Assembly (NCBI GenBank): GCA_937944405.1 | Contig: CALDYR010000042.1 | Location: 3,107 to 67,106, forward strand | DNA length: 64,000 nucleotides | Direction: 5' to 3' | DNA from: an uncultured Pirellulaceae bacterium | GTDB lineage: Bacteria > Planctomycetota > Planctomycetia > Pirellulales > Pirellulaceae | In this document: in pieces, positions 1 through 64,000 of the stretch | Layout of the letters: the number at the start of each line of letters is the position of its first letter | Numbering within the stretch: the stretch's first letter is position 1 | Made by a program: the position numbers and the translations under genes | Notes under the pieces: model-generated | What the model saw: the letters and a program-made list of their open reading frames with translations, nothing else | Database searches by the model: none | Told to the model about the DNA's origin: nothing

Positions 1-1
1 C

Positions 2-670
2 TTGACGGTGCTAACCGACGCCGAGGGAACCTTTGTTTTTGATGGTTTGAGTGCTGGGAATTACGAAGTAGCTCAGATTCAACCGGGTGATTTTGATGAC
101 GGGATCGACTCTGGCGATGCTTCCTTTATCGCCACCAACGACCGGTTCTCCAACATTCAGCTTGGCTTTGGCCAAACCTCTGAAAGCACGACTTTCGCTG
201 AGCGACTGACTGGCGCTTCGGGTAATCCTCCGCAACTGCCGAGTCTTCCATCGGTTGCGCGTTCCCCGATCAGCAATTTGATCAACAACGCACTTGCCGG
301 CCCGGGGCCGATCTACTCGGGTGTCCCGATCAACAGTAACGCTAACCCGTTGTCGCTTGACAGTGGCCTCCCGGTAACCGGCGGCTACGCGGTGACCGAT
401 TCGTTAGCGTCTGAGGATTGCGGATGTCCGGAACCGATCAATCCATGTTGTGAACCGACAGAATTCCACTCACAGGCGGTGGTTATTGAAGAAATGATTG
501 TTGATCAACCTGTTGAAGAAATGGACGTGGAAGTCGATAATGAGTGTTGCCCAGAGGAGACTCTGCTGGACAACGTGGAAGCGGATTGCGAAACGACGAT
601 TGATCCTTGTCATCAAGGCGTCGGTAATCCGGGGTTCTTAAAACGATTTGCCAACTGGTTGCGGAGATAG
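2..670 (+). CDS. C-terminal part of an SdrD-B/Cna-B-like repeat surface protein (5' partial) with an acidic Cys-rich tail
   Basis: Frame is open from the window edge. TDAEGTFVFDGLSAGNYEVAQIQP matches the SdrD-B/Cna-B pattern, followed by a Pro/Ser linker and a tail with 8 Cys. Confidence 0.7.
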   Translation: MTVLTDAEGTFVFDGLSAGNYEVAQIQPGDFDDGIDSGDASFIATNDRFSNIQLGFGQTSESTTFAERLTGASGNPPQLPSLPSVARSPISNLINNALAGPGPIYSGVPINSNANPLSLDSGLPVTGGYAVTDSLASEDCGCPEPINPCCEPTEFHSQAVVIEEMIVDQPVEEMDVEVDNECCPEETLLDNVEADCETTIDPCHQGVGNPGFLKRFANWLRR

Positions 671-673
671 ATT

Positions 674-928
674 TTGAAGAAACACGAATGGCGCGAAAAA
701 ACCGAATCGGGCGATACTCGTCTGGTTACCGTAACGCGTCATGCCGGCAAGTGGCAATTGCGGGCGCGGTTGAAGTCGGAACCCGAGTGGACCCATTTCC
801 CGAAGATCGCCTTGGACGATCTAGAGACGCTTCACGAGATTATTTCCCGAAAGTACCAACGCAATCGTGTACCACACGAACAGATTTTAGAAATTGAAGC
901 ACTGATTGCCGCCGCCTCACCAAGCTAA
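674..928 (+). CDS. Small conserved hypothetical protein (PVC-type)
   Basis: 84-aa ORF starting 3 nt after the upstream stop, with globular composition. It resembles, from recall, small PVC-superphylum hypotheticals. TTG start is uncertain. Confidence 0.6.
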   Translation: MKKHEWREKTESGDTRLVTVTRHAGKWQLRARLKSEPEWTHFPKIALDDLETLHEIISRKYQRNRVPHEQILEIEALIAAASPS

Positions 929-1114
929 GGGCAACCTTTTCGCAAAACGGTTGTTGTGAATGAAGTTGTCTCGGGTCAGTAATCAACCCGTTATCGCCAT
1001 TGGCGATTTGAGAAAGATGGGGAGCCTCTGTTCACTTTTAGTATGATGCCTTACCTTATGGGTCGTTTACCACTGTAACCAAAATCAACCACTAAGATTA
1101 CCAGGATTTTACTG

Positions 1115-1552
1115 ATGAAGAAATTGACTCAAATGGGCCTGCTGCTGTTAAGTTTGATGGTCGTGTTCGCCGGCTGTGACGCCGCCAAAGACGCTGCGAT
1201 GCAAGCCAAGGAAAAAGCCGCTGGCATGGCAGACATGGCCAACATTGACTTCGGTAGTTTCGACATATCGGGACTGAAGGAGAAAATAACCAGTGTCACC
1301 GATGGCTTTAAGGATGTCACCGCCGAAAATGTAGATGGTTTGACATCCAAGATCTCTGATCTCAGTGGCTCGGTTGGCGACATGGGAATTGGCGAACTGG
1401 CAGGGCCTGCGAAGACAGCGGTTAGTGGTATGATTTCTCAATTTTCGTCCGCCGTGACCACAGCGTTGGAAGGAATTTCTGACGAAGGCATTCTTGGCAA
1501 ACTGAAACCGGCTGTTGAAGGTTTGATGGAAAAACTGAAATCACTCCAATAA
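1115..1552 (+). CDS. Helical lipoprotein of unknown function
   Basis: Signal peptide MKKLTQMGLLLLSLMVV with lipobox FAG-C, amphipathic helical body, followed by a terminator. Confidence 0.8.
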   Translation: MKKLTQMGLLLLSLMVVFAGCDAAKDAAMQAKEKAAGMADMANIDFGSFDISGLKEKITSVTDGFKDVTAENVDGLTSKISDLSGSVGDMGIGELAGPAKTAVSGMISQFSSAVTTALEGISDEGILGKLKPAVEGLMEKLKSLQ

Positions 1553-1574
1553 GCGGTTACTCAATAACACGACC

Positions 1575-1607
1575 AACGGGGGTACCGACAGGTACCCCCG
1601 TTTTTTT
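1575..1607 (+). terminator. Intrinsic terminator
   Basis: Perfect 12-bp stem AACGGGGGTACC-gaca-GGTACCCCCGTT followed by a T run, 22 nt after the lipoprotein stop. Confidence 0.9.
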
Positions 1608-1681
1608 GCGCCGGTTCTGACGGTATCCAGTGATCGACGTTCTTTTTATCGCTTGAAAAACTTTCGCAACCGAAGGCTCCT

Positions 1682-2470
1682 ATGTCCGTCCCAAAGAAGA
1701 ATAGCGGAAGTGTTTTCGAGAAAATCCCGACCACCAAGCATGTGGAACCCGGAATCGCAACCGATCCCGATGAGTTCGAAAAAGTCGTTCGGTCTCGGCG
1801 CAGCGTGCGGGTTTATGGAGACGAACAAGTCCCAGAATCTGTGATGCGAAAATGTTTGGAATTGGCAACATTGGCTCCCAATTCCTCGAATCTGCAGTGC
1901 TGGGAATTTTATTGGGTTCGGGACGCCCACAAAAAATCGGAACTGGTCAAACTGTGCCTCGGCCAACCTGCAGCGGCTACGGCTCAGGAATTAGTTGTCT
2001 GTGTGGCGAGACTCGACACGTGGAAGCGGAATTCGAAACTGGTGCTGGAACACTTGGTCGCATCGGGAGAAATGGTGCCGGCGGCTAAACTACACTACCA
2101 GAGAAAGATTGTTCCTTTGGCTTACGGACAGGGCCCGTTTTATATTTTAGGGCCCTTTAAAAAATTAGTGATTGCGGTTTTAGGTTTATTCAAAGTCGTT
2201 CCGCGGGGCCCGGCCAGCAAAGCCGACATGAGGGTTTGGGCCCATAAATCTACCGCGCTCGCGTGTGAGAATCTTATGCTTTCTTTGCGAGCTTTTGGTA
2301 TGGACAGTTGCCCCATGGAAGGGATGGATGGACGAAGGATCCAAAAACTGCTCAATCTTCCGCGCACCGCAGAAATTTGCATGGTGATCTCAGCCGGGAA
2401 ACGCGCCCCTAACGGCGTGTATGACCAACAATTTCGCTGCAAAACGTCATTATTCGTTTTTGAAGTTTGA
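1682..2470 (+). CDS. Nitroreductase family protein
   Basis: RSRRSVRVY, LAPNSSNLQCWEF and AFGMDSCPMEGMD are the FMN-binding motifs of the nitroreductase fold. Confidence 0.9.
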   Translation: MSVPKKNSGSVFEKIPTTKHVEPGIATDPDEFEKVVRSRRSVRVYGDEQVPESVMRKCLELATLAPNSSNLQCWEFYWVRDAHKKSELVKLCLGQPAAATAQELVVCVARLDTWKRNSKLVLEHLVASGEMVPAAKLHYQRKIVPLAYGQGPFYILGPFKKLVIAVLGLFKVVPRGPASKADMRVWAHKSTALACENLMLSLRAFGMDSCPMEGMDGRRIQKLLNLPRTAEICMVISAGKRAPNGVYDQQFRCKTSLFVFEV

Positions 2471-3153
2471 TCAGCAGGTCGGCGCTGAGCCCGCTTTTCG
2501 GCCATTGGCCCAGTCGCGTCGAATGAACGGTGTGTCGGCGTAGTACGGTGGCAATTCGACATCTTCAGCGGCGATCGGTTGTAGCGGGTCGCGTCTCCAC
2601 GGTCGGTGCGTGCCGGTGTAAGTGATGCGGGCAAAGAAAGGCTGGTCGGGCTTCCGTTCATTCCAATCGTGGCCCATAAACAGCTCCGGTTGTTTATCCG
2701 GCAAACAGTTGCAATCCGTCTTCCAGCTCATTAGGCACGTGAAATACCCCACACCGGCCAACAAATGTGGGATCGGCCGAATGCCATGCCGTATGGCAGC
2801 GGTTTTTTATCAGCGGTGCGATGTTGATGGGCACCAATATAGTTTTGGTGAAACCCTGTCATCATCACCGATCGCAGTGTTGGACAAACCGGCGAAGTGG
2901 TAAAGGCGCGATTGTATCGCACACCTTGGGCTACTAAATTGTCGACGTGGGGCGTTTGAATGCCCGGCGTTCCGTAACACGAAAGATCGGGTGACCAATC
3001 TTCGATCGTAATCCATAAAATGTTGGGGCGATTCCCTTGGTCTGCATAGGCCTGTTTTGCGTCTTGCAGCAGCAGTCCCAACAGCCCCACCAACCATCCA
3101 AAAATAATCGCCACAGACAACTTCCGCGGCACCATATTGTTTCTAGCATGCAT
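2471..3153 (-). pseudogene. Sulfatase pseudogene (frameshifted and 3'-truncated)
   Basis: Signal peptide, then RPNILWITIEDWSPDLSCYG..TPHVD..GVRYNRAF. The motif is degraded to CPTLR instead of CxPxR. A 5-bp duplication at 2781-2790 shifts the frame. The second fragment (..PFFARITYTGTHRPW..PPYYADTPFIRRDWANG) breaks off near 2501, so roughly the C-terminal half is missing. Confidence 0.85.
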
Positions 3154-3336
3154 GGAATTAAGCCTTACCTTTGCAAAAGTGTTTCTTCAACACGGGCGCC
3201 GATGGTTTCGGTTTCGCCATCATAGAAACCGATGCCGCCGAAACAAAGGATGGAGACGCCGAGGATTTCTACCGCGTCCAACGAATCAGTGATTGCAATT
3301 CGCAGTGAACGCGGAATCAAAAAAACCAAAACCGAT

Positions 3337-6300
3337 TCAGCGCCCATCGGATTGAACCCGCACGATCGCCAGCACATCTTGATCGTCGGATTTACCAGAA
3401 TCAAGTGTGACTGCGCTGCCCCCAGAAACAGTTGAAGTCGCTTCTCCAACGATGCTTTCTCCGGTCGCCGGGTCAAACCATGTTACGGAGTATTGGCCTT
3501 GGGCCGAAGTCAAATCTAATTGTGTTGAACCTGCGTGGGGCAAATAAACTAAATAAACATCACCGGATTTCGCTAAACAGTATTTTTTATTGGAGAACTT
3601 TGGGTTGCCCACCAACTCATCTGCAGGTGCCATGTCCTGTAAGGGGATGTCGTTATTGGCGAAAAAATCCAAACAGATCCGGCAGTAATCCCAACTCTGA
3701 TCGCGCGAGCGCCAATCTTCGCACCTCAAATCGTTTTCAGCAAATTTATACCCAAAGTAGTATTCCACTCCCGCGCCGCCCCCCATCACGTTGCCCCATA
3801 AGGTTTGTCTGCGAACGCGATGTTGATCGTAGATGTACTGCCCCGTGTCATCTCTACCATCAAATCCAGCATAACCAAGATCAGGACATTGCCCGTGTCC
3901 GGCAGATCCTGATTCGTCAAACGCGACGACCCAAGGTCTACCTGCCGCCTCCGACGCTCGCACCCATTTAACGGTCTGCCAATGCGTATCTTTGATGTGG
4001 CTGTTCTGCAAAGAGACGCCGGTTAGTTCTGATTTATCACCGATCAAGCGGTTGTAAATTTTATCTTGCTGGCCGGGATAGGTGTGCAGCACGACGTGGT
4101 GATCGTAAGGATCGGTTTGGCTGATATAGTGGCTCATGTCGATTTGTTGCCGCGTTGATTGTGTGTTCTCTTCTCCAAGATTCCAGTTCAGGGCCAGATT
4201 ATGACCGAACCGAGCCACCATTTCTCGCAGATACAGTTTTCGTTGCACTCCAAGATTCCCCCCGTCAAGCGAAGTCGGCGTCCAAGCCTTTTTTTTCTTA
4301 TGCCCGCCACGATGGTCATCGTTTTCCGTTTCTTGTAGTTTGAAATGCAGGTACATCCCTTGGGCTGTGCCATGGTCAAACACTATGCCCCACTGATCAA
4401 GCTTACTGCAGTCGTAGTGAAGTTTGTCATCGCGTTGTACAAACGGCCAAACGTTATCACCATCGCCGCCGGCGTTGTACGTCAAGAACGAAAACGCATT
4501 ACAGCCCTTGCCGGACAAATAATTCACCGCACCGATCAAACCTTTTCCTTTGCCATCTTTCCACGTAGGGTCACCAACCTGCCAGTCGCGAAGATGCCGG
4601 GTGAACGTTTTCAGCGGGACGTTCTCCTTCCGGGCGCTCGTACCGTCGAAATCAGCATAGCCCAATAAAGTCTCCGGCGCATCGGCACCGGCTTTTAAAA
4701 AGTACTTCCCCGATCCAACATGTTGCAGGTAACGTTTGCCGACATACTTCAACCGCCCGGCGCTGCGAAAGTCGCTTGCTGGTTTGTCTGAGGCATCGAC
4801 GACCAATTGGCCGCGGGTCTCAAACATCGGTTCGACAGCAGCCTCAGCGTCAATCGCCGCTTGCTTTCCTTTGACGATCGAGGCGGTGAATGTCCACAAA
4901 CCGGTGCGGTCAGGTGCAAAATTAGTCCGCCACTGCGTCCCGGAATTTGCCGACGATTGAGCCGCATTGCCGTCGGCGGCAAAATAGCCGGGCACAACAT
5001 AAGTTGTGCCATCACTGTGCGTGAATTTTGTCTCCATGCGAATGTCGATAAACGGATTGGGATCGTTATCGTGTTCATGAGCGAATGGACCGTTCATGGT
5101 CAAACTGATTTTGTGCCATTGCCTCAATTCCCCCGTTACGCGTACCGTTCCGTCACCATCAGGTTGACGCGGACCGGTCAGCGGTCGTTGGCTGACCGGA
5201 TGGGTTGGACTGGTGGTGAAGTCTCGGTCCGAGTTTTGCGCGCCTGCTTTTTTCGATTTCACATTTTCAGGTTTCACATTTTCAGGTTTCACAGACTTCT
5301 TAGCCGCAGCACCGGTTTGAGCACGCACAAATTCGGCCCACTGGGTTCGAGTTGCATCATCAGCAGGCTTAAACGCGAGTGCTTCCCACCGAGCGCGGCT
5401 GTACTCTTGACCGTCGGTCGAAGCGATCGTCGATTTCACGATTACCGTTTCGTGGTCTTTGATGTTCAAAGATTTCCACTGGCGGTGATACTTTTCTCCC
5501 GTTTCAAACGTGTTGGTAGACAACGGGCAAGTGTAGGTGTCCAGTTTCAGATCACCGATGGTCACATTAAACGTTGACGCCCCATCGTTTTCGCCGACCG
5601 TCTGCAACACCACGTCATAAACTCCTGCTGGAATCGGCAAAACAATCGTTGCGGCGGCCGATTGGTGTTTATCTGGATCGATTGCGAGCCACTTTTTTTG
5701 ATCAACGTAGTAATTCGATGCGCTGATGGAAAATTTAGTCGCTCTGATTACCATGCCATCGGCGGTTAACGCGGCTGTTTTTTTCTTGCGTGTTTTCTTT
5801 GCCTTAGCCGGAGCTGAAACCGCAGGAACTGCGACCAATGGAAACTTGGGGAGGTCCGAAGCGTTACTGGTCGAAACGGGGCCCGCGTCCAAGGGGCGGT
5901 GAAAGTCGCGGTCACGGGTCATCAACCACTTATCAAATTCGAATCCGTCTTCGCGCATCGAGAAATGAATCGTATGAATACCTTCGGTCGGGACGTCTAA
6001 GAAGATTTTATGGGGCTCGCCGCAATGGACTCTTCCGGTGCGTTGTTTGCTTTCCCACCACCATTGCTGTTTGCCTTCACACCACTGTAGTCGCTGCCCG
6101 CTCTCAGGCCACGATCCATCGATTCCCACATGCAGGCCGTTGTCTTCGCTGTTGCTGGAATAGGCGCGCACCCACACAAAGTATCGGCCGGGAGTGGAAA
6201 AATTTACCTTATAAGAGACGACCGCGGCTTTGCCGGGTTGATTAGTAAAGTTTCTTCCCGGTCGCAGTTCTTCCCCGTGGTTTCGGCGGGTGTCAGGTAA

Positions 6301-6636
6301 AATCTCTAAATAAGCGCCGTTGCTGGCTCCTCCGACATGTGGTGGGTCGCCATCGGGCTCAAATTTGGGAACCGTATCGGAGTTGGTTAAGTAAAACGCG
6401 CGTGTGTCCACAAGTTCTTGTTGAAAGAAATGCTCCGCCTCAACCGCGACCAAGCCATCGACTTCATTGAAGTGGGTCGACGGTTCGACGATCGGATCGA
6501 AACTGCCTTGCCCGTTCGCGCGTTGCCCCAATCCCAAATTGACGATGCATCCAGCGATCAGTAGGGCCAGCAAGCGGCTCAAACGATTGGACAAGAAAAA
6601 ACAGATCATCGCGTTCATCATTTTTTGTCTCTGCAA
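3337..6636 (-). CDS. Secreted multidomain DUF5060 / glycoside-hydrolase-like TIM barrel / C-terminal collagen-binding-like protein
   Basis: N-terminal signal-like segment; VAVEAEHF carbohydrate-binding-type module; DUF5060-like [35 protein letters not shown]; barrel with WNLGEEN and FDESG; C-terminal [17 protein letters not shown]. Confidence 0.75.
5257..5293. repeat. 15-bp tandem repeat x2.5 (encodes KPENV repeats)
   Basis: TTTCACATTTTCAGG twice plus a partial third copy, in a linker of the DUF5060 protein. Confidence 0.9.
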
Positions 6637-6921
6637 TTTGGTTTAAAACAAGGCCAATAAACAAGGCCATTATCAACGGCTTTGATTTCACTACTCAAGT
6701 TAACATATCGCAAGCCCGGTTCGATAGTTTCACGGCCCGGTTCTCTGCAAAGTTATTTCGAGAGCTCACCAGAAAGTTTATGAGAAAACTGTCTTCCGAC
6801 GGTTTGAAAAACTTCGTGGCAAGGGGGCGTTTTCTTTCGCGGCACAGGCTGTTTGACAAATCCAAGCCGATCGGGGACAACTTAACCTCCCTCCACATAC
6901 TTCTCTACCGAAAGACATCTG

Positions 6922-7956
6922 ATGCCGCTCGCTTCTCCCCCCACGGACTGGGTGCGCGCTGTTCGCGCCACGTTAAAAGATGCCGATCAGGATTTCCACC
7001 AAGTCAAACCGCTAATCTACTGGCGGGACATGATCACCAGCGGTGTCATCGCTTACGCTTCGGCGGCGGTATTCATTTCGGCCCCCGCGTTTTCGATCTG
7101 GCAGATCGCGGGTTACCTGTTGGCTTCATTTTGGCTGTACCGTGTCGGTTCTCTTGTTCATGAGGTCGCCCATCTTGGTGGCCACGAACAGACGTCGTTT
7201 AAGGTCGCTTGGAATTTGTTAATTGGCATCCCAACGCTGACGCCATCTACGTTTTTCACTGGCCATCATCGCGACCATCACTCGCAAAAATTCTACGGGA
7301 CTCCCGCCGACCCCGAATACGTCGTCAACGTTTGCCAGCGTGGCAGCATCGTCAATCTGGTGCTTTATTTCGCGTTCGTGGCGATCTTTCCACTGATCGT
7401 GTTTCTGCGATTTTTGTTGGCGCCGCTGACGTTTATCACCCCAGGAGTGCGTGAATTTACACTCCGCCGTCTTTCCGCGCTCACGTTTAACTACCAGTAT
7501 CAGCGTTCTATCAGTACCATCCATCGAAAACGATTTGCGTGGCTGGAACTGGCGTGCTGTGCCCGCGCGATGTTGATTCCTCTGGTGATCGTGGTCGGCA
7601 TTCGTCCTTGGACGCACATGTTGATGTTGTATTCTTTAGGAGCGACGGTGGTAATTTTAAACCAATTACGTCAACTGGCGGACCATCACTTCGAAGGCGA
7701 CGGCAACCGGTTGAGTGTGTCGGATCACATCATGGATTCATGCAACTACGTGGGCCGCGACCCGTTGACTTGGCTGTTCTTTCCATTTGCGATTCAGTAT
7801 CACGCGCTGCATCACATGTTCCCTTCGTTGCCCTATCACAATTTAGGGTTCGCTCATCACTATTTGATGAAAGAACTGCCCATCGATTCCCCTTACCGTG
7901 ACCTCGTCCAACCGGGGTGGTGGTCGGTGGCCGTGAAGATGTTGCGGCGGGGTTAG
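6922..7956 (+). CDS. Membrane fatty acid desaturase family protein
   Basis: Three His boxes (HEVAH, HHRDHH, QYHALHH) with intervening transmembrane segments. Confidence 0.9.
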   Translation: MPLASPPTDWVRAVRATLKDADQDFHQVKPLIYWRDMITSGVIAYASAAVFISAPAFSIWQIAGYLLASFWLYRVGSLVHEVAHLGGHEQTSFKVAWNLLIGIPTLTPSTFFTGHHRDHHSQKFYGTPADPEYVVNVCQRGSIVNLVLYFAFVAIFPLIVFLRFLLAPLTFITPGVREFTLRRLSALTFNYQYQRSISTIHRKRFAWLELACCARAMLIPLVIVVGIRPWTHMLMLYSLGATVVILNQLRQLADHHFEGDGNRLSVSDHIMDSCNYVGRDPLTWLFFPFAIQYHALHHMFPSLPYHNLGFAHHYLMKELPIDSPYRDLVQPGWWSVAVKMLRRG

Positions 7957-7985
7957 ACACGTGCCAAACGCAGCAAAATAAAATA

Positions 7986-10211
7986 CTAGATTGACACGAT
8001 CAGTTGATACATTTCGTCCGTCGTGGTTGCCGCCAGTAAACGCTCGCGACGCGATTCCGATCCAACCAATCGCGCAATGTAAGAAAGATGTTCGAGATGG
8101 GCCTTAGGGTCTCTTGTTGGGCTTAACAGCAAAAACACGATCTCCACCGGTCGATCAGTCAATGGGCACATCAGGGATTCCCTAGAACGGGTCACCATCA
8201 ATACAGATCGTTTGATGTGGGGCGACCAATAATGCGGCATCGCAATCCCGTGCCCCAGCAGACTGGAGTACTCCTGTTCGCGTTTCCAAATATCGGCCAA
8301 CGTTGATTCGGGATCAATACTATAAGATTGGCGTTTTAAATGAATCAGCATCTCGCGATACAGTTCCACCAGTTCCGCTTGGTTGGACTGGGTAACATTG
8401 AATGGAATCAACGGCAGCGCACATTGATGTTGACCGCGCCGCAAATCATAAACCAGCGACTGGTCCCCGGCGTTATACGTCTCCTGTTCACCTAGCAACA
8501 AACCGACATCTGGACGCACCGTTAGCAAAACATGCGATTGGTCCGCGTTGTTTTCAGACAACATTGCCCCTCCCGCGTTTGGGTGGTCGTTAGTTTGAAA
8601 TTGTCGCGTCGAAAGCGGAGGCAATTCGCAGTCTGGCTGCATCCATCGGCTTAATGGTATTTCGCCCCAAACCGCTTTGCCAACTAAGAGATGCCGGTTT
8701 TCATCTGATTCGTACCCCGTTTTCTCCCACCGATAGAGCGATTTGGGATTGAGCATTTCGGCCCAACGTTGACAAACGATGCGATTCAAATCCTGATTGG
8801 TCGTGATTGCCAATAGGTTTCCACACGAGTAGAGTTCGGCGTGATTGTCTGGATTCATTAGGGTCGCGTCTTGATGGATTGCCACCAACCCCTCTCGACG
8901 TGCGCCCCTGACCTCACGCGGGTTGGTATCCACCAACACCACATCCAAATTCTGCCGGGTGAGAAAATCGGCAATACTCCTACCCATCGCGTGGGCCCCG
9001 ACGATGATCCATCCTTGGGGGGCTGGCCGGACCACCCCCAGATACCGACCGACCACGCCGGCGGTCAGTCCCTGCACCAAAACCGTTCCCGCGATGACCG
9101 AATAAGTAAAGGTCTCCAAAAATTGAGCTTGCGTGGAATCGCGATGGGACAACTCCAGCGCAAACACAGACGCCATCGACGCCGCCACAATTCCGCGCGG
9201 CGCGATCCAACTGAGAAACAGTTTCTCTTTTACCGTGACGGGGCTGAACATCAACGACAGAAACACATTCAATGGCCTAACGATTAACATCAGGGCAATG
9301 ACAACCAGTGCCAGTTTCCACCCGAAAGCCACAAACGAGTACAGATCAAGATTTGCCGCCAGTAAAATAAACAACAGCCCGATCAAGAAATCTTTTAGCT
9401 CAACCTTATAGCTGACAATGTCGCGCAAATGCACTGACGTCTGGCTTCCCAAGACCAGCCCAGCCACCGTCACGCTCAACAAACCGCATTCCGCGATCAC
9501 AAGATCGGCGATCGCAAAGTTCAACATGGCCATGGCCAAGACGAATATGTTGGTGTGTCCTTTGTCGATCCAGTTTCGCTTTAGTATCCAGTGTAACGTA
9601 TAACCGAACACGATCCCAACAATCGCGCCGGCGGTGAACCTAAGCAAAAAATCTAGGACCGGCGATTCATGACCGCTGCCGGTGCTGACGTAAAACTCGT
9701 AGCTCAACAATGCGATGAACACACCGATCGGGTCAATCAGCACGCCCTCCCAGTGCAGAATATGGTGTAAATTTTTGGTCACGTTAATTCGATGCAGCAG
9801 CGGCCCGATTACCGTCGGGCCGGTCACAATCACCAAACTTGCCGCCAAAAAACAAAACGGCCAATCAAAATCAAAGATCAACTTTAATAACGCCGTAGTT
9901 CCCAGCCACGTCACCAAAACGCCGACCGTTAGGATGCTTAGAATCTCGCGTCCGACGCTACGGTAGCCCTTTAGATCGAGTGTCAATCCGCCTTCAAAGA
10001 GGATGATTCCGACCGCTAACGAGATAATCGTCCCCAGCCCGTCGCCCAGTACATCGGGCTTCACCCAGCCCAAGACCTGCGGTCCGACCAGCACACCACC
10101 GAGCAGCAACACCACAATCGCTGAGGTGCGAAAATGAGCCGCCAGCGTCGTCAGCCCTACGCCCACCGCCGCCGCGATCGTAAACGTCGTTAAAATTTCT
10201 TGACCGTGCAT
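7986..10211 (-). CDS. Cation/H+ antiporter (CPA1/NhaP-like) fused to RCK/TrkA-N and PTS EIIA domains
   Basis: About 12 TM helices with LFEGGL, VTGPTV, WEGVLIDPIG and PRGIVAAS; Rossmann WIIVGAHAMG; C-terminal HGIAMPHY..IVFLLLSP..HLEHLSYIARL (EIIA phospho-His motif). Confidence 0.88.
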   Translation of the reverse strand: MHGQEILTTFTIAAAVGVGLTTLAAHFRTSAIVVLLLGGVLVGPQVLGWVKPDVLGDGLGTIISLAVGIILFEGGLTLDLKGYRSVGREILSILTVGVLVTWLGTTALLKLIFDFDWPFCFLAASLVIVTGPTVIGPLLHRINVTKNLHHILHWEGVLIDPIGVFIALLSYEFYVSTGSGHESPVLDFLLRFTAGAIVGIVFGYTLHWILKRNWIDKGHTNIFVLAMAMLNFAIADLVIAECGLLSVTVAGLVLGSQTSVHLRDIVSYKVELKDFLIGLLFILLAANLDLYSFVAFGWKLALVVIALMLIVRPLNVFLSLMFSPVTVKEKLFLSWIAPRGIVAASMASVFALELSHRDSTQAQFLETFTYSVIAGTVLVQGLTAGVVGRYLGVVRPAPQGWIIVGAHAMGRSIADFLTRQNLDVVLVDTNPREVRGARREGLVAIHQDATLMNPDNHAELYSCGNLLAITTNQDLNRIVCQRWAEMLNPKSLYRWEKTGYESDENRHLLVGKAVWGEIPLSRWMQPDCELPPLSTRQFQTNDHPNAGGAMLSENNADQSHVLLTVRPDVGLLLGEQETYNAGDQSLVYDLRRGQHQCALPLIPFNVTQSNQAELVELYREMLIHLKRQSYSIDPESTLADIWKREQEYSSLLGHGIAMPHYWSPHIKRSVLMVTRSRESLMCPLTDRPVEIVFLLLSPTRDPKAHLEHLSYIARLVGSESRRERLLAATTTDEMYQLIVSI

Positions 10212-10377
10212 CGCGGACCTTGCCGTTTATCGCCAACCTTTGTGGATCACTAATGATGCGGTTATTGTAAGGGCGATGTATCGGTGTCCAAAAGTAGTCG
10301 CCGATCAATTTTATGATTCCGTTTTGGTGAAAATGGCGAAACGATCGGCAAGGATCCTCGACACCACGCAGCGACGT

Positions 10378-11574
10378 TCATCCCTTTTTCAAAACCGTAC
10401 GCAATCGCCGCACCACCCTTTGGGTTAACGGAAGCATTTGGACCGCTTGGCGGGCGATGCCGGGACGTAAACTCAATATCGCGTTTTGAAACGCAAGTCG
10501 CTGTCCCCAGATTCGGTTGATCGATGAACTGCTATTGGCAGTGCATGAATCTCCCGTTTTGACTCCATCTCGATGCAGATAGTCCAAGTTTTTCGCCTCT
10601 ACCTGCGTTCCAGGTGAATACGCTGAAAACTGGTCGTCGTAGGCCGTTTTATAAGAGCACACGTAATCTCCTGAGCGAATATCGGAGATCATCGCGATAC
10701 GACGTCCATCGAGCATCAAACTTAAAAACCTTACCTTTCCAGCGGCAGCACTTTCGCTGATAAGGCTTCGGTAAAACGCGCGCGTGTCGTCGGCACACCC
10801 CAAGGCGGTTCCTGACTCCCCCTTCCAACCGGAGGCTTCAATGGCCATGAAGTCTTCGGCAAGCTGTTGAAAGTCACTGTTTTCATCGGTTGATTCCCAA
10901 GTCACTTCTCCCTGACCGCTCAGTCGCCGCAATAATCGGCGAAGCTTCTTCTGCAGGCTTTTAGAAACGTTATTTTGAAGGTATAGCTCCGACGACGGTT
11001 CTGCCACAAACGCGGCGCGTTGAAAATGATCGCGCTGAAATCGAAGGATGTTCCGTTGCTGCTCAACGGTCTTCAAAACAGAATCGAATTGTGGTTCGGC
11101 GACGACGGTGTCAAGGCTGAGGATGGCGTACTGCGATTCCAGCAAGGCCTCGCAAATCTTCGCCCAAGCGGCAACTCCATGCGTTTTACACAACAAAGGC
11201 GTTGCATCAAAACACTGGTCGTGCTTCCAGACTTCGGCTGTTTTAAACGGTAATCGAAAGACGCTTTTGGTTTCAATGGGGACAACCGCAACCAAGTTTT
11301 TCTCGGGTGCTGCGGCTACATTTTCAACCACCAACAACCGTACTGAATCGTTTCCTAGGTGCTCCAATGCGGGGATCAAATAGTTCGGTTCCAAAGCAAC
11401 GTTTCGCCACAGCGGTGAATCCGCCAGACGGTTCCAAGCAGGTTCAAGGGATCGGAGTTCGGCGTTATCAACCCATCTGCTTTTGAACTCTGGAGTTACA
11501 TCGGTCTGCTCAGGTGCGTTAACAACTACAGGGAATTCAGCCACAAAAGGACTTGCAAGATTCGCTTCGTACAT
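10378..11574 (-). CDS. GNAT-family (CelD/BcsL, Acetyltransf_6-like) protein
   Basis: KKLRRLLRRL..WKG..G..LMLDGRRIA..YKTAYDDQFSAYSPG pattern. ATG at 11574 is preferred over the ORF start at 11706. Confidence 0.8.
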   Translation of the reverse strand: MYEANLASPFVAEFPVVVNAPEQTDVTPEFKSRWVDNAELRSLEPAWNRLADSPLWRNVALEPNYLIPALEHLGNDSVRLLVVENVAAAPEKNLVAVVPIETKSVFRLPFKTAEVWKHDQCFDATPLLCKTHGVAAWAKICEALLESQYAILSLDTVVAEPQFDSVLKTVEQQRNILRFQRDHFQRAAFVAEPSSELYLQNNVSKSLQKKLRRLLRRLSGQGEVTWESTDENSDFQQLAEDFMAIEASGWKGESGTALGCADDTRAFYRSLISESAAAGKVRFLSLMLDGRRIAMISDIRSGDYVCSYKTAYDDQFSAYSPGTQVEAKNLDYLHRDGVKTGDSCTANSSSSINRIWGQRLAFQNAILSLRPGIARQAVQMLPLTQRVVRRLRTVLKKG

Positions 11575-11955
11575 TTGCCCAATTTTCTCTCTGCGACTCG
11601 TTCTATTAACCAACTCGGTACGGAGATATCGAAGAGCCTTAACAAATAAAAATAGATAAAAGGTCCAACAAGGGACTCTGCAAATTTCCGAGTTGCCAGA
11701 GACCAAGTTTATTCAATCAAAACTAGGTTAAGATTTACGGACAAAAGGTAACATCTGCGGCCAAAGCTGGATTTTTCTCTTTTTCCCACCCCCACGCATT
11801 GAGACAAAGCTGAAAATTTCTCTGTGAGTAAACCCGAACCGCACGTTTTGGCAGAAAATTCGTGGTTTCAATCGACATCGGAATTCGATAATAGTAGAAG
11901 AACCTCCATTGGTACAAACCTGTCCGTTACCCTCCGTTTAACCCGCAGAACTGTG

Positions 11956-13056
11956 ATGACCGATTATCGAAAAAGTTTGCTAAAAATTGCGATAGGGCTA
12001 GGAACTGCTATAGGAATGGCCGTTGGTTTCAACGCTCGCGCGTTAGCGTTTCAATCAGGAAGCAGTAACGGCGCTTCGGCGGCCGGTTCTGGAAGCCGAA
12101 GCGCCGCGGAGATCTTAGCGGCACCTTCGTGGGAAATACCGCAGCCATCTTTTTCGTCACCTCAAGCTGATTGGATCAGCCCACACGAAATCTCGGTTCC
12201 ACAACCAAGTTCGCCGGCTGGACAAACAGGCGCTGTTTCCCAAAGTACGTCCCCTGGCATCCCCGAATCGGCGTTGGTCGATCCGGTGTTCGCGATTAGT
12301 GACCCCATGTCCATTGATGCCATTGATCACTCGCCATGGAATTGTTTTCTGGCACGGTACTTGATTACCGACAGTTTCGGAGTCAATCGCTTGCAATATC
12401 AGCGCGTCTCGCAAGCCGATCGCGCCGCGCTCAAAACTTACTTGAATCACCTTCAAGCCATCGACACGCGTACCCTAAACCGCGACCAGCAATTGGCATT
12501 TTGGTTTAACCTTTATAACGCGCGGACCGCCGATGTGGTTTTGGATAACTACCCCATTCGTTCGGTGCGGCAAATCAAGACGAAGCTTACCGATTTCGTT
12601 GGCCCCTTCGACGACCCGGCTGCGGTGACGGTACTGGGCATCGCGCTTTCGCTGAACCAAATTGAAAGCGGAATCGTACGGCCGGTTTGGAAAGACCCAC
12701 GCATCCATTACGCGCTGAATTGTGCTTCGCTTGGCTGCCCTAATTTATCGCCAACCGCGTGGACGGCGGAGCTGATTGAAGGGCGCCTTAACGCTGCAGC
12801 GTACGCTTATATTAACTCCGATCGTGGGTTGCAATACGGTTCACGGGGCGTTCGCACATCGAAAATATTTAAATGGTATAAAAACGACTTCGGTGGCACC
12901 GACGCAGCACTGCTGAATCACTTTCGGCAGTATGCAAGCCCAACCACTTTGGAAAAGCTCCGATGCCAGCAAAAAATCAGTGGCCATTTTTACGATTGGT
13001 CGCTCAACGACGCGCGGATCACTCGACGCCGTTTACTGGAACCCATCATCCGCTAA
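11956..13056 (+). CDS. Secreted DUF547 domain protein
   Basis: Signal peptide, Ser/Pro-rich linker, then QQLAFWFNLYNA..DPRIHYALNCASLGCPNL..SKIFKWYKNDFG. ATG 11956 is preferred over ORF start 11824. Confidence 0.85.
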   Translation: MTDYRKSLLKIAIGLGTAIGMAVGFNARALAFQSGSSNGASAAGSGSRSAAEILAAPSWEIPQPSFSSPQADWISPHEISVPQPSSPAGQTGAVSQSTSPGIPESALVDPVFAISDPMSIDAIDHSPWNCFLARYLITDSFGVNRLQYQRVSQADRAALKTYLNHLQAIDTRTLNRDQQLAFWFNLYNARTADVVLDNYPIRSVRQIKTKLTDFVGPFDDPAAVTVLGIALSLNQIESGIVRPVWKDPRIHYALNCASLGCPNLSPTAWTAELIEGRLNAAAYAYINSDRGLQYGSRGVRTSKIFKWYKNDFGGTDAALLNHFRQYASPTTLEKLRCQQKISGHFYDWSLNDARITRRRLLEPIIR

Positions 13057-13104
13057 ATGGGACGCGATTGGCGCCGATGACTACTCAAACCTCTCCCCTT
13101 CAGT

Positions 13105-14589
13105 TTGACAAACATGACGCAACTTCCTATCTACAAACCGCCGGTGGTTGATGATTTCGCCAGCATGTCGTCCGAAGTAACAGGTGACACCAACGACAGC
13201 GCGTTGGTCGATTACGGTGTAGGACAGTTTATCAAATCCACGACCAGCATTTGCCCTGTCTGTTTGGTGAAAGTCGACGCGTCCGTTTACGAGCGTCACG
13301 GCGCGGTCTACATGGACAAACAGTGCCAACAGCACGGACGCTACTCAGCGATGCTGGCCTCGGAACGTCGGCACTATTACGTCGCCGATCCTGAAATAGA
13401 ATCGGTGGCATGTTGCTGCGGACCCAACCAGCACTGTGGCGATCAAGTCGCAAACCATAGCTGCAACATGTTGTTAGAGATCACGCAAAGTTGCAATTTG
13501 ACGTGTCCAACGTGTTACGCCGGGTCTTCTCCACAAAACAAATCGTTCATGTCAATCGAAACATTTACGCAAACGTTGGACGGTTTGCTGGAAAAAGGGA
13601 AGGGGGATGCTGACCTGATTCAGCTTTCCGGCGGCGAACCAACGATTCACCCCGATTTTTTCGAGATCCTTGAAATAGCATTGAATAAAGGCGTTAAACA
13701 GGTCTACATCAACACCAACGCGATCAAACTGTCGCGCCGCGCGTTTGCTCAACGGGTGGCCAGTTTCGGTGATCGCGTTTCGGTCTATTTGCAGTTTGAC
13801 GGTTTCAAAGCGTCGACTTATGAAAGCTTAAGAGGTCGATCGGATTTATTAGAAACCAAAACCCGCGCCGCTGACTACTGTGAAGAATTTGGAATCAACA
13901 CCGTTCCAACGATGACGCTGACGCGCGAAATTAATGACGACGAAGTCGGTAAGTTTATCGATTGGGCCTCAGGACGCCCCCGGAGCGTTCGAAAAATAAT
14001 GATTCAACCTGCCATGTATTCCGGACGTTACGACAACCCGCGTTTAATCGAACGCATGACCGTCGCGGACGTGGTGAATAAAATATGTGCGCAAACCGGC
14101 GGAACCTTCACCCCAGAGGACTTTACACCGATCCCCTGTTCGGACCCCAACTGTTTTAGTCTTGGCGTTGCGGTGCGTGGGAAATCCGGACTGATGCCGA
14201 TTTCTCGTTACCTGCCGCGTTATGAAGATTGGGCCGCACCAGCCAATCGTCAGATGATCGCGGCCGTTTCAGACACCTTTGATAGTGCAAGTTCGTTCAC
14301 CGACATGATGGGCAAGGTCGTTGCGAGTGATGCGTTGACAAATCTTGATGACGCCGCGCTCGATGCGTTGTTAGATTTGGTCGAAGAACTTTCGGTAGAA
14401 AACTCCGCCAGCCACGATCCACAAAACTGGAACGGTATGTTTGCCATCGGCATCAAACCATTCATGGATGCTTACTCCTACGATCAGGATCGAATCGACA
14501 AATGCTGCGTGCATATTATTGCGGCCGACGGCACACCGGTTTCATTTTGCCAATACAACGCAATCAACCGACCAACAGGCAACCTTTAG
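13105..14589 (+). CDS. Radical SAM protein of the Tes/GDGT-MAS (MJ0619-like) family
   Basis: N-terminal TTSICPVC-x20-CQQHG metal site, CNLTCPTC radical SAM motif, SGGEPTIHP, PIPCSDPNC, and C-terminal FMDAYSYDQDRIDKCCVH..SFCQYN. Start may be ATG 13114. Confidence 0.85.
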   Translation: MTNMTQLPIYKPPVVDDFASMSSEVTGDTNDSALVDYGVGQFIKSTTSICPVCLVKVDASVYERHGAVYMDKQCQQHGRYSAMLASERRHYYVADPEIESVACCCGPNQHCGDQVANHSCNMLLEITQSCNLTCPTCYAGSSPQNKSFMSIETFTQTLDGLLEKGKGDADLIQLSGGEPTIHPDFFEILEIALNKGVKQVYINTNAIKLSRRAFAQRVASFGDRVSVYLQFDGFKASTYESLRGRSDLLETKTRAADYCEEFGINTVPTMTLTREINDDEVGKFIDWASGRPRSVRKIMIQPAMYSGRYDNPRLIERMTVADVVNKICAQTGGTFTPEDFTPIPCSDPNCFSLGVAVRGKSGLMPISRYLPRYEDWAAPANRQMIAAVSDTFDSASSFTDMMGKVVASDALTNLDDAALDALLDLVEELSVENSASHDPQNWNGMFAIGIKPFMDAYSYDQDRIDKCCVHIIAADGTPVSFCQYNAINRPTGNL

Positions 14590-14666
14590 TCGGTCTGGTC
14601 TGCCGCGTTTGCCGCAGATGATTCTTGTGAAATAGACCTTTCAACGCGCGAAGAAAACGAAGAATT

Positions 14667-15626
14667 ATGGCCAATTCAAACCCACCATCGGATTCTCTGG
14701 ACGCCGACAACGACGCCAACCCGGCAATGTGCTGTGCTAACTTTTACGAACAAGACATCGTCCAAGAACTGATGGGCGGAAGCTTCCACCCCGGTGGTGT
14801 TGATCTCTCGACGCGACTGGTGGAAAGCTTGTCCCTGCCTGCAGGCAGCAAGGTGCTTGATGTTGCCTGCGGAGTTGGAACCACCACCCGGCTGATGGCC
14901 GAAAAATTTGGATTGGTGGCAACGGGGTTGGACTACAGTTCGATTAACGTGCAAAAAGCAAAGTCTGCAGTCGCAACACAGCAACCGGCGGAAAATCCTG
15001 CCACCGAAGCACAGCCCTGCTGTGCTTCGGGTGAAGCGTGCTGCAGTGCCGACGAGGACGAACCATTGGCCAATCTCAATCGTTCTCTTACCGATTCTAA
15101 AAGCTTGACGCCGATCCACGGGGCCCCAACGTTTGTCCAAGGGTCGGCTGACGCGCTAGCGATGGACGCGGAATCTTTGGAGGGCGTGACTTGCGAGTGC
15201 GCGGTCAGCACCTTTGCCGATCAAGCCAAAGTTGCCAAAGAGTTCTTCCGTGTATTGAAACCCGGTGGGGTTTTCGGCATGACCGACATGGTCGTCGACG
15301 GGCAGCTACCGGATGATTTTGCCGAAAAAGCGGCACCATGGACGTGCGTTGCGCAGGCGTTGTCGATCAAAGGTTATCAAACACTGTTCGCGCAGGCTGG
15401 TTTTGAGATCCTCCACCACCAAGACCACTCTCATACGCTGGTGGAACTGGCGAGGGAGATGAAACGGAAACTGGTGATGGCTGGCATGGGACAGGCCCTC
15501 GGAGCGTTACCGGCTCTTGGGATGGATTTAAAGGAGATGCGCGCCATGCTCAATCAGTCAACCGAGCTGGTAAAATCCCAAACAATCCAGTACGCGCTGT
15601 TGGTGTTCCGAAAGCCACGAGGATAA
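14667..15626 (+). CDS. Class I SAM-dependent methyltransferase, ArsM-like, Cys-rich
   Basis: SFHPGG, VLDVACGVG (motif I), RVLKPGG; Cys in TCECAVS and PWTCVAQAL; CC pairs at the N-terminus and in an internal insertion. Confidence 0.85.
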   Translation: MANSNPPSDSLDADNDANPAMCCANFYEQDIVQELMGGSFHPGGVDLSTRLVESLSLPAGSKVLDVACGVGTTTRLMAEKFGLVATGLDYSSINVQKAKSAVATQQPAENPATEAQPCCASGEACCSADEDEPLANLNRSLTDSKSLTPIHGAPTFVQGSADALAMDAESLEGVTCECAVSTFADQAKVAKEFFRVLKPGGVFGMTDMVVDGQLPDDFAEKAAPWTCVAQALSIKGYQTLFAQAGFEILHHQDHSHTLVELAREMKRKLVMAGMGQALGALPALGMDLKEMRAMLNQSTELVKSQTIQYALLVFRKPRG

Positions 15627-15630
15627 TCCG

Positions 15631-17964
15631 TTGGATCGGCCAGTCGTATTTTGGCGCGAGAAGATCTTACTGCTTCTGTGGGTGCTGACGTTTCCGCCAG
15701 TGTTGTACATCTCTACACTACCCCCGCAACGGTTTCGCAGTGAAATCACCGAATGGGGCGACCGAGAATCAGTCGTATATTCTCAGTTCTCCGCATACCG
15801 TGAAAAATTTGGCCCCAATGAAGTGGTCATTCTCAGTTGGCCACAGTGCGATCTGTTTGACAGCCGCGTCGAAAAGGTTTGTACAAAAATCGAATCCCAA
15901 TGTGGTCATCTGGTTCGCGATGTTTCCAGTGGACAGAAAGCTTATCGGCTTCTCCGCCGGTATTCGGGGTTGAGTCCAGCCGATGCGGTGGAGCGTTTGA
16001 GAAATGTGTTCATTAGCGCATCGGGAGACGCAACGGCCGTTAGTTTTCACCTCACAGAGGCTGGACGTCTTGACCGCGGCGGCGTTCTTTCGCGTCTGGA
16101 TCAAATTTTAAAGTCCGAGAAAATTGATCCCCAATTGACCACCTATGCCGGGCTGGGGCACAATTTACATACGTTAAACCAAGAAGGCCTTGAGTCGCCT
16201 TTTCGGGTGGTCCCACAAATTATGCTGTTGGCGTTTGTACTGACCGTTGTGTTGGTGCGCAGCTTCTGGCTGGCTTTCTTCATCAATGCACTGGGGGCGT
16301 ATACGGGGTGTTTGTCCTTTAACATCGTCTGGTTGGCCGATGTTGATATGAACGCGATTATTTGGCCGTTGCCAACGTTGACGATGCTGTTGACGGTGTC
16401 TGCAGCAATGCACTTTCTTAGCTACTACCGGAAATCGGCGGAATCACACCAACCGACCGCAGCCAATGTTTCTCCCGGAGAGGGCCTAAACGACCTAGCG
16501 CTGCGAGCACACCGCCGCACGATCGCCAGATCCGCATTGCGGGCTTCTGCGAAACCGATTTTTTGCTGCACGCTGACGACATCCATCGGGCTGTTATCGC
16601 TGCTCCTGAGTAGCAGCGCACCGGTGCAGCAGTTCGGAATGTTTGGCGCGTTATCGATCGCTGCAGCCAACGTGCTGTTATTGGTTTGGTTCCCTCCATT
16701 TTTGACGGTGATTGGACACGCCGATCGGATTGAAAAACATATCGACAGTCAAAGTCCCTCCCAGAATCCCCATCCACTTCCCCCCCATTTACCCGACCGT
16801 TGGTGGCATTGGACAAGATTCACTCGCAATTACTGTCGGCTGATTTTCGCGGCGTGCCTGATATTACTTTTCACCGTCGCTTGGGGGATACCCAAAATCA
16901 CAACCGGCAGCGCGCTGAGCAATTTTTTTCCCGCTGGCCATCGAGTGCTTGATTCGGTGAGGAAGATGCAAACGCGCGTTGGACCTTTGAACGCTGTCGA
17001 ACTCTTGCTGACCTTCGATAATGTGAATCGGCATAACGATCGCACTAGAATTCGCGGGCTGCAAGTTTTGATGCATCACATTGAATCAACAACGGCATTT
17101 GAGTCGTGTACTTCAGCCGGAACTTTTGCTCCCCAGTTAGACCGGCATCCACAAGGCGTACGAAAAGCGATCCAGGATTCTCGTTTAAAACGTTTCAAAG
17201 AAGAAATCCACGGAAGCCTGTTACACAAAGACACTCATAATCGCCAAGAAACGTGGCGGGTTTCCTGCCGTTACTCCATTTTCAAAAACATTGATTTAAC
17301 CAAGCAAACTGAACAACTCAAACAGATCGTGGACACGGTATTCGCGCCCAACGGTCGATTGCTTTTTCCCGAAGAATCGCTAACGGTAACCACAACGGGC
17401 GAGTTTCTTCTGTTTGATGTTGTCGATCAACAGTTTTTATCGGAGCTACTGTGGGCTTACCTGACAGCCTTTCTCGCGATTGCCGTCGTCGTGTTGATCT
17501 TGCTGAAAAGCCTCAAAGCGGCGTTGATCGCGTTGCTGCCAAACCTATTTCCGGCGGTGGTAGTACTGGGCGGGGCAGGGTTATTAGGATATCCGCTTGA
17601 CGTTGCTTCGCTGATGACCGCGAGCGTCGCGTTGGGCATCGCGGTAGACGATACGATCCATTTTTTGTTATGGCATCAGGAAGTAGACCGGTCAAATCTA
17701 ACACAGCGGGAAACGATTGATCCGATCGATTCGGCGATGCGTTATTGCGGCCAAGCGATGATCCAAACCAGTCTGGTTATTGGCATCAGTATTTCGTTGT
17801 ACGCATTTTGTGGTTTTCTTCCGACTGTCAGATTCGGCATTTTGTTATCCGCGATGATGCTGGCCGCATTAATCGGTGACCTGTTGCTACTTCCTGCGTT
17901 GATGGCGATCTTTGGATCGCGTGAAGGCGACACCGCGCGACATGAAAGCGCTGATCAGCGTTAG
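15631..17964 (+). CDS. MMPL/RND-superfamily transporter
   Basis: Two repeats of TM1, a periplasmic loop and 5 TMs; GIAVDDTIHFL motif in the second half; starts 4 nt after the methyltransferase stop. Confidence 0.88.
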   Translation: MDRPVVFWREKILLLLWVLTFPPVLYISTLPPQRFRSEITEWGDRESVVYSQFSAYREKFGPNEVVILSWPQCDLFDSRVEKVCTKIESQCGHLVRDVSSGQKAYRLLRRYSGLSPADAVERLRNVFISASGDATAVSFHLTEAGRLDRGGVLSRLDQILKSEKIDPQLTTYAGLGHNLHTLNQEGLESPFRVVPQIMLLAFVLTVVLVRSFWLAFFINALGAYTGCLSFNIVWLADVDMNAIIWPLPTLTMLLTVSAAMHFLSYYRKSAESHQPTAANVSPGEGLNDLALRAHRRTIARSALRASAKPIFCCTLTTSIGLLSLLLSSSAPVQQFGMFGALSIAAANVLLLVWFPPFLTVIGHADRIEKHIDSQSPSQNPHPLPPHLPDRWWHWTRFTRNYCRLIFAACLILLFTVAWGIPKITTGSALSNFFPAGHRVLDSVRKMQTRVGPLNAVELLLTFDNVNRHNDRTRIRGLQVLMHHIESTTAFESCTSAGTFAPQLDRHPQGVRKAIQDSRLKRFKEEIHGSLLHKDTHNRQETWRVSCRYSIFKNIDLTKQTEQLKQIVDTVFAPNGRLLFPEESLTVTTTGEFLLFDVVDQQFLSELLWAYLTAFLAIAVVVLILLKSLKAALIALLPNLFPAVVVLGGAGLLGYPLDVASLMTASVALGIAVDDTIHFLLWHQEVDRSNLTQRETIDPIDSAMRYCGQAMIQTSLVIGISISLYAFCGFLPTVRFGILLSAMMLAALIGDLLLLPALMAIFGSREGDTARHESADQR

Positions 17965-18045
17965 CCAAAAGTATTTCATTGCACGCTTGATGCCCCGCGT
18001 TCAATCGCCGCCTCAGACGGATCGATACCCCCGCAACTACCGTTT

Positions 18046-19365
18046 TTACGGCAGGCTTGTGGGGATATGTTCAAGCTGTTGGGCGTAAAGAATCTTAAGG
18101 TCTTGGTAGCTGAGCCCGAACGAATCTTTCAAGCTTTCTTCCCCCGATTTTCCTTCTTTGATGCTTCGAAAGAAAGCACGAAACTGTCCGCCTTTGTCCC
18201 GTCGCAGCAGAATTTCCACCAAGGTTGAAGCCGAACCGTAGTAGTCAAATTCAATGCGCGGGGCCGTTAAAAAATCGCCCCACGTCCCGCTTTTTTTGAT
18301 CAGATTGGCCGACTTAATTTGCTTGCGTGGGACCGCATCGTTTTTCATGATGGCGTTGGCAATCCAATCTGACATGCCTTCGTTCAACCAAGACGGCGCT
18401 TGTGCACTTGATAAGTAACGATGGACAAATCCATGAGCCGTTTCGTGGATCAACACCGTTCCAAAATAGGTATCCGATTCCCCACGGTAGCCAGCAAACA
18501 GAACGCCACCATTGCTGGATTGGTGGCACAGCCCTGCGGTACCTTGGGCGGCTTCGTTATCCATGATAGCGGATTCAAATTCATAAAAATCCGACTTACG
18601 GCTGAACGCAAACACGAGACACTTTCCCACCCAAATGTTTTTGGTCGGCGGAATCCCAAACGCCACGCAAAGTTCACGGTACATCGTGTCCAAGGACACC
18701 AGATACCCATCGACTTGGGTGGACGTGAGGTCGGTGCAAACCGTGAAGAACTCAGTTTCAACAACACGAAAATCGAGTTTCGGAAAATGTGACTTTGTCT
18801 TTTCGATCTTCTCTTTCTGTCTGGTAAGCTGCCGTTTCGATGCTTCTGGGGTGACCGGTTGCCAGAGTCGATCGCGCGTCTTCTTTAATCGCGCGATGAC
18901 CTCATCGCGGTGTTTTAGCCGTTGCTTGCGTTTCTCTGGGCTGTGAATAAGTCCGCGTTGTTTTTTGTCAAATTCAACGTCTAAATGCTGGTCATCCAAG
19001 ATGATTTCGTCGATCTTGTTGGCGTTGATCTTGCGTTGTTTTCGCTCTTGTTTGAATTGGACTTTGATGTACTTCAATGTGCCGGGAGTAGTGCCTTCGA
19101 CGACTTGCGTAACTTTAAGAGGCCATTGCGCCGACCCATCGGTATAAACCACCTCCACGACCTTGTCTTGCAGCGCTAATAAGTCCGGCGGAGAATCCGT
19201 AGTCGAGGCACCCGTCTGGGCTGACACACTGACACACAAGACACTGACAGACAAAACATTGACACACAAAACAGTAAAACACAGCGCCAGAAAACGCAGG
19301 CGGTTCGATGCCAACACAGCAACGCAAAGAATCGATCCGTGGCACGGCATGGTCAACAAATCCAA
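18046..19365 (-). CDS. Secreted protein with a zincin/gluzincin-like metallopeptidase domain (DUF1570/peptidase MA-like)
   Basis: Signal-like N-terminus; VLIHETAHGF followed by SWLNEGMSDW (HExxH plus downstream E). Start uncertain. Confidence 0.7.
   Translation of the reverse strand: MDLLTMPCHGSILCVAVLASNRLRFLALCFTVLCVNVLSVSVLCVSVSAQTGASTTDSPPDLLALQDKVVEVVYTDGSAQWPLKVTQVVEGTTPGTLKYIKVQFKQERKQRKINANKIDEIILDDQHLDVEFDKKQRGLIHSPEKRKQRLKHRDEVIARLKKTRDRLWQPVTPEASKRQLTRQKEKIEKTKSHFPKLDFRVVETEFFTVCTDLTSTQVDGYLVSLDTMYRELCVAFGIPPTKNIWVGKCLVFAFSRKSDFYEFESAIMDNEAAQGTAGLCHQSSNGGVLFAGYRGESDTYFGTVLIHETAHGFVHRYLSSAQAPSWLNEGMSDWIANAIMKNDAVPRKQIKSANLIKKSGTWGDFLTAPRIEFDYYGSASTLVEILLRRDKGGQFRAFFRSIKEGKSGEESLKDSFGLSYQDLKILYAQQLEHIPTSLP
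19228..19272. repeat. Imperfect 15-bp tandem repeat x3 (VLxVx in a signal peptide)
   Basis: ACTGACACACAAGAC / ACTGACAGACAAAAC / ATTGACACACAAAAC. Confidence 0.75.
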
Positions 19366-19543
19366 AAACGGAAGCAGGAAAGGTTAAGCAGAGTTTTGAT
19401 GGTAATCAACTTTCGCGCCTTTTGAAACGGCGCTCCGATATCCTTGGGGCTAGGTTTCACAAACCGGTGCGCCACACGGTGTGTTAAGTTAGCTCCAAAA
19501 AGCATAAAATCACACGAAACCGGATCCTAATGCTCCTTTTACT

Positions 19544-22500
19544 TTGCCCACGATTGCTCCCGTGAAATCTAACGTACGATTTGCATTGACGCTGGCCTTC
19601 ATTTGCGTCAACGGGTTTCTATATCAAATCAGCTATTCTCTGGCGCAACCACAACCGCAATTCGATCGTGGCCAAGGGTTCCAAACGGTGCCGCGTAGAA
19701 TCGCAGAAAGCGACCAGAATCAAGACAATAATCAGAACAAAAATCAAGGTCAGCAGCAGGCCTTGGAAACTGTTCCAGAATTTGACACCGCCGCCCCATC
19801 CCAGCAGGCACCATCGGCCCGGGATCAACCCGTGTTCGCGCCCGATTCTCAGCCACTTTCGGCGCTCAACGGTTCGGCTGAAACAGTAACCTTGCGTTCT
19901 ATCGATGGCGAATTAGAAAAGGTCAACGCGTTACCTGATGCCGAAGCGCCGGAGATCGTTGAAATCAAGTCGCTGTATCAGAAAGCGAAGCTTCAAATCA
20001 CAGAGGCAAACGAGCTAAACCGCGCATTGGCTCAATTCAAAAATACGATCAGAACAGCGCCCGCCCAATTAACCCAAGCTCAAGCGGAACTTAACTCCAA
20101 CAGCAGCGCACCGAAGCTTCCCTTTAGCGCTGAAACGTCTGTAAAGCAGTTGCCCAATCTGAAGGATCTTAAAGCGCTCAAACTTGAAAAAGAGATTCAA
20201 CTCCAGTCGATTTCCAAACGCATCGACGCGCTCGCGCCGACCCAACAGCAGACACGGGCAACGGAAATTCAAAGGGAAATTTCCAGTGCGACCCAATTAA
20301 GGAAGGAGACAGAACTTCAATTAAAGACGCCGCCAACGAGTGAAAATGAATTCTTCGTGCGGGCGCGGCGGACGCAATTATTGGCCGAAAACGAGATGTT
20401 GCGGTTAAAAATTGAAACACTGGAGGCGGAAGCGGGCTCCTACGAAGCGACTTCAGGGCTGCCAGCAATCCAATTGGAGTTAAACCGAAAATGGGAGGTC
20501 CAACTTACCAAAGAGATTGCCATCATTGACGCCGCGATACACCGCCGCCGCCAAGACGAAATCGACGCCCTCAATTCGATGGCGATCAAAACAAAACGGG
20601 ACGTGATTCAACCGTTAAAAAAGATGGCAGAAGACAACATCCGATTAACGGTAGCGTTACGAAAACTGGCCAAGGACATCGACGACTTCGCTCAACAGTC
20701 GGCAACCATTAACGCGGAAACGGCGCGCATCGTGCGAGAACAAACGACAACCGAATCGCGTATCCGCGTTGTTGGATTAAGCGATTCCTTTGGTCGCATG
20801 TTGCAACGCAACCGAAATCATTTAATTGCTGCCGAACAACAACAAAAACCAATCAACGAGTTAAACCGAGACATTTCGGATTCCCAGATCGCGATATTCC
20901 GTTGGGAAGACGAACTGGAACTCATTCGTGACATCGAATCATCTGCCAACGAGATCTCCCAAACGCTCCACCGACAAGGGGAGCTGGGTTCTAATGGCCC
21001 TCCCACTCTGGACGACGCACTGGCCGCCGCACGTGACGGCGCCACCCTGCTTTTGCAACGCAGAACCGCGATTTTAGGCGAACTGAAAAAACTTGAATAC
21101 CAACGTTTTCAAGAACTCGTTGGAATGAAAACGGCGCGAGTCGAACTTGAAAACGCCAGCGCGATTTACGCTGAACTGATCGATGAAAACATCCTCTGGG
21201 TGCGTAACGCACCCAGCATGAGCGTATTCGACATCAACGATATCGTCGGTGCTTCGTTGCGGTTGGCCGCACCTGCCAAATGGCATTCGGTGTTGAAGAA
21301 TCTGCGCGATTCTTTTATCAACAATTTTCCGATTTCAATCCTGATCGTGATGTGCTCTGGGACGCTGTTCCTGTTTAGGCATCGCATGCTCAAGGAGCTC
21401 GACCGCACTGGCGACCGCGCCGTGAAACGTGGGTGTCGAACGTTTGGCATTACCGTTTCCGCGTTTGTCCAAACGGTAATGTTGGCGGTCACCAAACTTT
21501 CCCCAATGCTTGCTTTAGGATGGTTATTGGCGCGCAACACGATGGGTTCTGATTTCAGCACAAGCTTAGGATGGGCGCTTGTAGGCACATTTTTGATTAT
21601 CCTGCCATTGGAATTGCTTAACCAGTCCTGTCGCAAAAAGGGGTTAGTACACTGCCACTTCGATTGGACCGAAAAACTAAGGGTCTTATTGAGACGGAAC
21701 TTTGGTTGGATGCTTCCGGTGATTATCCCACTTTTAGTTGTGTTGTTACTGTTGCCGATGTTGGGTAGTGAAACCGCTAACGGCACACCACAGTTCAATG
21801 CATCGGCGATGGCAAATCTTATCAGCGGAGGACAACTGGATTCAGGACTCAGCGATCCCCATCCCAGGAACGCCGTCGATGCGCTGCAAGGTGGTTTTGC
21901 CAATTCCGAATCTTGGAACCGCTTGGGACGGGTATTACTGTTGGTGCTGTTAGTGATTACCGCCATTTTCTCCGCCAGCATCTTTCACCCCCAAGGCGCA
22001 CTGTACGCCGATCGCGAGCTGCCGATTCCACAAAACACCCCTAAGACCAAACTGCGCTACTTCGGCTACAGCGTCATGATCGCGGTGCCTCTGGTATTAG
22101 CTGCAATCGCGGCGGTCGGTTATTACTACACTTCGATCCGAATCTGCGAAAGTTTGTTGAAAACAATCGCGTTGGCGATCGCGGTGATCATCTTATATTC
22201 TGGAGCGATGCGGTTCCTGTTAGTCCGGCGGCGCAATTTGCGTTACGAACAGTTACTGCACCAACGCACACAATCCCGGCTTACGGCGGAACAGAAAGAT
22301 CTCGCGGCAATCACCGGTACGGCCAGTGAGCTGATCGAAATTGATTTGCAAAATGAACCGGGATTGGACATCACCGACGTTTCACGTCAGGCGCGCGAAT
22401 TGACGGCGGTGATCTTTCTATTGATCGCAGGCGGCATCCTACTAAGCATCTGGCAGTATGTCCTGCCAGCGACCAAGATCATGGATGACGTTCAACTCTG

Positions 22501-23353
22501 GGACGTACAACTGTTGGGGCGCGTCGAATTTGTGACCCTGCGTGACGTTGTATTTTCATCGATTATGTTTTTGATGACTTACTTCGGCGTGCGAAACATG
22601 CCGGGTATGTTGGAACTACTGCTGCTGCAACGACTGCCATTGGATGCTGGAGCGCGTTATGCGGTGACATCGATCTTTCGCTATATTCTGTTGGTATTCG
22701 GAGCGATTTTAGCACTCGGATATTTAAAAATCCCATGGTCCAATTATAGTTGGCTGCTGGCAGCAATTTCGGTCGGTCTGGGTTTTGGTTTACAGGAAAT
22801 TGTGGCGAATTTTGTATCGGGTTTGATATTACTATTAGAACGCCCGGTGCGGGTTGGCGATGTCGTCACCATTGACGGTACCACAGGCATCGTTTCGCGC
22901 ATTCAGATGCGCGCCACGACGGTTACCAACTGGGACAATCAAGAACTCGTCGTCCCCAATAAAGACCTGATCACGGGGAAGCTTTTAAACTGGACGCTGT
23001 CCAGCGTCGTCAACCGTTTGTCGCTGAAGTTTGGCGTGGCCTACGGGACCGATCCGGCTTTTGTCCGGCAAATTGTATTGGATGCGATCAGTCCCATCCG
23101 CGCCTTGTTGAAGGAACCATCGCCCATGGTAACCTTCGAAGAATTCGGTGACAGCAGCCTCAATTTTACGTTACGTTGCTGCGTATCAACGATTGAGCGC
23201 CGATGGCACATCGTGCATGAGCTGAATGTCGCGATCAATACGGTCTTGAAAGAACACAACATCGAAATCCCCTTTCCCCAGCGCGATCTTCACATTATCG
23301 ACAGACCAATGCCGTTAGAAACGACCGATGAAAATGCAAACGCGCAAAACTAA
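19544..23353 (+). CDS. Large MscS-family mechanosensitive channel (MscK/KefA-like)
   Basis: Signal peptide, long coiled-coil periplasmic region, about 11 TMs, and C-terminal GLGFGLQEIVANFVSGLILLLERPVRVGDVV..IEIPFPQRDLH. Confidence 0.92.
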   Translation: MPTIAPVKSNVRFALTLAFICVNGFLYQISYSLAQPQPQFDRGQGFQTVPRRIAESDQNQDNNQNKNQGQQQALETVPEFDTAAPSQQAPSARDQPVFAPDSQPLSALNGSAETVTLRSIDGELEKVNALPDAEAPEIVEIKSLYQKAKLQITEANELNRALAQFKNTIRTAPAQLTQAQAELNSNSSAPKLPFSAETSVKQLPNLKDLKALKLEKEIQLQSISKRIDALAPTQQQTRATEIQREISSATQLRKETELQLKTPPTSENEFFVRARRTQLLAENEMLRLKIETLEAEAGSYEATSGLPAIQLELNRKWEVQLTKEIAIIDAAIHRRRQDEIDALNSMAIKTKRDVIQPLKKMAEDNIRLTVALRKLAKDIDDFAQQSATINAETARIVREQTTTESRIRVVGLSDSFGRMLQRNRNHLIAAEQQQKPINELNRDISDSQIAIFRWEDELELIRDIESSANEISQTLHRQGELGSNGPPTLDDALAAARDGATLLLQRRTAILGELKKLEYQRFQELVGMKTARVELENASAIYAELIDENILWVRNAPSMSVFDINDIVGASLRLAAPAKWHSVLKNLRDSFINNFPISILIVMCSGTLFLFRHRMLKELDRTGDRAVKRGCRTFGITVSAFVQTVMLAVTKLSPMLALGWLLARNTMGSDFSTSLGWALVGTFLIILPLELLNQSCRKKGLVHCHFDWTEKLRVLLRRNFGWMLPVIIPLLVVLLLLPMLGSETANGTPQFNASAMANLISGGQLDSGLSDPHPRNAVDALQGGFANSESWNRLGRVLLLVLLVITAIFSASIFHPQGALYADRELPIPQNTPKTKLRYFGYSVMIAVPLVLAAIAAVGYYYTSIRICESLLKTIALAIAVIILYSGAMRFLLVRRRNLRYEQLLHQRTQSRLTAEQKDLAAITGTASELIEIDLQNEPGLDITDVSRQARELTAVIFLLIAGGILLSIWQYVLPATKIMDDVQLWDVQLLGRVEFVTLRDVVFSSIMFLMTYFGVRNMPGMLELLLLQRLPLDAGARYAVTSIFRYILLVFGAILALGYLKIPWSNYSWLLAAISVGLGFGLQEIVANFVSGLILLLERPVRVGDVVTIDGTTGIVSRIQMRATTVTNWDNQELVVPNKDLITGKLLNWTLSSVVNRLSLKFGVAYGTDPAFVRQIVLDAISPIRALLKEPSPMVTFEEFGDSSLNFTLRCCVSTIERRWHIVHELNVAINTVLKEHNIEIPFPQRDLHIIDRPMPLETTDENANAQN

Positions 23354-24548
23354 GGCGCCCCCCGGCCAGTCGCGTCCCTTGTGTCTCCGATGTTTTCGCA
23401 CCCCAGAGCTCTGCTATTGCGAGGCCGTTGGGCGGGTCGACAACCAAACCGAAATCTTGATCTTGCAGCACCGGCGCGAACGGATGCACCCGTTCAACAC
23501 CGCCCGCATCGTGCACCGGACACTGGACAATAGCCGGTTGATTTGCGAACGCAACGAATTCCTCGCGACCATGGCGCTGCCAATTTCAGCCAACGCTGGT
23601 TTGCTGTATCCGGGTAAGGACGCCACGCTGTTGACGGAGGTCGCGCCCGATCAGCGCCCCGATCAATTGATCATTCTTGATGGAACGTGGCACCATGCGA
23701 AGACTTTGTATCGGGATGTTTCGGCGTTACATGGTCTGCCAAAATATCGGCTGGCCCCCGCTGAACCGGGCAAGTATCGAATTCGCATGGAGCCCAACGC
23801 AACGTCTTTATCAACGTTGGAGGCTGTTGCCGCCGCACTGCGACAATTGGAACCTGAAACAAAGAACATTACCGCGTTGACCCGCGCGTTCAATTGCATG
23901 ATAGAAAAACAGTTAGACCATCCACAATCGATTTACAGTGGATTGGCGGTGAAGCCCAAAAAAATTCCTAACGCCAACGTTCCCAAATCAATCACCCAAC
24001 CCACCGGCAATCTGGTTTTGGCCTACGGAGAAGCCACACCGATCGACTACACCGCGGTCGATGGCTGGGACGAATTAAATCGAAATCGCGCGACTTGCGC
24101 GCTTCCCCCGGTGTATTGGTGCGCCCATCGGTTCGGACACGCCGACGCGAAAGACCGGTTTTGCTGCTACCTTGATGGAGGAAAGAATCTTGTACCGAAG
24201 TTCTACGACTTCATCGATTTGTCGCCGCGTGAGTTTGATCATTCAGTTTCCGCGGAAACCTTTGCTCAGCAGTGGCAGGATTTCATTAAAGATGATGATC
24301 TACTGCTGATTTACAATTTCAACGCACTGAAATTGCTGCGCAATTGCGGAATCAATCACGATCCGTACCTCGCTGTCAACAGTATCAATTTCGACCCGCT
24401 GAAGAGGCATCGTTCGATTGAATCATTTGTCAGCCACCACCGTGGTACGTTGTCGTCGCCGCTATTCAAGGGGAGGGCAGGGCGTAGGTTAGCAACGATG
24501 ACTTCTCTGGTAGAAGTGTTGGCCCGAATCGATTCCGCAGAAGCTTAA
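23328..24548 (+). CDS. DTW-domain tRNA-uridine aminocarboxypropyltransferase (TapT-like) with a C-terminal extension
   Basis: CLRCFRTPELCYC zinc motif, LIILDGTWHHAK (DxTW), YRIRMEP..LSTLEA; about 190 extra C-terminal residues. Confidence 0.85.
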   Translation: MKMQTRKTKAPPGQSRPLCLRCFRTPELCYCEAVGRVDNQTEILILQHRRERMHPFNTARIVHRTLDNSRLICERNEFLATMALPISANAGLLYPGKDATLLTEVAPDQRPDQLIILDGTWHHAKTLYRDVSALHGLPKYRLAPAEPGKYRIRMEPNATSLSTLEAVAAALRQLEPETKNITALTRAFNCMIEKQLDHPQSIYSGLAVKPKKIPNANVPKSITQPTGNLVLAYGEATPIDYTAVDGWDELNRNRATCALPPVYWCAHRFGHADAKDRFCCYLDGGKNLVPKFYDFIDLSPREFDHSVSAETFAQQWQDFIKDDDLLLIYNFNALKLLRNCGINHDPYLAVNSINFDPLKRHRSIESFVSHHRGTLSSPLFKGRAGRRLATMTSLVEVLARIDSAEA

Positions 24549-24650
24549 ACGCCGATCCGATTGTCTTTAGTTCGTCTTTCGCAGAAAAATTCTTTGGCTA
24601 GCGTCGCTGAGCTGTCAAAGAAAATGGCCGCGTCTTTCCGATAAAGGTTA

Positions 24651-25271
24651 ATGCTAATAAAACGCTTAACCGAAAAGGCGACGACCATGGATATCTACAA
24701 CTCATTCTTGCCAATGCTTCAAGTATTTTCAGTCACGATGACCGCGTTGACTTATGCAAGCTTGATGGAGCTGATGGCCGGTTGCATATTCGCTCCTCGG
24801 CAAACGATCATGGGAATGCTGCGTGCGGGCGGTGTTGAGCGCCATCACTCGGCGTTTCATCGGATCTTCGCCACAGCAGTTTAGTCAATCGACGCCGTCG
24901 GACTGGCCGTTTATGACCTGATTCGGAAACTGCTACCGCAAGAGACGGTTTTTCTGGCCGGGGACGACACGCTGCTCAGTCGCCGCGGCTTGTAGGTGTT
25001 TGGGGCCGGAAACCATCGCGATCCGCTGTTATCCAGTCGCGAATTCACCGTCGTTCGATGGGGACATTGTTGGGTTGTGCTTTGCGTGGTCATTGAAAGC
25101 CCACGAACGCCCGAACGATATTTTGCGTTTCCTATTTTGGCTGGTTTGTACCTCAAAAAGAAAGCCTGCCAGAAGTGGAATCGCGTCAGTCGCACCAAAC
25201 CCGAATTGATGCTCGAAATGCTCAAGCTTGTTCAGGCAATAGACTGGAAAAGAGCACGCTTCTTTCGCTGA
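24651..25271 (+). mobile_element. IS701-like DDE transposase pseudogene (two nonsense codons, truncated)
   Basis: One reading frame gives ..HHSAFHRIF..*SIDAVG..VFLAGDDTLLSRRGL*VFGAGNHRDPLLSS..WGHCWVVL..RTKPEL. In-frame TAG at 24882-24884 and 24993-24995. Similarity ends near 25245, and no second terminal repeat was recognised. Confidence 0.85.
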
Positions 25272-25487
25272 GATGCTGACCGCGTTGAGAACCGATAGTT
25301 TAGCCGATTTCCGAAGAAAACATTTATCAACACCCGGTATTCCAAGGGGCGGTTCATAAAATACTCAAACCAATCGAATACCTCATCGCACTCGCGACAT
25401 AACTGCGAAAGAAGAATTGAGGCTGCTATTTCGACGAAGCCGCTATCAATCCGACAAAACCTTGAACCGTCAAAACCAACGTACGAT

Positions 25488-26264
25488 CTATTGTGCGTGC
25501 ATCTTCCCGCGCGGGTTATCCGCTTCAACCAGTTGGCTTTTCAAATAGTCGCTATTGAGCCGACCGATGAACGCGATACTGATTCCCTTGGGGCATTGGG
25601 CTTCGCATTCGGCGTAATTACGACAGGACCCGAATCCTTCGGATTCCATTTGGTTGACCATCGCTTCGACACGTTCGTAGCGTTCGGTCTGTCCTTGCGG
25701 TAGCAACCCCAGATGGGAAACCTTCGCCGACGTGAACAGCATCGCGCTACCGTTAGGACAGGCCGCGACACAGGCTCCGCAACCGATACAACTGGCGGCA
25801 TCGAGAGCCGTTTCCTGGATCTCGGGTTCGATGGGAATCGAATTGGGTTCTGGCTTTGGCCCCGAATGGTTGCTAATATATCCGCCCGCTTCGATGATCC
25901 GGTCAAACGCAGAACGATCCACCACCAAGTCACGCAAAATCGGAAACGCGGCGGCGCGAAACGGTTCAACGTAAATCTCAGCCCCGTCTTCGAAGCTTCG
26001 CATGTACAACTGACAGGTCGTCGTCGACCCTTTAGGACCGTGAGCCTGGCCGTCGATCACCATCGAACAACTGCCGCATACGCCCTCGCGGCAATCGTGA
26101 TCAAACGCGACCGGATCTTTTCCTTGGTCGTTTAATTGTTCGTTCAACGTGTCCAACATTTCCAAAAAGGACATGTCTGAGGTCACACCATCGAGCTCAT
26201 GGGTTTCCATGGCTCCCTTGGTTTTGGGCGATTGTTGTCGCCAAACGTGAATTTTGATTTTCAT
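25488..26264 (-). CDS. sdhB: Succinate dehydrogenase/fumarate reductase Fe-S subunit
   Basis: [23 protein letters not shown] and [13 protein letters not shown]; ATGA overlap with sdhA. Confidence 0.95.
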
Positions 26265-28180
26265 GATTTATAGTTCCTCGTCGCCAGCGGAAAGGCTTTA
26301 AATTCAAGAGGTTCTTTGGTCAGTTCAGGTGCCACGCCTTCCCCCTTGTATTCAAATACCGAAACGAAAGAGAAATCATCATCGTTCCGTTTGGCTTCAT
26401 TTTCTTCAGTTTGATACTCTTCGCGCAGATGACACCCACAGGATTCGTCGCGGATCAATGCGTCTTGACACATCAGTTCACCAAAATCAATAAAGTCCGC
26501 CACCCGTCCGGCGTGCTCAAGCGACTGATTTAAATGGTCGGTTTCGCCGGTCACCCGCAAATTCTGATTGAACTCTTCACGTAATTTAGGGATCTTGCGT
26601 AACCCTTCTTCCAGCGATTCTTTGGACCGGGCGATCCCACAATGTTCCCACATGATTTTTCCAAGTTCCCGGTGGAATGATTGGCTGGACCGTTGCCCGT
26701 TGATAGAAATCAAGCGATTCAAATTATCTCGGACTTCTGTTTCGGCTGCCTCGAACCCTTCATGTTCGGTTGTGATTTCGCCAGGTTCATTACGCGACAG
26801 GTAATCGCCAATGGTGACCGGAACGACAAAGTAACCATCCGCCAGACATTGCATCAGGGAACTGGCTCCTAAACGATTGGCGCCGTGGTCCGCGAAATTC
26901 GCTTCGCCCGCAGCGTACAACCCGGGAATCGTCGTCATCAAATTGTAATCCACCCACAGACCGCCCATCGTATAATGGACCGCAGGGTAGATCCGCATCG
27001 GTGTTTTAACGGGATCATCGTCGGTGATACGTTGGTACATCTCGAACAGATTCTCGTATTTCGATTTAACCGCGCTGACACCTTTTTGCTCAATCGCGCG
27101 AGCGAAATCCAGATACACTCCGTAACCGGTTGGCCCGACTCCCAACCCCTGATCGCAAACGTCTTTCGCGTTCCGTGCCGCCACGTCGCGCGGCACAAGA
27201 TTTCCAAATCGCGGGTACCGTTCTTCTAAATAGTAATACCGATCCGCTTCAGGGATGTCGGCCGGGGTACGTGTCTCGTCTTTGTTCCGCGGCACCCAAA
27301 TCCGGCCATCGTTCCGCAGCGATTCGCTCATTAGTGTCAATTTTGACTGATATTCGCCTGACTGGGGGATGGAGGTCGGATGGATCTGAGTAAAACATGG
27401 ATTGGCAAAACCCGCGCCGCGCTTATAGGCTCGCATCAGCGCGTTGACGTTCGACCCTTTGGCGTTGGTCGAAAGGTAGAACACATTGCCGTATCCTCCG
27501 GTTGCTAAAACGACCGCATCGGCGGCATGGCGTTTCAGTTCGCCGGTGATCATGTTGCGTGTTATCAGGCCCCGGACTTTCCCGTCGACGACGATAAAGT
27601 CCATGACTTCGGTGCGGGTGTGCATCTTAATTCGTTTTTGAGCGACCTGCTCCTGCAGCGCCGAATAGGCCCCCAACAGTAGTTGCTGCCCCGTTTCCCC
27701 CCGGCAGTAAAACGTCCGTTCCACCAGCACGCCACCGAAAGACCGGTTCGCCAATTTTCCACCGTACTCGCGCGCGAAGGGCACGCCTTGGGCAACGCAC
27801 TGATCGATGATCGCAGTGCTTAATTCGGCTAACCGGTACACGTTTTGCTCACGGGCGCGAAAGTCCCCACCCTTTTGCGTGTCGGTGAACAGTCGCCAAG
27901 TCGAATCGCCGTCGTTGCGGTAATTTTTAGAAGCATTGATCCCACCTTGAGCCGCGATGCTGTGGGCGCGGCGCGCGGAATCCTGAAAACAAAAACTTTC
28001 GACTTGGTAACCCATCGCCGCCATCGATGCGGCCGCAGATGCACCCGCCAAGCCCGTGCCGACCACCAGGACTTTGTACTTGGGGCGGTTATTGGGGCCG
28101 ACTAACCGCAAGTTGTTTTTGTGATTCGTCCAAGCCTCTTGAATTGGACCGCCGGGGAGTTTTGAATCGAGTGTAAACAT
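26261..28180 (-). CDS. sdhA: Succinate dehydrogenase/fumarate reductase flavoprotein subunit
   Basis: [22 protein letters not shown] (FAD-His), [23 protein letters not shown]. Confidence 0.95.
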
Positions 28181-28248
28181 GGCAGGTAAAAGCCGTCTTC
28201 TTTGTTTAAGAGCTATCTGTAAGGGACCAACAATTTGCCAGCACGGAA

Positions 28249-29004
28249 CTAATGATTCTCCAGCAGGTGATGCGGATAGTCAGGAACTTCCTGTAGCACG
28301 CCAAATAAAAACGCCAAAGGCACTAACGCGAAGCCGACCGTAATTCCGATCGAAGCCACCATCGCAAACATCCGAATCGCTTTATTTCGATCAGGGCTGT
28401 CGAAACCAAGCGTCTGAAACAAACTCCAAACACCATGAAACAGGTGAGACGTCAGCAGCCCCATCACCAGCACGTATCCCAGCGACACATACCAAAGCGA
28501 AAACGAGTTTCGTAAATTTTTATAAATGGCACCATGTTCAAACTGACCGAGCTTGATGGTCCCGGTCGTGAAGTGCAGGATATGGAAGATGATGAATGCT
28601 AATATGACCGAACCTGAAAACATCATGTAACGGGCAGACCAGCTGGACGCCTTCTTTTTACTACGAACGTATTCGACCGGTCGTGCTTCCGCGCTTTTTA
28701 GGCTCAATTGAATCACAACGGTCATGTGCAGTATGACGCTGGCCAACAACACCAGCCGCGACGTCCATAAAAACGCCATTGCTGGTAAAAACGGTTCGCC
28801 AGCCTTTCTGAGAAAGTGACCGTATTGATCAATGTGGGGGACGGCGAAAGTTTCACCTTCTGCGGTGATAGAGTCGGTGCCGGTGAAGACCTTCAGGTTT
28901 CCCGCGACATGTCCTGCAACAAAACCGAACAGGATCAGGCCGGTGATTGCCGCGATGAATTTCTTACCAATTGAGCTGGCGTAAAACTTAGCAAGTCGGT
29001 TCAT
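28249..29004 (-). CDS. sdhC: Succinate dehydrogenase cytochrome b subunit (single large SdhC type)
   Basis: [20 protein letters not shown], further conserved His residues in TMs (HM, HILHF, HLFHG), first gene of sdhCAB. ATG 29004 is preferred over 29055. Confidence 0.92.
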
Positions 29005-29561
29005 TGTTAAATCTGTCAGGCTTCCTTTGAAAAGCTTTCGGGCGCGGTTCGACAATCACTTGTCAAAAAACCAGCCCATTGCCACTGAAAAAAATGATTG
29101 TCCGCACGCTAAATCTAACGCAAGCACTCGTTGTTTGCATTGGGTAACCGACGCAGGAGACGAATTTGCTACGTTTTTCATTTCACCCCCCATTCGCAAA
29201 TGACGGGGCGGAAACAACAGCCAGTCAACCGCCACGCCGTAGATCAAGTTTCAAGCCGCAATTACCGCCACGCAAACCCAAACACCACTACTTTAACCGC
29301 ACATCGCGAGCCGTAAACAACCAGGAAATCAAACCGATCCGACATCAACCGTAATGTCGCGGCCAAAAAACTTCGGCCCTTAACAATTGTGGACTATTGA
29401 TTGATCTGGATTCAAAATTGGGGGCAAGGCAACAACGAGGAGTCGCTATGCTCTGCTTTTTTCCTGTGACGGACTTGAATTCAGCGATTCCAGCCACCCC
29501 AAAATCAAAACTTGCCTGACCAATAAATCACCTATCTTCCTTTTTTCGAATCAGCTCAATA

Positions 29562-31241
29562 CTATTCGTCGGTAACACAACCTTCGGAAGCCGATTTCAC
29601 ATTCTTAATGTATTTATACAACGTACCGCGTTTTACTTTAAAATCAGGCGCCGTCCATTTTTCACGCCGAGTGTTAAGTTCCTCATCGGAGAGTTCTACA
29701 TCTAGGCGGTTGGTATCAGCGTTGATAGTGATTTTGTCTCCGTTTTGCACCAAAGCCAACGGACCGCCCACTTGAGCCTCAGGGGTGATGTGGCCGACGA
29801 TGAAACCGTGCGATCCCCCTGAGAACCTACCGTCGGTCAACAACGCGACATCGTTGCCCAAACCGGCTCCCATGATTGCCGATGTCGGGGTCAGCATTTC
29901 CGGCATCCCGGGGCCTCCCTTGGGCCCCTCGTAGCGAATAATGACGACGTCCCCTTTGTTGATCTTATTTTCGGAAAGGGCTTCGACCATCGCTTCTTCG
30001 GAATCAAACACATGGGCGGTGCCGACGAATTCCAGCCCTTCTTTGCCGGTAATCTTCGCCACTGCGCCTTCGGGGGCGAGGTTCCCGTAAAGAATCTGCA
30101 AATGGCCGGACTTCTTGATCGGGTTACTCAGCGGTCGGATGATATCTTGCCCAGATTCTAAATCTGGTAATTCAGCCAGATTTTCGGCCAGTGTTTTCCC
30201 GGTCACGGTCAAGCAACTTCCATCGATCAAGCCTTCGGCCAGCAACAGTTTCATCACCGCTGGCGTTCCGCCGATCGCGTGCAGATCTTCTTGAACGTAC
30301 TTCCCGCTGGGCTTCATGTCTGCCAGCAGCGGAATTCGATCGCTGACCGACTGCCAGTCATCCAAAGTCAACGGTACCTCGACGCTGCGTGCCATCGCAA
30401 TCAGGTGCAACACCGCGTTGGTCGAACCGCCGAGCGCCATGACCACCACCATCGCATTTTCAAAGGCCGCCCGAGTCATAATATCGCGCGGTTTGATATC
30501 CCTTTTCATTAGGTTCAACATCGCCGCTCCGGCACGATGACACTCGTCGATCTTCGCGGGATCTTCGGCCGGTATCGAGGCACTAAAAGGCAGCGCCATC
30601 CCCAACGCTTCGATCGCGCTAGCCATTGTGTTGGCGGTATACATACCACCGCAGGCGCCTGCACCGGGGCACGAATTTTTTACGATCGCGCGGCGCTGTT
30701 GGTCGTCAATCTTCCCTGAAACGTATTCACCGTAAGACTGGAATGCGGAAACCAAATCCAGCTTGCATCCGTTAAGCTTTCCCGCTCGAATCGTCCCTCC
30801 GTAAACCATCAGGCTGGGGCGATTCAAACGCCCCATCGCGATTAAGCAACCCGGCATGTTCTTATCACATCCCGGCAGCGCGATGCACGCGTCATACCAT
30901 TGGCCACCCATGATGGTTTCGATTGAATCAGCAATCAGATCGCGCGACTGCAGCGAAAAACTCATCCCGTCGGTGCCCATCGAAATGCCGTCGCTAACAC
31001 CAACGGTGTTAAAACGCATTCCCACCAACCCGGCTTCGACAACGCCCTGTTTCACCTCAGCGGCCAACGCGTTGAGGTGCATGTTGCAGGTATTGCCTTC
31101 GTACCAAACGCTGGCAATGCCGACTTGAGGTTTGTTCATATCCTCTTCGGTCAAACCAGTGCCATAAAGCATCGCCTGAGACGCACCCTGCACCGGCGGT
31201 TGGGTAATACGTCGACTGTACTTGTTCAATTCAGTGGTCAT
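29562..31241 (-). CDS. ilvD: Dihydroxy-acid dehydratase
   Basis: [47 protein letters not shown]. Confidence 0.97.
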
Positions 31242-31513
31242 AGAAAACTCGATGAAAACTCGGATCAGAGGTTGATTTAAGATTACGTCTTAACGTTCGA
31301 TGAGCCAACCTGCGGTTCACCCACCAACCCGCATCGCAAACGCACGAAGATGCCCAAAACAGTGTCTCAACAAACCCAAACGCGCTACTACGGTGCCCAT
31401 TTTTAAAACAGGTTATTTCCGTAACCTTGTGGCACCGAGTGCGCTCCAAGCCTGCGTTTTCCAGTGCATCCACTACGATTTCGAAGCTTGCGACTAAAAA
31501 ACAAGGACAGCCT

Positions 31514-31556
31514 AAAAACAGGGTAGGCCACCAAGCGAAACTTGAAAGCCTACCCT
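31514..31556 (-). terminator. Intrinsic terminator after the TIM-barrel gene
   Basis: On the minus strand, AGGGTAGGC..GCCTACCCT stem with an inner CAAG/CTTG stem, followed by GTTTTT. Confidence 0.75.
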
Positions 31557-31589
31557 ATTACAAAGTCATAAAATCCGAAGCGCCAACGA

Positions 31590-32582
31590 TTACTTGGTAG
31601 CCGCTTCGGCATTTTCTTCAGTGCGTGCTTCGGCTGGTTTGGATTCGCCGGTTGCCGCTTCGCCTTCGGCGGTTTCATCATCGGCCGCTTCACCTTCGAC
31701 GGCAACCGCGTTAGGGTCGATCGTTGGGTCTTCACCGGCGACCAACTGAGCCAACCGGTAGCTCAACTTGGCGACCACTTTATGACGATTGATGTCTGAG
31801 TAGGTCGTCGCGTCGGTGGCGACTGAAATTGCGCCTTGATAATCCTTCTCACGCAACAGTTCCGCCAATCGAACCGACAGCGAATTTTCACCATCGCCGG
31901 GCAACAAGCGATCTCCTTTTTTAAGATCTTTTTTGTCAGCCGTTGGCGACAGATCGGCAAAACGAACTTCGGTGACCATTTCATTGATGTCCAGATCCGA
32001 AAGCTGATCTAAGGCCCCGTCGCCTGCTTGCCACTCGAAAGTGTCAAGGCAGATTCCAACGTTGGTGTGTCCGATTGTTTTGGCCAAAGTCAAAATCTCT
32101 TCAGCGGTTTGGATGAATTTATAATCGCCAGCAACTTTCCCCACCTTCGACGCTTGCAAGAATAAACCAGCACGCATTTCAGCATCTTTTAGCTTGTCGG
32201 CGACCTCCGAAATGCGTTCACGATGCTTTTCGAAGTTATCCTGAAACGCGAACTCCTTGGCCTGGGGCGCGATTCGGATCACGCATTGATGAGTCCCTAA
32301 CGTTTGGGCCAAGTCGATGATCGTGTCCAGCTTTTCGCTCTGTTTGGCGAATACCTCGTTGGTCGCGCCAAAATCCATCGGCATATCAAAAGTACCAAGG
32401 TCGATCCGCGCCGACTGTAAAAACTGACATGCAAACTCTTTGCCCAACGTATCGTGGCGACCGACCAAATCATTCATGTCGATCTCAACACCGTCGAACT
32501 TGTGCGTCAGCGCCAACTCAATCAGCTCGTTTTGCCGACCGGCGACGCCTAATCCGCCACTGTTGAGAATTTTGTAATGCAT
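31590..32582 (-). CDS. Sugar phosphate isomerase/epimerase-like (xylose isomerase-like TIM barrel) protein
   Basis: KFDGVEIDM, NVGICLDTFEW, RLLPGDG and YQGAISV pattern of AP_endonuc_2-like proteins, with an acidic tail. Confidence 0.75.
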   Translation of the reverse strand: MHYKILNSGGLGVAGRQNELIELALTHKFDGVEIDMNDLVGRHDTLGKEFACQFLQSARIDLGTFDMPMDFGATNEVFAKQSEKLDTIIDLAQTLGTHQCVIRIAPQAKEFAFQDNFEKHRERISEVADKLKDAEMRAGLFLQASKVGKVAGDYKFIQTAEEILTLAKTIGHTNVGICLDTFEWQAGDGALDQLSDLDINEMVTEVRFADLSPTADKKDLKKGDRLLPGDGENSLSVRLAELLREKDYQGAISVATDATTYSDINRHKVVAKLSYRLAQLVAGEDPTIDPNAVAVEGEAADDETAEGEAATGESKPAEARTEENAEAATK

Positions 32583-32905
32583 GGTTTCTCCCTAAATATC
32601 GTTTGGCCTAGCCAGCAAGCGGAGAATCGAAATTCTCGACCGCAGCTCAAAAGTGCCGCGCCAACGTGATTGAATGAGTCTGTGAAAAGCGCGAGATTAT
32701 GGCAGAGAACCCTTTTTTTTTCCAGTGTACTTGCATTTTAAAGGAGATCTTTCGCATTTAAAATTGCCACCGCTGTCGTCTTCATCCTTCTGGCTCAATA
32801 GAATTGGCAGCAGAACGTCCCCGCCGCCACCGACTCCACCATCCGGTGACGGCGGACGAGCGTCACATTTCTAAATCGCGACTTACCTTTGACGGCCCCA
32901 AAACC

Positions 32906-33874
32906 ATGCTCAAGTCTCTTTCAGCGTTTCGCAGCCGACGGCGCCCTGATGCCCTGTTTAATGATTGCCTCCTCCTGGCGCTCGGAATCTGGATGGTGGC
33001 GGCGACCGGGCTGATCTCCTCGCCTGCCAGGGCTCAAATTGCCCCCTTACTAAAAAAAAACGAACTGATTTATCTCTGGCCTGGCCTTGCCCCCGGCGAA
33101 ACTGACCGCAAATCCGGGACCGTGCAGCCTCCAAAAGCCAAAGACCCTAGCATCAATCGCATCGAAGACATTTCGGCCCCGTCGATCAAGGTCTACCCGT
33201 CGGACCGCCCCAACGGAACGGCGATTGTGATCCTGCCCGGCGGCGGTTACCGCTACGTGGTCGATAATATGGAAGGATCGGAAATGGCCCCGATTTTCAA
33301 CCCGCTGGGATTGACCGTGTTTGTCGTCAGCTACCGTGTCTCTGGTGATAAATCTCCACAAGCGTGGCGAAAACCCGTTCAGGACGCTCAGCGCGCGATC
33401 CGTTGGGTTCGCCACCACGCCGACCGCTACGCTGTCGCCCCCGACAAAGTCGGCCTGATGGGATTTTCAGCCGGCGGGCAAGCCGCCACGATCGCCACCA
33501 CCGCCACCCAAGCCTATTATAAAAGCACTGACCCGATCGACAGCCATCCTTGCGTTCCCGATTTTTCGATGCTGGTTTACCCGTGGCGGTTAGAAAGCGC
33601 CGAAGGCAAACTGCGCTCCATGATCACCGTGACACCGCAAACGCCGCCAACCTTAATCGTTCACACCCACGACGACAAATCAGCGCTATCGACCGGATCG
33701 GCCAAACTCTACCTCGCGCTCAAAGAAGCCAACGTGGAGACGGAGCTGCACATTTTTCGCAGCGGCGGCCACGGTTATGGACTTCGCAGACGGCCCAACA
33801 GCAACATTCACCGCTGGCCAGAACTGGCGGTTGACTGGTTGAGACTCTCGGGATGGGCGCGCGTCCAAGAGTAG
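32906..33874 (+). CDS. Secreted alpha/beta hydrolase (esterase, BD-FAE-like)
   Basis: PGGGY oxyanion motif, GFSAGG nucleophile, HTHDD and GGHGYG. Start uncertain (ORF opens at 32804). Confidence 0.88.
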   Translation: MLKSLSAFRSRRRPDALFNDCLLLALGIWMVAATGLISSPARAQIAPLLKKNELIYLWPGLAPGETDRKSGTVQPPKAKDPSINRIEDISAPSIKVYPSDRPNGTAIVILPGGGYRYVVDNMEGSEMAPIFNPLGLTVFVVSYRVSGDKSPQAWRKPVQDAQRAIRWVRHHADRYAVAPDKVGLMGFSAGGQAATIATTATQAYYKSTDPIDSHPCVPDFSMLVYPWRLESAEGKLRSMITVTPQTPPTLIVHTHDDKSALSTGSAKLYLALKEANVETELHIFRSGGHGYGLRRRPNSNIHRWPELAVDWLRLSGWARVQE

Positions 33875-33954
33875 CACCAGCCAAGGCCGCATGGCCACCG
33901 GTCTCCAACTTTTGCCATAGACAAGCATTTCTGGGCAGATAAGCTATGGGCTTC

Positions 33955-34160
33955 CAACGTTCAGGTGATCCCCCGGCCGCATGCCGGCGGATTAAAGGGA
34001 AGCTCGGTGAGATTCCGACACGGCCCCGCCGCTGTAATCTTCGATTGCAACATTCTTCTATCGCCATTGCCGGTATTAAAACTGCCAGCGAGAAGGCCGG
34101 ATGTTGCTGACCCGATTTCATCATCGCGTCTTGAGAAGGAGTCAGAATACCTGCCTGTCC
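33955..34160 (+). ncRNA. Cobalamin (B12) riboswitch
   Basis: Canonical elements in order: CAGGTG (33962), TTAAAGGGAA-GCTCGGTGAGATTCCGACACGGCCCCGCCGCTGTAA (33992-34037), GCCATTG (34063), GAGAAGGC (34090) and the B12 box GAGTCAGAATACCTGCC (34139-34155). P1 is CAGGT/GCCTG. Confidence 0.93.
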
Positions 34161-34210
34161 GTTTTCGACACTAACGCTCTGCGCGGGACGAGCGGTTCGA
34201 GGAACGAATT

Positions 34211-35095
34211 TTGAATATAGCTGAAAATCCAACAAGGATACTGCGCCCGAATTGCGCGATCTGTCGGGACTCGATCTGTCGGGACTCGGACTATCGGTGC
34301 GCGGTCTATCAAAAACGCCGCGGATTCACGCTCGTGGAACTGCTGGTGGTGATTGCGATAATCGGAATTTTGATCGGCATGCTGCTGCCGGCAATCCAAA
34401 GCGTACGTGAATCAGCCAGATCCATCGTCTGCCGCAACAACCTCCGCCAGATCGGGCTGGCGCTGCAAAACTACCACAGCGCATTCATGGAATTTCCTAC
34501 CGGGGTCAAAGGGTTCCGTCCCTTTGGCAGCACCGACCCCAGCAAGCTCAATCTTGCTTGGTCTGTCTTTATTCTGCCGCAACTGGAACAGGGCAATCTG
34601 TTTCAGCAAATCGACACCAATCAAGCTTACGACAGTGCCCATAACGCTGGCCCCGGTTCGCAACCGATTGCTTCTTTCCAGTGCCCCTCGGCGACCCGCG
34701 CCCCGACCACAGCAGGCGACCTGGGGATTATCGACTACGGTGGTATTTTCGGTGAACGCATCAACAGCCGCAACGATCCGCCCAAGGGGTGCATGATTTT
34801 CGATCAACCCATCACCATCAGCGCCATCACCGACGGCACTTCCAACACGCTGATCGTTGCCGAAGACAGCCAATTCAGCGACGGCCAGTGGATCAATGGT
34901 CGCAACGTTTTCGACCAAGCCTTCGCCATCAACGCGGCTCCCCCGTTTGAGAACGATATTCGCAGCAATCACCCCGGCGGGGCCAACGGCGTGTTCGCCG
35001 ACGGCCATGTCCAGTTTTTGGACGAAGCCACGGAACTGTTCACCCTGGGTGCGATTTGCACCCGCGCTACTGGCGAAACGCCAGGCATTTTTTAA
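34211..35095 (+). CDS. DUF1559 prepilin-type N-terminal cleavage/methylation, H-X9-DG protein
   Basis: KRRG|FTLVELLVVIAIIGILIGMLLPAIQ..RESAR..CRNNLRQIGLALQNYH, ITDGTSNT, HPGGANGVFADGHV; GAGGA Shine-Dalgarno 7 nt before the TTG. Confidence 0.93.
   Translation: MNIAENPTRILRPNCAICRDSICRDSDYRCAVYQKRRGFTLVELLVVIAIIGILIGMLLPAIQSVRESARSIVCRNNLRQIGLALQNYHSAFMEFPTGVKGFRPFGSTDPSKLNLAWSVFILPQLEQGNLFQQIDTNQAYDSAHNAGPGSQPIASFQCPSATRAPTTAGDLGIIDYGGIFGERINSRNDPPKGCMIFDQPITISAITDGTSNTLIVAEDSQFSDGQWINGRNVFDQAFAINAAPPFENDIRSNHPGGANGVFADGHVQFLDEATELFTLGAICTRATGETPGIF
34258..34287. repeat. Exact 15-bp tandem duplication (ICRDS x2)
   Basis: GATCTGTCGGGACTC twice, in the prepilin leader. Confidence 0.9.
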
Positions 35096-35140
35096 TTCCT
35101 ACAAACCCTTTCCATCTTTTGAAACGACAGAAACGACACC

Positions 35141-36013
35141 ATGAAAACCCTTTTTACTTCTCTGATAGCCTTTTTGATTCTGACCGCCGCAACCAGCACA
35201 GAAGCCCAGACGATCGTCGATTTCGAGGAACTCACCGTCTTTGATGCAACCCTTGCGGCCCCGTCTGGATTCCAATTGCTTGGTGCCGGCGATGTCTTTA
35301 ACGGATTTGCTGCTGGGGCTAACGTGGGGGGATTCGACAGCCAAGGAGTTTTTTTTAACAGCGCAGAAACCGCCGCCGGATTCTCGTACTCCCGTTTCGT
35401 TAACACCACTACTCCCGGGTTCACCAACCAGTTCGCAGCCTTCCCCGGTGGTGGTTCTGATGGGGCCGGCAATGCCATTGCGGGACAAAATTACGGTGTC
35501 GTATTCACCGGTTCGTCGACCTTACCCGACGGGACACCTACCAACGGAGCGAGTCTGGTTTTCGACAACTCCGCCAATCTTGACTCCATCGACATCGCTA
35601 ACACGACCTTTACCACTCAATACTTTTTGAACGGCTTTGACGGTTTCGATCCAGAACCCAATCCCCTCCAGCAGTTTACCGCAGAAGGCGATTTCCTATC
35701 TCTCATCATCGAAGGTTTTGATGCCGACGGTAATCTAACTGGTTCCAGCACCAATGACCTGGCGCGTTTCACTAGCGGCAACCTCGAATTCATCGATCAA
35801 TGGCAGACCATCGATTTAGACGGTTTTGACAACACGCAATCGCTGAGCTTCTCCTTAGCGTCGAACGACTTCGATTCAACTTTCGGATTGAACATTCCGG
35901 CTTATGTAGCCATCGACAATCTACAATTCGTTGCGGTGCCCGAACCGAACGCTGCGTGCGCTTTGTTTTGTTGTGTGTTGGCTATGGCTACGACCCGATT
36001 TAAAAGAGCGTGA
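35141..36013 (+). CDS. DUF4465-like protein with a C-terminal PEP-CTERM-type sorting signal
   Basis: Signal peptide; GFSYS..TTTPGFTNQFAAFPGGG..NYGVVF, NTT, GDFLSLIIEGFD..TG, QWQTIDL and FGLNIPAYVAIDNL (DUF4465 pattern); VPEP, hydrophobic helix, basic tail (RFKRA). Confidence 0.85.
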   Translation: MKTLFTSLIAFLILTAATSTEAQTIVDFEELTVFDATLAAPSGFQLLGAGDVFNGFAAGANVGGFDSQGVFFNSAETAAGFSYSRFVNTTTPGFTNQFAAFPGGGSDGAGNAIAGQNYGVVFTGSSTLPDGTPTNGASLVFDNSANLDSIDIANTTFTTQYFLNGFDGFDPEPNPLQQFTAEGDFLSLIIEGFDADGNLTGSSTNDLARFTSGNLEFIDQWQTIDLDGFDNTQSLSFSLASNDFDSTFGLNIPAYVAIDNLQFVAVPEPNAACALFCCVLAMATTRFKRA

Positions 36014-36040
36014 TTTTGGAAGGTTGAGCAGCCGCAAAGT

Positions 36041-36238
36041 TTAAGACTTTTTCTTCTTCCGCTTTTTATTGCTCTTTTTCCTCTGCTTAGCTTTCTTTTT
36101 CAAATCGGTGTAGTACTTTTCTTCGGTCGCTTCGTCTTTAAATGCCGGGCGTCGCGGCCGAGGGACACACACTACTAAGAAACCCAAAAACACTAACGCC
36201 GCGACCAGCGCGTACCCCAAAGTGTATTGTTCCGCCAT
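36041..36238 (-). CDS. Small single-TM protein with a Lys-rich tail
   Basis: MAEQYTLGYALVAALVFLGFLVVCVPRPRR..KKKAKQRKKSNKKRKKKKS, 65 aa from ATG 36238. Confidence 0.6.
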   Translation of the reverse strand: MAEQYTLGYALVAALVFLGFLVVCVPRPRRPAFKDEATEEKYYTDLKKKAKQRKKSNKKRKKKKS

Positions 36239-36353
36239 CTGTCGCTCCCGCAAAATGATTCGTGTTATCCGCAGTCTAATTCGAGCCACCGCCAACAGCA
36301 AGCCAGCCCCAAATGACCGATTGGCTCAATCACCGACGCTGTCTCGCCTCTTG

Positions 36354-37691
36354 TTAACCTAACTTTTCCTTTAGAAAATCGCACAGATCCTGATTGGTTT
36401 GGGTTAGCTCGAACTGGACCTGGTTTTTGTCGGCCATCGTTTTGACGCTCAGTTTGCCCTGCTCAAGTTCGTCTTTGCCGGCCACGATCACCGCACCAAA
36501 CCCTTGTCGATCAGCGTATTTCAGTTGTTGTTTCAATTTCTTGGCGTCGGGAAACACCTCGGTTTTGATTCCCTGCCGCCGCAACGAAGCCGCGATTTCC
36601 AAATAGGTGTTGAGATTTTCAGCGTCGAACTGAACCACCATCACATCCGCAGTGGTCTTCACCGGTTCGATCATTTCCAACTGCTGCATCGCGGTCAGCA
36701 ACCGATCAAGCCCCAAAGACGCACCGATGCCGGGGTACTGTTGTTTGGTGTACAACTGAGCCAGATTATCGTAACGCCCGCCTGAACATACCGAACCGAT
36801 CTCTGGTAAATCCCCCAAGAACGTCTCGAAAATCGTTCCCGTGTAATAGTCCAACCCACGCGCAATCGAAACGTCCAGCGTTAAATTTTCATCGGTAATC
36901 CCGACCGCTGATGTTGCATCGACCAACTGCTTTAACTCAACGAAGCCTTCTTCGGCAAGTTCGTTACCGGCACACAGCGGTTCCAACTGCCCCAGCACTT
37001 CTTGGTTAGAACCCGCTATCAGGGTCAGCTTCATCACGCCTTCGATTTGAGCGGCCGATGCGTTTGCGGCCTCCATCATTTCGGCCTTTACTTTTTCGGG
37101 TCCGATTTTGGCGATTTTATCCAACGCGCGAAGGACTTCGACACTGCGCTGGCCAAGGTCATTTTTTTGCAGCAATCCGTTAAGCACCTTGCGATTGTTG
37201 ATCCGAATCTTAAATCGATCAAACCCAATCGCTTTCATCAAATCAAAAATCACCAGCCCCGTTTCGATGTCGCTGGCGACCGAAGTGGTGCCGATGGTGT
37301 CAAAATCACATTGTGCGAACTCCCGATAACGGCCGGCTTGCGTGTTTTCGCCTCGCCACACCGGGCCGATGTGATAACGTTTAAACGGCATCCCCAACGC
37401 GTTGCCATGTTGGGCAATAAATCGAGCCAAAGGTACGGTCAAGTCAAACCTCATTCCCACGTCACGTTTCCCGTGGTCGATGAAACGAAACATTTGTTTG
37501 TCGGTCTCCGCGCTGCCCTTACCGCAGAGAATTTCGGCGTACTCCAACGCCGGCGTATCGATGGGCGAAAAACCGTAGCTACGGTAAACGTTCCGCGCCA
37601 CTTCCATCAACCGTTCACGCGGAATCATCGATTCGGGAAGGTAGTCGCGAAAACCTTTTAGGGTGCGTGGCTGGATAATTTGGTTGGACAT
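36354..37691 (-). CDS. hisS: Histidyl-tRNA synthetase
   Basis: LKGFRDYLP, MRFDLTVPLAR, GRYREFAQCDFD, RGLDYYTG, GGRYDNL, GLDRL. Confidence 0.97.
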   Translation of the reverse strand: MSNQIIQPRTLKGFRDYLPESMIPRERLMEVARNVYRSYGFSPIDTPALEYAEILCGKGSAETDKQMFRFIDHGKRDVGMRFDLTVPLARFIAQHGNALGMPFKRYHIGPVWRGENTQAGRYREFAQCDFDTIGTTSVASDIETGLVIFDLMKAIGFDRFKIRINNRKVLNGLLQKNDLGQRSVEVLRALDKIAKIGPEKVKAEMMEAANASAAQIEGVMKLTLIAGSNQEVLGQLEPLCAGNELAEEGFVELKQLVDATSAVGITDENLTLDVSIARGLDYYTGTIFETFLGDLPEIGSVCSGGRYDNLAQLYTKQQYPGIGASLGLDRLLTAMQQLEMIEPVKTTADVMVVQFDAENLNTYLEIAASLRRQGIKTEVFPDAKKLKQQLKYADRQGFGAVIVAGKDELEQGKLSVKTMADKNQVQFELTQTNQDLCDFLKEKLG

Positions 37692-37709
37692 GAATACTCT
37701 GGGAAAGCT

Positions 37710-38144
37710 CTAGGAAATAATGTTCAACGCCGGACGCGGCGAACGAAACGTCTCGGTACTGTGAAAAAGCGCGTTGGCGTACTCGTGCAATTGTTCCGGC
37801 GTTTCAAAATACCGATCGTAGGTGTACGATTCTTCATACTCGCATTGGTCGGTTGTATAGTCCCGACAAATTTGCGGACGTGTTTGGTAAATACCGCAAC
37901 GATGGTCGGATTGGAGATGCTTACAGGTCGTGTGCACCAATAAATACCACGTGCGCCCTTCGACAAAAATGGACGCCCGATCATGCAGCAAATACCAACG
38001 CATAAAATCAAAATCGCGCGCTGAACCGGGCGTGTCAATCGCCAACGCAAAATACCTGCAACACTTCGCGGTACAGTGGTCACACAAGTTTTCGCCTGGC
38101 TGAAGCTGGCTGCGGTCAAATGGTAGGTTAGGTTTTTGGTTCAT
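37710..38144 (-). CDS. YkgJ-family CxxCxxxCC zinc/iron-cluster protein
   Basis: CDHCTAKCC..CKHL..RCGIYQTRPQICRDY. Confidence 0.85.
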   Translation of the reverse strand: MNQKPNLPFDRSQLQPGENLCDHCTAKCCRYFALAIDTPGSARDFDFMRWYLLHDRASIFVEGRTWYLLVHTTCKHLQSDHRCGIYQTRPQICRDYTTDQCEYEESYTYDRYFETPEQLHEYANALFHSTETFRSPRPALNIIS

Positions 38145-38235
38145 CGTTGATTCGGTATATACTGCCAGTGGGCCTGCAAGACGAACTCAATAGCCTATCA
38201 AACCGCACTTCAATCTAACAGGCACACCAACTCTC

Positions 38236-39195
38236 ATGATCGCCTCGATTTTAAACGCGCTGCAACTGTTGCTGATCGTGGTGACGCCTTTTGTGCTCTT
38301 CACACTGGCCATCCACCGAATTGAAAGGTTCACCCAACACCGGTTGGCACAGCGATTTGGATGGAAAAGCATCCTCTGGACGGGATGGCTGGGCACGCCA
38401 ATCCACGAACTCAGCCACGTCGCGATGTGTGTGCTGTTTCGCCACCGGATCGACGATGTCGCCCTATTTGAACCCGACGTCCAGTCAGGGCGTTTGGGAT
38501 ACGTCCGGCACTCGTTCACCAAAGCCAACAGGTTCGAACGCGTCGGCAACGTTTTCATCGGTTTGGCACCGCTGGCGGGGGGGGCTTTGGCGCTGGCGAC
38601 ATTGTTGTGGATGTTTTATCCCAACGCCGTGGCCACCGCGATAGCGCAACAAGAAGCGCAACGGATCAAACAATCTGGCGACCCACCAATTTTTCCGGTG
38701 ACAAACGATCGCCCTGCCGGCGTCCCTGCGGGGATAGACTTCTCTACGCTGGACATCGCAGATTTGAACGCCCCGAATCCCAGCGCCGCAAAAATCGCCC
38801 CTGTGCTAACCGATTCGATCACGCAATTCTGGGACGCCACGACCACCGTGACTGGTTGTTTGTTCCATCAAATTTTCACGCCACTAAACCTGAAGACGAA
38901 ACGTTTCTGGTGCTTTGTTTACCTGACGCTGTGCGTCGGCAGCCACATGGCCCCCAGCCGTAGCGACTACGCCGGGGCGCGACATGGTGCGGTGCTATTG
39001 GGTGCGATCGTTGGAGGAAGTGTTTTACTGATTTCCGTTTTAGGATTCGATTCGATCTCCGTTTCGATCTGGCTGTTGAATTTCATCAGCCCCATTTTAG
39101 CGGTGATGATTTTGGCGATCGTATTATGCGTCGTCGCCGCGCTGCTGGTTTATGTGGTCACCATGTTGTTTCCGGTTCGTTACCAATTGCGTTAA
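38236..39195 (+). CDS. Integral membrane protein with HExxH (M50-like putative metalloprotease)
   Basis: GTPIHELSHVAMC, GYVRH, FIGLAPL, HMAPSRSD and several TM helices. Confidence 0.7.
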   Translation: MIASILNALQLLLIVVTPFVLFTLAIHRIERFTQHRLAQRFGWKSILWTGWLGTPIHELSHVAMCVLFRHRIDDVALFEPDVQSGRLGYVRHSFTKANRFERVGNVFIGLAPLAGGALALATLLWMFYPNAVATAIAQQEAQRIKQSGDPPIFPVTNDRPAGVPAGIDFSTLDIADLNAPNPSAAKIAPVLTDSITQFWDATTTVTGCLFHQIFTPLNLKTKRFWCFVYLTLCVGSHMAPSRSDYAGARHGAVLLGAIVGGSVLLISVLGFDSISVSIWLLNFISPILAVMILAIVLCVVAALLVYVVTMLFPVRYQLR

Positions 39196-39203
39196 CCGAT
39201 GAC

Positions 39204-39250
39204 GGTGACACTTTCGATGGAGACACCTTTCGATGGTGACACCTTTCAGA
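39204..39250. repeat. Intergenic 15/16-bp tandem repeat x3
   Basis: GGTGACACTTTCGAT / GGAGACACCTTTCGAT / GGTGACACCTTTCAGA. Confidence 0.8.
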
Positions 39251-39472
39251 GCGTTTTGCGAACGCAGGGCCGATTACGCCGATTGCAAAACGTTTGCCAG
39301 CCAGCAAGCAGTGACTGCACTGTCCGCTATCACTGACCGATACATTCAAAGGACACAGTGATCGAAGGAATCGAGAGACCCCAAAGTTTGGACGTCAGGG
39401 GCGCTGTCAGTCGGGACGCACGCGATGTGTAACGGCGATCGATAGCAAGTTTCACCAAAAAGGGGTCACAGT

Positions 39473-39904
39473 ATGACGCAAAAGATCATTCGCGTAATCA
39501 CCACAGCTTCGGATGGCAACCAGCGCACCAAGGAATTCGACAACTTCGATGCCATTGGGGCGATCCACGAGATGGTTGGGATCGACGACTGCAGTACCGA
39601 TCTTGAACTCCGTGGCATGCCAATTTTCCGTGGGTTGGTTGGACCGATGCCCGACGGTAAGAACGGGGTACGGTACGAGTCTCCCGATGTTTTCGAAGCG
39701 CTGACCAAAGAGTGGACGGCGATGAAACCGAAACGTCGCAAACGCCGGTCCGCCAAGGAAATGGCAGAAGCCAAAGCACTCGAAGCCGCACAGATCGCCG
39801 CTGGAAACGGTCCACTGCCCAAGAAAAAGCGTCCTCCACGGCCGCGGTTTCCCTTTGGTGCTGTCAAAGCGCCCACCGCGACAACGTCACCAGTTAATAG
39901 TTAA
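39473..39904 (+). CDS. Conserved hypothetical protein (planctomycete-type) with a basic C-terminal tail
   Basis: Globular N-half (GIDDCSTDLELRGMPIFRGLVGPM..VRYESPDVFEAL), Lys/Arg/Pro-rich tail, downstream terminator. Confidence 0.7.
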   Translation: MTQKIIRVITTASDGNQRTKEFDNFDAIGAIHEMVGIDDCSTDLELRGMPIFRGLVGPMPDGKNGVRYESPDVFEALTKEWTAMKPKRRKRRSAKEMAEAKALEAAQIAAGNGPLPKKKRPPRPRFPFGAVKAPTATTSPVNS

Positions 39905-39993
39905 CTGATTGCGTTTCCAACGAATTGGAATACAATCTCTCCTGATGAGAACATCACGGGGATCCTCCGACGGAAGCTTTGACGTTCTACACT

Positions 39994-40023
39994 GGCACCT
40001 CATCATATGGGGTGCCTTTTTTT
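39994..40023 (+). terminator. Intrinsic terminator
   Basis: GGCACCTCA-tcata-TGGGGTGCC followed by T7. Confidence 0.8.
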
Positions 40024-40491
40024 ATGTCGTGATTTTACACCGGCACCGCGCGGCGGCATCGCAGGTAGCGACCGGGGCCGTTACGTCGGCCGCTCAACGC
40101 ACCGCAAAAAAACCAACGCCGGCGATAATCTAACGGCAACAACGGGCAGTATAGTTTATGCGAACCATATTTCGATTGGCTCGTAAAGAGTTCGGCAAGG
40201 ATGCACCAGCCAACCTGAAGATCGGCTTTGTTTAGCGGACCGTTGCGACCGACCGGTTCGCTTAAGCTTTCATGGGTTGTATGGATCACGCAGTCAAAAG
40301 AACAGCGTTTTTTTTTGACGGCGGTAAAAACGTGATCTATTTTTAACCGGCCTATTATTTTAAGCGCGTGATGTGATTGCGCTTAAGCGGCCGGCACCTG
40401 ATTGACTTTGTTACGTTGCGTCTGCCTCGCTCCCAAATCTAAAGCGGTACGCGCAGCGAAGACAAGTCGCCTTCACCTCGAAAGCAGCTTT

Positions 40492-42198
40492 ATGGATTTT
40501 CAACTGCGTACGCTCATCGGTTCGGCAGCTCCCCCAAAGCGCCGGACAACGACTCTCTTCATCGCCGTGATGTTGATGGTTGGGACCGTTGCGTTTTCTT
40601 TCACGTCCGACGTGGTCGCCCAGACCGCCACCACCGATATCGATAGCGTCCTGCGTAATGGACGCCAATTAGAAAACGACGGACGATGGGGCGAAGCCTT
40701 GGGCGTCTATCAAGCGGCGTTGAAAGCCGAACCAACCAACGAGCTGCTGAAAACGCGCCGCGCCGTCAGCCGCATTCACTACGATCTTGACCGACGTTAC
40801 TCCGACGCCAGCTTCATCCAGTCGGTCGACCGAACCGACGGCGCGACCGCCGCTAACGTTTACGCCGAAGTGCTGTTAAAAATCCAATCCTATTACGTGG
40901 AAGAACCCGACTGGGCGGAATTGGCCAGTTACGGTTTGACCAGCCTTGAAGTGGCGTTGCTGTCGGACGATTTCCGGGCCAAACACCTTCCCTCGATCAC
41001 CGCCGATCAGGTCCAAGATCAGATCATGCACAGCCGCAGTATCGCCGACAACACGATCGTCAATACACGCCATCAAGCGTACCTGTTCGCCAACAGGATC
41101 GCTCAATCTTTGCAGCAGAACATCGGCCTTCAACCGCAAGCAACGACTTACGAATTCATCTGCGGAGCGATCTCTGCTTTGGACCCATATTCGGCGTTCA
41201 TGTCCAACAACCAATACAGCGAAACAATGTCGCAGATCGAAGGCAACTTCGTCGGGTTGGGTGTCGAATTAAGAACTCACGCCAACGAACTGGAGATCGT
41301 CAGCGTAATCTCAGGCGGACCGGCCGACAAAGGCGGACTGATTAAGGGCGACCGAATTTTGGCCGTCAACCAACAATTGGTCGACGTCGTCGGTAGCGAA
41401 ACAGCCGCCGATATGCTCCGCGGAACAGAGGGGTCTTTCGTGACCCTGAACATCGATCGCGGCAACGGGCCCCGAGTCCTAAAACTGGAACGCAGACGGG
41501 TCGACATTCCCAGCGTTGATCAAGTTTCAATCGTCGATGCTCAAAATGGTGTGGGCTATATTCGATTAACCAATTTTCAGAAAACGACTGCCAGAGACTT
41601 CGATGCGGCGTTGTGGAAACTACATCGCCAAGGCATGAGGTCATTGATTGTCGATGTGCGTGGCAATCCCGGTGGTCTGTTATCGGCATCGGTCGAAGTC
41701 GCTGACCGGTTTGTTACCAACGGTGTGATCGTTTCAACACGTGGCCGTAACACGTTAGAAAACTATACCCACCGAGCCAACCTTGAACGGACTTGGCGGG
41801 TTCCCTTAGTCGTTTTGGTTGATCAGAATTCCGCCAGTGCCAGTGAGATTTTTGCCGCCGCGATTCGCGATCACAACCGCGGAAAAATCGTCGGCACACA
41901 GAGCTATGGAAAAGGCAGCGTCCAAGGCATCTTCCCATTAACGGTCGCTGGTGGTGGCGTACGTTTAACGACAGCAAAATTCTATTCGCCCACCGGCCGC
42001 GCGATCAGCCAAGTCGGTGTCAAAGCCGACTATAAAGTTATCCAGCAAAGCAAAGCCGCTGGCGAAACCAACGAAGACAGCGATGTCGGGCTTCGCATGG
42101 GCATCGAAGTGGCTCGCCGGGCAGAACCGTTGGTGATTCGAAACGCCGTATCGCAACAACGCAAAAATTTCGACTACGAATCGGTCGCCGGACGCTAA
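40492..42198 (+). CDS. S41-family C-terminal processing peptidase (CtpA-like) with PDZ and N-terminal TPR-like region
   Basis: LDPYSAF, PDZ GLGVEL, IVDVRGNPGGLL, NSASASEIFA, SYGKGSVQ, TTAKFYSP. ATG 40492 preferred. Confidence 0.92.
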   Translation: MDFQLRTLIGSAAPPKRRTTTLFIAVMLMVGTVAFSFTSDVVAQTATTDIDSVLRNGRQLENDGRWGEALGVYQAALKAEPTNELLKTRRAVSRIHYDLDRRYSDASFIQSVDRTDGATAANVYAEVLLKIQSYYVEEPDWAELASYGLTSLEVALLSDDFRAKHLPSITADQVQDQIMHSRSIADNTIVNTRHQAYLFANRIAQSLQQNIGLQPQATTYEFICGAISALDPYSAFMSNNQYSETMSQIEGNFVGLGVELRTHANELEIVSVISGGPADKGGLIKGDRILAVNQQLVDVVGSETAADMLRGTEGSFVTLNIDRGNGPRVLKLERRRVDIPSVDQVSIVDAQNGVGYIRLTNFQKTTARDFDAALWKLHRQGMRSLIVDVRGNPGGLLSASVEVADRFVTNGVIVSTRGRNTLENYTHRANLERTWRVPLVVLVDQNSASASEIFAAAIRDHNRGKIVGTQSYGKGSVQGIFPLTVAGGGVRLTTAKFYSPTGRAISQVGVKADYKVIQQSKAAGETNEDSDVGLRMGIEVARRAEPLVIRNAVSQQRKNFDYESVAGR

Positions 42199-42222
42199 CC
42201 CACCGGCCATCGTTCCTCCCCC

Positions 42223-42252
42223 AAAGCCGCAGCTGATCCTGCGGCTTTTTTT
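42223..42252 (+). terminator. Intrinsic terminator
   Basis: AAAGCCGCAG-ctgatc-CTGCGGCTTT followed by a T run, 24 nt after the S41 peptidase stop. Confidence 0.88.
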
Positions 42253-42340
42253 GTGCCCGTTGAGATATTGTTGCCGATAGCCCGTCGTTGATTTCACGAT
42301 CATGCCGCAGAATTTGCATACGATGGGTCCTTTCGCCAAC

Positions 42341-42394
42341 TGCGTTCATGAGATAACCGCGTTCATGAGATAACTGTGTTCACGAGATAACTGC
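42341..42394. repeat. Intergenic 17-bp direct repeat x3
   Basis: TGCGTTCATGAGATAAC / CGCGTTCATGAGATAAC / TGTGTTCACGAGATAAC. Confidence 0.88.
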
Positions 42395-42853
42395 ATCTTG
42401 GGACAGTGACTCCGTTTCTCCGTCTGCCCCTTATCCAGCGCTCCATCTTATCGAAGGGATGCCCCATTGATTGTTAAAACGGTCGATGGTCTCGCGGAGA
42501 AAAAGTGTCGTATCTCTTTTGATTGAATGACTCAAACAAGGTACGGCAAAATTTTATGATTGGGCTACATCGCTCTGGTCGCCGCCACAGCCGTAAGCAG
42601 AATCGGCATATCTTCGTAGCCCGATATCTTCCGGAAGCCCTTTTCGACTTCCAGCAACGATTTCAAACGAGATGCTTGTTGCGAACGGTTGGTTCTTCGA
42701 CGTGCCGACAATGCCTGTCTCCGATACCGCCAGCAAATCAACGGTTAACGGTGATAAGCGCTTGTTTATCTTAGAGAGTTTCGTTTTGAGCCTTCAAAAA
42801 ACCTCTCCTCAGCGATACGATTTGCACGATACCGAAATGGAAAGTAGACAACC

Positions 42854-44056
42854 ATGAGCGACGTGCAGTTTCCGAACTTCTCTTCTAAAATCGATCGTCC
42901 GACGTCAGTCAAAATTCAAGATTTCCAGCGTCAGGGACGGCTCAAGCACATCATTTTTGGTCAACAACTGACTCCGTTACTGATGGAAAAGCTGTGCCGA
43001 TCGGCGGATAAGATTCGCACGATGGCCAAAAATCCTGATGGCAACGCTCAACTCCGCAACTTGCTGGCTGATAAACGGGCGATGCTGTATTTCACACAAC
43101 CCTCCACACGCACTTTTCTATCGTTCATGGCGGCGTGTCAAATTTTGGGGATCACCTGTAACGAGGTCCGAGACCCAAAAACGTCTTCGGAAGTTAAACG
43201 CGAATCACGAACCGATTCGATTCGCATGTTCAGCAGTTACTTTGACGTCATCATTATGCGTTCGCAAGTTGAAAAGTTTGCCGAAGTCTGCGCCTATATG
43301 ATGAACGAACTTGAAGAACAAGAGCAGCGTTCAGTGCCGATCATCAACGCGGGCGCCGGTTCGGATGAACACCCGACCCAGGCCTTGTTGGACATGTACA
43401 CCATATTTCGCAGCTTCAATTTCGAAAGCCTTTCGGTTAACGTTTCATCGGAACTGAATCAACTAAAACGGCGTTATCCTGATCTGGTGTCCGGGCCCCA
43501 CCAGAAGACATATCTTTTCTGTGGCGACATCTCGCGCGGACGGACCGTAAGATCTCTGGCGACCGTGCTTGCTCAGTATCCCGACGTCAGAATGTTTTTC
43601 GTTTCGCCGGACCACCCGAGCTTGCGATTGGATTCACGGCTGAAACAGTTTTTGATCGGTGCCGATGTCGAGGTTCACGAATTTGCCAGCTTAGATGAAA
43701 CAATCGACGGCAGCCCAATTTTGTCGGAAACCGATTGTTTCTACATGACACGAATCCAACGTGAACACAATACGCCAGAATTTGAATCCCAATTATCTCA
43801 AATGGATTTATCCCCCTTTCAATTAAGCCTTCAGCGCGTCGCGCAACTTAAAAGCTTCGCCGCAATCTTACACCCTTTCCCGCGCGACGAAGTGGTTGGC
43901 GAAATTCCCCCTGAGGTCGACCGCGACCCGCGCGCGATGTATTTTCGCCAGGCACGGAACGGAATGTGGGCCCGGGCGGCGTTGCTGGTCCATCTTTTTG
44001 ACGCCTCTGAAGACCTGTTCTTCGCGCACAGCAAATCCATCGAACGATCGGTCTAA
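42854..44056 (+). CDS. pyrB: Aspartate carbamoyltransferase catalytic subunit
   Basis: QPSTRT, VIIMRS, NAGAGSDEHPTQALLD, GDISRGRTVRSL, MTRIQRE, ILHPFPR and YFRQARNG are ATCase-specific motifs. Confidence 0.88.
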   Translation: MSDVQFPNFSSKIDRPTSVKIQDFQRQGRLKHIIFGQQLTPLLMEKLCRSADKIRTMAKNPDGNAQLRNLLADKRAMLYFTQPSTRTFLSFMAACQILGITCNEVRDPKTSSEVKRESRTDSIRMFSSYFDVIIMRSQVEKFAEVCAYMMNELEEQEQRSVPIINAGAGSDEHPTQALLDMYTIFRSFNFESLSVNVSSELNQLKRRYPDLVSGPHQKTYLFCGDISRGRTVRSLATVLAQYPDVRMFFVSPDHPSLRLDSRLKQFLIGADVEVHEFASLDETIDGSPILSETDCFYMTRIQREHNTPEFESQLSQMDLSPFQLSLQRVAQLKSFAAILHPFPRDEVVGEIPPEVDRDPRAMYFRQARNGMWARAALLVHLFDASEDLFFAHSKSIERSV

Positions 44057-44490
44057 CGCGGCCTTGGCTCGATCGTAAAACTAGCGACCCTCGGTTCGCC
44101 ATAGATCAACGCCCCTTGGATCAAAAACTACCGGTGGACGGAGGCAACGACGGCGACAGTTTTGCAGACGATTGTACCGATTACGTGAGTTGCTCGTTTA
44201 TTATCAGTACAACACGTCCCCCCAACGAGGCGAACTTTCCGCAATCGAAAGGGAAACTTGGACCCTGCGACACTATCGCCCGATAGAACGGATGATAGGT
44301 ATGGCCCTCGTCTGCACAGCGATAAGTTAACTGTTTTAAATAAATTCGTTGACATCGAAAATCGTTGCCAACTATACTTGAGTTGATTCGTGGCTGCAGC
44401 CTTGACAACCAGCCTAACCCGTCTGTTTTAAAGCAAACATCAATCGCCGTCCCCCACATCGCCGGGCGGCAACAACGAAGGTGTAACTCG

Positions 44491-45309
44491 ATGAATCTGC
44501 TTGGTAAAATTCTTACACTGCTCATACTTGTCATGAGTATTTTCTTTTTGGCCATCGCGCTGATGACTTCTGCGGCCCATCGCAACTGGAAAGTGGCAGC
44601 TTCAGAACTGCAACAAGAGTACAAAGCCATTCAACAACAGTTGACCACCGCCAAAACCAGCACGCTGGAAAAAGAGCAGTTCATCCAAGCCGAAAAAGTC
44701 GCTCGCGCCCAGCAATTGGCTCAACTCGAATCGCAATTGGCGATCTACCGCAACGAGATCGACAGCCTTTCGAAACAGGTCAGCGAAGAAACGATTCTCA
44801 GTCAACAACGATTCTCCAGTCTCGAACAGGCCGAAGCCCGTGCCTCTCAACTGGATAAGGAAAATAAGGGACTCACCGAGCGCAACGTCACGCTGAGTAA
44901 AGAAGTCGCCACCAGCTACGAAAAACTGACCGACTTCACCAACAAGACTTTCGAACTCAACACCCGCATCGAAGAGCTTTCCACGCTCAACAAAGACTTG
45001 AGTTCGACGGTCGCCAAACAGAACAAAGTAATGAAGCGTCTAAACATCGACGAAAACGAACTGGTGAAAGACATCGTTCCCCTAATTAACGCGGTTGTGG
45101 TGCGGACCGAAGGCGACCTGTTTGCGATCGCTGCAGGCACAGATGACGGTTTGCGTGAAGGTCACATTCTGGACATTTACAGAGGGCAAAGATTCGTAGG
45201 GCGCGGTGTTGTTAGAAACGTAGAGAACAATTTAGCGGTGCTGGGAACCCTGTCGGCATTCATGCAAGCTACCGTTCAGGAAGGCGACGATGTCACAAGC
45301 AAGTTCTGA
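44491..45309 (+). CDS. Membrane-anchored coiled-coil protein with a C-terminal beta domain
   Basis: N-terminal TM (MNLLGKILTLLILVMSIFFL), about 170 aa of heptad-like helix, then VVVRTEGDLFAIAAGTDDGLREGHILDIYRG. Confidence 0.8.
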   Translation: MNLLGKILTLLILVMSIFFLAIALMTSAAHRNWKVAASELQQEYKAIQQQLTTAKTSTLEKEQFIQAEKVARAQQLAQLESQLAIYRNEIDSLSKQVSEETILSQQRFSSLEQAEARASQLDKENKGLTERNVTLSKEVATSYEKLTDFTNKTFELNTRIEELSTLNKDLSSTVAKQNKVMKRLNIDENELVKDIVPLINAVVVRTEGDLFAIAAGTDDGLREGHILDIYRGQRFVGRGVVRNVENNLAVLGTLSAFMQATVQEGDDVTSKF

Positions 45310-45622
45310 ATTTGATGACCTCGATGCATCTGGTGAATTTGAGTCGGGTGAATTTGAGTCGGACGTCTTTGGATCTTCAAGCCTCAGCGCTGACGATTTT
45401 GGTTCGCCGATCGGTTTCGAAGAATCCCTCAGCGATGACCTCAGCGTTACTGCTGACGCGGTCGGAAACGTTGAATTCGAGGACACCGGTGCCGCCATGG
45501 CGCCCGCACAATCGACGTACAATAAACAAGGATTCAGCATTTACACCTTGATGCTGGTTCTTAGTTTTATCGTGCTCACGGCCACCGCCATCATCATGTT
45601 CACTTACGCTTCGGTGCTGTAG
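45290..45622 (+). CDS. Small acidic protein with a C-terminal TM helix
   Basis: D/E/S-rich N-terminus, then GFSIYTLMLVLSFIVLTATAIIMF; overlaps the upstream gene by 20 nt. Confidence 0.7.
   Translation: MSQASSEFDDLDASGEFESGEFESDVFGSSSLSADDFGSPIGFEESLSDDLSVTADAVGNVEFEDTGAAMAPAQSTYNKQGFSIYTLMLVLSFIVLTATAIIMFTYASVL
45332..45361. repeat. Exact 15-bp tandem duplication (GEFES x2)
   Basis: GGTGAATTTGAGTCG twice. Confidence 0.9.
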
Positions 45623-45688
45623 TGCCATGCACTGGTAACAGCATCCAATTTGACATTTACAGCATCCATCTCCTTCACCGTCAACATT

Positions 45689-45988
45689 ATGGCCGAATCA
45701 GAATCACTGGAATCCTCGGAAAGTTTCGCTGCCTCCGCTTCCTTTGAGAATCTAAGTTCTCCCGAAACAAATGACGTCTTGGAGAACGAAACCGCTGACG
45801 CCCCAAACGACACTGCCGCGGGCGCCGTCAAATACAAACATGGCCTGTTTGCTGATTTCAACATCTACAACGCCATGTTGATGGCGTCCCTGGTCTTGAT
45901 CCTACTGGCAACGGTGCTTGTCTTTGGAGAACTGGCCGGCTACGGCGGACTGGACGGTTCTTGGAGAACCGGTTCGGTCGGACGTTAG
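45689..45988 (+). CDS. Small acidic protein with a C-terminal TM helix (paralog-like of the previous gene)
   Basis: E/S-rich N-terminus, then DFNIYNAMLMASLVLILLATVLVF. ATG 45689 preferred. Confidence 0.7.
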   Translation: MAESESLESSESFAASASFENLSSPETNDVLENETADAPNDTAAGAVKYKHGLFADFNIYNAMLMASLVLILLATVLVFGELAGYGGLDGSWRTGSVGR

Positions 45989-46250
45989 CCCGTTTGCGAA
46001 ACGCGCGGTCTCTTTTCTCGGTTGCGCGTTGCGATGATACGATCCCCGAATCACCAGTTCGGAGCTTCGTTGAACGTTTAAGCTTCTTTTCTTCAACCGC
46101 AGATTTTCCTTTTTCTGATCGCTGCGGTGTTTCTGATCACTGCGGCATGCAACACGAAAATTGCGTTTCCACGACACCGATCGCTCAGAAGTCGTTAAAC
46201 TATGGTTTACCAATTTGTGATGGGGTTTATCAGAGACGACGGAGATAACG

Positions 46251-47237
46251 TTGGATACAAAGACAAAGACGCAAAACAACACCGGCAGCAGCGCCGCTGC
46301 ATCTTTTGAATCGCTATATCAGGTCGCCGACGACCTGCAGAACAAGATCAACTCGGTCATCTTGGGGAAGCAAAGTATCGTCAGACTTTGCCTGACGGCC
46401 CTTTTTGCGGGAGAACACCTGCTGTTGGAGGACGTGCCGGGCGTTGGAAAAACAATGATGGGAAAAACGATCGCGCAGTCCATCAACGGGAAATTCAACC
46501 GTATTCAATTCACGCCCGACCTTCTCCCCAGTGACATCACTGGAAGTTCAACCTACAACGTAAAAACAAACGAGTTCATATTTAACAAAGGAGCGATTTT
46601 CAGTAATTTTGTGTTGGCTGACGAAATCAATCGAGCCCCGCCGCGCACCCAAAGCGCGTTGTTGGAGGTGATGTCGGACAACCAAGTTAGCGTCGACGGC
46701 CAAACCTACGTAATGGATTCGCCGTTTATGGTGATTGCAACTCAAAATCCGTACGAATTCGAGGGCACTTACACGCTGCCCGAAAGCCAGTTGGATCGGT
46801 TTTTGATGCGTCTGTCGATGGGTTATCCAGACCGGGAATTTGAATCCGACATTCTCTTCAATCACCGTGGTGGCGATCCCGTCGACGAAATAGAACCCGT
46901 GTGCAGCGGCCAAATGATCCAACAAATTCAAGACGCCGTCCGAAACATTACAGTTGAAGATTCGATTGCTGGCTACATTATGGACGTCGTCAATCGAACT
47001 CGGCAATCCCAACAATTTTCTGTCGGCGTCAGCACGCGCGGCGCCTTAGCTTGGTATCGCGCGGTCCAAGCGATGGCGTTTTTGGAACACCGGTCCTATG
47101 CGATTCCCGATGACGCGAAAGAATTGGCGACCAAAGTCCTGTCCCACCGGGTCCAGATGGCCGGATCCAACGCCCGACGCGCCGAAGCCGAAGCCGCCAT
47201 TATCGGCGAAGTGAACAAGGTCCCTTTACCGTCGTAA
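46251..47237 (+). CDS. moxR: MoxR-family AAA+ ATPase
   Basis: LLEDVPGVGKT, RIQFTPDLLPSDITG, LADEINRAPPRTQSALLE, ATQNP, LPESQLDRF. Confidence 0.95.
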   Translation: MDTKTKTQNNTGSSAAASFESLYQVADDLQNKINSVILGKQSIVRLCLTALFAGEHLLLEDVPGVGKTMMGKTIAQSINGKFNRIQFTPDLLPSDITGSSTYNVKTNEFIFNKGAIFSNFVLADEINRAPPRTQSALLEVMSDNQVSVDGQTYVMDSPFMVIATQNPYEFEGTYTLPESQLDRFLMRLSMGYPDREFESDILFNHRGGDPVDEIEPVCSGQMIQQIQDAVRNITVEDSIAGYIMDVVNRTRQSQQFSVGVSTRGALAWYRAVQAMAFLEHRSYAIPDDAKELATKVLSHRVQMAGSNARRAEAEAAIIGEVNKVPLPS

Positions 47238-47254
47238 CCGCGCCACAACTTCGT

Positions 47255-48730
47255 TTGAACCCAACTGAGACTATGTCGATTGCTGATCCCCACCGCCGCC
47301 AACACAAAAGTGATTTTTCCACCGTTGATGTCCGGCTGTCAGAGGAACAGCGGGTCATTAAACGCACCGTCCGATTGACTCCCGAAGGTTGGGTTTTCTT
47401 AGTAATCCTGACGTTTGTGGCCTTTGGCGCGATTCTCAGAAACGTCAATCTCTTAATCGTTCTGGCTGGAATCATGTTTTCGGCCATCATTCTTAATTGG
47501 CGTTCGGCAAACCTAACAGCAAAAACCCTAACAGGATTCCGGGAACTTCCGGCGCGTCCCCATAGTGGAAAATTGTTTAGTATCGTCTGGAAAATTCACA
47601 ATCACAGTCCCCAGCGCGTCTGGAGCATCAGTGTCGAAGACAGATTGAATACCGATTCTCCCAAAGCGTCGGAAGATACCGCTAAACCCTTAAACGCCTT
47701 CCAGCGATTTCACCGTAGTGTTTCCGATTCGGTGAATCGCCACCGCCGAGTCAGCCCCAACCAGGTTCGGCTCAACATCCCGCAGGTCAAATCTGAAAAC
47801 AGTGAATCGTCGGTCTTCCATTGTTTGTTGAATCAGCGCGGCAAGTATCATGTCGGGGCCGCCACCATCTCCACAACCTTCCCCTTTGGCTTGATCGAAA
47901 TCCAACTACAGGTTGACAACCAACAAACCTTTTACGCGGCTCCAGCGATCGGGGAACTGGTGCCCCATTGGGAAAAACAAGCCGCCGCGATTGACACCGG
48001 TGCAGACTCCAAAAAACGCAAACGCGGCTCCCAAGAAGACGAATTTTTTGCCCTCAGAAAATGGCGATCCGGTGATAGCCAACGCAACATTCACTGGCGA
48101 ACCACCGCCAAGATGCAACATCCGATCGTTCGCCAGTTTGACGAACCCACCGACAGAGACCTAGCCATCGTGGTGGATCTTTTTCAACAGCCCGCCGTTA
48201 CCGGCGACGCGGATTCTCGGTCCACTGCCGAACGACAGTTTTGGTTGGGAGAAACAATTCTCAGTTTCGCTTCCACCATCGCTGCGCAGCGACACAGTGA
48301 TCTTGGTGGGCAAATTTCAATCGCCATTTGCGGTCAGCAAAACGACATCTTCCGAAGAATCAGCCGACGAAAATACAACGCCAATTTAAATCGATGCCTT
48401 GCCATGGCGAAGTGCAGTGCCGATCCGGACCTGCGTTCTGGCATCTCCGTTGTCGGGGCCAACGTATCCGCGGGAACTCCGATTTTCATCATCAGCACCC
48501 GCAAGCAACCTCTGTGGATTGAGCAATTGGATGCGGTGCCGAAAAAACCTTACCACAAAAACACCAACGAACCGCTCGAATCATTAGCGTGCCCGAAGAC
48601 CGGACAGGGCAGACTAACGGAGCAAATCCGTTGGCTTGAGGCCGACACCGCAGACTTCCGAAAATTATTTTCTGTAGCGTCAGCGACCGACCAATTGCAA
48701 ATCGACCGTTTTGAGCAGAAGTGGGGCTGA
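47255..48730 (+). CDS. DUF58 domain protein
   Basis: Two N-terminal TMs (LTPEGWVFL), RGKY..FPFGL, EFFALRKWRSGDSQRNIHWRTTAK. Confidence 0.9.
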   Translation: MNPTETMSIADPHRRQHKSDFSTVDVRLSEEQRVIKRTVRLTPEGWVFLVILTFVAFGAILRNVNLLIVLAGIMFSAIILNWRSANLTAKTLTGFRELPARPHSGKLFSIVWKIHNHSPQRVWSISVEDRLNTDSPKASEDTAKPLNAFQRFHRSVSDSVNRHRRVSPNQVRLNIPQVKSENSESSVFHCLLNQRGKYHVGAATISTTFPFGLIEIQLQVDNQQTFYAAPAIGELVPHWEKQAAAIDTGADSKKRKRGSQEDEFFALRKWRSGDSQRNIHWRTTAKMQHPIVRQFDEPTDRDLAIVVDLFQQPAVTGDADSRSTAERQFWLGETILSFASTIAAQRHSDLGGQISIAICGQQNDIFRRISRRKYNANLNRCLAMAKCSADPDLRSGISVVGANVSAGTPIFIISTRKQPLWIEQLDAVPKKPYHKNTNEPLESLACPKTGQGRLTEQIRWLEADTADFRKLFSVASATDQLQIDRFEQKWG

Positions 48731-51174
48731 TGTTAAACATTCAACGGTTAATGCAAATCTGCCTGTTGGCAACGGCGCTGAACAGCAGTGCTTTATTGGC
48801 GATTTCAACCAACAGCGTCGGTCTGTTCCTGATTGCGTTGATTTGCGCAGTCGGCGGATTTGCACTGACCGATCTGCTGAAATGCTTTCGCATCGAGGGC
48901 TGGTTAGCGAATGTTGTTTCTATCGCGATTCTGATATTAGCGATGAAAGACTTTTTCTTCATCGACAGTTCCGGAAAATTGATCGCCGTTTCCAATCTGC
49001 TGGTATACCTTCAAAGCGTGCTGATGTTCCAGAACAAAACGCCGCGATTAAACTGGCAGATTCTTGTCCTCAGCTTACTCCAGGTTGTGATCACGACGAT
49101 ATTTTCTGTCGGTTTCTCCAACAGTTATCTGCTGTTGTTGTACTTTGCCGTCGCCGGCGCTGCGATGGTCTTGCAATCGATTTACACCGAAACCATTGAC
49201 ATTGCCAAACGCAATAAATCAGTGATCCCTATCATGAAAGCCGTCAGCAGCGGCAGCGATACGGTCCGATCATCGGCAATTTCAATCGACCGCAGAACCT
49301 TAACCACTCCTTTGACGTTGTTTGATGATGTGGGTTACCGAAAAAAGACCCTCCTGCACGTCGCCGTGCGTTTGTCGTACTGGATGGTGGCGAGCCTCTT
49401 ATTTACCTCAGTGTTGTTTCTGATGGCACCGCGCACTAACAAACCTTTGTTTCAGCCCATCACCTACAAGGTCGCCGCAACGGGGCTTAACAATGAAGTC
49501 AACCTAAACGAATCAGGACTGATCCGCGGATCCAACACCCCCATCTTCACCGCACAAATCATCGACACGCGATCAAACACTCCCATGCGTGTGGGGAACG
49601 TCCCCTACTACCGTTCAATGGCGCTCTCCACGCTCACCATCGAAGACGGCCAAACCAACTGGCGCGCCCCCTTTGATCGCATCGACGATAGTTTCTATCG
49701 CGCTTTACCCAGCGGTCGTTTCCGCACCGCCGATCGTGAAGTCAAACAGATTATCACATTGGAACAAACGACTAATCCAATGGTTTACGGAATCATGCCC
49801 ATCCGTTCGACCCCTAATTCGCCCGGCAACATTGAATTTTGTAGTGAAATTTCCGCCCATGTTCGGGCACGGGCTGATGGCAAAGTCACCCTCTCTCCGT
49901 TTAAATACGAAATCGGCACCCTCCTAGATAAACGCGGATTTTCGCTTCCCGGGTGGCCCCACTACAGCTTCGATCCCCACAACCGACAGGGATTTATATC
50001 GACCGATTCCATGCCCCATCAATGGCTGACCGAAATTGATCGGCAACGATACCCGGTGTTAGTCGCTGAAGCCGATCGTCTTGCCGCCGAAAACGCTGCT
50101 GCCAACGGGACATTCCAAAATTTAGTCGACAAATTTACGGATTACTTCTCAGGAAATCGTTTTAAGTACACGTTAGACTACCGACTGGTTCCGCGCGATA
50201 AGTCGATTGATTCGGTCGAAGACTTTTTCGCCAACCATCGCTCCGGTCACTGCGAGATGTACGCATCAGCGCTCACGTTGATGCTACGCAGCCAAAATAT
50301 CCCAGCGCGATTGGTCGTCGGATTCATGGCCAAAGAGTTCAACGAACTGACCAACAGTTACACCATTCGAGGCAAACACGCCCACGCGTGGGTCGAAGTT
50401 TACTTGCATCCCGATGCTTGTTCGGACGAAATGTTCGCCCGTGGAGTCGCAGGACCGGCGGGCGCTTGGATCACCGCAGATCCCAACCCAATCGCCACGC
50501 TCGCTGGTGGCGGCGACGCGACCAGCAATCCAATCGAATTAGCCCGCACGGTGTGGCAAGACATCGTGCTGGGAATGGAAGGCCGTGAGTCCCGCGACGG
50601 TCAGGTGAACACTTTCTTTCTATTCAGACATTTTCAGAATTTACTGACCGGCGGCACAAACGCGATCAAAACAGTAAGATCGTGGTCCAGCCACACCGGC
50701 CCCCAAGTTGGCCTCCTTGCGTTGCTGGCGATTTTCTTATTCGCCCGAATTTATATTCGGTCCTCTAAGATCAAATCCGTGCGTAAAAGCAAGAATCTTG
50801 AAAAGGTAGGAATCTTCCGTCGCTTGATGGCGTCGGCAGTGGGTTTGATCTCGACCGACCTTGAACAATGGATGCTACGAATCGATGATCGAAACACCTT
50901 GTTCTACGACGAATTCGCTTCGATTTTGAAATCCAAAAATCTACAACGCGACGACCACCAAACGCAACGCGAATTCGCTGAACTTTCAATGCTCCATTTC
51001 AACCAGCACCCGGATCATCAACGCATTGCAAACATCATCCGCCATACTACCGAACGATTCTACGAAGTTCGTTTTGGTCAACGAGAACTCACGCAACTTG
51101 AATCCGAAAAAATCGCCCGTGACCTTGAATCGCTCAAATCTGCTTTAAATCCACGGCAACTCCAAAGCCGTTGA
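48730..51174 (+). CDS. Membrane transglutaminase-like protein (TgpA/DUF3488 type)
   Basis: N-terminal TM block; triad GHCEMYASA, HAHAWVEVY, WITADP; TGATG overlap with the DUF58 stop. Confidence 0.92.
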   Translation: MLNIQRLMQICLLATALNSSALLAISTNSVGLFLIALICAVGGFALTDLLKCFRIEGWLANVVSIAILILAMKDFFFIDSSGKLIAVSNLLVYLQSVLMFQNKTPRLNWQILVLSLLQVVITTIFSVGFSNSYLLLLYFAVAGAAMVLQSIYTETIDIAKRNKSVIPIMKAVSSGSDTVRSSAISIDRRTLTTPLTLFDDVGYRKKTLLHVAVRLSYWMVASLLFTSVLFLMAPRTNKPLFQPITYKVAATGLNNEVNLNESGLIRGSNTPIFTAQIIDTRSNTPMRVGNVPYYRSMALSTLTIEDGQTNWRAPFDRIDDSFYRALPSGRFRTADREVKQIITLEQTTNPMVYGIMPIRSTPNSPGNIEFCSEISAHVRARADGKVTLSPFKYEIGTLLDKRGFSLPGWPHYSFDPHNRQGFISTDSMPHQWLTEIDRQRYPVLVAEADRLAAENAAANGTFQNLVDKFTDYFSGNRFKYTLDYRLVPRDKSIDSVEDFFANHRSGHCEMYASALTLMLRSQNIPARLVVGFMAKEFNELTNSYTIRGKHAHAWVEVYLHPDACSDEMFARGVAGPAGAWITADPNPIATLAGGGDATSNPIELARTVWQDIVLGMEGRESRDGQVNTFFLFRHFQNLLTGGTNAIKTVRSWSSHTGPQVGLLALLAIFLFARIYIRSSKIKSVRKSKNLEKVGIFRRLMASAVGLISTDLEQWMLRIDDRNTLFYDEFASILKSKNLQRDDHQTQREFAELSMLHFNQHPDHQRIANIIRHTTERFYEVRFGQRELTQLESEKIARDLESLKSALNPRQLQSR

Positions 51175-51191
51175 TTCAATTACCGGTCGGC

Positions 51192-51821
51192 CTACTGCAA
51201 TAATTTGGCGCCGATTTTGTCAATGATTCTCACCCCCAAATCGGACTTGCTTCCCGATACATCCATAATGACCGAACCAGCGGCATCAATCATCTGTATC
51301 GAACTAACATCGGCCTCGATTGCCGAAGCATTATTTAAAATGATTAGGTCGCACCGTTTCTGTTTGAGTTTCGCAAACGCGCGCGATTGACCGTTCTGGG
51401 TTTCTAAAGCAAAACCAACGGACCATTGCTCTTTGATTTTTGTGTTTCCAAGGGTCGCAAGCACGTCATCGGCCTGCTCAAACTCAACGGTAATCGCTGC
51501 GCCCGTTTTCTTGATCTTGTGGGTTTCTACTGTTACGGCGCGGTAATCGCAGGGCGCCGCGGCGGCAATCACACCGTCGCAGGTTTTGAACTCTTCGACC
51601 GCGGCGGTCAGCATGTCATTCGTGGAAACCACGTTAATGATCTTGGCACCCGCAGGATAGTCTATCCCCACCGGCCCAGAAACAATGACCACTTCGTGTT
51701 TTCTTTCGATCGCCGCTTTGGCTAACGCTGCCCCCATCTTCCCGCTGGACGCGTTGCTGAGATAACGCACCGGATCTAAGTACTGACGTGTCGGTCCGGA
51801 CGTGATCAGAATTCGCGCCAT
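51192..51821 (-). CDS. coaB: Phosphopantothenate-cysteine ligase (stand-alone CoaB domain)
   Basis: ILITSGPTRQYLDPVRYLSNASSGKMG, AAAAPCDY, VGFALET, CDLIILN. Start uncertain (ORF opens at 51890). Confidence 0.88.
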   Translation of the reverse strand: MARILITSGPTRQYLDPVRYLSNASSGKMGAALAKAAIERKHEVVIVSGPVGIDYPAGAKIINVVSTNDMLTAAVEEFKTCDGVIAAAAPCDYRAVTVETHKIKKTGAAITVEFEQADDVLATLGNTKIKEQWSVGFALETQNGQSRAFAKLKQKRCDLIILNNASAIEADVSSIQMIDAAGSVIMDVSGSKSDLGVRIIDKIGAKLLQ

Positions 51822-51937
51822 CCATTTTCTCCACATGATTAGGCAACGCTGGACTGAGAGTAACACGGGCAACGCGGCCATGGTCTCCATCCAAACAACA
51901 CGATCGAAGCCAGCCTCCTTTTTTTCAAAAAAGGCAC

Positions 51938-52474
51938 TCAGAATTTGGCCACCGCCGCGACAACGGTTTGCGCTTCTGCCATTCTTCCTACACCTTTAAC
52001 CCGACAGCTTAACCACCCTTGTTCAGGTCCGATCATTTTCACGCCGTCAGATTCAAGTTGGTTGACGTTGCGTTGGACCGCGGGTTTCTCCCACATCTCA
52101 CAATTCATCGCCGGCGCAAACCAGACATCGCCGGTGAAGCAAAGATACAAAGTCGATATTAAATCGTCGGCGTGCCCTTGGGCCGCCGCAGCCAAAAAGT
52201 GCGCCGTTGCCGGGGCGACACACAAGGTTTCATAATGCCGGGCCAATTCAATGTGGGCCCCTAGAGGAAACCGGGGGTCAAATAAATCGGTCACCACCGG
52301 TTTTCCAGACAGCGCCGCCAAAGCGGTCCTCCCCACGAATCGTTCGGCCGCCGGTGACATCACAACGCAAACATCGTGCCCCGATTGAACCAATTGGCTC
52401 ACGATCGACGCCGATTTATAGGCCGCAATTCCGCCGGTGACCGCGACGATGACCTTGGAGGAATTGCTGGCCAT
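51938..52474 (-). CDS. coaC: Phosphopantothenoylcysteine decarboxylase (stand-alone CoaC flavoprotein)
   Basis: VTGGIAAYK, HIELA, VAPATAHFLA, APAMNCEMW, LSC..GVGRMAE. Confidence 0.9.
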   Translation of the reverse strand: MASNSSKVIVAVTGGIAAYKSASIVSQLVQSGHDVCVVMSPAAERFVGRTALAALSGKPVVTDLFDPRFPLGAHIELARHYETLCVAPATAHFLAAAAQGHADDLISTLYLCFTGDVWFAPAMNCEMWEKPAVQRNVNQLESDGVKMIGPEQGWLSCRVKGVGRMAEAQTVVAAVAKF

Positions 52475-52479
52475 AGAAT

Positions 52480-52740
52480 TTACATTTCGTCAAAATCTAA
52501 CGTCTGCAATTGATCCGCATCGGCGTCCTGATTCAATCCAACGTTGTCAGATGTATCCAAGAAAATTTTGTCGGTCAAAATCTCTTTCAAAACGATCGAC
52601 ATGTTGTCAGATTCCTTGGTCTGAATCAGCGGACGGGCGCCTTGGTTTAACTGCACCAGACGCTTCTGGATCAGTGTTGATAATTTAAAACGTCCACCAA
52701 CTTTTCGGACAATTTCTTCTTCTTTTAGTTCATCGTACAT
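52480..52740 (-). CDS. rpoZ: RNA polymerase omega subunit
   Basis: [26 protein letters not shown]; conserved gmk-rpoZ-coaBC order. Confidence 0.88.
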
Positions 52741-52746
52741 GCAGGA

Positions 52747-53358
52747 TTATTCCACACTTTCTAATATCTGGCAAATTTCGGCCGCTGTTTGTTCGACCGA
52801 TTGATTGATCACGACATGCTGATATAGCGTCGCCATATCAAGTTCGCGCTGGGCGACTTCCAACCGTCGCTGCAACGCCGTTTCTGTCTCTGTTCCGCGT
52901 CCGCGTAGGCGTCGTTCCAGTTCTTCCGCACTTCCGGGATGGACGAAAATTGTAATCGCATTAGGGTAATGTTTGAGCACCTTTTGGGCACCTTCGACGT
53001 CAATCTCTAAAATTACCCATTTTCCTTCGGTTAAACCAGCCTTAACGGTTGCTTTGAGTGTCCCGTACCAATGCCCACGTCCAAAAACCTCAGTATATTC
53101 AAGGAATTCATCGTTGTTGACTCGCCGCCGGAATTCCTCGTCGGATAAGTAATAGTAACTGACACCTTCGACCTCGCCGGTGCGCCGAGACCGCGTCGTG
53201 GCGGATACACTCATCATAAGCGGACGCCGACAGTTCCTATGAATTGCAGCTAACACCGTGGTTTTCCCCACGCCCGATGGACCGGAAAAAATTACCAATC
53301 GCCCCTCGGAGGGAGATTCAACGGCGTGTTGCGTATTGCTTTTTGGGTCTGAGTTCAC
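52747..53358 (-). CDS. gmk: Guanylate kinase
   Basis: SGPSGVGKTT, VSATTRSRRTGEVEGVSYYY, HWYGT, LEIDVEGA. Confidence 0.96.
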   Translation of the reverse strand: MNSDPKSNTQHAVESPSEGRLVIFSGPSGVGKTTVLAAIHRNCRRPLMMSVSATTRSRRTGEVEGVSYYYLSDEEFRRRVNNDEFLEYTEVFGRGHWYGTLKATVKAGLTEGKWVILEIDVEGAQKVLKHYPNAITIFVHPGSAEELERRLRGRGTETETALQRRLEVAQRELDMATLYQHVVINQSVEQTAAEICQILESVE

Positions 53359-53361
53359 CGG

Positions 53362-54243
53362 CTACTCAACGTTCTGAACCATTTCGCGGATGCGTTCGAT
53401 TGCTGTTTTGATCTCTACAACGTGGTTGGCGATGTCAGAATCATTTGACTTCGACCCGATCGTGTTCGTTTCCCGTAACATCTCTTGGACAATGAATTCC
53501 AACTTCTTCCCATTGCTTTGGGGTAGGTCTGCAATTTTATTGAATTGATCAATATGGTTGCCCAACCGCACGACCTCTTCGGAGATATCACAGCGTTCGG
53601 CAAACACGCCAACCTCTTTGATGATGTCCGACGCGCCGAAGGTAACTTCGAACTTCTCCAACATGCTGTTGATTCGGTCAGTCATTTTCTTCACGTAAGC
53701 ATCCACCATCCGCGGCGCTATGCTTTGAATCGATGTCAACTGAGCCTCTATCGTTTGGCAGTTGGCCAACACGTCGGTCAACATTGCGTCGCCTTCTTGG
53801 GATCGCATCTCCCCCAAGTGCTTCAACGCTTCGGCCGCGGCGATTTTCACCAAAGGCCAGATAATCTCTGAACGGTCTTCCCTAGCCGCATCGTCGACAA
53901 CCCCTGGAAGCCCCATCACCGATTCAATTCCCACGGACTGAGAACCACCGGCAATTTCCGACAATTGCAACCAATAGGCGTTGATTGCGTCTTTGTTAAG
54001 CGCGTACTCCTGTTGGCGTTTTTGCAACAGCGCATTGACCCGCACACTCACGGAACCTCGGTTGATAGACGCCTTGATTTGTGATTCAAGTTCAGACTGG
54101 AACTGCGCATTGAGTTCGCTGTAGACGTTGAGTTTCAAAAATCGGTTATTGACCGTGCGAATTTCGACCGTCACCTGAGCAAGATCGTTCGCCGCAGCGC
54201 CCTGTCCATGTCCCGTCATGCTCAGTAACAAATCACGCTCCAA
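53362..54243 (-). CDS. yicC: YicC/YloC-family endoribonuclease
   Basis: SMTGHG, EIRTVNNRF, DISEEVVRL, GKKLEFIVQEMLRETNTIGSK, ERIREMVQNVE. Confidence 0.93.
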   Translation of the reverse strand: MERDLLLSMTGHGQGAAANDLAQVTVEIRTVNNRFLKLNVYSELNAQFQSELESQIKASINRGSVSVRVNALLQKRQQEYALNKDAINAYWLQLSEIAGGSQSVGIESVMGLPGVVDDAAREDRSEIIWPLVKIAAAEALKHLGEMRSQEGDAMLTDVLANCQTIEAQLTSIQSIAPRMVDAYVKKMTDRINSMLEKFEVTFGASDIIKEVGVFAERCDISEEVVRLGNHIDQFNKIADLPQSNGKKLEFIVQEMLRETNTIGSKSNDSDIANHVVEIKTAIERIREMVQNVE

Positions 54244-54312
54244 CTTGATAAAACAATAGCGCTAAAAAAACAGCTCGCTTAGGGCGAAAGAATTGCGCCC
54301 AACCGCGCTGCC

Positions 54313-54960
54313 TTATTCTTCTAAAGTGGTTTCAGATTCTTCATTGTCAGCGCTGTCAGTATCAGCCACATCTTCGTCAACGTCTGTGTCGGAGTCGTCT
54401 GTGTCGGCGTCGTCTGTGTCGGAGTTGTCTGTGTCGGAGTTGTTGGAATCTTCTGCGTCTGGAATTTGGTCGGTGCTTTTCGCGGTGCTGCCTGCGGCGT
54501 CGTCATCAGTCCCCACGCTCTCCGCGGTGTCATCATCAGCCGTTTCACCACTATCAGCGGGCGACTTGGGCGTATCGTCCGGAGCCCCAATCGATGAACT
54601 TCCTGCGGCCGGGGCACCATCTTGTTCGCCATCTGAGAAGACACCGTTTTCCATATCCCGGGCAATATCGATTGGCGACTTGGTGCGGTTGACGGTTTTA
54701 GGTGGTGGTTTGTTGAACAGGGCGATCGTGACCATGCACAACGTGATCCAAACCAGCGACGTAATCACTGTAACTCTGGTAAACGCATCTCCGGCTTTTG
54801 CACCGAATGCACTTTGCCCGCCCATGCCGCCGAGTGCTCCAGTCAGCCCGCCGCCTTTGCCGCGTTGGACCAGAATCAACAGGATTAGAAATACCGATCC
54901 CAACAAAAGCAACAATTGGAATAACCCCAGCCCGATTCTCATTTGACTGAGGATTTCCAT
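54313..54960 (-). CDS. secG: Preprotein translocase SecG with a long acidic C-terminal tail
   Basis: [35 protein letters not shown]; downstream of tpiA. Start uncertain (54942, 54960 or 55068). Confidence 0.88.
54382..54441. repeat. 15-bp tandem repeat x4 (xSDTD/DADTD)
   Basis: GTCTGTGTCGGAGTC / GTCTGTGTCGGCGTC / GTCTGTGTCGGAGTT x2. Confidence 0.9.
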
Positions 54961-55077
54961 TTGACTGAGAAAACTAAATTCGAGTACACTCATTTGACGA
55001 TCACTTAACAATTGCAATAAAACAAACGCAGAATCGAAACGCGACTTCCACGTTTGCGAAATGAACATCGCCGCAAC

Positions 55078-55830
55078 CTAATTGGCTGCCGCGATGATGG
55101 CCGCGAAACTATCGGCCTTGAGCGATGCTCCGCCAACCAACGCACCGTCGATGTCGGGCTGTCCCAACAGTTCTGCGGCGTTATCAGGTTTCACACTACC
55201 ACCGTACAAGATCTGCACGGCATCGGCGACAGATTGATTATACTCCGTGGCTAACATTTTGCGAAGATCAGCATGAACCTCTTGAGCCTGCTGGGGAGAA
55301 GCCGTCTTCCCTGTCCCGATCGCCCAAACGGGCTCATAAGCAATAACGATTTTAGCCATCTGCTGGTCAGAAACGTCCTTTAAAGAACCTGTCATCTGAG
55401 TCTGCACGACTTCGGAGGTCTTACCGGCCTCACGTTCTTCGAGCAGCTCCCCGACGCATAGGACCGGCGTCAACCCTGCAGCCAATGCTGCGTGGACTTT
55501 TTTGTTGATCAGTTGATCGCATTCGCCGATGACGTTACGCCGTTCGCTGTGGCCGAGGATCACGTAGCGACAACCGACATCTTTGAGCATATCGGTGGAG
55601 GTTTCTCCGGTGAACGCGCCGCCGGATTCGAAGTACACGTCTTGCCCCCCAACGGCGACTTTGGAACCCGATACCGCGTTGGCCACGGCGTCCAAGTAGA
55701 CATTTGAAGGACAAACCAGCACGTCAGCGTTGTCGCCAACGTCCGCCGCCGCAACCCCCTTAGCCAGCTCAACAGCGTCGCTGCGGTTGAGGTTCATTTT
55801 CCAGTTTCCCGCAATCAGATAACGTCTCAT
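55078..55830 (-). CDS. tpiA: Triosephosphate isomerase
   Basis: [38 protein letters not shown]. Confidence 0.98.
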
Positions 55831-56063
55831 CGAATTTTAGTTCCGCAATAGATGGGTTCAACATCGGTAATTTTTGAGCCTCAGAGTTTACCAGAAGCAA
55901 TCTGGTGCGACAGTGCAAAAGGGGGGCGATATTTACGGGAACAAGGCTATTTCAAGCCAAACGGGGGCAACAGTCGTTTCAATCGCCCCAAAAATCGCCC
56001 CAAAAAATTGAAGCTCCCCCAAATCAAAGCTCCCTCGGCGACCACTATTTCACGGTGCGAATT

Positions 56064-58922
56064 TTACCGGTCAGAGTAAACGCGGGTAGTCTCTTCTTTG
56101 GACACTTCGACCTCACGTCCGTCCGAACGGATACTGGCGATGATTCGGTGATCCCCAGGAGCATTCCCTCGGGCGCGAATCGAAAGCTGCACTTCGCGTC
56201 CCGGCGGCAGACTGCTGATCGGCTCAAATGCGACCTGCTGACCTTGAATCTGATGCCGCAAGTCGCCATCAACGTCCGTCGGCGATAGCCCGCGCGGGAA
56301 CTCCACCTGTAACTGAACGTTGCCGGCGACTTTGGTGCCCTGATTGAGAATCCTCAACCGGTAGGTCGTGTCGGTGCCGACTTCGATAGGATCGACCACA
56401 TCGTCAATTTCAAAATGAACGTCCACCAAATGTTCGACCGACATCTCTTGAGTCGTCTCCGCGGTCAGCCTCAAATCAGCGTTGGCCTGAAATTTGATGT
56501 CTTGTCGCCCTACTTCTACCGGGACCGTGGTCAATTCGACGGTACCCGCGACCCCATCTTTAAGACTTGGCATCTTCCAGTACACTGCGTGGGAGTTGGA
56601 ATCGTAGCGCCCGCGATTGTCCGAACTGACGTACCGTACTCCGCTGGGCAACCGTGCGATCAGGTTAACATTACTGGCTTCGGCAGTTCCACGGTTCTCG
56701 ATCGTGAACTGATGCGTCGCTTGCCGCTGTAAAAACCGTCGACTGGGGCCGTCACTGGTGACTTTAATTTCGGGCGCGATCACTTCGACATCGATTTCAT
56801 GCTTCGCCTCCAGTCCCCCTTTGCCAGAGACAAAGACGACGTTGCGAAACGGCCCAACCTTATCCGCCCGTAGCGCGAGTTGGATTTTCCGTTTCTGTCC
56901 TGGCATCAGCGTTCCGACCTCGTATTCCAGTTGCCGAAACCCTTCTTGATACTCCAATTGGTCTGGAACTTCTTCTTGAACGATGACGTCGGTCGCCGGG
57001 CCATCACCTTTATTTTCGACAATCACCTCAAACACCACGTTGTCACCAATCAGCACCCTCGGCCGCGTTGAATGCACGATGTCTAAAACGGGTTTCGTAA
57101 CCACCGTCCGCATCGACGCTTGCGTTGCGAACAGCACATGGGCAACGCTGCCGATTTCTCCCGGTTGGGTCGGTCGTAACTGGAATCGGATTCGTTTTTC
57201 CTGCCCCGGTTCGATCGAACCGAGCGTCCATTGAACGTCACCACCGCGATCCAATTTCGACGGTTCGGGAGACGCACCAATGAACTCAGTCCCCGATGGA
57301 ACTCGGTCAACCACCATCACATCGTTAGCGACCACTCGGCCCACGTTGCGAACTTTGATCTCGAAGTCCGCCGACTGGTTGACTTGAATTTCGCGCGGAG
57401 AAACTTTTTCAATCGTTAAAGACGGTGCTTGCACCCCTTCTAATTTTCGATCACCGGGAGTGTTCAAAATAGGCGCGCTGAGCGAACTGGCCAGTTGAGC
57501 GTTCAATTGCGTGGACGAAGAAACGTTTCGCTGTGCCGGCAATCTCGGCGAACTTGACCGCGTGGTTTCTAACGCCGGCCGGGCTGATGACGCCAGAGAA
57601 CTAGGGCGGTTAGTTAGCGGACGAGTGGCTTGTGAAAGCGCGGCTTGTGGGCGCGCTGTTTGTGGACGCGCGGCTTGTGGGCGCGCTGTTTGTGGTCGAG
57701 TCGCGGTGGTCGCCGCGCTACCAAAAGGCCTACTTTGAACGGGCCGGCTGGAGTTGGAAAAGGAGCGCGTTGGACCGGGTTTGGTTGTCGCCGGCGGGGT
57801 GGTCGGCGCCCCAGACCGACGGTCGGCGAACGATCGCAAACCGCCGTTGTTACTGGTCGAAGATTGCACCGGTCGCAACACCGCCGAAGGGTTCGACGGC
57901 GCGACGCTGGAACTCCCCTGGGGCGTCAAATCCGATTTCCCAAAACTCGGACTCGAAGCCTGCCCCGATGTCCGCGCCGTAGACCCCGACCGACCGAAGG
58001 AATTTGACTGATCGAAGGAATTTGACAACGTCGACGATGTTTTCTTGGTTAAATCTACCGCCGCGTTGGTACCCGCGTTGGCAGCGCCGTCGACCGTTTT
58101 TTTAGTAGCGGCCAACAGAGCTCCCGCACCTGAGTTCACCGAACTACGTAAGTCGCCAAAACTTTTACTGGTCGCCGCTGCGGCAGATTTCGCCACCGAA
58201 TTTACCGAATCACCGAAGTTCGTTGACGGGCGGCTCGCACTTGTGGCTGGATTACCGAAACCTATGCTGCTAATCTTGGGTGCAAAACCACTGCTGTTAG
58301 CTTGAGCAAGCCGTTCCGGTGGTTTGGGAGTTACCGCAGGTCTAGTTTGCGGCCCGGGTTTCGTTATTGCCGCAGACGGTGTTGTCGCCGCCGAGCGTTG
58401 GATCACACCGAAACCTTGTGAAGCCGATGGACTCAACGTGGAAGGTTTGTTGAAACTGGAAGCGACCCGCGGTTTGGGTTGTGACTGGCTTCCGATCGAA
58501 AACCCGGAGGTCGGGCGGGCGATTTTCGCAGGCGTATTAACGGGTTTGCTGACCGGGTTGCTGCCGGTTTTAGAAAACGGTGAAGACGACGGCGTGACCA
58601 CAACCGCCGGCTTGATCACTTTATTGGTACCGCCAAAGTTGACGCTGGGTTTAGGGACCGGTGAATTGGTGGTGCTCGTAGACGACGGTTTCACCGCGGC
58701 GACAAAAGCGACTGGTTTCGCCTCAGGCTGGTTTTCTGATTCGGTCACTGCGGGGTGATCATGGTCGGCGTGCGGATCTTCATCGCCGCCGCTGATTGAC
58801 TGAATCACCGCAAACGTTCCCAACGCCAAGAATAATCCCACCGCTAAAAATCGTCCGATCAACGCGCGCGAAAGGAAGGGCGTTGGTTCACTGTCCTGTT
58901 CGATTGAATCGGAATCGGCCAT
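56064..58922 (-). CDS. Membrane-anchored DUF11-repeat protein with a long Ser/Thr/Pro-rich linker
   Basis: N-terminal TM (FLAVGLFLALGTFAVI), about 450 aa low-complexity stalk, then about 4 Ig-like DUF11 repeats (LTIEK..F.I.VRN.G...A.DV.V.D.VP.G.EF). ATG 58922 preferred. Confidence 0.82.
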   Translation of the reverse strand: MADSDSIEQDSEPTPFLSRALIGRFLAVGLFLALGTFAVIQSISGGDEDPHADHDHPAVTESENQPEAKPVAFVAAVKPSSTSTTNSPVPKPSVNFGGTNKVIKPAVVVTPSSSPFSKTGSNPVSKPVNTPAKIARPTSGFSIGSQSQPKPRVASSFNKPSTLSPSASQGFGVIQRSAATTPSAAITKPGPQTRPAVTPKPPERLAQANSSGFAPKISSIGFGNPATSASRPSTNFGDSVNSVAKSAAAATSKSFGDLRSSVNSGAGALLAATKKTVDGAANAGTNAAVDLTKKTSSTLSNSFDQSNSFGRSGSTARTSGQASSPSFGKSDLTPQGSSSVAPSNPSAVLRPVQSSTSNNGGLRSFADRRSGAPTTPPATTKPGPTRSFSNSSRPVQSRPFGSAATTATRPQTARPQAARPQTARPQAALSQATRPLTNRPSSLASSARPALETTRSSSPRLPAQRNVSSSTQLNAQLASSLSAPILNTPGDRKLEGVQAPSLTIEKVSPREIQVNQSADFEIKVRNVGRVVANDVMVVDRVPSGTEFIGASPEPSKLDRGGDVQWTLGSIEPGQEKRIRFQLRPTQPGEIGSVAHVLFATQASMRTVVTKPVLDIVHSTRPRVLIGDNVVFEVIVENKGDGPATDVIVQEEVPDQLEYQEGFRQLEYEVGTLMPGQKRKIQLALRADKVGPFRNVVFVSGKGGLEAKHEIDVEVIAPEIKVTSDGPSRRFLQRQATHQFTIENRGTAEASNVNLIARLPSGVRYVSSDNRGRYDSNSHAVYWKMPSLKDGVAGTVELTTVPVEVGRQDIKFQANADLRLTAETTQEMSVEHLVDVHFEIDDVVDPIEVGTDTTYRLRILNQGTKVAGNVQLQVEFPRGLSPTDVDGDLRHQIQGQQVAFEPISSLPPGREVQLSIRARGNAPGDHRIIASIRSDGREVEVSKEETTRVYSDR
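57638..57695. repeat. 30-bp duplication built from 15-bp units (RPQTA/RPQAA)
   Basis: GCGCGGCTTGTGGGCGCGCTGTTTGTGG at 57638 and 57668. Confidence 0.9.
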
Positions 58923-59286
58923 TGTTCTGTCCACAACTTGACATAGTTTGTTTGTCTGGTGTGGATTTAAAGCCCGCCGTTCAAGGCTACCAAGCCATTG
59001 AAAAGTCGGCATCCATGCCAGCAGAGGGGGGTTCAAGGTGAACGTATCTGATGCCGATATCAGTCAAACCGTCTGACCGAAATCGTCGATCGGTTACGTC
59101 AAATCCTTTTGACAAACCGGCAGCCCCGTCACCCGTGGAATGGTGTTATCAAAAACCAAACGTTCGGGGAATACCAGTTTGGATTCACCTTTTGCGTTTT
59201 TGCGTCGAATAGAAAACCATCGACCTATTCGATAGAATAATCCCGCTAGCAATTTCGCCGATGATCGCCCACCACTAGGTACTCTA

Positions 59287-62200
59287 ATGTCGCAGCGCCC
59301 GTTCGTCCATCTTCACTGCCACAGTCACTACAGCCTGTTGGACGGGGCGAGCTCCATTCCCAAACTGGTCCAACGCACTGCCGACCACGGCATGAACGCC
59401 CTAGCGCTGACCGATCACGGCAACCTCCACGGCGCCCTACAGTTTTATAACGCCTGCAAAGCCAAAGACATCAATCCCATCATCGGTTACGAAGCCTACA
59501 TCGCGCCGGGCAGTCGGCGCACCAAAGGCGGCGGTTCGGCGAACGGCAAACGCGAATCCAGCTACCACTTGACGTTGCTGTGTCAAAACGCGACGGGATT
59601 TAAAAACTTAGTCAAAATGGCATCACACGCCGCGTTGGAAGGCTTCTACTTCAAACCACGTATCGACAAAGAACTCTTAGAAGCCCATCACGAAGGCATC
59701 GTCTGCCTCAGCGGTTGCGTGTCTTCGGAATTTTCACGTGCAATCGTTCGAGGCAACGGCAACTCCGCCGAAGACCACCTCAAAGAAGCCAAAGACATCG
59801 CCGGTTGGTTTCACAACCTTTTCGGCGATCGATACTTCATCGAAATCATGAACAACGGCGTCGACATCCAACGGACCCAACTTCAAGGTGCCGTCGAAGT
59901 TGCCAACAACGTCGGATTGCCCTTGGTCGCGACCAGCGATTGCCACTACGTCGATCGCGAAGATGCCGAAGCCCAAGACGTCATGTTGTGCATCAACATG
60001 GGGAAATTCCGCACCGATGCGGCGCGGATGAAAATGGAAGGCAGCGAATTTTATCTGCGTCCACCAGAAGAAATGTACCGCAATTTCCAAGGGCTGGAAC
60101 ACGCCGTCAGCCGCAGCCAAGAAATCGCTGACACCGTCGACATCGAATTAGAATTGGGCAAACGATTTTTTCCCATCTTTCAACTGGCCCCCGAAGACGA
60201 ATCCCCTGAAGCCAGACTCCGCGCTTTGTGCGAAGCCGGGCTCAAGGATCGTTACCAGGACAATCCCCAGCGCTGCGTCGACGGCGTGTTGTCCGAAGAA
60301 GTCCAAGCCAGGCTTGATCGTGAGCTCGGCGTGATCAATAAACTCGGGTTCGCCGACTACTTTTTGATCTGTTGGGACTTTGTCCACAAAGCCCGGGCAA
60401 TGGACATTCCTTCGACCGTTCGTGGATCGGGCGTGGGTGCGATCGTCTGTTTCGCACTCTATCTCAGCCACGCGTGCCCGCTGCAATACGATCTGCTGTT
60501 TGAGCGTTTTTTAGATGAAAATCGCTTAGAAGCGCCCGACATCGATATCGACTTTTGCAAGGAACGGCGCGGCGAAGTCATCACCTACGTGAAAGAAAAA
60601 TACGGGGAAGACAGTGTCGCCCAAATCGGCACCTTCGGCACGATGAAGGCCCGCGCCGCGATCAAAGACGTCGGCCGCGCCTTGGGTATCCCGCTGGCCC
60701 GAGTGAATCAGATTACCGCAATGGTCCCCGACCAATTAGGCATCAAATTAGCAGAAGCCATCGAAACCTCTGACGACCTCAAAGCCGCCTATCGAGGCGA
60801 TCCCGAAGTCGCCGAAATGCTTGACTTCGCATTAAAGTTAGAAGGACTGGCGCGGAATATCGGTACCCATGCCGCGGCCGTCGTGATCAGCGATGGGCCG
60901 CTGACCGACTACGTGCCCCTGGGCCGCGTGGCCGGTAAAGAAGACGTCATCACCCAATGGTCGATGAACGACGTCGAAGCCGCAGGGCTGTTGAAGATGG
61001 ACTTTCTCGGTCTCAAAACGCTGACCGTGCTCAGTAACGCCCTCACATTGGTCAAACAAACCACCGGCAAGGACATCGACCCGCTAAAGTTTCCTTTGGA
61101 CGATCTGGCCACCTTCGCGCTGCTGCAGCGTGGGGAAACCAAAGGCGTGTTTCAGCTCGAAAGCGGCGGCATCCGCGACCTTTTGCAAAAGATGAAACCC
61201 GATCATTTCCGCGACGTGATCGCCACCAACGCCCTCTATCGTCCCGGGCCACTCGAAGGCGGTATGGTCCAAGACTACATCGAAGTCAAACACGGGCGCA
61301 AAGAACCCGAATACAAAACCGACGCGATGAAGGAAATTCTGGAAGAGACCCACGGCGTCATGGTCTATCAGGAACAAGTCATGCAGATCCTCAACCGGGT
61401 TGGCAATATCCGATTGGCCGCCGCGTACACCTGCATTAAAGCGATCAGTAAAAAGAAGGAAGCCCTGATCGCTCAGAACTACGAACAGTACATGGCCGGC
61501 GCGGTGGAAAACGGGCTCAGTAAAAAGGAAGCCCAAGACCTGTGGGACATGATCATCAAATTCGCGGGCTACGGCTTTAACAAAAGTCACTCGACCGCCT
61601 ACGCGATGCTGGCGTTCCAAACCGCGTACTTAAAAACCCACTACCCAGTCGAGTTCATGGCGGCATTGCTGACCGGCGACATCCCCGGACGCAACTTCAC
61701 CCGTAAGGACGATCTGGTTGAACACTTAGAAGACTGCATCCGCATGGGCATCGAATACGTCGCGCCCAGCGTCAATTCATCGGACGTCAATTTCGCGGTT
61801 GTCGACAACAAAATTATGTTCGCGATGTCAGCGATCAAGGGATGCGGAATCTCAGCAGCCCAAGCCATCATGGCAGAACGTGGCGAAAACGGTCCTTTTA
61901 AAGACATTTTTGATTTCTGCGAACGCCTAGAATCCAGCAAATGCAGTCGCTCATCGATCGAAACATTGATCAAGGCCGGGGCGATGGACTGCTTCGGCGC
62001 AACCCGCGCCCAACTGACCGCGGTGCTAGACAAAGCCGTCCAAGTCGGCGCGGCGGCACAAAAGGACAAACTCAGCGGACAGAAGTCGCTCTTTGGCGGC
62101 GATGACGATGACACCGACGACGATGAAGCCGCCAGCATCGACTTGCCCGAGGTTCCCGATTGGGAAGAACGGTTCATGTTAAACTCCGAAAAAGAAGTCC

Positions 62201-62874
62201 TCGGGTTTTACCTCACCAGCCACCCGTTGGCCCAATACGTCGACCGACTGAAGTCATTCGCCTCTCACACAACAGGAAACCTTGAAGGCACCAAAGACCG
62301 CGACCGGGTCACGATGGGCGGCATGATCGCGTCAGTCAAACAGTCCCACGTCAAAAACCCGCGCGACCCAAATTCGCCAACAAAGTACGCGATGTTCGAT
62401 CTGGAGGATGTCGAAGGTGCCATCCGCAGCATCCTGTGGCCCACCGACTATGTGAACTTCGGGCAATTCGTGGTTCCCGACGCCGTCGTTGTAGTCCAAG
62501 GCCGATTGGATTATCGCGGTGGCGATGAAGCCAATCTGATCATCGACAGAGTTATCCCCATCGACGCCCTGAGCAGCAACATGTCCTACGGGATCAAAAT
62601 CATGATCGATCAAAACACCCACCCCCAGGACACATTAAAAACAGCCTACGAAATCATTCGAGGCTACCCCGGCAGTAAGAAATTGGAAATTGATTTGATT
62701 TTGAAAGACGGCATGCACGTTCAATTGAAATCCAATCGCGGCATCGACATCAACGACCAAATCCAAGAACGACTCGGCAATCTCCTTGGTAAATCGGCCG
62801 TCGAACCACTGATCGATCGCAAGGCGTTATCTGCCAAAGCCGAACCCAAGAAATACGGTTACGCCAAGTCATAA
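59287..62874 (+). CDS. dnaE: DNA polymerase III alpha subunit
   Basis: PHP domain HLHCHSHYSLLDG and LTDHGN, RGSGVG, PDIDIDF, KMDFLGL, FAGYGFNKSHS, C-terminal OB fold. Confidence 0.98.
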   Translation: MSQRPFVHLHCHSHYSLLDGASSIPKLVQRTADHGMNALALTDHGNLHGALQFYNACKAKDINPIIGYEAYIAPGSRRTKGGGSANGKRESSYHLTLLCQNATGFKNLVKMASHAALEGFYFKPRIDKELLEAHHEGIVCLSGCVSSEFSRAIVRGNGNSAEDHLKEAKDIAGWFHNLFGDRYFIEIMNNGVDIQRTQLQGAVEVANNVGLPLVATSDCHYVDREDAEAQDVMLCINMGKFRTDAARMKMEGSEFYLRPPEEMYRNFQGLEHAVSRSQEIADTVDIELELGKRFFPIFQLAPEDESPEARLRALCEAGLKDRYQDNPQRCVDGVLSEEVQARLDRELGVINKLGFADYFLICWDFVHKARAMDIPSTVRGSGVGAIVCFALYLSHACPLQYDLLFERFLDENRLEAPDIDIDFCKERRGEVITYVKEKYGEDSVAQIGTFGTMKARAAIKDVGRALGIPLARVNQITAMVPDQLGIKLAEAIETSDDLKAAYRGDPEVAEMLDFALKLEGLARNIGTHAAAVVISDGPLTDYVPLGRVAGKEDVITQWSMNDVEAAGLLKMDFLGLKTLTVLSNALTLVKQTTGKDIDPLKFPLDDLATFALLQRGETKGVFQLESGGIRDLLQKMKPDHFRDVIATNALYRPGPLEGGMVQDYIEVKHGRKEPEYKTDAMKEILEETHGVMVYQEQVMQILNRVGNIRLAAAYTCIKAISKKKEALIAQNYEQYMAGAVENGLSKKEAQDLWDMIIKFAGYGFNKSHSTAYAMLAFQTAYLKTHYPVEFMAALLTGDIPGRNFTRKDDLVEHLEDCIRMGIEYVAPSVNSSDVNFAVVDNKIMFAMSAIKGCGISAAQAIMAERGENGPFKDIFDFCERLESSKCSRSSIETLIKAGAMDCFGATRAQLTAVLDKAVQVGAAAQKDKLSGQKSLFGGDDDDTDDDEAASIDLPEVPDWEERFMLNSEKEVLGFYLTSHPLAQYVDRLKSFASHTTGNLEGTKDRDRVTMGGMIASVKQSHVKNPRDPNSPTKYAMFDLEDVEGAIRSILWPTDYVNFGQFVVPDAVVVVQGRLDYRGGDEANLIIDRVIPIDALSSNMSYGIKIMIDQNTHPQDTLKTAYEIIRGYPGSKKLEIDLILKDGMHVQLKSNRGIDINDQIQERLGNLLGKSAVEPLIDRKALSAKAEPKKYGYAKS

Positions 62875-62905
62875 CCATACACTCGCCCACGCCAACATCA
62901 TCTTG

Positions 62906-63223
62906 TTACTCGATTTGAGCCTTCATCCAATCCCCGTACGATTGGCTGACTTCATCGATCGCCACGGCGCAGATCTCAGGAACATCGTAGTTGTGCAGCG
63001 TCTGGATCAGGTCCGCAACAACGCCGAACCGATCGGTCCGCGTTTTGATTTTAAGTTCAAATTCAACCGCAGATTCCACAGCGCCTTCCCAACGATAGAC
63101 ACTCTTCACCGGTTCGGTCAGTTGACAACAGGCGGCCATCTTATTGGCAATCAACCGCTGCGCTATTCGCTCCAGAACGTCTTTGTCGTTGGACGTGGTT
63201 ATGACAATCGTGAATAAAGCCAT
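62906..63223 (-). CDS. cutA: Divalent-cation tolerance protein CutA
   Basis: AACCQL..VKSVYRWEG..E..IKT..LHNYDVPEI. Confidence 0.92.
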   Translation of the reverse strand: MALFTIVITTSNDKDVLERIAQRLIANKMAACCQLTEPVKSVYRWEGAVESAVEFELKIKTRTDRFGVVADLIQTLHNYDVPEICAVAIDEVSQSYGDWMKAQIE

Positions 63224-63228
63224 CGCCT

Positions 63229-64000
63229 CTAACTGCCCAAACCAAGAGGATCGACCGGATCCACCGCCGGTTGAGGATCACCGCTGGCGTCGTCATTGAC
63301 ATTGCCTTTGCCTTTATATCTCGCGATCAAGCGCTCAATACTGTCCGCGGCGCCGATGCAAATCGACTGCAACTGCTCCGTGTAGCTGACCCGCTGGGGT
63401 CCTGTTTGGTCTATTTCATCCAAATTGACCACGCCGGTATTGGAGTCCTGCATGAACTTTTCGGTAAACTTCCCAACCGCGCGGACCAACTGTCGTTCTT
63501 CTCCATCGGTCGAAGCAGCCAAACCACGGGCGTTATTGAGCACGTCGTTGCAGGTGTGAGCTAACATTTTCATTCGACGCCGAATCAAGTTCAGTTGATA
63601 TGTTGGCAGTTCGACTAATGTCGCCGGCGGTTCCTTGGTGCCACTGCCGCCAAACATCGAATCGTTCATATCATCCATCATGTCCATTTTGGAAAGGCCA
63701 CCCATTCCCAACATTCCGCCGGATTTCCCGATGTTCGCTGCGAACTTGGTGCCGCTGACTTCAAAATCGTTGTCACCGTAAAGAATGTTTTTATAGACCA
63801 AATCGCCGAGCAACCTTTGGATGCGGGTCGCTTCTTGCGTTAAAGAGCGCTGCAAAAAATCTGTCACCCCCAGCACCACTTCGGAAGCTTTATCCGCTGG
63901 TATCCCAGCGAAGTTAATCTTTCGCAGCGATTTGACGGCATCGAATTGCATCCACAGGGTTTGCGTTTGATCGCTCGCAATCTTCAACATCAGTTCGATG
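63229..64000 (-). CDS. Hypothetical protein, 5' partial (C-terminal 253+ aa)
   Basis: Frame stays open to the window edge (ATC GAA CTG before ATG 63990); helical content with a Gly/Met-rich segment; stops 5 nt before cutA. Confidence 0.7.
   Translation of the reverse strand, partial: IELMLKIASDQTQTLWMQFDAVKSLRKINFAGIPADKASEVVLGVTDFLQRSLTQEATRIQRLLGDLVYKNILYGDNDFEVSGTKFAANIGKSGGMLGMGGLSKMDMMDDMNDSMFGGSGTKEPPATLVELPTYQLNLIRRRMKMLAHTCNDVLNNARGLAASTDGEERQLVRAVGKFTEKFMQDSNTGVVNLDEIDQTGPQRVSYTEQLQSICIGAADSIERLIARYKGKGNVNDDASGDPQPAVDPVDPLGLGS

Follow-up and report, generated by a model that had tools for sequence, protein, structure and literature searches.

Tes, or GDGT-MAS (MJ0619; PDB 7TOL/7TOM; NF045702), is a radical SAM enzyme acting on lipid tails, and in the mechanism demonstrated or proposed for it the substrate carbon is for a time attached to an auxiliary-cluster sulfur (reviewed in PMC13459092). 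Bacterial homologues of Tes have been proposed as makers of brGDGT-type lipids (Zeng et al. 2022; PMC8941075). Members of the related TrsS family, named in Haft and Tolstoy 2025 (cited in PMC13188914), are frequently selenoproteins, according to the NCBIfam name and a table in PMC13188914. Methyltransferases are also partnered by radical SAM enzymes in arsenic metabolism, where ArsM works with ArsS (arsenosugars) or ArsL (arsinothricin). The AsHC and AsFA pathways were still called unknown in a 2024 paper (PMC11009773), in agreement with the initial annotation of the DNA studied here, which had described their genes as unresolved.

We analysed a window of 64,000 nucleotides from an uncultured Pirellulaceae bacterium. 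The gene set that it carries in this marine planctomycete is rare, conserved and uncharacterised. Our best guess is that the system may add a methylated soft heteroatom, possibly arsenic, to a hydrophobic substrate.

Operon organization

Four open reading frames on the plus strand encode, in order, a DUF547 protein, a Tes/GDGT-MAS-family radical SAM enzyme, a cysteine-rich methyltransferase and an MMPL/RND exporter; successive genes are 48, 77 and 4 nt apart. The orientation and spacing given in the initial annotation are borne out, and family matches show that its four gene identities were right. Between the DUF547 gene and a GNAT gene on the minus strand lies a divergent intergenic region (11707..11955, without strand, read from the sequence), the presumed promoter of the operon, in which no strong sigma-70-like match was found. 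No terminator-like sites better than chance occur inside the intergenic gaps of the operon, which permits co-transcription of the four genes without proving it.

We compared 103 related loci and scored adjacency of the methyltransferase in the 59 that have at least 2.5 kb of downstream sequence. The methyltransferase gene adjoins the radical SAM gene in all 59, the two frequently overlapping or abutting, and the pair spans Planctomycetota, Myxococcota and a proteobacterium. Failure of the pair to stay together in other genomes had been named beforehand as a reason to abandon the original proposal, which survives on this point. The DUF547 gene accompanies the radical SAM gene at 59 of the 103 loci, in three different gene orders, which bears out the proposal that it is part of the system. 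Because of this invariable adjacency and recurrent linkage, the gene arrangement exceeds chance.

Radical SAM enzyme

The radical SAM enzyme (13105..14589, plus strand), assigned from Pfam, NCBIfam, an alignment with PDB 7tol and a tree, is 494 aa long from a TTG at 13105 or 491 aa long from an ATG at 13114, and matches PF23545 (Zn_ribbon_HMPTM, 60.8 bits) and PF04055 (Radical_SAM, 67.9 bits). PDB 7tol aligns along its full length (residues 29-486, E 2.7e-55), so that the earlier description of the protein as Tes-like is sound, and its conserved cysteines reproduce the Tes architecture of a Zn-ribbon/rubredoxin-like N terminus (C47/C50/C71), a CX3CX2C core (C127/C131/C134) and C-terminal cluster cysteines (C464/C465/C479). 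Vicinal cysteines, which had been reported for both enzymes of the operon and are indeed present in both, occur here as CCC in 'VACCCGPNQHC' and CC in 'DKCCVH'.

The best NCBIfam match of the enzyme is TrsS (NF045646), at 265 bits against a cut-off of 490, where true TrsS proteins score 533-658; on the Tes model (NF045702) it scores 222.5 bits against a cut-off of 450, with relatives at loci L115 and L119 at 214-231. In the tree it falls in an unnamed, methyltransferase-coupled clade with 100% support, which lies outside the TrsS clade (99% support), is sister to it (81% support) and is parted from other homologues by a long stem. The phylogeny called for in the initial annotation thus places this Tes homologue in a clade of its own, and its scores lie below the cut-offs of both named families. 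The auxiliary motif C-x3-C-x2-C ahead of the radical SAM motif is kept in other groups; in the pair clade it is replaced by CC-x5-C, the middle cysteine having become Asn and a new cysteine, C102, having appeared.

Full-length homology to GDGT-MAS, the brGDGT proposal for bacterial Tes homologues (Zeng et al. 2022; PMC8941075) and the adjoining MMPL gene would all suit Tes-like C-C coupling of two acyl or alkyl tails into a membrane-spanning lipid, with the methyltransferase as an accessory and the MMPL protein as the exporter. We consider this reading very unlikely, given the Tes score of 222 bits against 450, the long stem to other homologues and the alteration of one cluster motif. It does not account for a methyltransferase that is obligatory and has four cysteines invariant, and it is better fitted by those bacterial Tes homologues that lack such a methyltransferase and form a separate 'solo' clade.

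Methyltransferase

The next gene (14667..15626, plus strand) encodes a class I SAM methyltransferase of 319 aa, identified from NCBIfam, alignments, an AF2 model and a fold search, and matching several class I methyltransferase models in a Pfam search. Its vicinal-cysteine segments are 'AMCCANFYEQ' and 'QPCCASGEACCS', and four cysteines are invariant in the family: C22-C23 in 'CCANFYEQ', C178 in 'ECAVSTF' and C227 in 'PWTC'. Around residues 100-150 the protein has an insertion with CC-x4-CC that is peculiar to the clade and of low confidence in the AF2 model, which has a pLDDT of 80.9. The best NCBIfam match is the DVU_1556 family (NF045667), at 139.6 bits against a cut-off of 155 (127.8 bits for the orthologue at locus L011), and, as is typical of DVU_1556 enzymes, its gene lies next to one for a Tes-family radical SAM enzyme and the two active-site cysteines are retained.

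ArsM cysteine positions were checked against the ArsM of the same genome, the four conserved ones being C44, C72, C174 and C224 in CmArsM numbering. The invariant CC..FYE(Q), EC and WxC of the operon methyltransferase align with 'LCCPVVYDQ', 'SNCV' and 'WSGC' of this canonical ArsM. The CC motif, 'ECA' and 'WTC' are kept, but 'YGCG', with the cysteine that ArsM requires to methylate As(III) for the first time, is replaced by an invariant 'FHPGG'. On the ArsM model (PRK11873/NF008823) the protein reaches 73.8 bits, confined to residues 155-269, against a cut-off of 263. ArsM (5evj) ranked eighth in a sequence search (E 1.9e-6) and was absent from the best 50 Foldseek structures, which included SpnF, AtmM, RebM, TleD, PEAMT and SDMT instead, the nearest solved folds being of the RebM/SpnF/PEAMT type. 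The NCBIfam score, the missing 'YGCG' cysteine and the nearest folds speak against the methyltransferase being ArsM; what stands of the earlier label, ArsM-like, is the N-terminal CC and cysteines at the two As(III)-binding positions.

Envelope proteins

The first gene of the operon (11956..13056, plus strand) encodes an exported protein of 366 aa that scores 76.7 bits on the DUF547 model PF04784 (gathering cut-off 27), with short forms at loci L139 and L150 scoring 65-70 bits. The longest open reading frame begins at a GTG at 11824; the ATG at 11956 yields a signal-peptide-like N terminus. An AF2 model has a helix at residues 3-24, disorder at 26-100 and a domain at 101-360 with pLDDT > 90, giving a layout of signal or anchor helix, disordered Ser/Pro/Ala linker of about 75 aa and globular DUF547 domain. 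C256 and C261, in a C-x4-C-P motif ('NCASLGCP'), are invariant across 42 homologues, and a search of the PDB with the model found no structural neighbour (best E = 3.3). Wherever the DUF547 protein occurs among the related loci, it is exported, resembles a lipoprotein or carries a fused VTT/DedA membrane domain.

The last gene (15631..17964, plus strand) has a TTG start with AGGA 9 nt upstream and encodes an MMPL/HAE3-type RND transporter of 777 aa, recognised by Pfam, NCBIfam and hydropathy. It scores 56.8 bits on PF03176 (gathering cut-off 20.5), and its hydropathy profile has 12 TM segments and two large periplasmic loops (TM1, loop, TM2-6, TM7, loop, TM8-12). Even on its best subfamily models the protein scores far below the cut-offs (73 against 352 bits on TIGR00921, HAE3; 43.7 against 752 on HpnN), and the search for solved structures returned none that is close, the best PDB match being CmeB (E 3e-4). 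The place of the transporter in the system is weaker than the initial annotation had it: it is confined to the small clade to which the window belongs, with 4 of 103 loci, its orthologues following the methyltransferase in L005-L007 and being present also in L009. At locus L121 an MMPL orthologue with 54% identity lies directly after a DUF547 gene in a module lacking the enzyme pair. Since the orthologous DUF547-MMPL pair occurs alone, the window operon is a catalytic enzyme pair (module 1), common to all the relatives, nested in an envelope module of DUF547 and MMPL (module 2).

Partner genes across related loci

A MerA/GR-like FAD disulfide reductase lies beside the pair in 26 of 103 loci. 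It and DUF547 are nearly exclusive (of 28 long loci, 24 carry one of the two and 2 carry both), and the partner has switched at least 5 times on the tree; DUF547 or the reductase is a more general third partner than MMPL. The adjacent reductases of relatives score 345-367 bits on TIGR02053, under the MerA cut-off, and the window genome has a reductase homologue that is unlinked to the operon and lacks the C-terminal CC pair, a mark of true MerA. AhpC, thioredoxin, gamma-glutamyl transpeptidase and DoxX recur along with the FAD disulfide reductase as thiol-redox neighbours, and the partner genes across relatives are mostly of this kind, not lipid genes. The clade of L011 has a Coq4-like protein, an outer-membrane channel for hydrophobic compounds and Lnb_N as neighbours. 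From these neighbours, the exported DUF547 protein and the MMPL protein, we infer that a hydrophobic or envelope target is favoured. The lipid context suggested by the initial annotation is not shared by the sister family TrsS, the surroundings of which are molybdoenzyme- and cofactor-like.

TrsS/DVU_1556 probably modifies a small molecule, a cofactor or a protein-bound group, and the same may be asked of the pair studied here, in which case the MMPL adjacency would have arisen late and in one lineage, and its functional tie would be loose or absent. Such a role would agree with the rarity of MMPL, the orthologous DUF547-MMPL module found without the pair, the molybdoenzyme, AMP-ligase and NTP-transferase genes around TrsS and the redox rather than lipid neighbours elsewhere. 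We nonetheless judge it unlikely, since the sole characterised radical SAM relative works on lipid tails, the recurrent partner DUF547 is exported or DedA/VTT-fused, and the L011 clade places hydrophobic-compound and Coq4-like genes and Lnb_N beside the pair.

Arsenic genes and the operon

The window genome encodes, separately from the operon, a bona fide ArsS (442.8 bits, cut-off 300) that adjoins a four-cysteine ArsM. Of 15 Planctomycetota genomes that carry the pair, 12 have ArsS; the corresponding figures are 7 of 22 for the same family (p 0.007) and 41 of 250 for the order (p 4e-7), p values that are uncorrected for phylogeny and habitat; reckoned at about 4 independent lineages, p is 0.015-0.10. 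The co-occurrence is a genome-level one and confounded by phylogeny. A search of the neighbourhoods for ars genes, as earlier advised, found ArsM-ArsS at L114 and L124, where 5-6 kb separate them from the pair, but among the 103 loci a true ArsS lies within 10 kb of the pair in one syntenic lineage only, and none of arsR, acr3, arsC and arsH stands beside the operon in the window. The arsenic link first proposed for the operon is in consequence suggestive only, resting on ArsS co-occurrence and that one lineage, and we treat the arsenolipid idea as a live hypothesis, not a finding.

Proposed mechanism

The reading that we tentatively favour has five steps and would end in an omega-(di)methylarsinoyl lipid or hydrocarbon; that the heteroatom is arsenic we regard as possible but doubtful. 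First, a 5'-deoxyadenosyl radical made by the radical SAM enzyme would, as in Tes, take hydrogen from an unactivated carbon in a lipid tail, a hydrocarbon or some other hydrophobic substrate. The substrate radical would then be captured, without C-C coupling, by a soft heteroatom, most probably As(III) in this marine lineage, bound at the altered auxiliary site (CC-x5-C). Such capture would be a small step from known chemistry because Tes passes through a carbon-sulfur(cluster) intermediate. In a third step the cysteines of the methyltransferase, at ArsM As(III) positions, would bind the heteroatom, and methylation would follow. Thiol redox partners would next reset the cysteines, a role for the adjacent FAD disulfide reductase in many relatives and for the unlinked reductase homologue in the window genome, where the periplasmic C-x4-C protein DUF547 possibly takes part. 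Finally, transfer of the lipophilic product into the envelope, or across it, would fall to DUF547 and MMPL. The missing 'YGCG', the low ArsM score, the nearer RebM/SpnF/PEAMT-type folds, the uncorrected co-occurrence statistics, the absence of adjacent ars genes, the non-lipid context of TrsS and the thiol-redox neighbours count against the arsenolipid reading.

Sulfur could stand in the place of arsenic if the radical SAM enzyme halted half-way through the Tes reaction, with the carbon on the auxiliary-cluster sulfide. An alkyl thiol or persulfide would leave, in LipA/BioB-like fashion, and be S-methylated by the methyltransferase to an omega-methylthio lipid, while mixed disulfides would be resolved by the cysteines together with DUF547 or the disulfide reductase. 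The C-S(cluster) intermediate belongs to the proposed Tes mechanism (PMC13459092), and the recurrent neighbours of the pair are thiol-redox proteins. Arsenic genes would not be needed, which suits their weak physical link to the pair. This sulfur chemistry is in our view distinctly unlikely, as it leaves both the ArsS co-occurrence and the retention of the N-terminal CC..Y(D/E)Q motif common to ArsM without explanation, and we know of no thiol S-methyltransferase that needs the ArsM-like cysteine set.

The favoured chemistry might also be the right explanation with Sb, Se, Te or Hg as the heteroatom. The cysteine quartet of the methyltransferase would hold any thiophilic element, the reductase partner is MerA-like by its TIGR02053 scores, and the sister TrsS is frequently a selenoprotein (NCBIfam name; PMC13188914). 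Against this stand the sub-cut-off scores of those same reductases, the lack of the CC pair in the window genome's homologue and a co-occurrence that is specifically with ArsS. Arsenic is, moreover, by far the most abundant of these five elements in sea water, and we hold another element to be highly improbable.

Comparison with known systems

The operon transporter shares its Pfam domain, 12 TM segments and two loops with MMPL/HAE3 RND lipid exporters (HpnN, MmpL3), but is paired with DUF547, and we found no such partner described for an MMPL protein. The radical SAM enzyme has the same full-length architecture as Tes at about 30% identity; unlike Tes, which has the auxiliary motif C-x3-C-x2-C and needs no methyltransferase, it has CC-x5-C and is always paired with a cysteine-rich one, and the host is a bacterium not known as a tetraether maker. 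Like ArsM with ArsS or ArsL, the operon couples a radical SAM enzyme to a methyltransferase, which has cysteines at As(III)-binding positions and the N-terminal 'CC..Y(D/E)Q' motif. The radical SAM enzyme is, however, Tes-like, being neither ArsS (TIGR04167) nor ArsL, and the methyltransferase lacks the 'YGCG' cysteine and the ArsM C-terminal domain.

The TrsS system differs in gene order (methyltransferase, then a C_GCAxxG_C_C protein, then TrsS) and in context, which comprises aldehyde oxidoreductase, Fe-S/FAD/CCG oxidoreductase, PaaK-like AMP-ligase and NTP-transferase genes, without lipid genes, DUF547 or MMPL. We sought its DVU_1553-type ligase, C_GCAxxG_C_C protein, small Zn-ribbon protein, Fe-S/FAD oxidoreductase and aldehyde oxidoreductase in the window and the 103 loci and found none of them; the methyltransferase is the only common partner, and those associated with TrsS lack the N-terminal CC motif of the operon methyltransferase. 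TrsS and the DVU_1556 methyltransferase (NF045646, NF045667) are nevertheless the best NCBIfam matches of both operon enzymes. As in the operon relatives, a disulfide-type reductase lies near TrsS. TrsS and the operon radical SAM enzyme form sister clades with common cysteines missing from the 'solo' homologues, and in both systems the partner of the Tes-family radical SAM enzyme is a methyltransferase in which the active-site cysteines of 'EC' and 'xC' are retained.

Results

Four co-oriented genes lie head to tail in the window: a DUF547 gene of the PF04784 family (11956..13056, +), a radical SAM gene (13105..14589, +), a Cys-rich methyltransferase (MT) gene (14667..15626, +), and an MMPL gene (15631..17964, +), the last with a TTG start and AGGA 9 nt upstream. 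The spacing of 48, 77, and 4 nt and the four family identities proposed in the initial annotation are borne out by the ORF coordinates and by Pfam and NCBIfam matches for each gene, respectively. The flanking genes are on the opposite strand or unrelated. Upstream and divergent is a GNAT gene of the Acetyltransf_6 type (10378-11706, -), whose best NCBIfam model, a BspF-like crotonyl transferase, scored 125.9 bits, far below its cut-off; the gene next to it (7986-10211, -) encodes a K+/H+ antiporter of the CPA2 type that carries fused TrkA_N and PTS EIIA(Ntr)-like domains. Downstream come genes for an HExxH peptidase-like protein and an MscK-like channel. The intergenic gaps of the operon held no terminator-like sites above chance, and a promoter and terminator scan of the operon region did no better than shuffles. 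The window belongs to contig C42 of a 3.95-Mb genome, 93% complete, the closest relatives of which are Pirellulaceae/Mariniblastus-like MAGs.

Residues 29-486 of the radical SAM protein align with the solved GDGT-MAS/Tes structure 7tol (E 2.7e-55), and Pfam places a Zn ribbon of the HMPTM/Tes type in it. Among NCBIfam models, TrsS matched best, at 265 bits for a cut-off of 490, followed by Tes, at 222.5 bits for a cut-off of 450; bona fide Tes or TrsS identity is ruled out by these cut-offs, the tree, and motifs. In a tree of 78 radical SAM proteins, the clade coupled to the MT (the pair clade) was monophyletic (support 100%) and set off by a long stem (1.5), and TrsS and TrsS-like sequences were its sister with 81% support. 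“Solo” bacterial homologues, 29-37% identical and lacking such an MT within 8 kb, were separate from it, and the pair clade and the solo group all score below the Tes and TrsS cut-offs. Cysteines 256, 347, 464, and 479 are common to the pair clade and TrsS and absent from the solo group, and ahead of the radical SAM cluster motif the pair clade carries CC-x5-C, as opposed to C-x3-C-x2-C. When every ORF up to 8 kb away from solo homologues of Bacteroidota, Cyanobacteria, Chloroflexota, Acidobacteriota, and CPR was searched with a profile, no Cys-rich MT was found, and the radical SAM-MT pairing is therefore clade-specific. This shows at least three separate bacterial groups of Tes homologues: solo, TrsS, and the MT-coupled clade. 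The solo clade (loci L021-L068) spans Flavobacteriaceae, Chitinophagaceae, Nostocales, Chloroflexota, Acidobacteriota, CPR, and one Poseidoniales archaeon, and it has a cysteine pattern of its own, CC at alignment positions 424-425.

For the MT, the highest-scoring NCBIfam model was that of the DVU_1556 family, at 139.6 bits for a cut-off of 155; another of the best was the arsenite methyltransferase ArsM (73.8 bits; cut-off 263). A structure search with its AF2 model (pLDDT 80.9) placed the fold closest to methyltransferases of the RebM/SpnF/AtmM/TleD/PEAMT type. No ArsM was among the top 50 structural matches, and the likeness to ArsM is therefore one of motifs, not of overall fold; bona fide ArsM identity is ruled out by the NCBIfam cut-off, motifs, and structure search. 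The window genome also encodes a canonical ArsM, and in a comparison with it “AMCCANFYEQ” resembles “ALCCPVVYDQ,” “TCECAVS” resembles “VSNCVLN,” and “PWTCVAQA” resembles “LWSGCISGA,” whereas ArsM “YGCG” is replaced by “FHPGG.” The four MT cysteines are present in 55 of 59 family members, the exceptions being truncated ORFs or true ArsM. An insertion, “QPCCASGEACCS,” is nearly limited to the window and the other loci of its small clade (L005-L007), outside which only L125 and L127 have a comparable CC...CC run.

The DUF547 protein has a signal/anchor helix followed by a disordered linker and then a domain modelled at pLDDT > 90, for which Foldseek found no solved structural neighbour in the PDB (best E 3.3). 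A C256-x4-C261-P motif is invariant in the window protein (11956-13056) and its homologues P0121-P0240, and all DUF547 copies that were inspected carry a signal peptide or a lipobox or are fused to DedA. DUF547 is a widespread domain, found in plants also as a glutaredoxin fusion; a literature search for its function returned nothing functional, and the relatives of this operon give it its first firm genomic context. In the MMPL protein, the layout is that of an RND transporter with 12 TM helices.

A scan of species-representative genomes recovered 16 orthologous loci at 59-84% identity, hosted by Pirellulaceae, one proteobacterium, and one Nannocystaceae, and the MT adjoins the radical SAM gene wherever the contig continues. 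Contig look-ups and a metagenome scan brought the set to 103 loci, of which 28 were long (at least 5 kb downstream and at least 3 kb upstream). The MT was found in all 59 loci with at least 2.5 kb downstream (84/103 overall; 28/28 long), confirming that the pair of radical SAM and MT genes is kept together in other genomes. In the same three sets, DUF547 was found in 35/59, 59/103, and 11/28 loci, an FAD disulfide reductase in 20/59, 26/103, and 15/28, MMPL in 4/59, 4/103, and 3/28, and a Coq4-like gene in 4/59, 7/103, and 3/28. DUF547 or the reductase accompanied the pair in 24 of the 28 long loci and both in only 2, a near mutual exclusion of DUF547 and the MerA/GR-like reductase that is seen across L008-L020, L115-L120, and L123-L202, with at least five switches between the two partners on the radical SAM tree. 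The alternating partners differ in place, DUF547 being exported and the reductase cytoplasmic. The reductase is not a true mercuric reductase: it falls below the MerA cut-off, its best model is a generic “FAD-containing oxidoreductase” (NF004991), and the homologue in the window genome has no C-terminal CC.

Three positions are seen for DUF547. It precedes the radical SAM gene in the window, L005-L007, and L122; it separates the radical SAM gene from the MT in a large clade that extends over L136-L193; and in L114 and L124 it lies downstream as a fusion with a VTT/DedA membrane domain. At L121, orthologues of DUF547 (56% identity) and MMPL (54%) stand side by side without the pair, and the window operon is therefore an enzyme pair nested in a DUF547-MMPL envelope module. 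The cassette is a rare one: among 250 genomes sampled from the order, not one carried the radical SAM gene, the MT, or the close DUF547. Its close homologues are frequent in public metagenome assemblies.

Discussion

Our findings demonstrate a conserved core of two enzymes, with a recurrent third partner that is either DUF547, which is exported, or a disulfide reductase of the cytoplasm; in the window's clade, an RND exporter is part of the cassette. The pair clade is locked to a Cys-rich MT and exported DUF547, and it therefore very probably performs different chemistry; plain C-C coupling by its radical SAM enzyme, which aligns with Tes over most of its length, seems to us quite improbable. 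The solo clade members are better candidates for Tes-like lipid coupling.

In the model we propose, the radical SAM enzyme would work in the manner of Tes (PMC13459092) and activate an unactivated carbon in some hydrophobic substrate, a soft heteroatom would trap the substrate radical, and the MT would methylate the trapped heteroatom on its cysteines, which the redox partners may reset. DUF547 and MMPL would handle the lipophilic product. That the pair acts on a non-lipid target is unlikely.

Arsenic as the heteroatom of the pair's product is a tentative possibility, although the most favored of the readings considered here. In its favor, the MT cysteines align at ArsM positions. Elsewhere in the window genome (contig C150), a canonical four-cysteine ArsM of 393 aa ending in “CCGGDSCC” (23169-24350, +) is directly followed by a bona fide ArsS, the radical SAM enzyme for arsenosugars (24403-25473, +; TIGR04167, 442.8 bits, cut-off 300), and arsenosugar production by this organism, separate from the operon, is therefore probable. 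Of the 15 Planctomycetota genomes that carry the pair, 12 have ArsS, compared with 41 of 250 genomes across the order (odds ratio 20, p 4e-7) and 7 of 22 within the same family (p 0.007). Against this, counting by lineage leaves about four carrier lineages, three with ArsS, and p of only 0.015-0.10. ArsM-ArsS lies 5-6 kb from the pair in L114 and L124, but these loci share synteny and represent one linkage event. A match at L195 that might have been a third linkage is another radical SAM enzyme (29% identical, 74 bits). Also against arsenic, Pfam and NCBIfam searches found no ars resistance or regulator genes beside the operon within the window, and the recurrent neighbours elsewhere are thiol-redox genes, namely, AhpC, thioredoxin, gamma-glutamyl transpeptidase, DoxX, and hemerythrin. 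Beside such neighbours stands the reading that sulfur is the heteroatom and the product a methylthio lipid, which we hold to be rather unlikely; that another soft element takes the place of arsenic is very improbable.

At L122, a MIP-family channel gene of the aquaporin/aquaglyceroporin type (13389-14237, -) immediately follows the DUF547-radical SAM-MT cassette and is encoded on the other strand. MIP-family channels can conduct As(III); this single case could be a chance association. At L114, in a complete 4.9-Mb genome, the pair lies beside an MbnB/TglH/ChrH-family gene, an HvfC_N gene, and a 141-aa upstream ORF (L114:5481-7817), a set that looks like an Hvf-type peptide system; two copies of a Crp-type regulator plus zf-HC2 anti-sigma-like gene flank the cluster (L114:2771-3986 and 14702-15805).

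A specific form of the arsenic proposal, in which the radical SAM enzyme joins arsenic by a C-As bond to the last carbon of an alkane or acyl chain, an ArsM-derived partner methylates the arsenic, and DUF547 and MMPL export the product, is doubtful. The C15 and C17 chains of common arsenic hydrocarbons match in length the alkanes that are common in cyanobacteria and algae, a match that would fit functionalization of alkanes at the terminus. If true, this form of the proposal would supply the missing route to the marine food-web arsenolipids, namely arsenic hydrocarbons and arsenic fatty acids, the biosynthesis of which has been described as unknown (PMC11009773), and would define a new class of radical SAM reaction, making C(sp3)-heteroatom bonds on lipid tails. 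Some of the “bacterial Tes homologues” of brGDGT studies, cited candidates for the synthesis of these palaeothermometer lipids (PMC8941075), would then do something else. Gene surveys of Tes homologues should split the solo, TrsS, and MT-coupled groups, and the pair genes offer a concrete, cheap test of arsenolipid biosynthesis. Our literature search found no paper on the marine pair clade, its DUF547 partner, or its function; the protein families are already known, and new chemistry has a real but unproven chance.

Among the closest known systems is that of TrsS, the neighbourhood of which, with its DVU_1556-family MT, has already been named, as cited in PMC13188914. Among 301 genomes from a Desulfobacterota-type phylum, 26 had true TrsS operons. 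Their gene order, fixed in L094-L107 (genomes G296, G288, G260, and others), is aldehyde oxidoreductase, an ~800-aa Fe-S/FAD/CCG oxidoreductase, a 70-aa Zn-ribbon protein, DVU_1556 MT, a C_GCAxxG_C_C protein, TrsS, a PaaK-like ligase, and NTP-transferase/HD/phosphatase. With a MoeA-like gene often close by, the operon looks like a maturation system for a molybdoenzyme or its cofactor. The association of a Tes-family radical SAM enzyme, a two-cysteine MT, and a disulfide-type reductase is found in TrsS operons as well and is therefore an old one; the lipid-export context is not part of what the two systems share.

Follow-up and report, generated by a model that had tools for sequence, protein, structure and literature searches.

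What a bacterial relative of the archaeal tetraether synthase (Tes/GDGT-MAS) does in its host is the question raised by one open reading frame (ORF) in the 64-kb stretch of Pirellulaceae DNA analysed here (the window). Bacterial Tes homologues figure in the debate on the sources of the brGDGT palaeoclimate biomarkers, none of them with a proven function; indeed, no function is known for them in the literature (PMC9433317, PMC8941075), with which a first-pass annotation of this DNA agreed on that point. The results presented below indicated that the radical SAM (rSAM) enzyme of the window and an adjoining cysteine-rich methyltransferase most likely constitute a two-enzyme module of uncharacterised chemistry, and not a machinery of tetraether lipid synthesis.

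Results

The rSAM ORF encodes a full-length Tes homologue

The ORF is real and its frame is intact, with 494 aa when counted from a TTG (Table 1). An alternative ATG at 13114 is likely the true start, and the 491-aa form is the one held in the protein database. Pfam searches identified the domains Zn_ribbon_HMPTM (PF23545, E = 9e-17) and Radical_SAM (PF04055, E = 2e-18), and a search of PDB sequences matched 7TOL, the tetraether synthase MJ0619, across residues 32-489 (E = 2.8e-55) at an identity of ~26%. Using the AF2 model (pLDDT 83), Foldseek retrieved 7TOL over the whole length of ~500 columns (E = 8e-34, TM 0.71), and the remaining matches covered the rSAM core only (TM ≤0.38). All four domains of Tes, namely the rubredoxin, N-cluster, RS core and C-cluster domains, could be assigned in the predicted structure. 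These results demonstrated homology to Tes/GDGT-MAS along the full length of the protein and a shared four-domain fold, so that the first-pass assignment was borne out in both respects. Every motif string quoted in that annotation was also located in the ORF, namely TTSICPVC (residues 46-53), CQQHG (74-78), ACCCGPNQHC (102-111), CNLTCPTC (130-137), PIPCSDPNC (342-350), FMDAY (453-457), DRIDKCCVH (462-470) and SFCQYN (480-485), and these motifs are not chance occurrences because the Pfam domains and the 7TOL match accompany them.

Table 1. Positions of the cassette genes and of the metal sites of the rSAM protein in the window
Feature	Position	Strand	Basis
DUF547 protein, 410 aa, first cassette gene	11824..13056	+	Pfam PF04784, E = 2e-21
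Tes-fold multi-cluster radical SAM enzyme	13105..14589	+	PF23545 and PF04055; 7TOL match; AF2 pLDDT 83; Foldseek
Putative rubredoxin-like mononuclear Fe site (C50, C53, C74, H77)	13252..13335	+	Aligns with MJ0619 C9/C12/C33/H36
Remodelled N-terminal auxiliary site ACCCGPNQHCGDQVANHSC, residues 102-120	13408..13464	+	Alignment
Radical SAM CxxxCxxC motif (C130, C134, C137)	13492..13515	+	Motif, Pfam and alignment
C-terminal auxiliary cluster region	14128..14559	+	Alignment with the MJ0619 residues of PMC9433317
Cysteine-rich class I SAM methyltransferase, 319 aa	14667..15626	+	Pfam, NCBIfam, alignment, linkage
MMPL/RND-superfamily transporter, 777 aa, last cassette gene	15631..17964	+	PF03176; TIGR00921 HAE3; weak HpnN

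One metal site is remodelled and the others are retained

The predicted rubredoxin-like site, C50-x2-C53-x20-C74-x2-H77, has a spacing identical to that of the rubredoxin-type motif of MJ0619 (C9X2C12X20C33X2H36; PMC9433317) and was invariant across every subfamily examined in the alignment. At the other end of the protein, C350, C467, C468 and C482 align with C338, C455, C456 and C470 of MJ0619 and are invariant in the clade to which the window protein belongs (the window clade, see below), which carries in addition a clade-specific C345 in this region. The catalytic motifs remained invariant down to 46% identity. Two residues that are strictly conserved among 1000 archaeal Tes homologues (PMC9433317) were found to be replaced throughout the clade, Met439, the labile ligand in Tes, by Lys451, and Tyr459 by Ile471 (Ile or Val). 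With a lysine in place of the methionine ligand, the chemistry of the C-cluster may therefore differ from that in Tes, and the position of Tyr459, which adjoins the substrate carbon in Tes, thus remains hydrophobic.

The [Fe4S4]N motif of Tes, C73-x3-C77-x2-C80-x2-H, was not kept, with C80 aligning to Gln114 and the His to a gap, and alternative Cys and His residues are conserved in place of the Tes ligands. Within the clade C105, H118 and C120 are invariant, C104 and C111 are nearly so, and C103 is variable; C105 was present in all of 15 clade representatives and C104 in 13 of them. The AF2 confidence in this region is low (blocks 62 and 52). The claim of the first-pass annotation that all metal-site motifs are present thus held for the rubredoxin-like site, the radical SAM site and the four C-terminal Cys, and failed for the [Fe4S4]N motif. 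Its additional ACCCG..HC cluster occupies the exact alignment position of the Tes [Fe4S4]N and is hence not extra, and of the CCC that it had proposed to follow in close orthologues, the CC is kept in the clade, with the first Cys, C103, in only 7 of the 15.

The peptide type CC-G-P/G-x-x-C recurs outside the rSAM N-site, and the CC..CC peptide is mobile, being found inserted within a protein, appended at the C-terminus, at the rSAM N-site or in a loop of the rSAM C-domain. In one subfamily with the peptide in the C-domain loop it contains an in-frame TGA, which probably encodes Sec. The recurrence of this CC..C(C) peptide and the nature of the partner methyltransferase are circumstantial evidence for a putative binding of a thiophilic atom by ACCCG..HC.

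The protein falls outside the Tes and TrsS families

Curated cut-offs and the tree alike placed the rSAM protein outside both of these families. It scored 222.5 bits against the NCBIfam Tes model NF045702 (cut-off 450) and 265 bits against the TrsS model NF045646 (cut-off 490), on which true TrsS proteins score 541-646 bits. In the tree, the window clade (SH-aLRT 99) stood apart from a clade in which MJ0619 groups with TrsS (SH-aLRT 95-99), TrsS being the sister of archaeal Tes and not of the window clade. Furthermore, the score in a representative library fell from 417 to 266 bits on leaving the clade. Judged by sequence comparison, the window protein and its clade form a bacterial subfamily of their own within the Tes/GDGT-MAS superfamily.

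A cysteine-rich methyltransferase is the obligate partner of the clade rSAM

The methyltransferase was found beside the rSAM gene in 26 of 26 distinct clade loci with a continuing contig, in at least two phyla, and no such methyltransferase was found alongside lower-identity rSAM homologues in ~48 loci; it is an obligate partner of the clade enzyme. Its Cys features comprise a CC (residues 22-23), the insert PCCASGEACCS (117-127; nt 15015-15047), CEC (176-178) and PWTC (224-227), and the elements CCAxFYEQD, (C)EC and PWTC are conserved among methyltransferases at 36-67% identity. C178 and C227, which did not vary among 20 clade methyltransferases, correspond in the alignment to the As(III)-binding Cys (SNC, GEC; C174/C224 type) of the ArsM structures 5evj and 8xt7. 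The best NCBIfam match was the DVU_1556 family (NF045667; 139.6 bits, cut-off 155), Pfam returned a weak CMAS match, and true TrsS loci hold a homologous methyltransferase.

Membership in the ArsM family was ruled out by cut-off, profile search and fold. The ArsM model PRK11873 gave 73.8 bits, over the C-terminal half only, against a cut-off of 263; a profile search with the methyltransferase gave 54-60 bits for ArsM versus ~105 for PMT and MitM; and ArsM was absent from the top 50 Foldseek matches. As a whole, the protein is closer to RebM/AtmM, TleD, SpnF, PMT and CMAS than to ArsM. As these enzymes methylate O, N or C=C, convergence or a structural role could account for the Cys positions. 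ArsS (TIGR04167) occurs in 5 of the 6 rSAM-positive genomes versus 98 of the 245 other Pirellulaceae genomes (Fisher p = 0.044, uncorrected for phylogeny) and in 12 of the 18 genomes given a handle, a co-occurrence too weak to establish an arsenic link because ArsS is common in Pirellulaceae. No ars gene was found within the window, whose own genome carries ArsS and ArsM on another contig (C150), and among the loci only L109 is physically linked to an arsenosugar gene island.

A rare and mobile four-gene cassette

In the window the two genes lie in a unit of the order DUF547-rSAM-MT-MMPL, in which the MMPL gene begins 4 nt past the methyltransferase stop. In the DUF547 protein, residues 52-75 (nt 11977-12048) form a hydrophobic anchor or signal near the N-terminus, and a C-x4-C-P motif, NCASLGCP (residues 299-306; nt 12718-12741), is kept in 11 homologues adjoining clade rSAM genes. 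No relative of the protein was found among PDB sequences, and a DUF547-glutaredoxin fusion occurs in plants (PMC13621322). The DUF547 gene accompanies the rSAM gene in the window, in L003-L005 and in G858, and the MMPL gene is kept after the methyltransferase in the same relatives; L109 has a DedA/VTT-DUF547 fusion beside the clade genes. Across the clade loci, the third partner is a MerA-like C-x4-C flavoprotein (disulfide reductase) in 12 and a DUF547 protein (C-x4-C) in 11. Most clade loci consist of rSAM, methyltransferase and reductase only, without a membrane, transporter or lipid gene, and therefore the context does not require a lipid substrate.

The four-gene unit is mobile and moves as one: its flanks differ in G858, and it is missing from the same-genus genome G808. 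It is also rare and patchy, being present in 6 of 251 Pirellulaceae genomes, and the clade was present in only 2 of 401 sampled Planctomycetota genomes. A promoter and terminator scan of 10200-19600 yielded fewer promoter-like sites than shuffled sequences did, and thus no usable signal. A role in anti-phage defence was rejected, as the PADLOC matches were to the generic rSAM core and a methyltransferase only.

Discussion

A possible chemistry of the module

We tentatively propose that a C-H bond of a hydrophobic substrate is activated by a radical mechanism, that the product radical is captured on a thiophilic heteroatom, and that methylation and export follow, a reading that we favour over the alternatives below without holding it to be probable. 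The radical SAM cluster would cleave SAM, and the 5'-dA radical would take H from an unactivated carbon of a substrate that, from the fold, may be hydrophobic and lipid-like and lie in a Tes-type pocket. The carbon radical might then be captured on a heteroatom X rather than on a second lipid tail. X could be the sulfide of the retained C-terminal [4Fe-4S] cluster, comparable to the lipid-S adduct that Tes forms on its C-terminal cluster (PMC9433317), or a thiophilic atom (S, Se or As-type) held by the vicinal-Cys loops. X would next be bound by the methyltransferase, through the Cys pair of its active site and its CC motifs, and methylated there. Thiol/disulfide turnover may be provided by the MerA-like flavoprotein in most relatives and by the membrane-anchored DUF547 protein with its C-x4-C motif in the window, and the gene content suggests that the MMPL pump would carry the product into or across the envelope. 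If true, this would be a new route by which an unactivated carbon of a lipid acquires a methylated heteroatom, and it could account for where the organo-sulfur, organo-selenium or organo-arsenic lipids of marine systems come from; the compact size of the four-gene unit makes it amenable to direct tests in a heterologous host.

Marine arsenic-containing hydrocarbons and fatty acids bear Me2As(O)- on the terminal carbon. A narrower reading, in which the Tes-like enzyme would turn the end of a lipid tail into an alkyl radical that combines with As(III) (or Se/Te) on the vicinal-Cys peptides, the Cys-pair methyltransferase would methylate the adduct and the MMPL protein would export an organo-metalloid lipid, would supply the missing biosynthetic route to these compounds, although we regard it as distinctly unlikely.

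Alternative explanations

The first-pass annotation favoured a true bacterial synthase of membrane-spanning lipids, in which fatty-acyl or alkyl chains would be joined tail to tail through a C(sp3)-C(sp3) bond, as by Tes, and this coupling would be followed by methyl branching by the methyltransferase and flipping or export of the bolalipid by the MMPL protein. The whole-length Tes fold with its conserved C-site Cys, the MMPL exporter within the operon and the lipid and terpenoid C-methyltransferases among the fold neighbours of the methyltransferase (CMAS, TleD, FPP C6-MT) are consistent with this, and a role as brGDGT enzymes has been proposed for Tes homologues of bacteria (PMC8941075). However, the protein scores under the Tes cut-off, lies outside the Tes clade and does not keep the [Fe4S4]N motif, Met439 and Tyr459; the active-site Cys, the CC tails and the disulfide-reductase or DUF547 partners would serve neither C-C coupling nor C-methylation; the cassette is too patchy among Pirellulaceae for a core membrane trait; and most clade loci have no transporter, so we consider such a synthase unlikely. 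The same thiol-related features weigh on a second lipid-based possibility, that the rSAM enzyme is a desaturase giving a terminal or sub-terminal olefin whose C=C the methyltransferase methylates, like CMAS and TleD, to form branched or cyclopropane lipids. It would offer no explanation for the thiol-redox partners, for the CC motifs and conserved Cys pair or for the Sec that related loops may contain, and the olefin route, once considered for Tes itself, is disfavoured there (PMC9433317). The olefin-using fold neighbours and weak CMAS match of the methyltransferase, together with the radical SAM lipid desaturases and methylases of archaea reported in a preprint (bioRxiv 10.1101/2025.10.20.683597), point the other way, and we judge this explanation very unlikely.

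A non-lipid maturation, in which the rSAM enzyme and the Cys-rich methyltransferase build or modify a metal or chalcogen cofactor or a small thiol metabolite and the MMPL and DUF547 proteins are lineage-specific add-ons, also appears unlikely. It would suit the core three-gene form of rSAM, methyltransferase and flavoprotein, which has no membrane component, and the nearest NCBIfam models, TrsS and the DVU_1556 methyltransferase, given that TrsS loci hold a Mo-pterin aldehyde oxidoreductase, a MocA-like NTP transferase and a C-GCAxxG-C-C protein. Yet the window-clade loci contain no Mo-enzyme or cofactor gene, TrsS is not the sister of this clade, and the position of Tyr459 stays hydrophobic. 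That the adjacency of the genes is meaningless, or that the gene is decaying, is highly improbable in view of the intact frames, the invariant catalytic motifs, the pairing at every clade locus scored and the joint movement of the four genes.

Comparison with known systems

Like Tes/GDGT-MAS (MJ0619, PDB 7TOL/7TOM, NF045702), the window protein has the four-domain fold, the rubredoxin-like site, the radical SAM motif and the four C-cluster Cys; unlike Tes, it has CC(C)GPxxHC..NHSC in place of [Fe4S4]N, a bacterial host and, in its clade, an obligate methyltransferase, a partner that Tes lacks. At 29-37% identity, the Lgt-paired bacterial homologues of Bacteroidota, Cyanobacteriota, Acidobacteriota and other Planctomycetota belong to the same superfamily and have their domains in the same order. 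An Lgt-like (PF01790) membrane gene in fact adjoins most other bacterial Tes homologues, with no methyltransferase beside them, several of the Lgt-paired ones lack three of the four C-site Cys, and an Lgt gene was never found at window-clade loci. In the window clade, thiol-redox proteins and a methyltransferase rich in thiols have taken the place of the usual Lgt-like partner, and one cluster site is rebuilt into a vicinal-cysteine peptide. As the window shows, bacterial Tes homologues are more than one family, and therefore the presence of such a gene cannot be read as tetraether capacity.

The TrsS system of Haft and Tolstoy (2025) reportedly joins the radical SAM (seleno)protein TrsS (NF045646) and a DVU_1556-family methyltransferase (NF045667). 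It resembles the window clade in combining a Tes-superfamily rSAM protein with a homologous Cys-bearing methyltransferase and a pyridine-nucleotide disulfide oxidoreductase, with Cys-rich loops in both. In contrast to the window clade, TrsS retains the canonical GCPxDCGxCxxH and Met439, its gene order differs from that of the window, and its loci lack DUF547 and MMPL. The TrsS context of Mo aldehyde oxidoreductase, DVU_1555, DVU_1553 CoA ligase and DVU_1551 NTP transferase is missing at the window; genes of these three DVU families were present at L100 and at none of the clade loci. In the literature, no paper was found that ties TrsS, the DVU_155x genes, DUF547 or Lgt to Tes homologues.

The pairs of rSAM enzyme and ArsM that form C-As bonds, ArsS/ArsM for arsenosugars and ArsL/ArsM for arsinothricin, likewise place an rSAM gene beside a methyltransferase with Cys at both As(III) positions, whereas the rSAM protein of the window is of a different family and its methyltransferase falls under the ArsM cut-offs, nearer to RebM/PMT/CMAS types. 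Finally, although the folds and cluster domains of LipA, BioB, MiaB and RimO are unrelated, and MiaB and RimO methylate within one polypeptide, their logic of a carbon radical caught by the sulfur of an auxiliary cluster and then methylated is the logic proposed here for the window module.

Homology, fold and family membership

A search of solved structures with the window's radical SAM protein (rSAM) returned one full-length match, the archaeal tetraether synthase GDGT-MAS (Tes; MJ0619 of M. jannaschii; 7TOL, E=2.8e-55, rSAM residues 32-489), and the Pfam domains found were Zn_ribbon_HMPTM and Radical_SAM. An alternative start, ATG at 13114, three codons downstream of the TTG, yields a protein of 491 aa, the version listed in the protein database. 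With an AlphaFold2 model built from 50 homologues (mean pLDDT 83, pTM 0.86; residues 1-29 and 112-117 poorly defined), Foldseek ranked 7TOL and 7TOM on top over the entire chain (E=8e-34, TM 0.71), the remaining matches covering the radical SAM core only (TM ≤0.38). The homology to Tes proposed in the first-pass annotation therefore stands, and all motif strings quoted there are present in the ORF.

Judged by sequence scores and trees, the protein is placed outside both the Tes and the TrsS families. It reached 222.5 bits on the NCBIfam Tes model (cut-off 450) and 265 bits on that of TrsS, a related radical SAM family (cut-off 490), on which the true TrsS proteins retrieved scored 541-646 bits. 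An exhaustive search of 50%-identity representatives fell from 513 and 417 bits inside its own subfamily, hereafter the clade, to 266 bits outside. The FastTree (174 rows) and IQ-TREE (LG+C20, 87 rows) phylogenies agreed in grouping it, with strong support (99 SH-aLRT), with proteins from marine Planctomycetota and Myxococcota; this clade lies among proteins sharing a "CCG" type N-terminal site and apart from MJ0619 and TrsS, with TrsS sister to a clade of MJ0619 and its relatives (95-99). Occurrence of the clade is rare and patchy, with carriers in 6 of 251 Pirellulaceae genomes, two of four genomes from the genus of the window and 2/401 sampled Planctomycetota; despite this rarity in sampled genomes, >120 clusters at 51-100% identity are present in the protein database.

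Metal sites

The N-terminal site, C50-x2-C53-x20-C74-x2-H77, has the same Cys/His spacing as the rubredoxin-like site of M. jannaschii GDGT-MAS, C9X2C12X20C33X2H36 (PMC9433317). In the alignment with MJ0619 (residue assignments from PMC9433317) and clade homologues, this site, CxxxCxxC and the C-terminal cluster cysteines C350, C467, C468 and C482 (MJ0619 C338, C455, C456 and C470) were invariant. The earlier statement that all metal-site motifs are present holds for these three sites but not for the Tes [Fe4S4]N motif, C73-x3-C77-x2-C80-x2-H (PMC9433317), which the window protein does not keep: C73 and C77 have counterparts in C104 and C111, Gln114 lies opposite C80 and a gap opposite the His, and the clade conserves C105, H118 and C120 instead. 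The ACCCG..HC cluster, first described as extra, is therefore a remodelled version of this known site. Its CC pair is conserved among close orthologs; the CCC triplet is not, C103 occurring in 7 of 15 clade representatives. Unlike Tes, in which the labile ligand Met439 and Tyr459, 4.2 A from the substrate carbon, are strictly conserved across 1000 archaeal proteins (PMC9433317), the clade and its sisters have other residues at both positions throughout, Lys451 and Ile471 in the window protein.

A four-gene cassette

The rSAM gene lies in a tight, one-strand cassette (gaps of 48, 77 and 4 nt).

Coordinates of the features discussed (L numbers, loci of homologues; C150, another contig of the window's genome)
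Feature	Location	Strand	Remark
DUF547 gene	11824-13056	+	cassette, upstream of rSAM
rSAM ORF	13105-14589	+	intact, 494 aa from TTG
Methyltransferase gene	14667-15626	+	cassette, downstream of rSAM
MMPL/RND transporter gene	15631-17964	+	cassette, after methyltransferase
GNAT gene	10378-11706	-	Acetyltransf_6, BspF-like, 126 bits
Fatty-acid desaturase gene	6922-7956	+	~4 kb upstream of cassette
ArsM-like and ArsS genes	C150:23178-25464		adjacent, arsenosugar type
Metal(loid) island	L109:453-21399 (GCA_901538445.1, LR594584.1)		surrounds cassette
Lgt-family genes	L047:5187-5942; L033:5135-5977; L019:7594-8346; L136:8350-9138; L129:9565-10287		PF01790, prolipoprotein diacylglyceryl transferase-like
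True TrsS locus	L100:816-12498		upstream: molybdopterin aldehyde oxidoreductase, PNDR/dicluster protein, DVU_1556 methyltransferase, DVU_1555 C-GCAxxG-C-C protein; downstream: DVU_1553 CoA ligase, MocA-like DVU_1551 NTP transferase, CobC-like phosphatase
Tes-like genes with in-frame TGA	L200:4001-5356; L201, reverse of 4001-5359		one TGA each; 36% identity to window rSAM
Distant Tes-like subfamilies	L167:563-2690; L202:677-3893		33-34% identity

Of the distinct clade loci, 26 have a contig that continues, and at every one of these a methyltransferase homologue followed rSAM, with a DUF547 gene in between at five; among homologues of ≤37% identity, it followed rSAM at none of ~48 loci. The two distant subfamilies in the table also have a Cys-rich methyltransferase, so the pairing spans several subfamilies; L202 has DUF547 in between and one in-frame TAG in the rSAM frame. 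The third partner was DUF547 at 11 clade loci (fused to a DedA/VTT membrane domain in L109, a complete planctomycete genome) and, at 12, a MerA-like class I pyridine-nucleotide disulfide oxidoreductase with GGDCLxxGCVPSK and without a C-terminal Cys pair; MMPL was confined to the window's subclade. Within the window's genus, the four genes recur with unrelated flanks in one genome and are missing from another, where MscK-DTW synteny alone remains, and they thus form a unit.

The genes next to this unit, for a GNAT, a Na+/H+ exchanger and a 439-aa protein, do not belong to it. The GNAT gene, transcribed divergently from the cassette, is probably a coincidental neighbour, since the two are unlinked in the other genome carrying the unit. 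An Acetyltransf_6/FemAB-like gene also lies upstream of the Lgt-paired rSAM at L136. Opposite-strand genes separate the desaturase gene from the cassette, and no conserved linkage between the two was seen.

Methyltransferase and vicinal cysteines

A comparison of 20 clade methyltransferases (36-67% identity) showed conservation of CCAxFYEQD near the N-terminus and of one Cys each in (C)EC and PWTC, and pairwise alignment to the ArsM structures 5evj and 8xt7 matched C178 and C227 with the pair of cysteines that bind As(III). The best NCBIfam model was the TrsS-associated DVU_1556 family (139.6 bits, cut-off 155), followed by ArsM-type models; a homologous methyltransferase is present at true TrsS loci. 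The whole protein as an ArsM was ruled out by the clade profile, which scored ~105 bits on PMT and MitM vs 54-60 on ArsM, and by fold: the AF2 model (pLDDT 81) was nearest to AtmM/RebM, SpnF, TleD, PMTs and CMAS, with ArsM absent from the top 50 structural matches.

All clade methyltransferases have a short peptide with vicinal Cys, either inserted internally (PCCASGEACCS in the window; in L003-L005, PCCxPGExCC) or appended as a C-terminal tail (ACCDPSGxCC, CGPGCDC). The remodelled N-site of rSAM is the same kind of peptide (CCCGPNQHC; CCGPGGC in a Nannocystaceae member), and other rSAM subfamilies have one in a C-terminal-domain loop. This loop reads ACCAPGES-TGA-GP in two planctomycete genomes, L200 and L201, the TGA being a probable selenocysteine codon; an Lgt-like gene adjoins both. 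DUF547 conserves C-x4-C-P, and in plants is fused to a glutaredoxin domain (PMC13621322). Taken together, the CC peptides, the probable selenocysteine and the DUF547 features suggest thiol chemistry around a thiophilic atom.

Proposed mechanism and alternatives

With homology, fold, conservation, linkage and mobility shown, we infer that rSAM would activate a C-H bond of a hydrophobic substrate by Tes-type radical chemistry. A heteroatom would capture the resulting carbon radical, either a sulfide of the retained C-terminal cluster, modelled on the S-lipid adduct observed in Tes (PMC9433317), or a thiophilic atom bound to the CC peptides. Methylation of the captured atom would then fall to the Cys-pair methyltransferase, DUF547 (elsewhere the flavoprotein) would give thiol-redox support, and MMPL would export the product. 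Taken whole, this scheme is the favoured one, though tentative and somewhat short of probable. The fold relationship to GDGT-MAS would also suit true synthesis of membrane-spanning lipids with methyl branches, which we consider unlikely, and simple C-C coupling or C-methylation is at odds with the cassette's thiol features. A desaturation step with later methylation of the olefin is very unlikely, and that the adjacency is meaningless is scarcely credible given the 26 loci. Maturation of a non-lipid cofactor or metabolite, as implied for TrsS, is likewise unlikely; the gene content of the L100 TrsS locus suggests cofactor maturation there.

Pairs of rSAM and ArsM are a precedent for C-As bond formation, and the methyltransferase has cysteines at ArsM-type positions. 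The L109 cassette, moreover, sits inside a metal(loid) island with ArsS (452 bits against a cut-off of 300), the two glycosyltransferases of the arsenosugar pathway (TIGR04283, TIGR04282), an ArsM-like methyltransferase, a MerA-like flavoprotein, a peroxiredoxin, two Crp/anti-sigma pairs and the MNIO pair MbnB/DUF692 and DUF2063, which we take to be bufferin-type RiPP genes. Arsenolipid synthesis by the cassette nevertheless seems quite unlikely: ars genes occur at no other locus, the window's genome has ArsS/ArsM on another contig, and the methyltransferase is not ArsM by fold. ArsS occurs in 5/6 rSAM-positive vs 98/245 other Pirellulaceae genomes (p=0.044, uncorrected), a weak enrichment since 41% of those sampled have it anyway.

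Comparison with other Tes homologues

In almost all other subfamilies fetched (Bacteroidota, Cyanobacteriota, Acidobacteriota, Chloroflexota, other Planctomycetota and most metagenomic loci), an Lgt-family membrane gene lies directly beside rSAM, at 41 of 48 genome loci (L019-L066) and ~55 of 80 metagenome loci (L117-L196). Pfam was used to check seven of these loci. No paper mentioning this pairing was found in a literature search. The Bacteroidota/Cyanobacteriota/Acidobacteriota group (L020, L033, L036, L047, L053) retains only one of the four C-site cysteines (MJ0619 C338 to A/G, C455 to S/T, C470 to D/E/S). The cluster that serves Tes as the trap for its lipid radical is probably missing there. 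The Lgt gene was found at no window-clade or TrsS locus; several systems, each with its own partners, are thus grouped under the label "bacterial Tes homologue".

Follow-up and report, generated by a model that had tools for sequence, protein, structure and literature searches.

The window analysed here, a stretch of 64,000 nucleotides from an uncultured Pirellulaceae bacterium, carries a full-length cobalamin riboswitch aptamer at 33946–34172 on the forward strand, followed on the same strand by a gene for a DUF1559/H-X9-DG type IV pilin-like protein (34211–35095; 294 aa) and a gene for a DUF4465 (BtuJ-family) putative corrinoid-binding protein (35141–36013; 290 aa). The Rfam search matched the covariance model RF00174 at 75.5 bits (E 8.2e-17), well over the gathering score of 31.5, and the match spans model positions 1–189 of 189, in agreement with the sequence-only reading, which had recognised a complete cobalamin riboswitch upstream of a two-gene unit. 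No other Rfam match was found in the whole window and no second cobalamin riboswitch in the 3.95-Mb genome, so the two genes are the only ones in this genome predicted to be B12-regulated. Cobalamin riboswitches generally permit expression at low adenosyl- or methylcobalamin; for this reason the two-gene mRNA is predicted to be repressed by B12 and would be expressed when these cobalamins are scarce. The genome contains no TPP riboswitch, sought as another vitamin switch that might head a DUF1559 gene, and this candidate was dropped.

The aptamer 3′ end is 38 nt from the TTG start codon of the pilin gene, and the intervening expression platform (34173–34210, forward strand) includes a Shine-Dalgarno sequence, GAGGAA, at 34199–34204, 6 nt 5′ of the start. 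In RNAfold predictions, the segment 34160–34168 at the 3′ edge of the aptamer pairs with the Shine-Dalgarno region, with a folding energy no better than that of shuffled sequences (z 0.36). It is plausible that the riboswitch acts on translation, by sequestering the ribosome-binding site. The 3′ neighbours of the DUF4465 gene (36041–36301 and hisS, 36354–37691) lie on the opposite strand, and the unit thus consists of exactly two genes. Neither btuB, btuFCD nor a B12-independent isoenzyme stands under the riboswitch, as had been noted earlier for btuB and btuFCD. The genome encodes 19 prepilin-type ORFs (9 with H-X9-DG), one DUF4465 gene and one cobalamin riboswitch; since all three elements are rare, their adjacency is far beyond chance.

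The first gene product is a full member of the DUF1559/H-X9-DG prepilin family (PF07596, TIGR04294) of Planctomycetota–Verrucomicrobiota. Pfam assigned N_methyl to residues 35–59 (6.3e-10) and DUF1559/SBP_bac_10 (PF07596) with 1.8e-49, and NCBIfam assigned the C-terminal H-X9-DG model TIGR04294 (35.9 bits, cut-off 19; motif H254–G265, 34970–35005), which bears out the proposed DUF1559 protein with a prepilin N-terminus. The class III signal peptide reads RRG|FTLVE, with cleavage predicted at G38|F39 (34322–34327) and E43 as E+5. To our knowledge, DUF1559, which is among the largest families of Planctomycetota and their relatives, has no known function. In the literature searched it was rarely mentioned and never together with cobalamin, and B12, TonB, pilins and DUF1559 all go unmentioned in a 2025 review of the phylum.

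The second gene product has a signal-peptide-like segment (about residues 1–23, 35141–35209), a DUF4465 domain (residues 79–261, 35375–35923; PF14717, 2.2e-32, 113.3 bits, cut-off 25) and a C-terminal PEP-CTERM sorting tail, VPEP-NAACALFCCVLAMATT-RFKRA (residues 266–290, 35936–36010). P267, E268, P269 and R286 are nearly invariant among 47 homologues. The Pfam PEP-CTERM model remained below reporting for this gene yet was called in orthologues, and an exosortase (PF09721, 106.5 bits) is encoded on contig C114. These features fit the exported DUF4465 protein with a PEP-CTERM tail that had been proposed, and a surface location is likely.

The link drawn earlier between DUF4465 and BtuJ proved sound and has by now become firmer: eight divergent members of the family bind B12, among them Bacteroides thetaiotaomicron BtuJ1 and BtuJ2, Coraliomargarita D5EK51, and one from the planctomycete Mucisphaera calidilacus ('Pan') (PMC13398666; structures 9FCT, 9QPM, 9I2L and 9HMU, also bioRxiv 10.1101/2025.07.01.662609). 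Sequence search with the protein from this locus matched BtuJ1 (9qpm/9fct) and D5EK51 (9hmu), and its AF2 model (pLDDT 89.9) superposes on BtuJ1 in complex with cyanocobalamin (9qpm, Foldseek E 2.2e-14, probability 1.00, TM 0.76; 9fct, TM 0.77) and on 9hmu and 9i2l (TM 0.70 and 0.63, respectively). The reported HI-loop motif N-T-P-A-Y, with its B12-contacting tyrosine (BtuJ1 Y245; PMC13398666), is here NIPAY, with Y255 aligned to Y245. At the other hallmark tyrosine, in the DE-loop helix (BtuJ1 Y146), which is Tyr in most planctomycete homologues, this protein has a conservative change to Phe157 (NTTF), and the copy is divergent overall (113 bits versus 177–193 in other planctomycete copies). 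It thus shares with BtuJ1, BtuJ2 and D5EK51 the Pfam family, the augmented β-jellyroll, export, a position behind a cobalamin riboswitch and the HI-loop N-x-P-A-Y tyrosine, and by analogy with them it probably binds corrinoids. It differs from these binders, besides the DE-helix change, in having a PEP-CTERM/exosortase tail rather than a lipoprotein or T9SS tail, in having no BtuB, BtuG or BtuH adjoining it or elsewhere in the genome, and in having a pilin as its partner. As B12 binding by DUF4465 proteins is already published, the novelty of the locus lies in the pilin.

The genome encodes a complete MetH and lacks MetE and CbiC, which indicates that B12 is required and must be imported. A survey for btuB, as suggested earlier, returned no TBDT Plug domain in the source genome (G000); tblastn detected no BtuF, FecCD or TBDT (the latter with a planctomycete riboswitch-linked query), and BtuC was also absent. 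With genome completeness at 93%, an apparently absent gene may sit in an assembly gap. In E. coli-type systems, btuB stands under a cobalamin riboswitch. The locus resembles this arrangement (BtuB/TonB and BtuFCD) in that the riboswitch would control the outermost step, with which acquisition of the vitamin begins; it differs in that a pilin-like protein, together with a surface binder, occupies the place of BtuB in a genome without detectable Plug/TBDT, BtuF or FecCD.

The gene order was also profiled across Planctomycetota. The riboswitch-DUF1559-DUF4465 cassette was kept in 4/4 orthologue contigs, and among named Pirellulaceae loci (searched with an alignment of 20 closer sequences) the pilin gene was immediately 5′ of DUF4465 in 19 of the 22 testable loci and the riboswitch was present in 20 of 21; three named loci had riboswitch-DUF4465 with no pilin adjoining. 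DUF4465 is rare in the phylum (7 loci in 6 of 401 planctomycete genomes), and all seven loci had a riboswitch and a neighbouring prepilin gene, whether upstream, downstream or divergent. In locus L011 each of the two genes has its own riboswitch, and in L009 the order is riboswitch-DUF4465-X-pilin-BtuF-ABC-FecCD. Of 80 planctomycete riboswitches sampled, 16 had DUF1559 as their first gene and 34 a TBDT. DUF1559 thus comes first behind the riboswitch even without DUF4465, at the position occupied by btuB in other lineages. Downstream of such DUF1559 genes lie DUF71, for which an enzymatic role in B12 salvage has been predicted (PMC3541065), and DUF6580, and at times BtuF-FecCD-ABC, to which the pilin gene is directly adjacent in L069 and L009. 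The neighbour of the pilin gene nearly always encodes an exported product (DUF4465, X or c6). Searches of PDB, Pfam and NCBIfam assigned protein X to no family, and DUF6580, considered for kinship with B12 carriers of solved structure, gave no sequence match in the PDB at E ≤ 10 and is not mentioned in the literature searched. Judged from these gene orders, the general feature is the riboswitch-DUF1559 pair, with DUF4465 as one among several partner proteins.

The Plug domain was absent from 14 of the 17 genomes with a riboswitch-led DUF1559 gene, the source genome included, whereas all 20 riboswitch-TBDT genomes had 1–7 Plug domains. In other planctomycete families, and in two genomes of the source genome's own family, a TBDT takes the place of DUF1559 behind the riboswitch, often with BtuF-FecCD-ABC. 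Genome G156 has two divergent DUF1559 genes without their own riboswitch; a second, weak riboswitch before them was sought with permissive filters and none was found at E ≤ 1. Orthologues of the pilin number in the hundreds at ≥55% identity, the genome's own paralogues reach at most 40%, and B12-linked pilins of distant families cluster apart from the genome's other DUF1559 paralogues. Compared with the DUF1559 family overall, whose function is unassigned, this pilin falls in a group of orthologues that is linked to B12 riboswitches. The earlier proposal of this DUF1559 paralogue as the binder's dedicated partner for acquiring B12 finds strong support in the synteny, rearranged yet kept, and in the B12 riboswitches on DUF1559 genes across the phylum; the partnership is an inference from these patterns.

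Taken together, the locus points to an undescribed way of vitamin B12 capture. We consider it somewhat better than an even chance (roughly 0.55) that it encodes a B12-repressed, TonB-independent corrinoid-acquisition module in a B12-auxotrophic, TBDT-less planctomycete, with the pilin carrying the vitamin inward. In such a module, low adenosyl- or methylcobalamin would allow expression of both genes, possibly by freeing a ribosome-binding site that the platform otherwise sequesters. The DUF4465 protein would be exported by Sec, be anchored to the envelope through the PEP-CTERM/exosortase route and bind corrinoids in the β-jellyroll's loop pocket, as BtuJ1, BtuJ2 and D5EK51 do. The pilin, processed by the genome's prepilin peptidase and assembled into a short pilus or pseudopilus by a T2SS/type IV pilus-like machine, would serve as the envelope-crossing or hand-over element that BtuB and TonB provide in other bacteria. 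It may dock with the vitamin or its loaded binder and, as the fibre retracts, pull this cargo through a secretin-type pore; alternatively, it may pass the vitamin through the periplasm to a carrier in the inner membrane, for which the DUF6580 membrane protein is a candidate. Weighing against this reading are the three riboswitch-DUF4465 loci without a pilin, the riboswitch-less DUF1559 pair of G156, the divergence of the DUF4465 copy and its Phe157, a terminator-like hairpin within the unit, the unremarkable platform fold, pilus machinery genes that are unlinked to the locus, and a DUF1559 head in which no ligand pocket was recognised.

No publication of the riboswitch-DUF1559-DUF4465 module was found in the literature searched. 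The riboswitch acts as a ligand-specific label that ties one DUF1559 orthologous group to cobalamin, and it does so next to a protein from an experimentally B12-binding family, in B12-needing genomes without any known outer-membrane importer. A wider reading, which is possible but doubtful, is that TBDT-less Planctomycetia generally import cobamides independently of TonB via dedicated, riboswitch-controlled DUF1559 pilins. These would be loaded by surface binders such as PEP-CTERM DUF4465 proteins, and assembly and retraction of the pilin, or a pseudopilus spanning the periplasm, would take the vitamin through the outer membrane. The recipient would be a carrier in the inner membrane, BtuFCD in genomes that have it and perhaps DUF6580 in the rest. 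By extension, DUF1559 paralogues, of which PVC bacteria have hundreds, would be uptake pilins specific to particular substrates. If true, this would give a molecular basis for fibre-mediated macromolecule uptake in planctomycetes. The locus is also relevant to marine B12 economics, as algae and particles, which are sites of B12 trade, harbour abundant Pirellulaceae. Carriers of the cassette are in culture (Aporhodopirellula rubra CECT 8075, Mariniblastus fucicola, Stieleria sp. JC731 and Roseiconus lacunae), and the genetically tractable Planctopirus limnophila represents the DUF1559-only type, making both the function of DUF1559 and the uptake of bulky nutrients without TBDTs testable.

The structure of the pilin bears on whether it could instead be a tethered periplasmic binder: unpolymerised, anchored by its helix to the inner membrane, and with a periplasmic head that binds B12 like a membrane-tethered BtuF feeding the carrier. 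The Pfam name of DUF1559 is SBP_bac_10, a genome paper termed DUF1559 proteins solute-binding proteins (PMC4807772), the family has undergone the kind of massive expansion often seen among substrate-binding proteins, and the source genome has no BtuF. However, the AF2 model (pLDDT 78) consists of a 52-residue N-terminal helix (41–92) and a β-sheet head, and Foldseek against PDB gave weak matches only, all to type IV pilins and none to a periplasmic-binding-protein fold, so the fold suggested by the Pfam name was rejected. The head is unlike that of any solved pilin, and a sequence search for solved relatives matched the N-terminal pilin helix alone. A residue signature common to all B12-linked pilins was also sought; it comprised just 3 specific positions and no conserved pocket, and was set aside as uninformative. 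Moreover, a genuine BtuF coexists with the pilin in L009 and L069, and a tethered binder would leave the outer-membrane crossing of a 1.3-kDa vitamin without a TBDT unexplained. We regard this alternative as improbable.

Machinery of the required kind is present: the genome encodes a prepilin peptidase (Peptidase_A24, contig C153), PilT-like (T2SSE) and two PilB-like ATPases (C97), a GspE/F/G cluster (C63), secretins (including one on C30) and the exosortase. In concept, import by the pilin would resemble uptake by type IV pili and the competence pseudopilus (ComGC/PilA-dependent DNA uptake), in which a fibre, on retracting, moves bulky cargo across the outer membrane with no need of TonB, and which likewise involves a prepilin with a class III signal peptide, a peptidase, PilB/PilT-like ATPases and secretins. 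It would differ in having a vitamin as its cargo and a dedicated, riboswitch-controlled pilin. Pili-like fibres on the crateriform structures of planctomycetes bind dextran (Boedeker 2017, PMC5394234).

The same machinery would also suit display rather than import, with the pilin as a substrate-specific, T2SS-like pseudopilin that pushes the binder (DUF4465, X or a small lipoprotein) to the surface while the vitamin enters otherwise. Among named families the N-terminus of the pilin is closest to GspG, an exported protein is nearly always encoded beside it, and PEP-CTERM proteins need to cross the outer membrane. The GspG equivalog TIGR01710, however, scored 44.4 bits (cut-off 88.85), over the N-terminal helix only, and the pilin remained below the cut-off of any named pilin or pseudopilin equivalog. 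Display also sits poorly with the three riboswitch-DUF4465 loci that have no pilin beside them and with the pilin genes found among import genes in L069 and L009, and it does not by itself explain a pilin in the BtuB operon position of TBDT-less genomes. On balance we judge display unlikely.

Many carriers of the cassette are alga- or particle-associated Pirellulaceae, and type IV pilins often serve adhesion and motility. The pilin might accordingly handle no vitamin at all and mediate adhesion, motility or contact with B12-producing partners under starvation, or be part of a co-regulated surface remodelling; DUF1559 proteins are not known to bind a ligand. This seems very improbable given the tight gene order with the B12 binder, kept through rearrangement, and with BtuFCD, DUF71 and DUF6580, the separate riboswitch of each gene in L011, and a distribution that tracks the absence of TBDTs. 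Uptake of the vitamin by the pilin remains the reading that we favour, the mechanistic role of the pilin being deduced from this genomic context.

Two small features of the pilin gene were also recorded. A terminator-like hairpin with a T-run (35070–35093, forward strand) overlaps its last codons and may attenuate read-through into the DUF4465 gene or be incidental. An intrinsic terminator between the two genes was rejected, as the hairpin is not a conserved feature of four orthologous loci (one of which has a 9-nt intergenic gap) and such patterns are over-called here (8 found versus 3.0 expected). Near the 5′ end, a perfect 15-bp tandem duplication (ATCTGTCGGGACTCG twice; 34259–34288, forward strand) encodes ICRDS ICRDS within the predicted leader peptide.

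Rfam models identified a single element in the 64-kb window, a full-length cobalamin riboswitch (33946-34172, + strand) that scored 75.5 bits where the gathering cut-off is 31.5; no other cobalamin riboswitch was present genome-wide (3.95-Mb assembly of 161 contigs, 93% complete). A DUF1559 gene (hereafter, the pilin gene; 34211-35095, 294 aa) starts with TTG 38 bases 3' of the riboswitch, with a GAGGAA Shine-Dalgarno before the TTG, and is followed after 45 bases by a DUF4465 gene (35141-36013, 290 aa; DUF4465 domain, 2.2e-32). The pilin gene ends in a terminator-like hairpin that is not conserved. The genes beyond DUF4465 are convergent with the unit, and therefore exactly two genes are governed by the riboswitch.

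The DUF4465 protein has a signal-peptide-like N-terminus and a C-terminal tail of VPEP, a hydrophobic stretch and RFKRA, and it matched in sequence the B12-binding proteins BtuJ1 of Bacteroides thetaiotaomicron (9QPM/9FCT) and D5EK51 of Coraliomargarita (9HMU). The best PDB matches of its AlphaFold model (pLDDT 89.9, with 47 homologues as input) were cyanocobalamin-bound BtuJ1 (E 2e-14, TM 0.76-0.77), D5EK51 with B12, and BtuJ2. B12 binding has been shown for eight divergent DUF4465 proteins, including 'Pan' of the planctomycete Mucisphaera calidilacus, and two hallmark tyrosines were named for such binders (2026; PMC13398666). The window protein retains the HI-loop tyrosine (NIPAY, Y255) and has Phe157 in place of the DE-helix tyrosine (BtuJ1 Y146). 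Anchored at the cell surface as a lipoprotein, BtuJ1 has nanomolar B12 affinity and serves as an extracellular store of the vitamin (bioRxiv 10.1101/2025.07.01.662609), whereas planctomycete DUF4465 proteins have a nearly invariant PEP-CTERM tail; a Bacteroidota homologue has a T9SS tail instead, and one exosortase gene was found in the source genome. Given the BtuJ1-like fold and sequence, the published binding of the family and the PEP-CTERM tail, the window protein adds to a known B12-binding family a new member with a different anchor, and we infer that this copy binds B12.

The first gene encodes a protein with a prepilin methylation motif (RRG|FTLVELLVV), a DUF1559 domain (Pfam PF07596, 1.8e-49) and a C-terminal H-X9-DG signature (TIGR04294). 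The sequence-only reading had described a complete cobalamin riboswitch ahead of a type-IV-prepilin-like DUF1559 gene and an exported DUF4465-like gene with a PEP-CTERM-type anchor, and this description proved correct in full. The predicted structure (pLDDT 78) has a pilin architecture, with an N-terminal helix of 52 residues leading into a beta-sheet head; its fold matches were weak and solely to type IVb and IVa pilins. No periplasmic-binding-protein fold was among the model's matches, which counts against a rival explanation of this protein as a membrane-tethered periplasmic binder. The head matched no solved structure by sequence, and neither a ligand pocket nor a shared signature was found in it. 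Hundreds of homologues from metagenomes and genomes share 55-81% identity with the pilin, as opposed to ≤40% for the other DUF1559 paralogues of the source genome, which places it in a distinct orthologous group.

The association of riboswitch, DUF1559 and DUF4465 proposed from the sequence held up in a synteny survey, with that order found in all four orthologue loci on long contigs, the most distant of which, in a Mariniblastus-type genome, has 56% identity. When one genome per species was scanned, 24 relatives of the DUF4465 protein emerged, all from Planctomycetota and mostly Pirellulaceae (Aporhodopirellula rubra CECT 8075, Mariniblastus and Aureliella among them). Of the 22 loci whose contigs permitted the test, 19 had a prepilin gene directly ahead of DUF4465; a riboswitch was upstream in 20 of 21 testable loci, and DUF4465 directly followed the riboswitch in three. 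Among 401 evenly sampled planctomycete genomes, DUF4465 was rare (6 genomes, 7 loci), and each of the seven loci combined a riboswitch with a neighbouring prepilin-type gene, the arrangement differing between them. Some had the window-like order, sometimes with an extra exported 'protein X'; others were riboswitch-DUF4465-X-pilin-BtuF-ABC-FecCD (locus L009), riboswitch-X-DUF4465-pilin (L013), divergent genes with one riboswitch only (both loci of genome G156), or divergent pilin and DUF4465 genes each headed by its own riboswitch (L011). The L011 riboswitches lie back to back at 10596-10721(-), matching model positions 47-167 only, and 10926-11130(+). As the linkage was kept through rearrangement and the source genome has only 19 prepilin-type ORFs, it is not due to chance. 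Comparison of window positions 29562-33874 with orthologous contigs (L095, L096 and L098) showed the same flanking gene order, with ilvD, a xylose-isomerase-like TIM-barrel gene and an esterase before riboswitch-pilin-DUF4465 and hisS after it, indicating that the cassette was vertically inherited in this lineage and not recently inserted. One G156 DUF4465 locus (L012:11466-15896) is followed, 0.7 kb downstream, by a LysR regulator, metE and metF, a second link of the cassette to methionine/B12 metabolism.

Of the 401 genomes, 354 carried cobalamin riboswitches, in most cases a single one, and the gene products encoded downstream of 80 of these riboswitches were clustered. The first gene was a TonB-dependent receptor (TBDT) in 34, where BtuF, FecCD and an ABC ATPase commonly came next, and a DUF1559 pilin with no DUF4465 nearby in 16, 14 of which belong to one family of the same class as the source genome. 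Behind DUF1559 in those 16 came genes for a small CxxC lipoprotein, a DUF71/PF01902 enzyme and a DUF6580 membrane protein, and in some cases BtuF; in one locus (L069), BtuF-FecCD-ABC came directly after the pilin. The DUF71 gene (Dph6-like ATP pyrophosphatase; L032:2230-2931, cluster c9, 6 loci) fits the B12-salvage role predicted for bacterial DUF71 in 2012 (PMC3541065).

When 42 of these genomes were searched for Plug domains, no TBDT at all was found in 14 of the 17 with a riboswitch-headed DUF1559 and one in each of the other three, against one to seven in 20/20 TBDT-type genomes. For the TBDT group the difference is to some extent built in; what is informative is that TBDTs are completely absent from the pilin group. 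The two sampled genomes of the source genome's own family lack DUF4465 and have riboswitch-TBDT (one also riboswitch-MetE), thus the pilin cassette holds the regulatory position that BtuB has in close relatives. The 93% complete source genome encodes a complete five-domain MetH and lacks detectable MetE and CbiC, the marker of corrin-ring synthesis; TBDT, BtuF and FecCD were not found in it, and, as observed earlier, no btuB or btuFCD lies under the riboswitch. Subject to this completeness, the organism requires imported B12 and lacks every known importer, with the pilin and the binder its only B12-regulated genes.

The operon is well supported as a B12-starvation-induced corrinoid-capture device with DUF4465 as its envelope-anchored binder. 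That the pilin participates in B12 acquisition and is not a mere passenger is supported by the conserved pairing, the phylum-wide riboswitch-DUF1559 pattern, the absence of TBDTs and the genome's physiology. We favour a role in which the pilin would act as an envelope-crossing or hand-over element in place of BtuB/TonB. The genome encodes a prepilin peptidase, two PilB-like ATPases, one PilT-like ATPase, a GspE/F/G cluster and secretins. In a rival explanation the pilin, as a pseudopilin, serves solely to display the binder. A further rival gives it an indirect adhesive role. The lack of a ligand pocket or shared signature in the pilin head, the loci missing the pilin or its riboswitch, a predicted expression-platform fold no better than that of shuffled sequence, and the terminator-like hairpin count against strong mechanistic claims. 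The cobalamin riboswitch and the DUF4465 family are already known. In the library searched, no paper joined DUF1559 to cobalamin or, in the sense meant here, a pilin to a B12 riboswitch, and the single paper on both Planctomycetes and a cobalamin riboswitch was unrelated. The nearest published idea is that dextran-binding pili-like fibres of crateriform structures may serve uptake (PMC5394234). New here is the unprecedented pilin partner in a riboswitch-controlled B12-scavenging operon, by which DUF1559 gains its first ligand-linked, testable function.

Several other proteins recurred at these riboswitches. The small lipoprotein-like protein (CxxC...C..H; L032:1844-2233, cluster c6, 8 loci) directly follows the riboswitch-led DUF1559 gene, had no family match, and occurs in this arrangement in many genomes of the sister family. 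DUF6580 (PF20221), a polytopic membrane protein found in 10 of the 80 loci (L032, L038, L056, L071 and others), had no PDB relative or literature that we could find; it is a candidate inner-membrane corrinoid carrier, with one homologue in the source genome on another contig (C10:13913-14530). Protein X (290-375 aa, PEP-CTERM or dockerin tail; L009:8200-9327(-), L010:8567-9472(+), L013:8493-9530(+), L109:3184-4056(+), L121:3240-4121(+)) is 35-37% identical across distant planctomycete families, lies between riboswitch, pilin and DUF4465 in several loci, had no Pfam or PDB match and is absent from the source genome; it is possibly another corrinoid binder. In other families, the first genes after the riboswitch (L025, L029, L037; clusters c7, c8, c10) encode a beta-propeller lipoprotein of the lactonase type, an exported protein of 415-510 aa that has no family, or an OprB-type porin whose N-terminus is a coiled coil; these add more uncharacterised proteins to the planctomycete B12 regulon. 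In the window, an 86-aa ORF without a significant family match (36041-36301, - strand), convergent with the operon, combines a single transmembrane helix with a C-terminal tail very rich in lysine (KKKAKQRKKSNKKRKKKKS). The predicted pilin leader is unusually long from the TTG (38 aa vs ~23 aa in the orthologue consensus) and contains a perfect 15-bp tandem duplication (34259-34288; ICRDS ICRDS).
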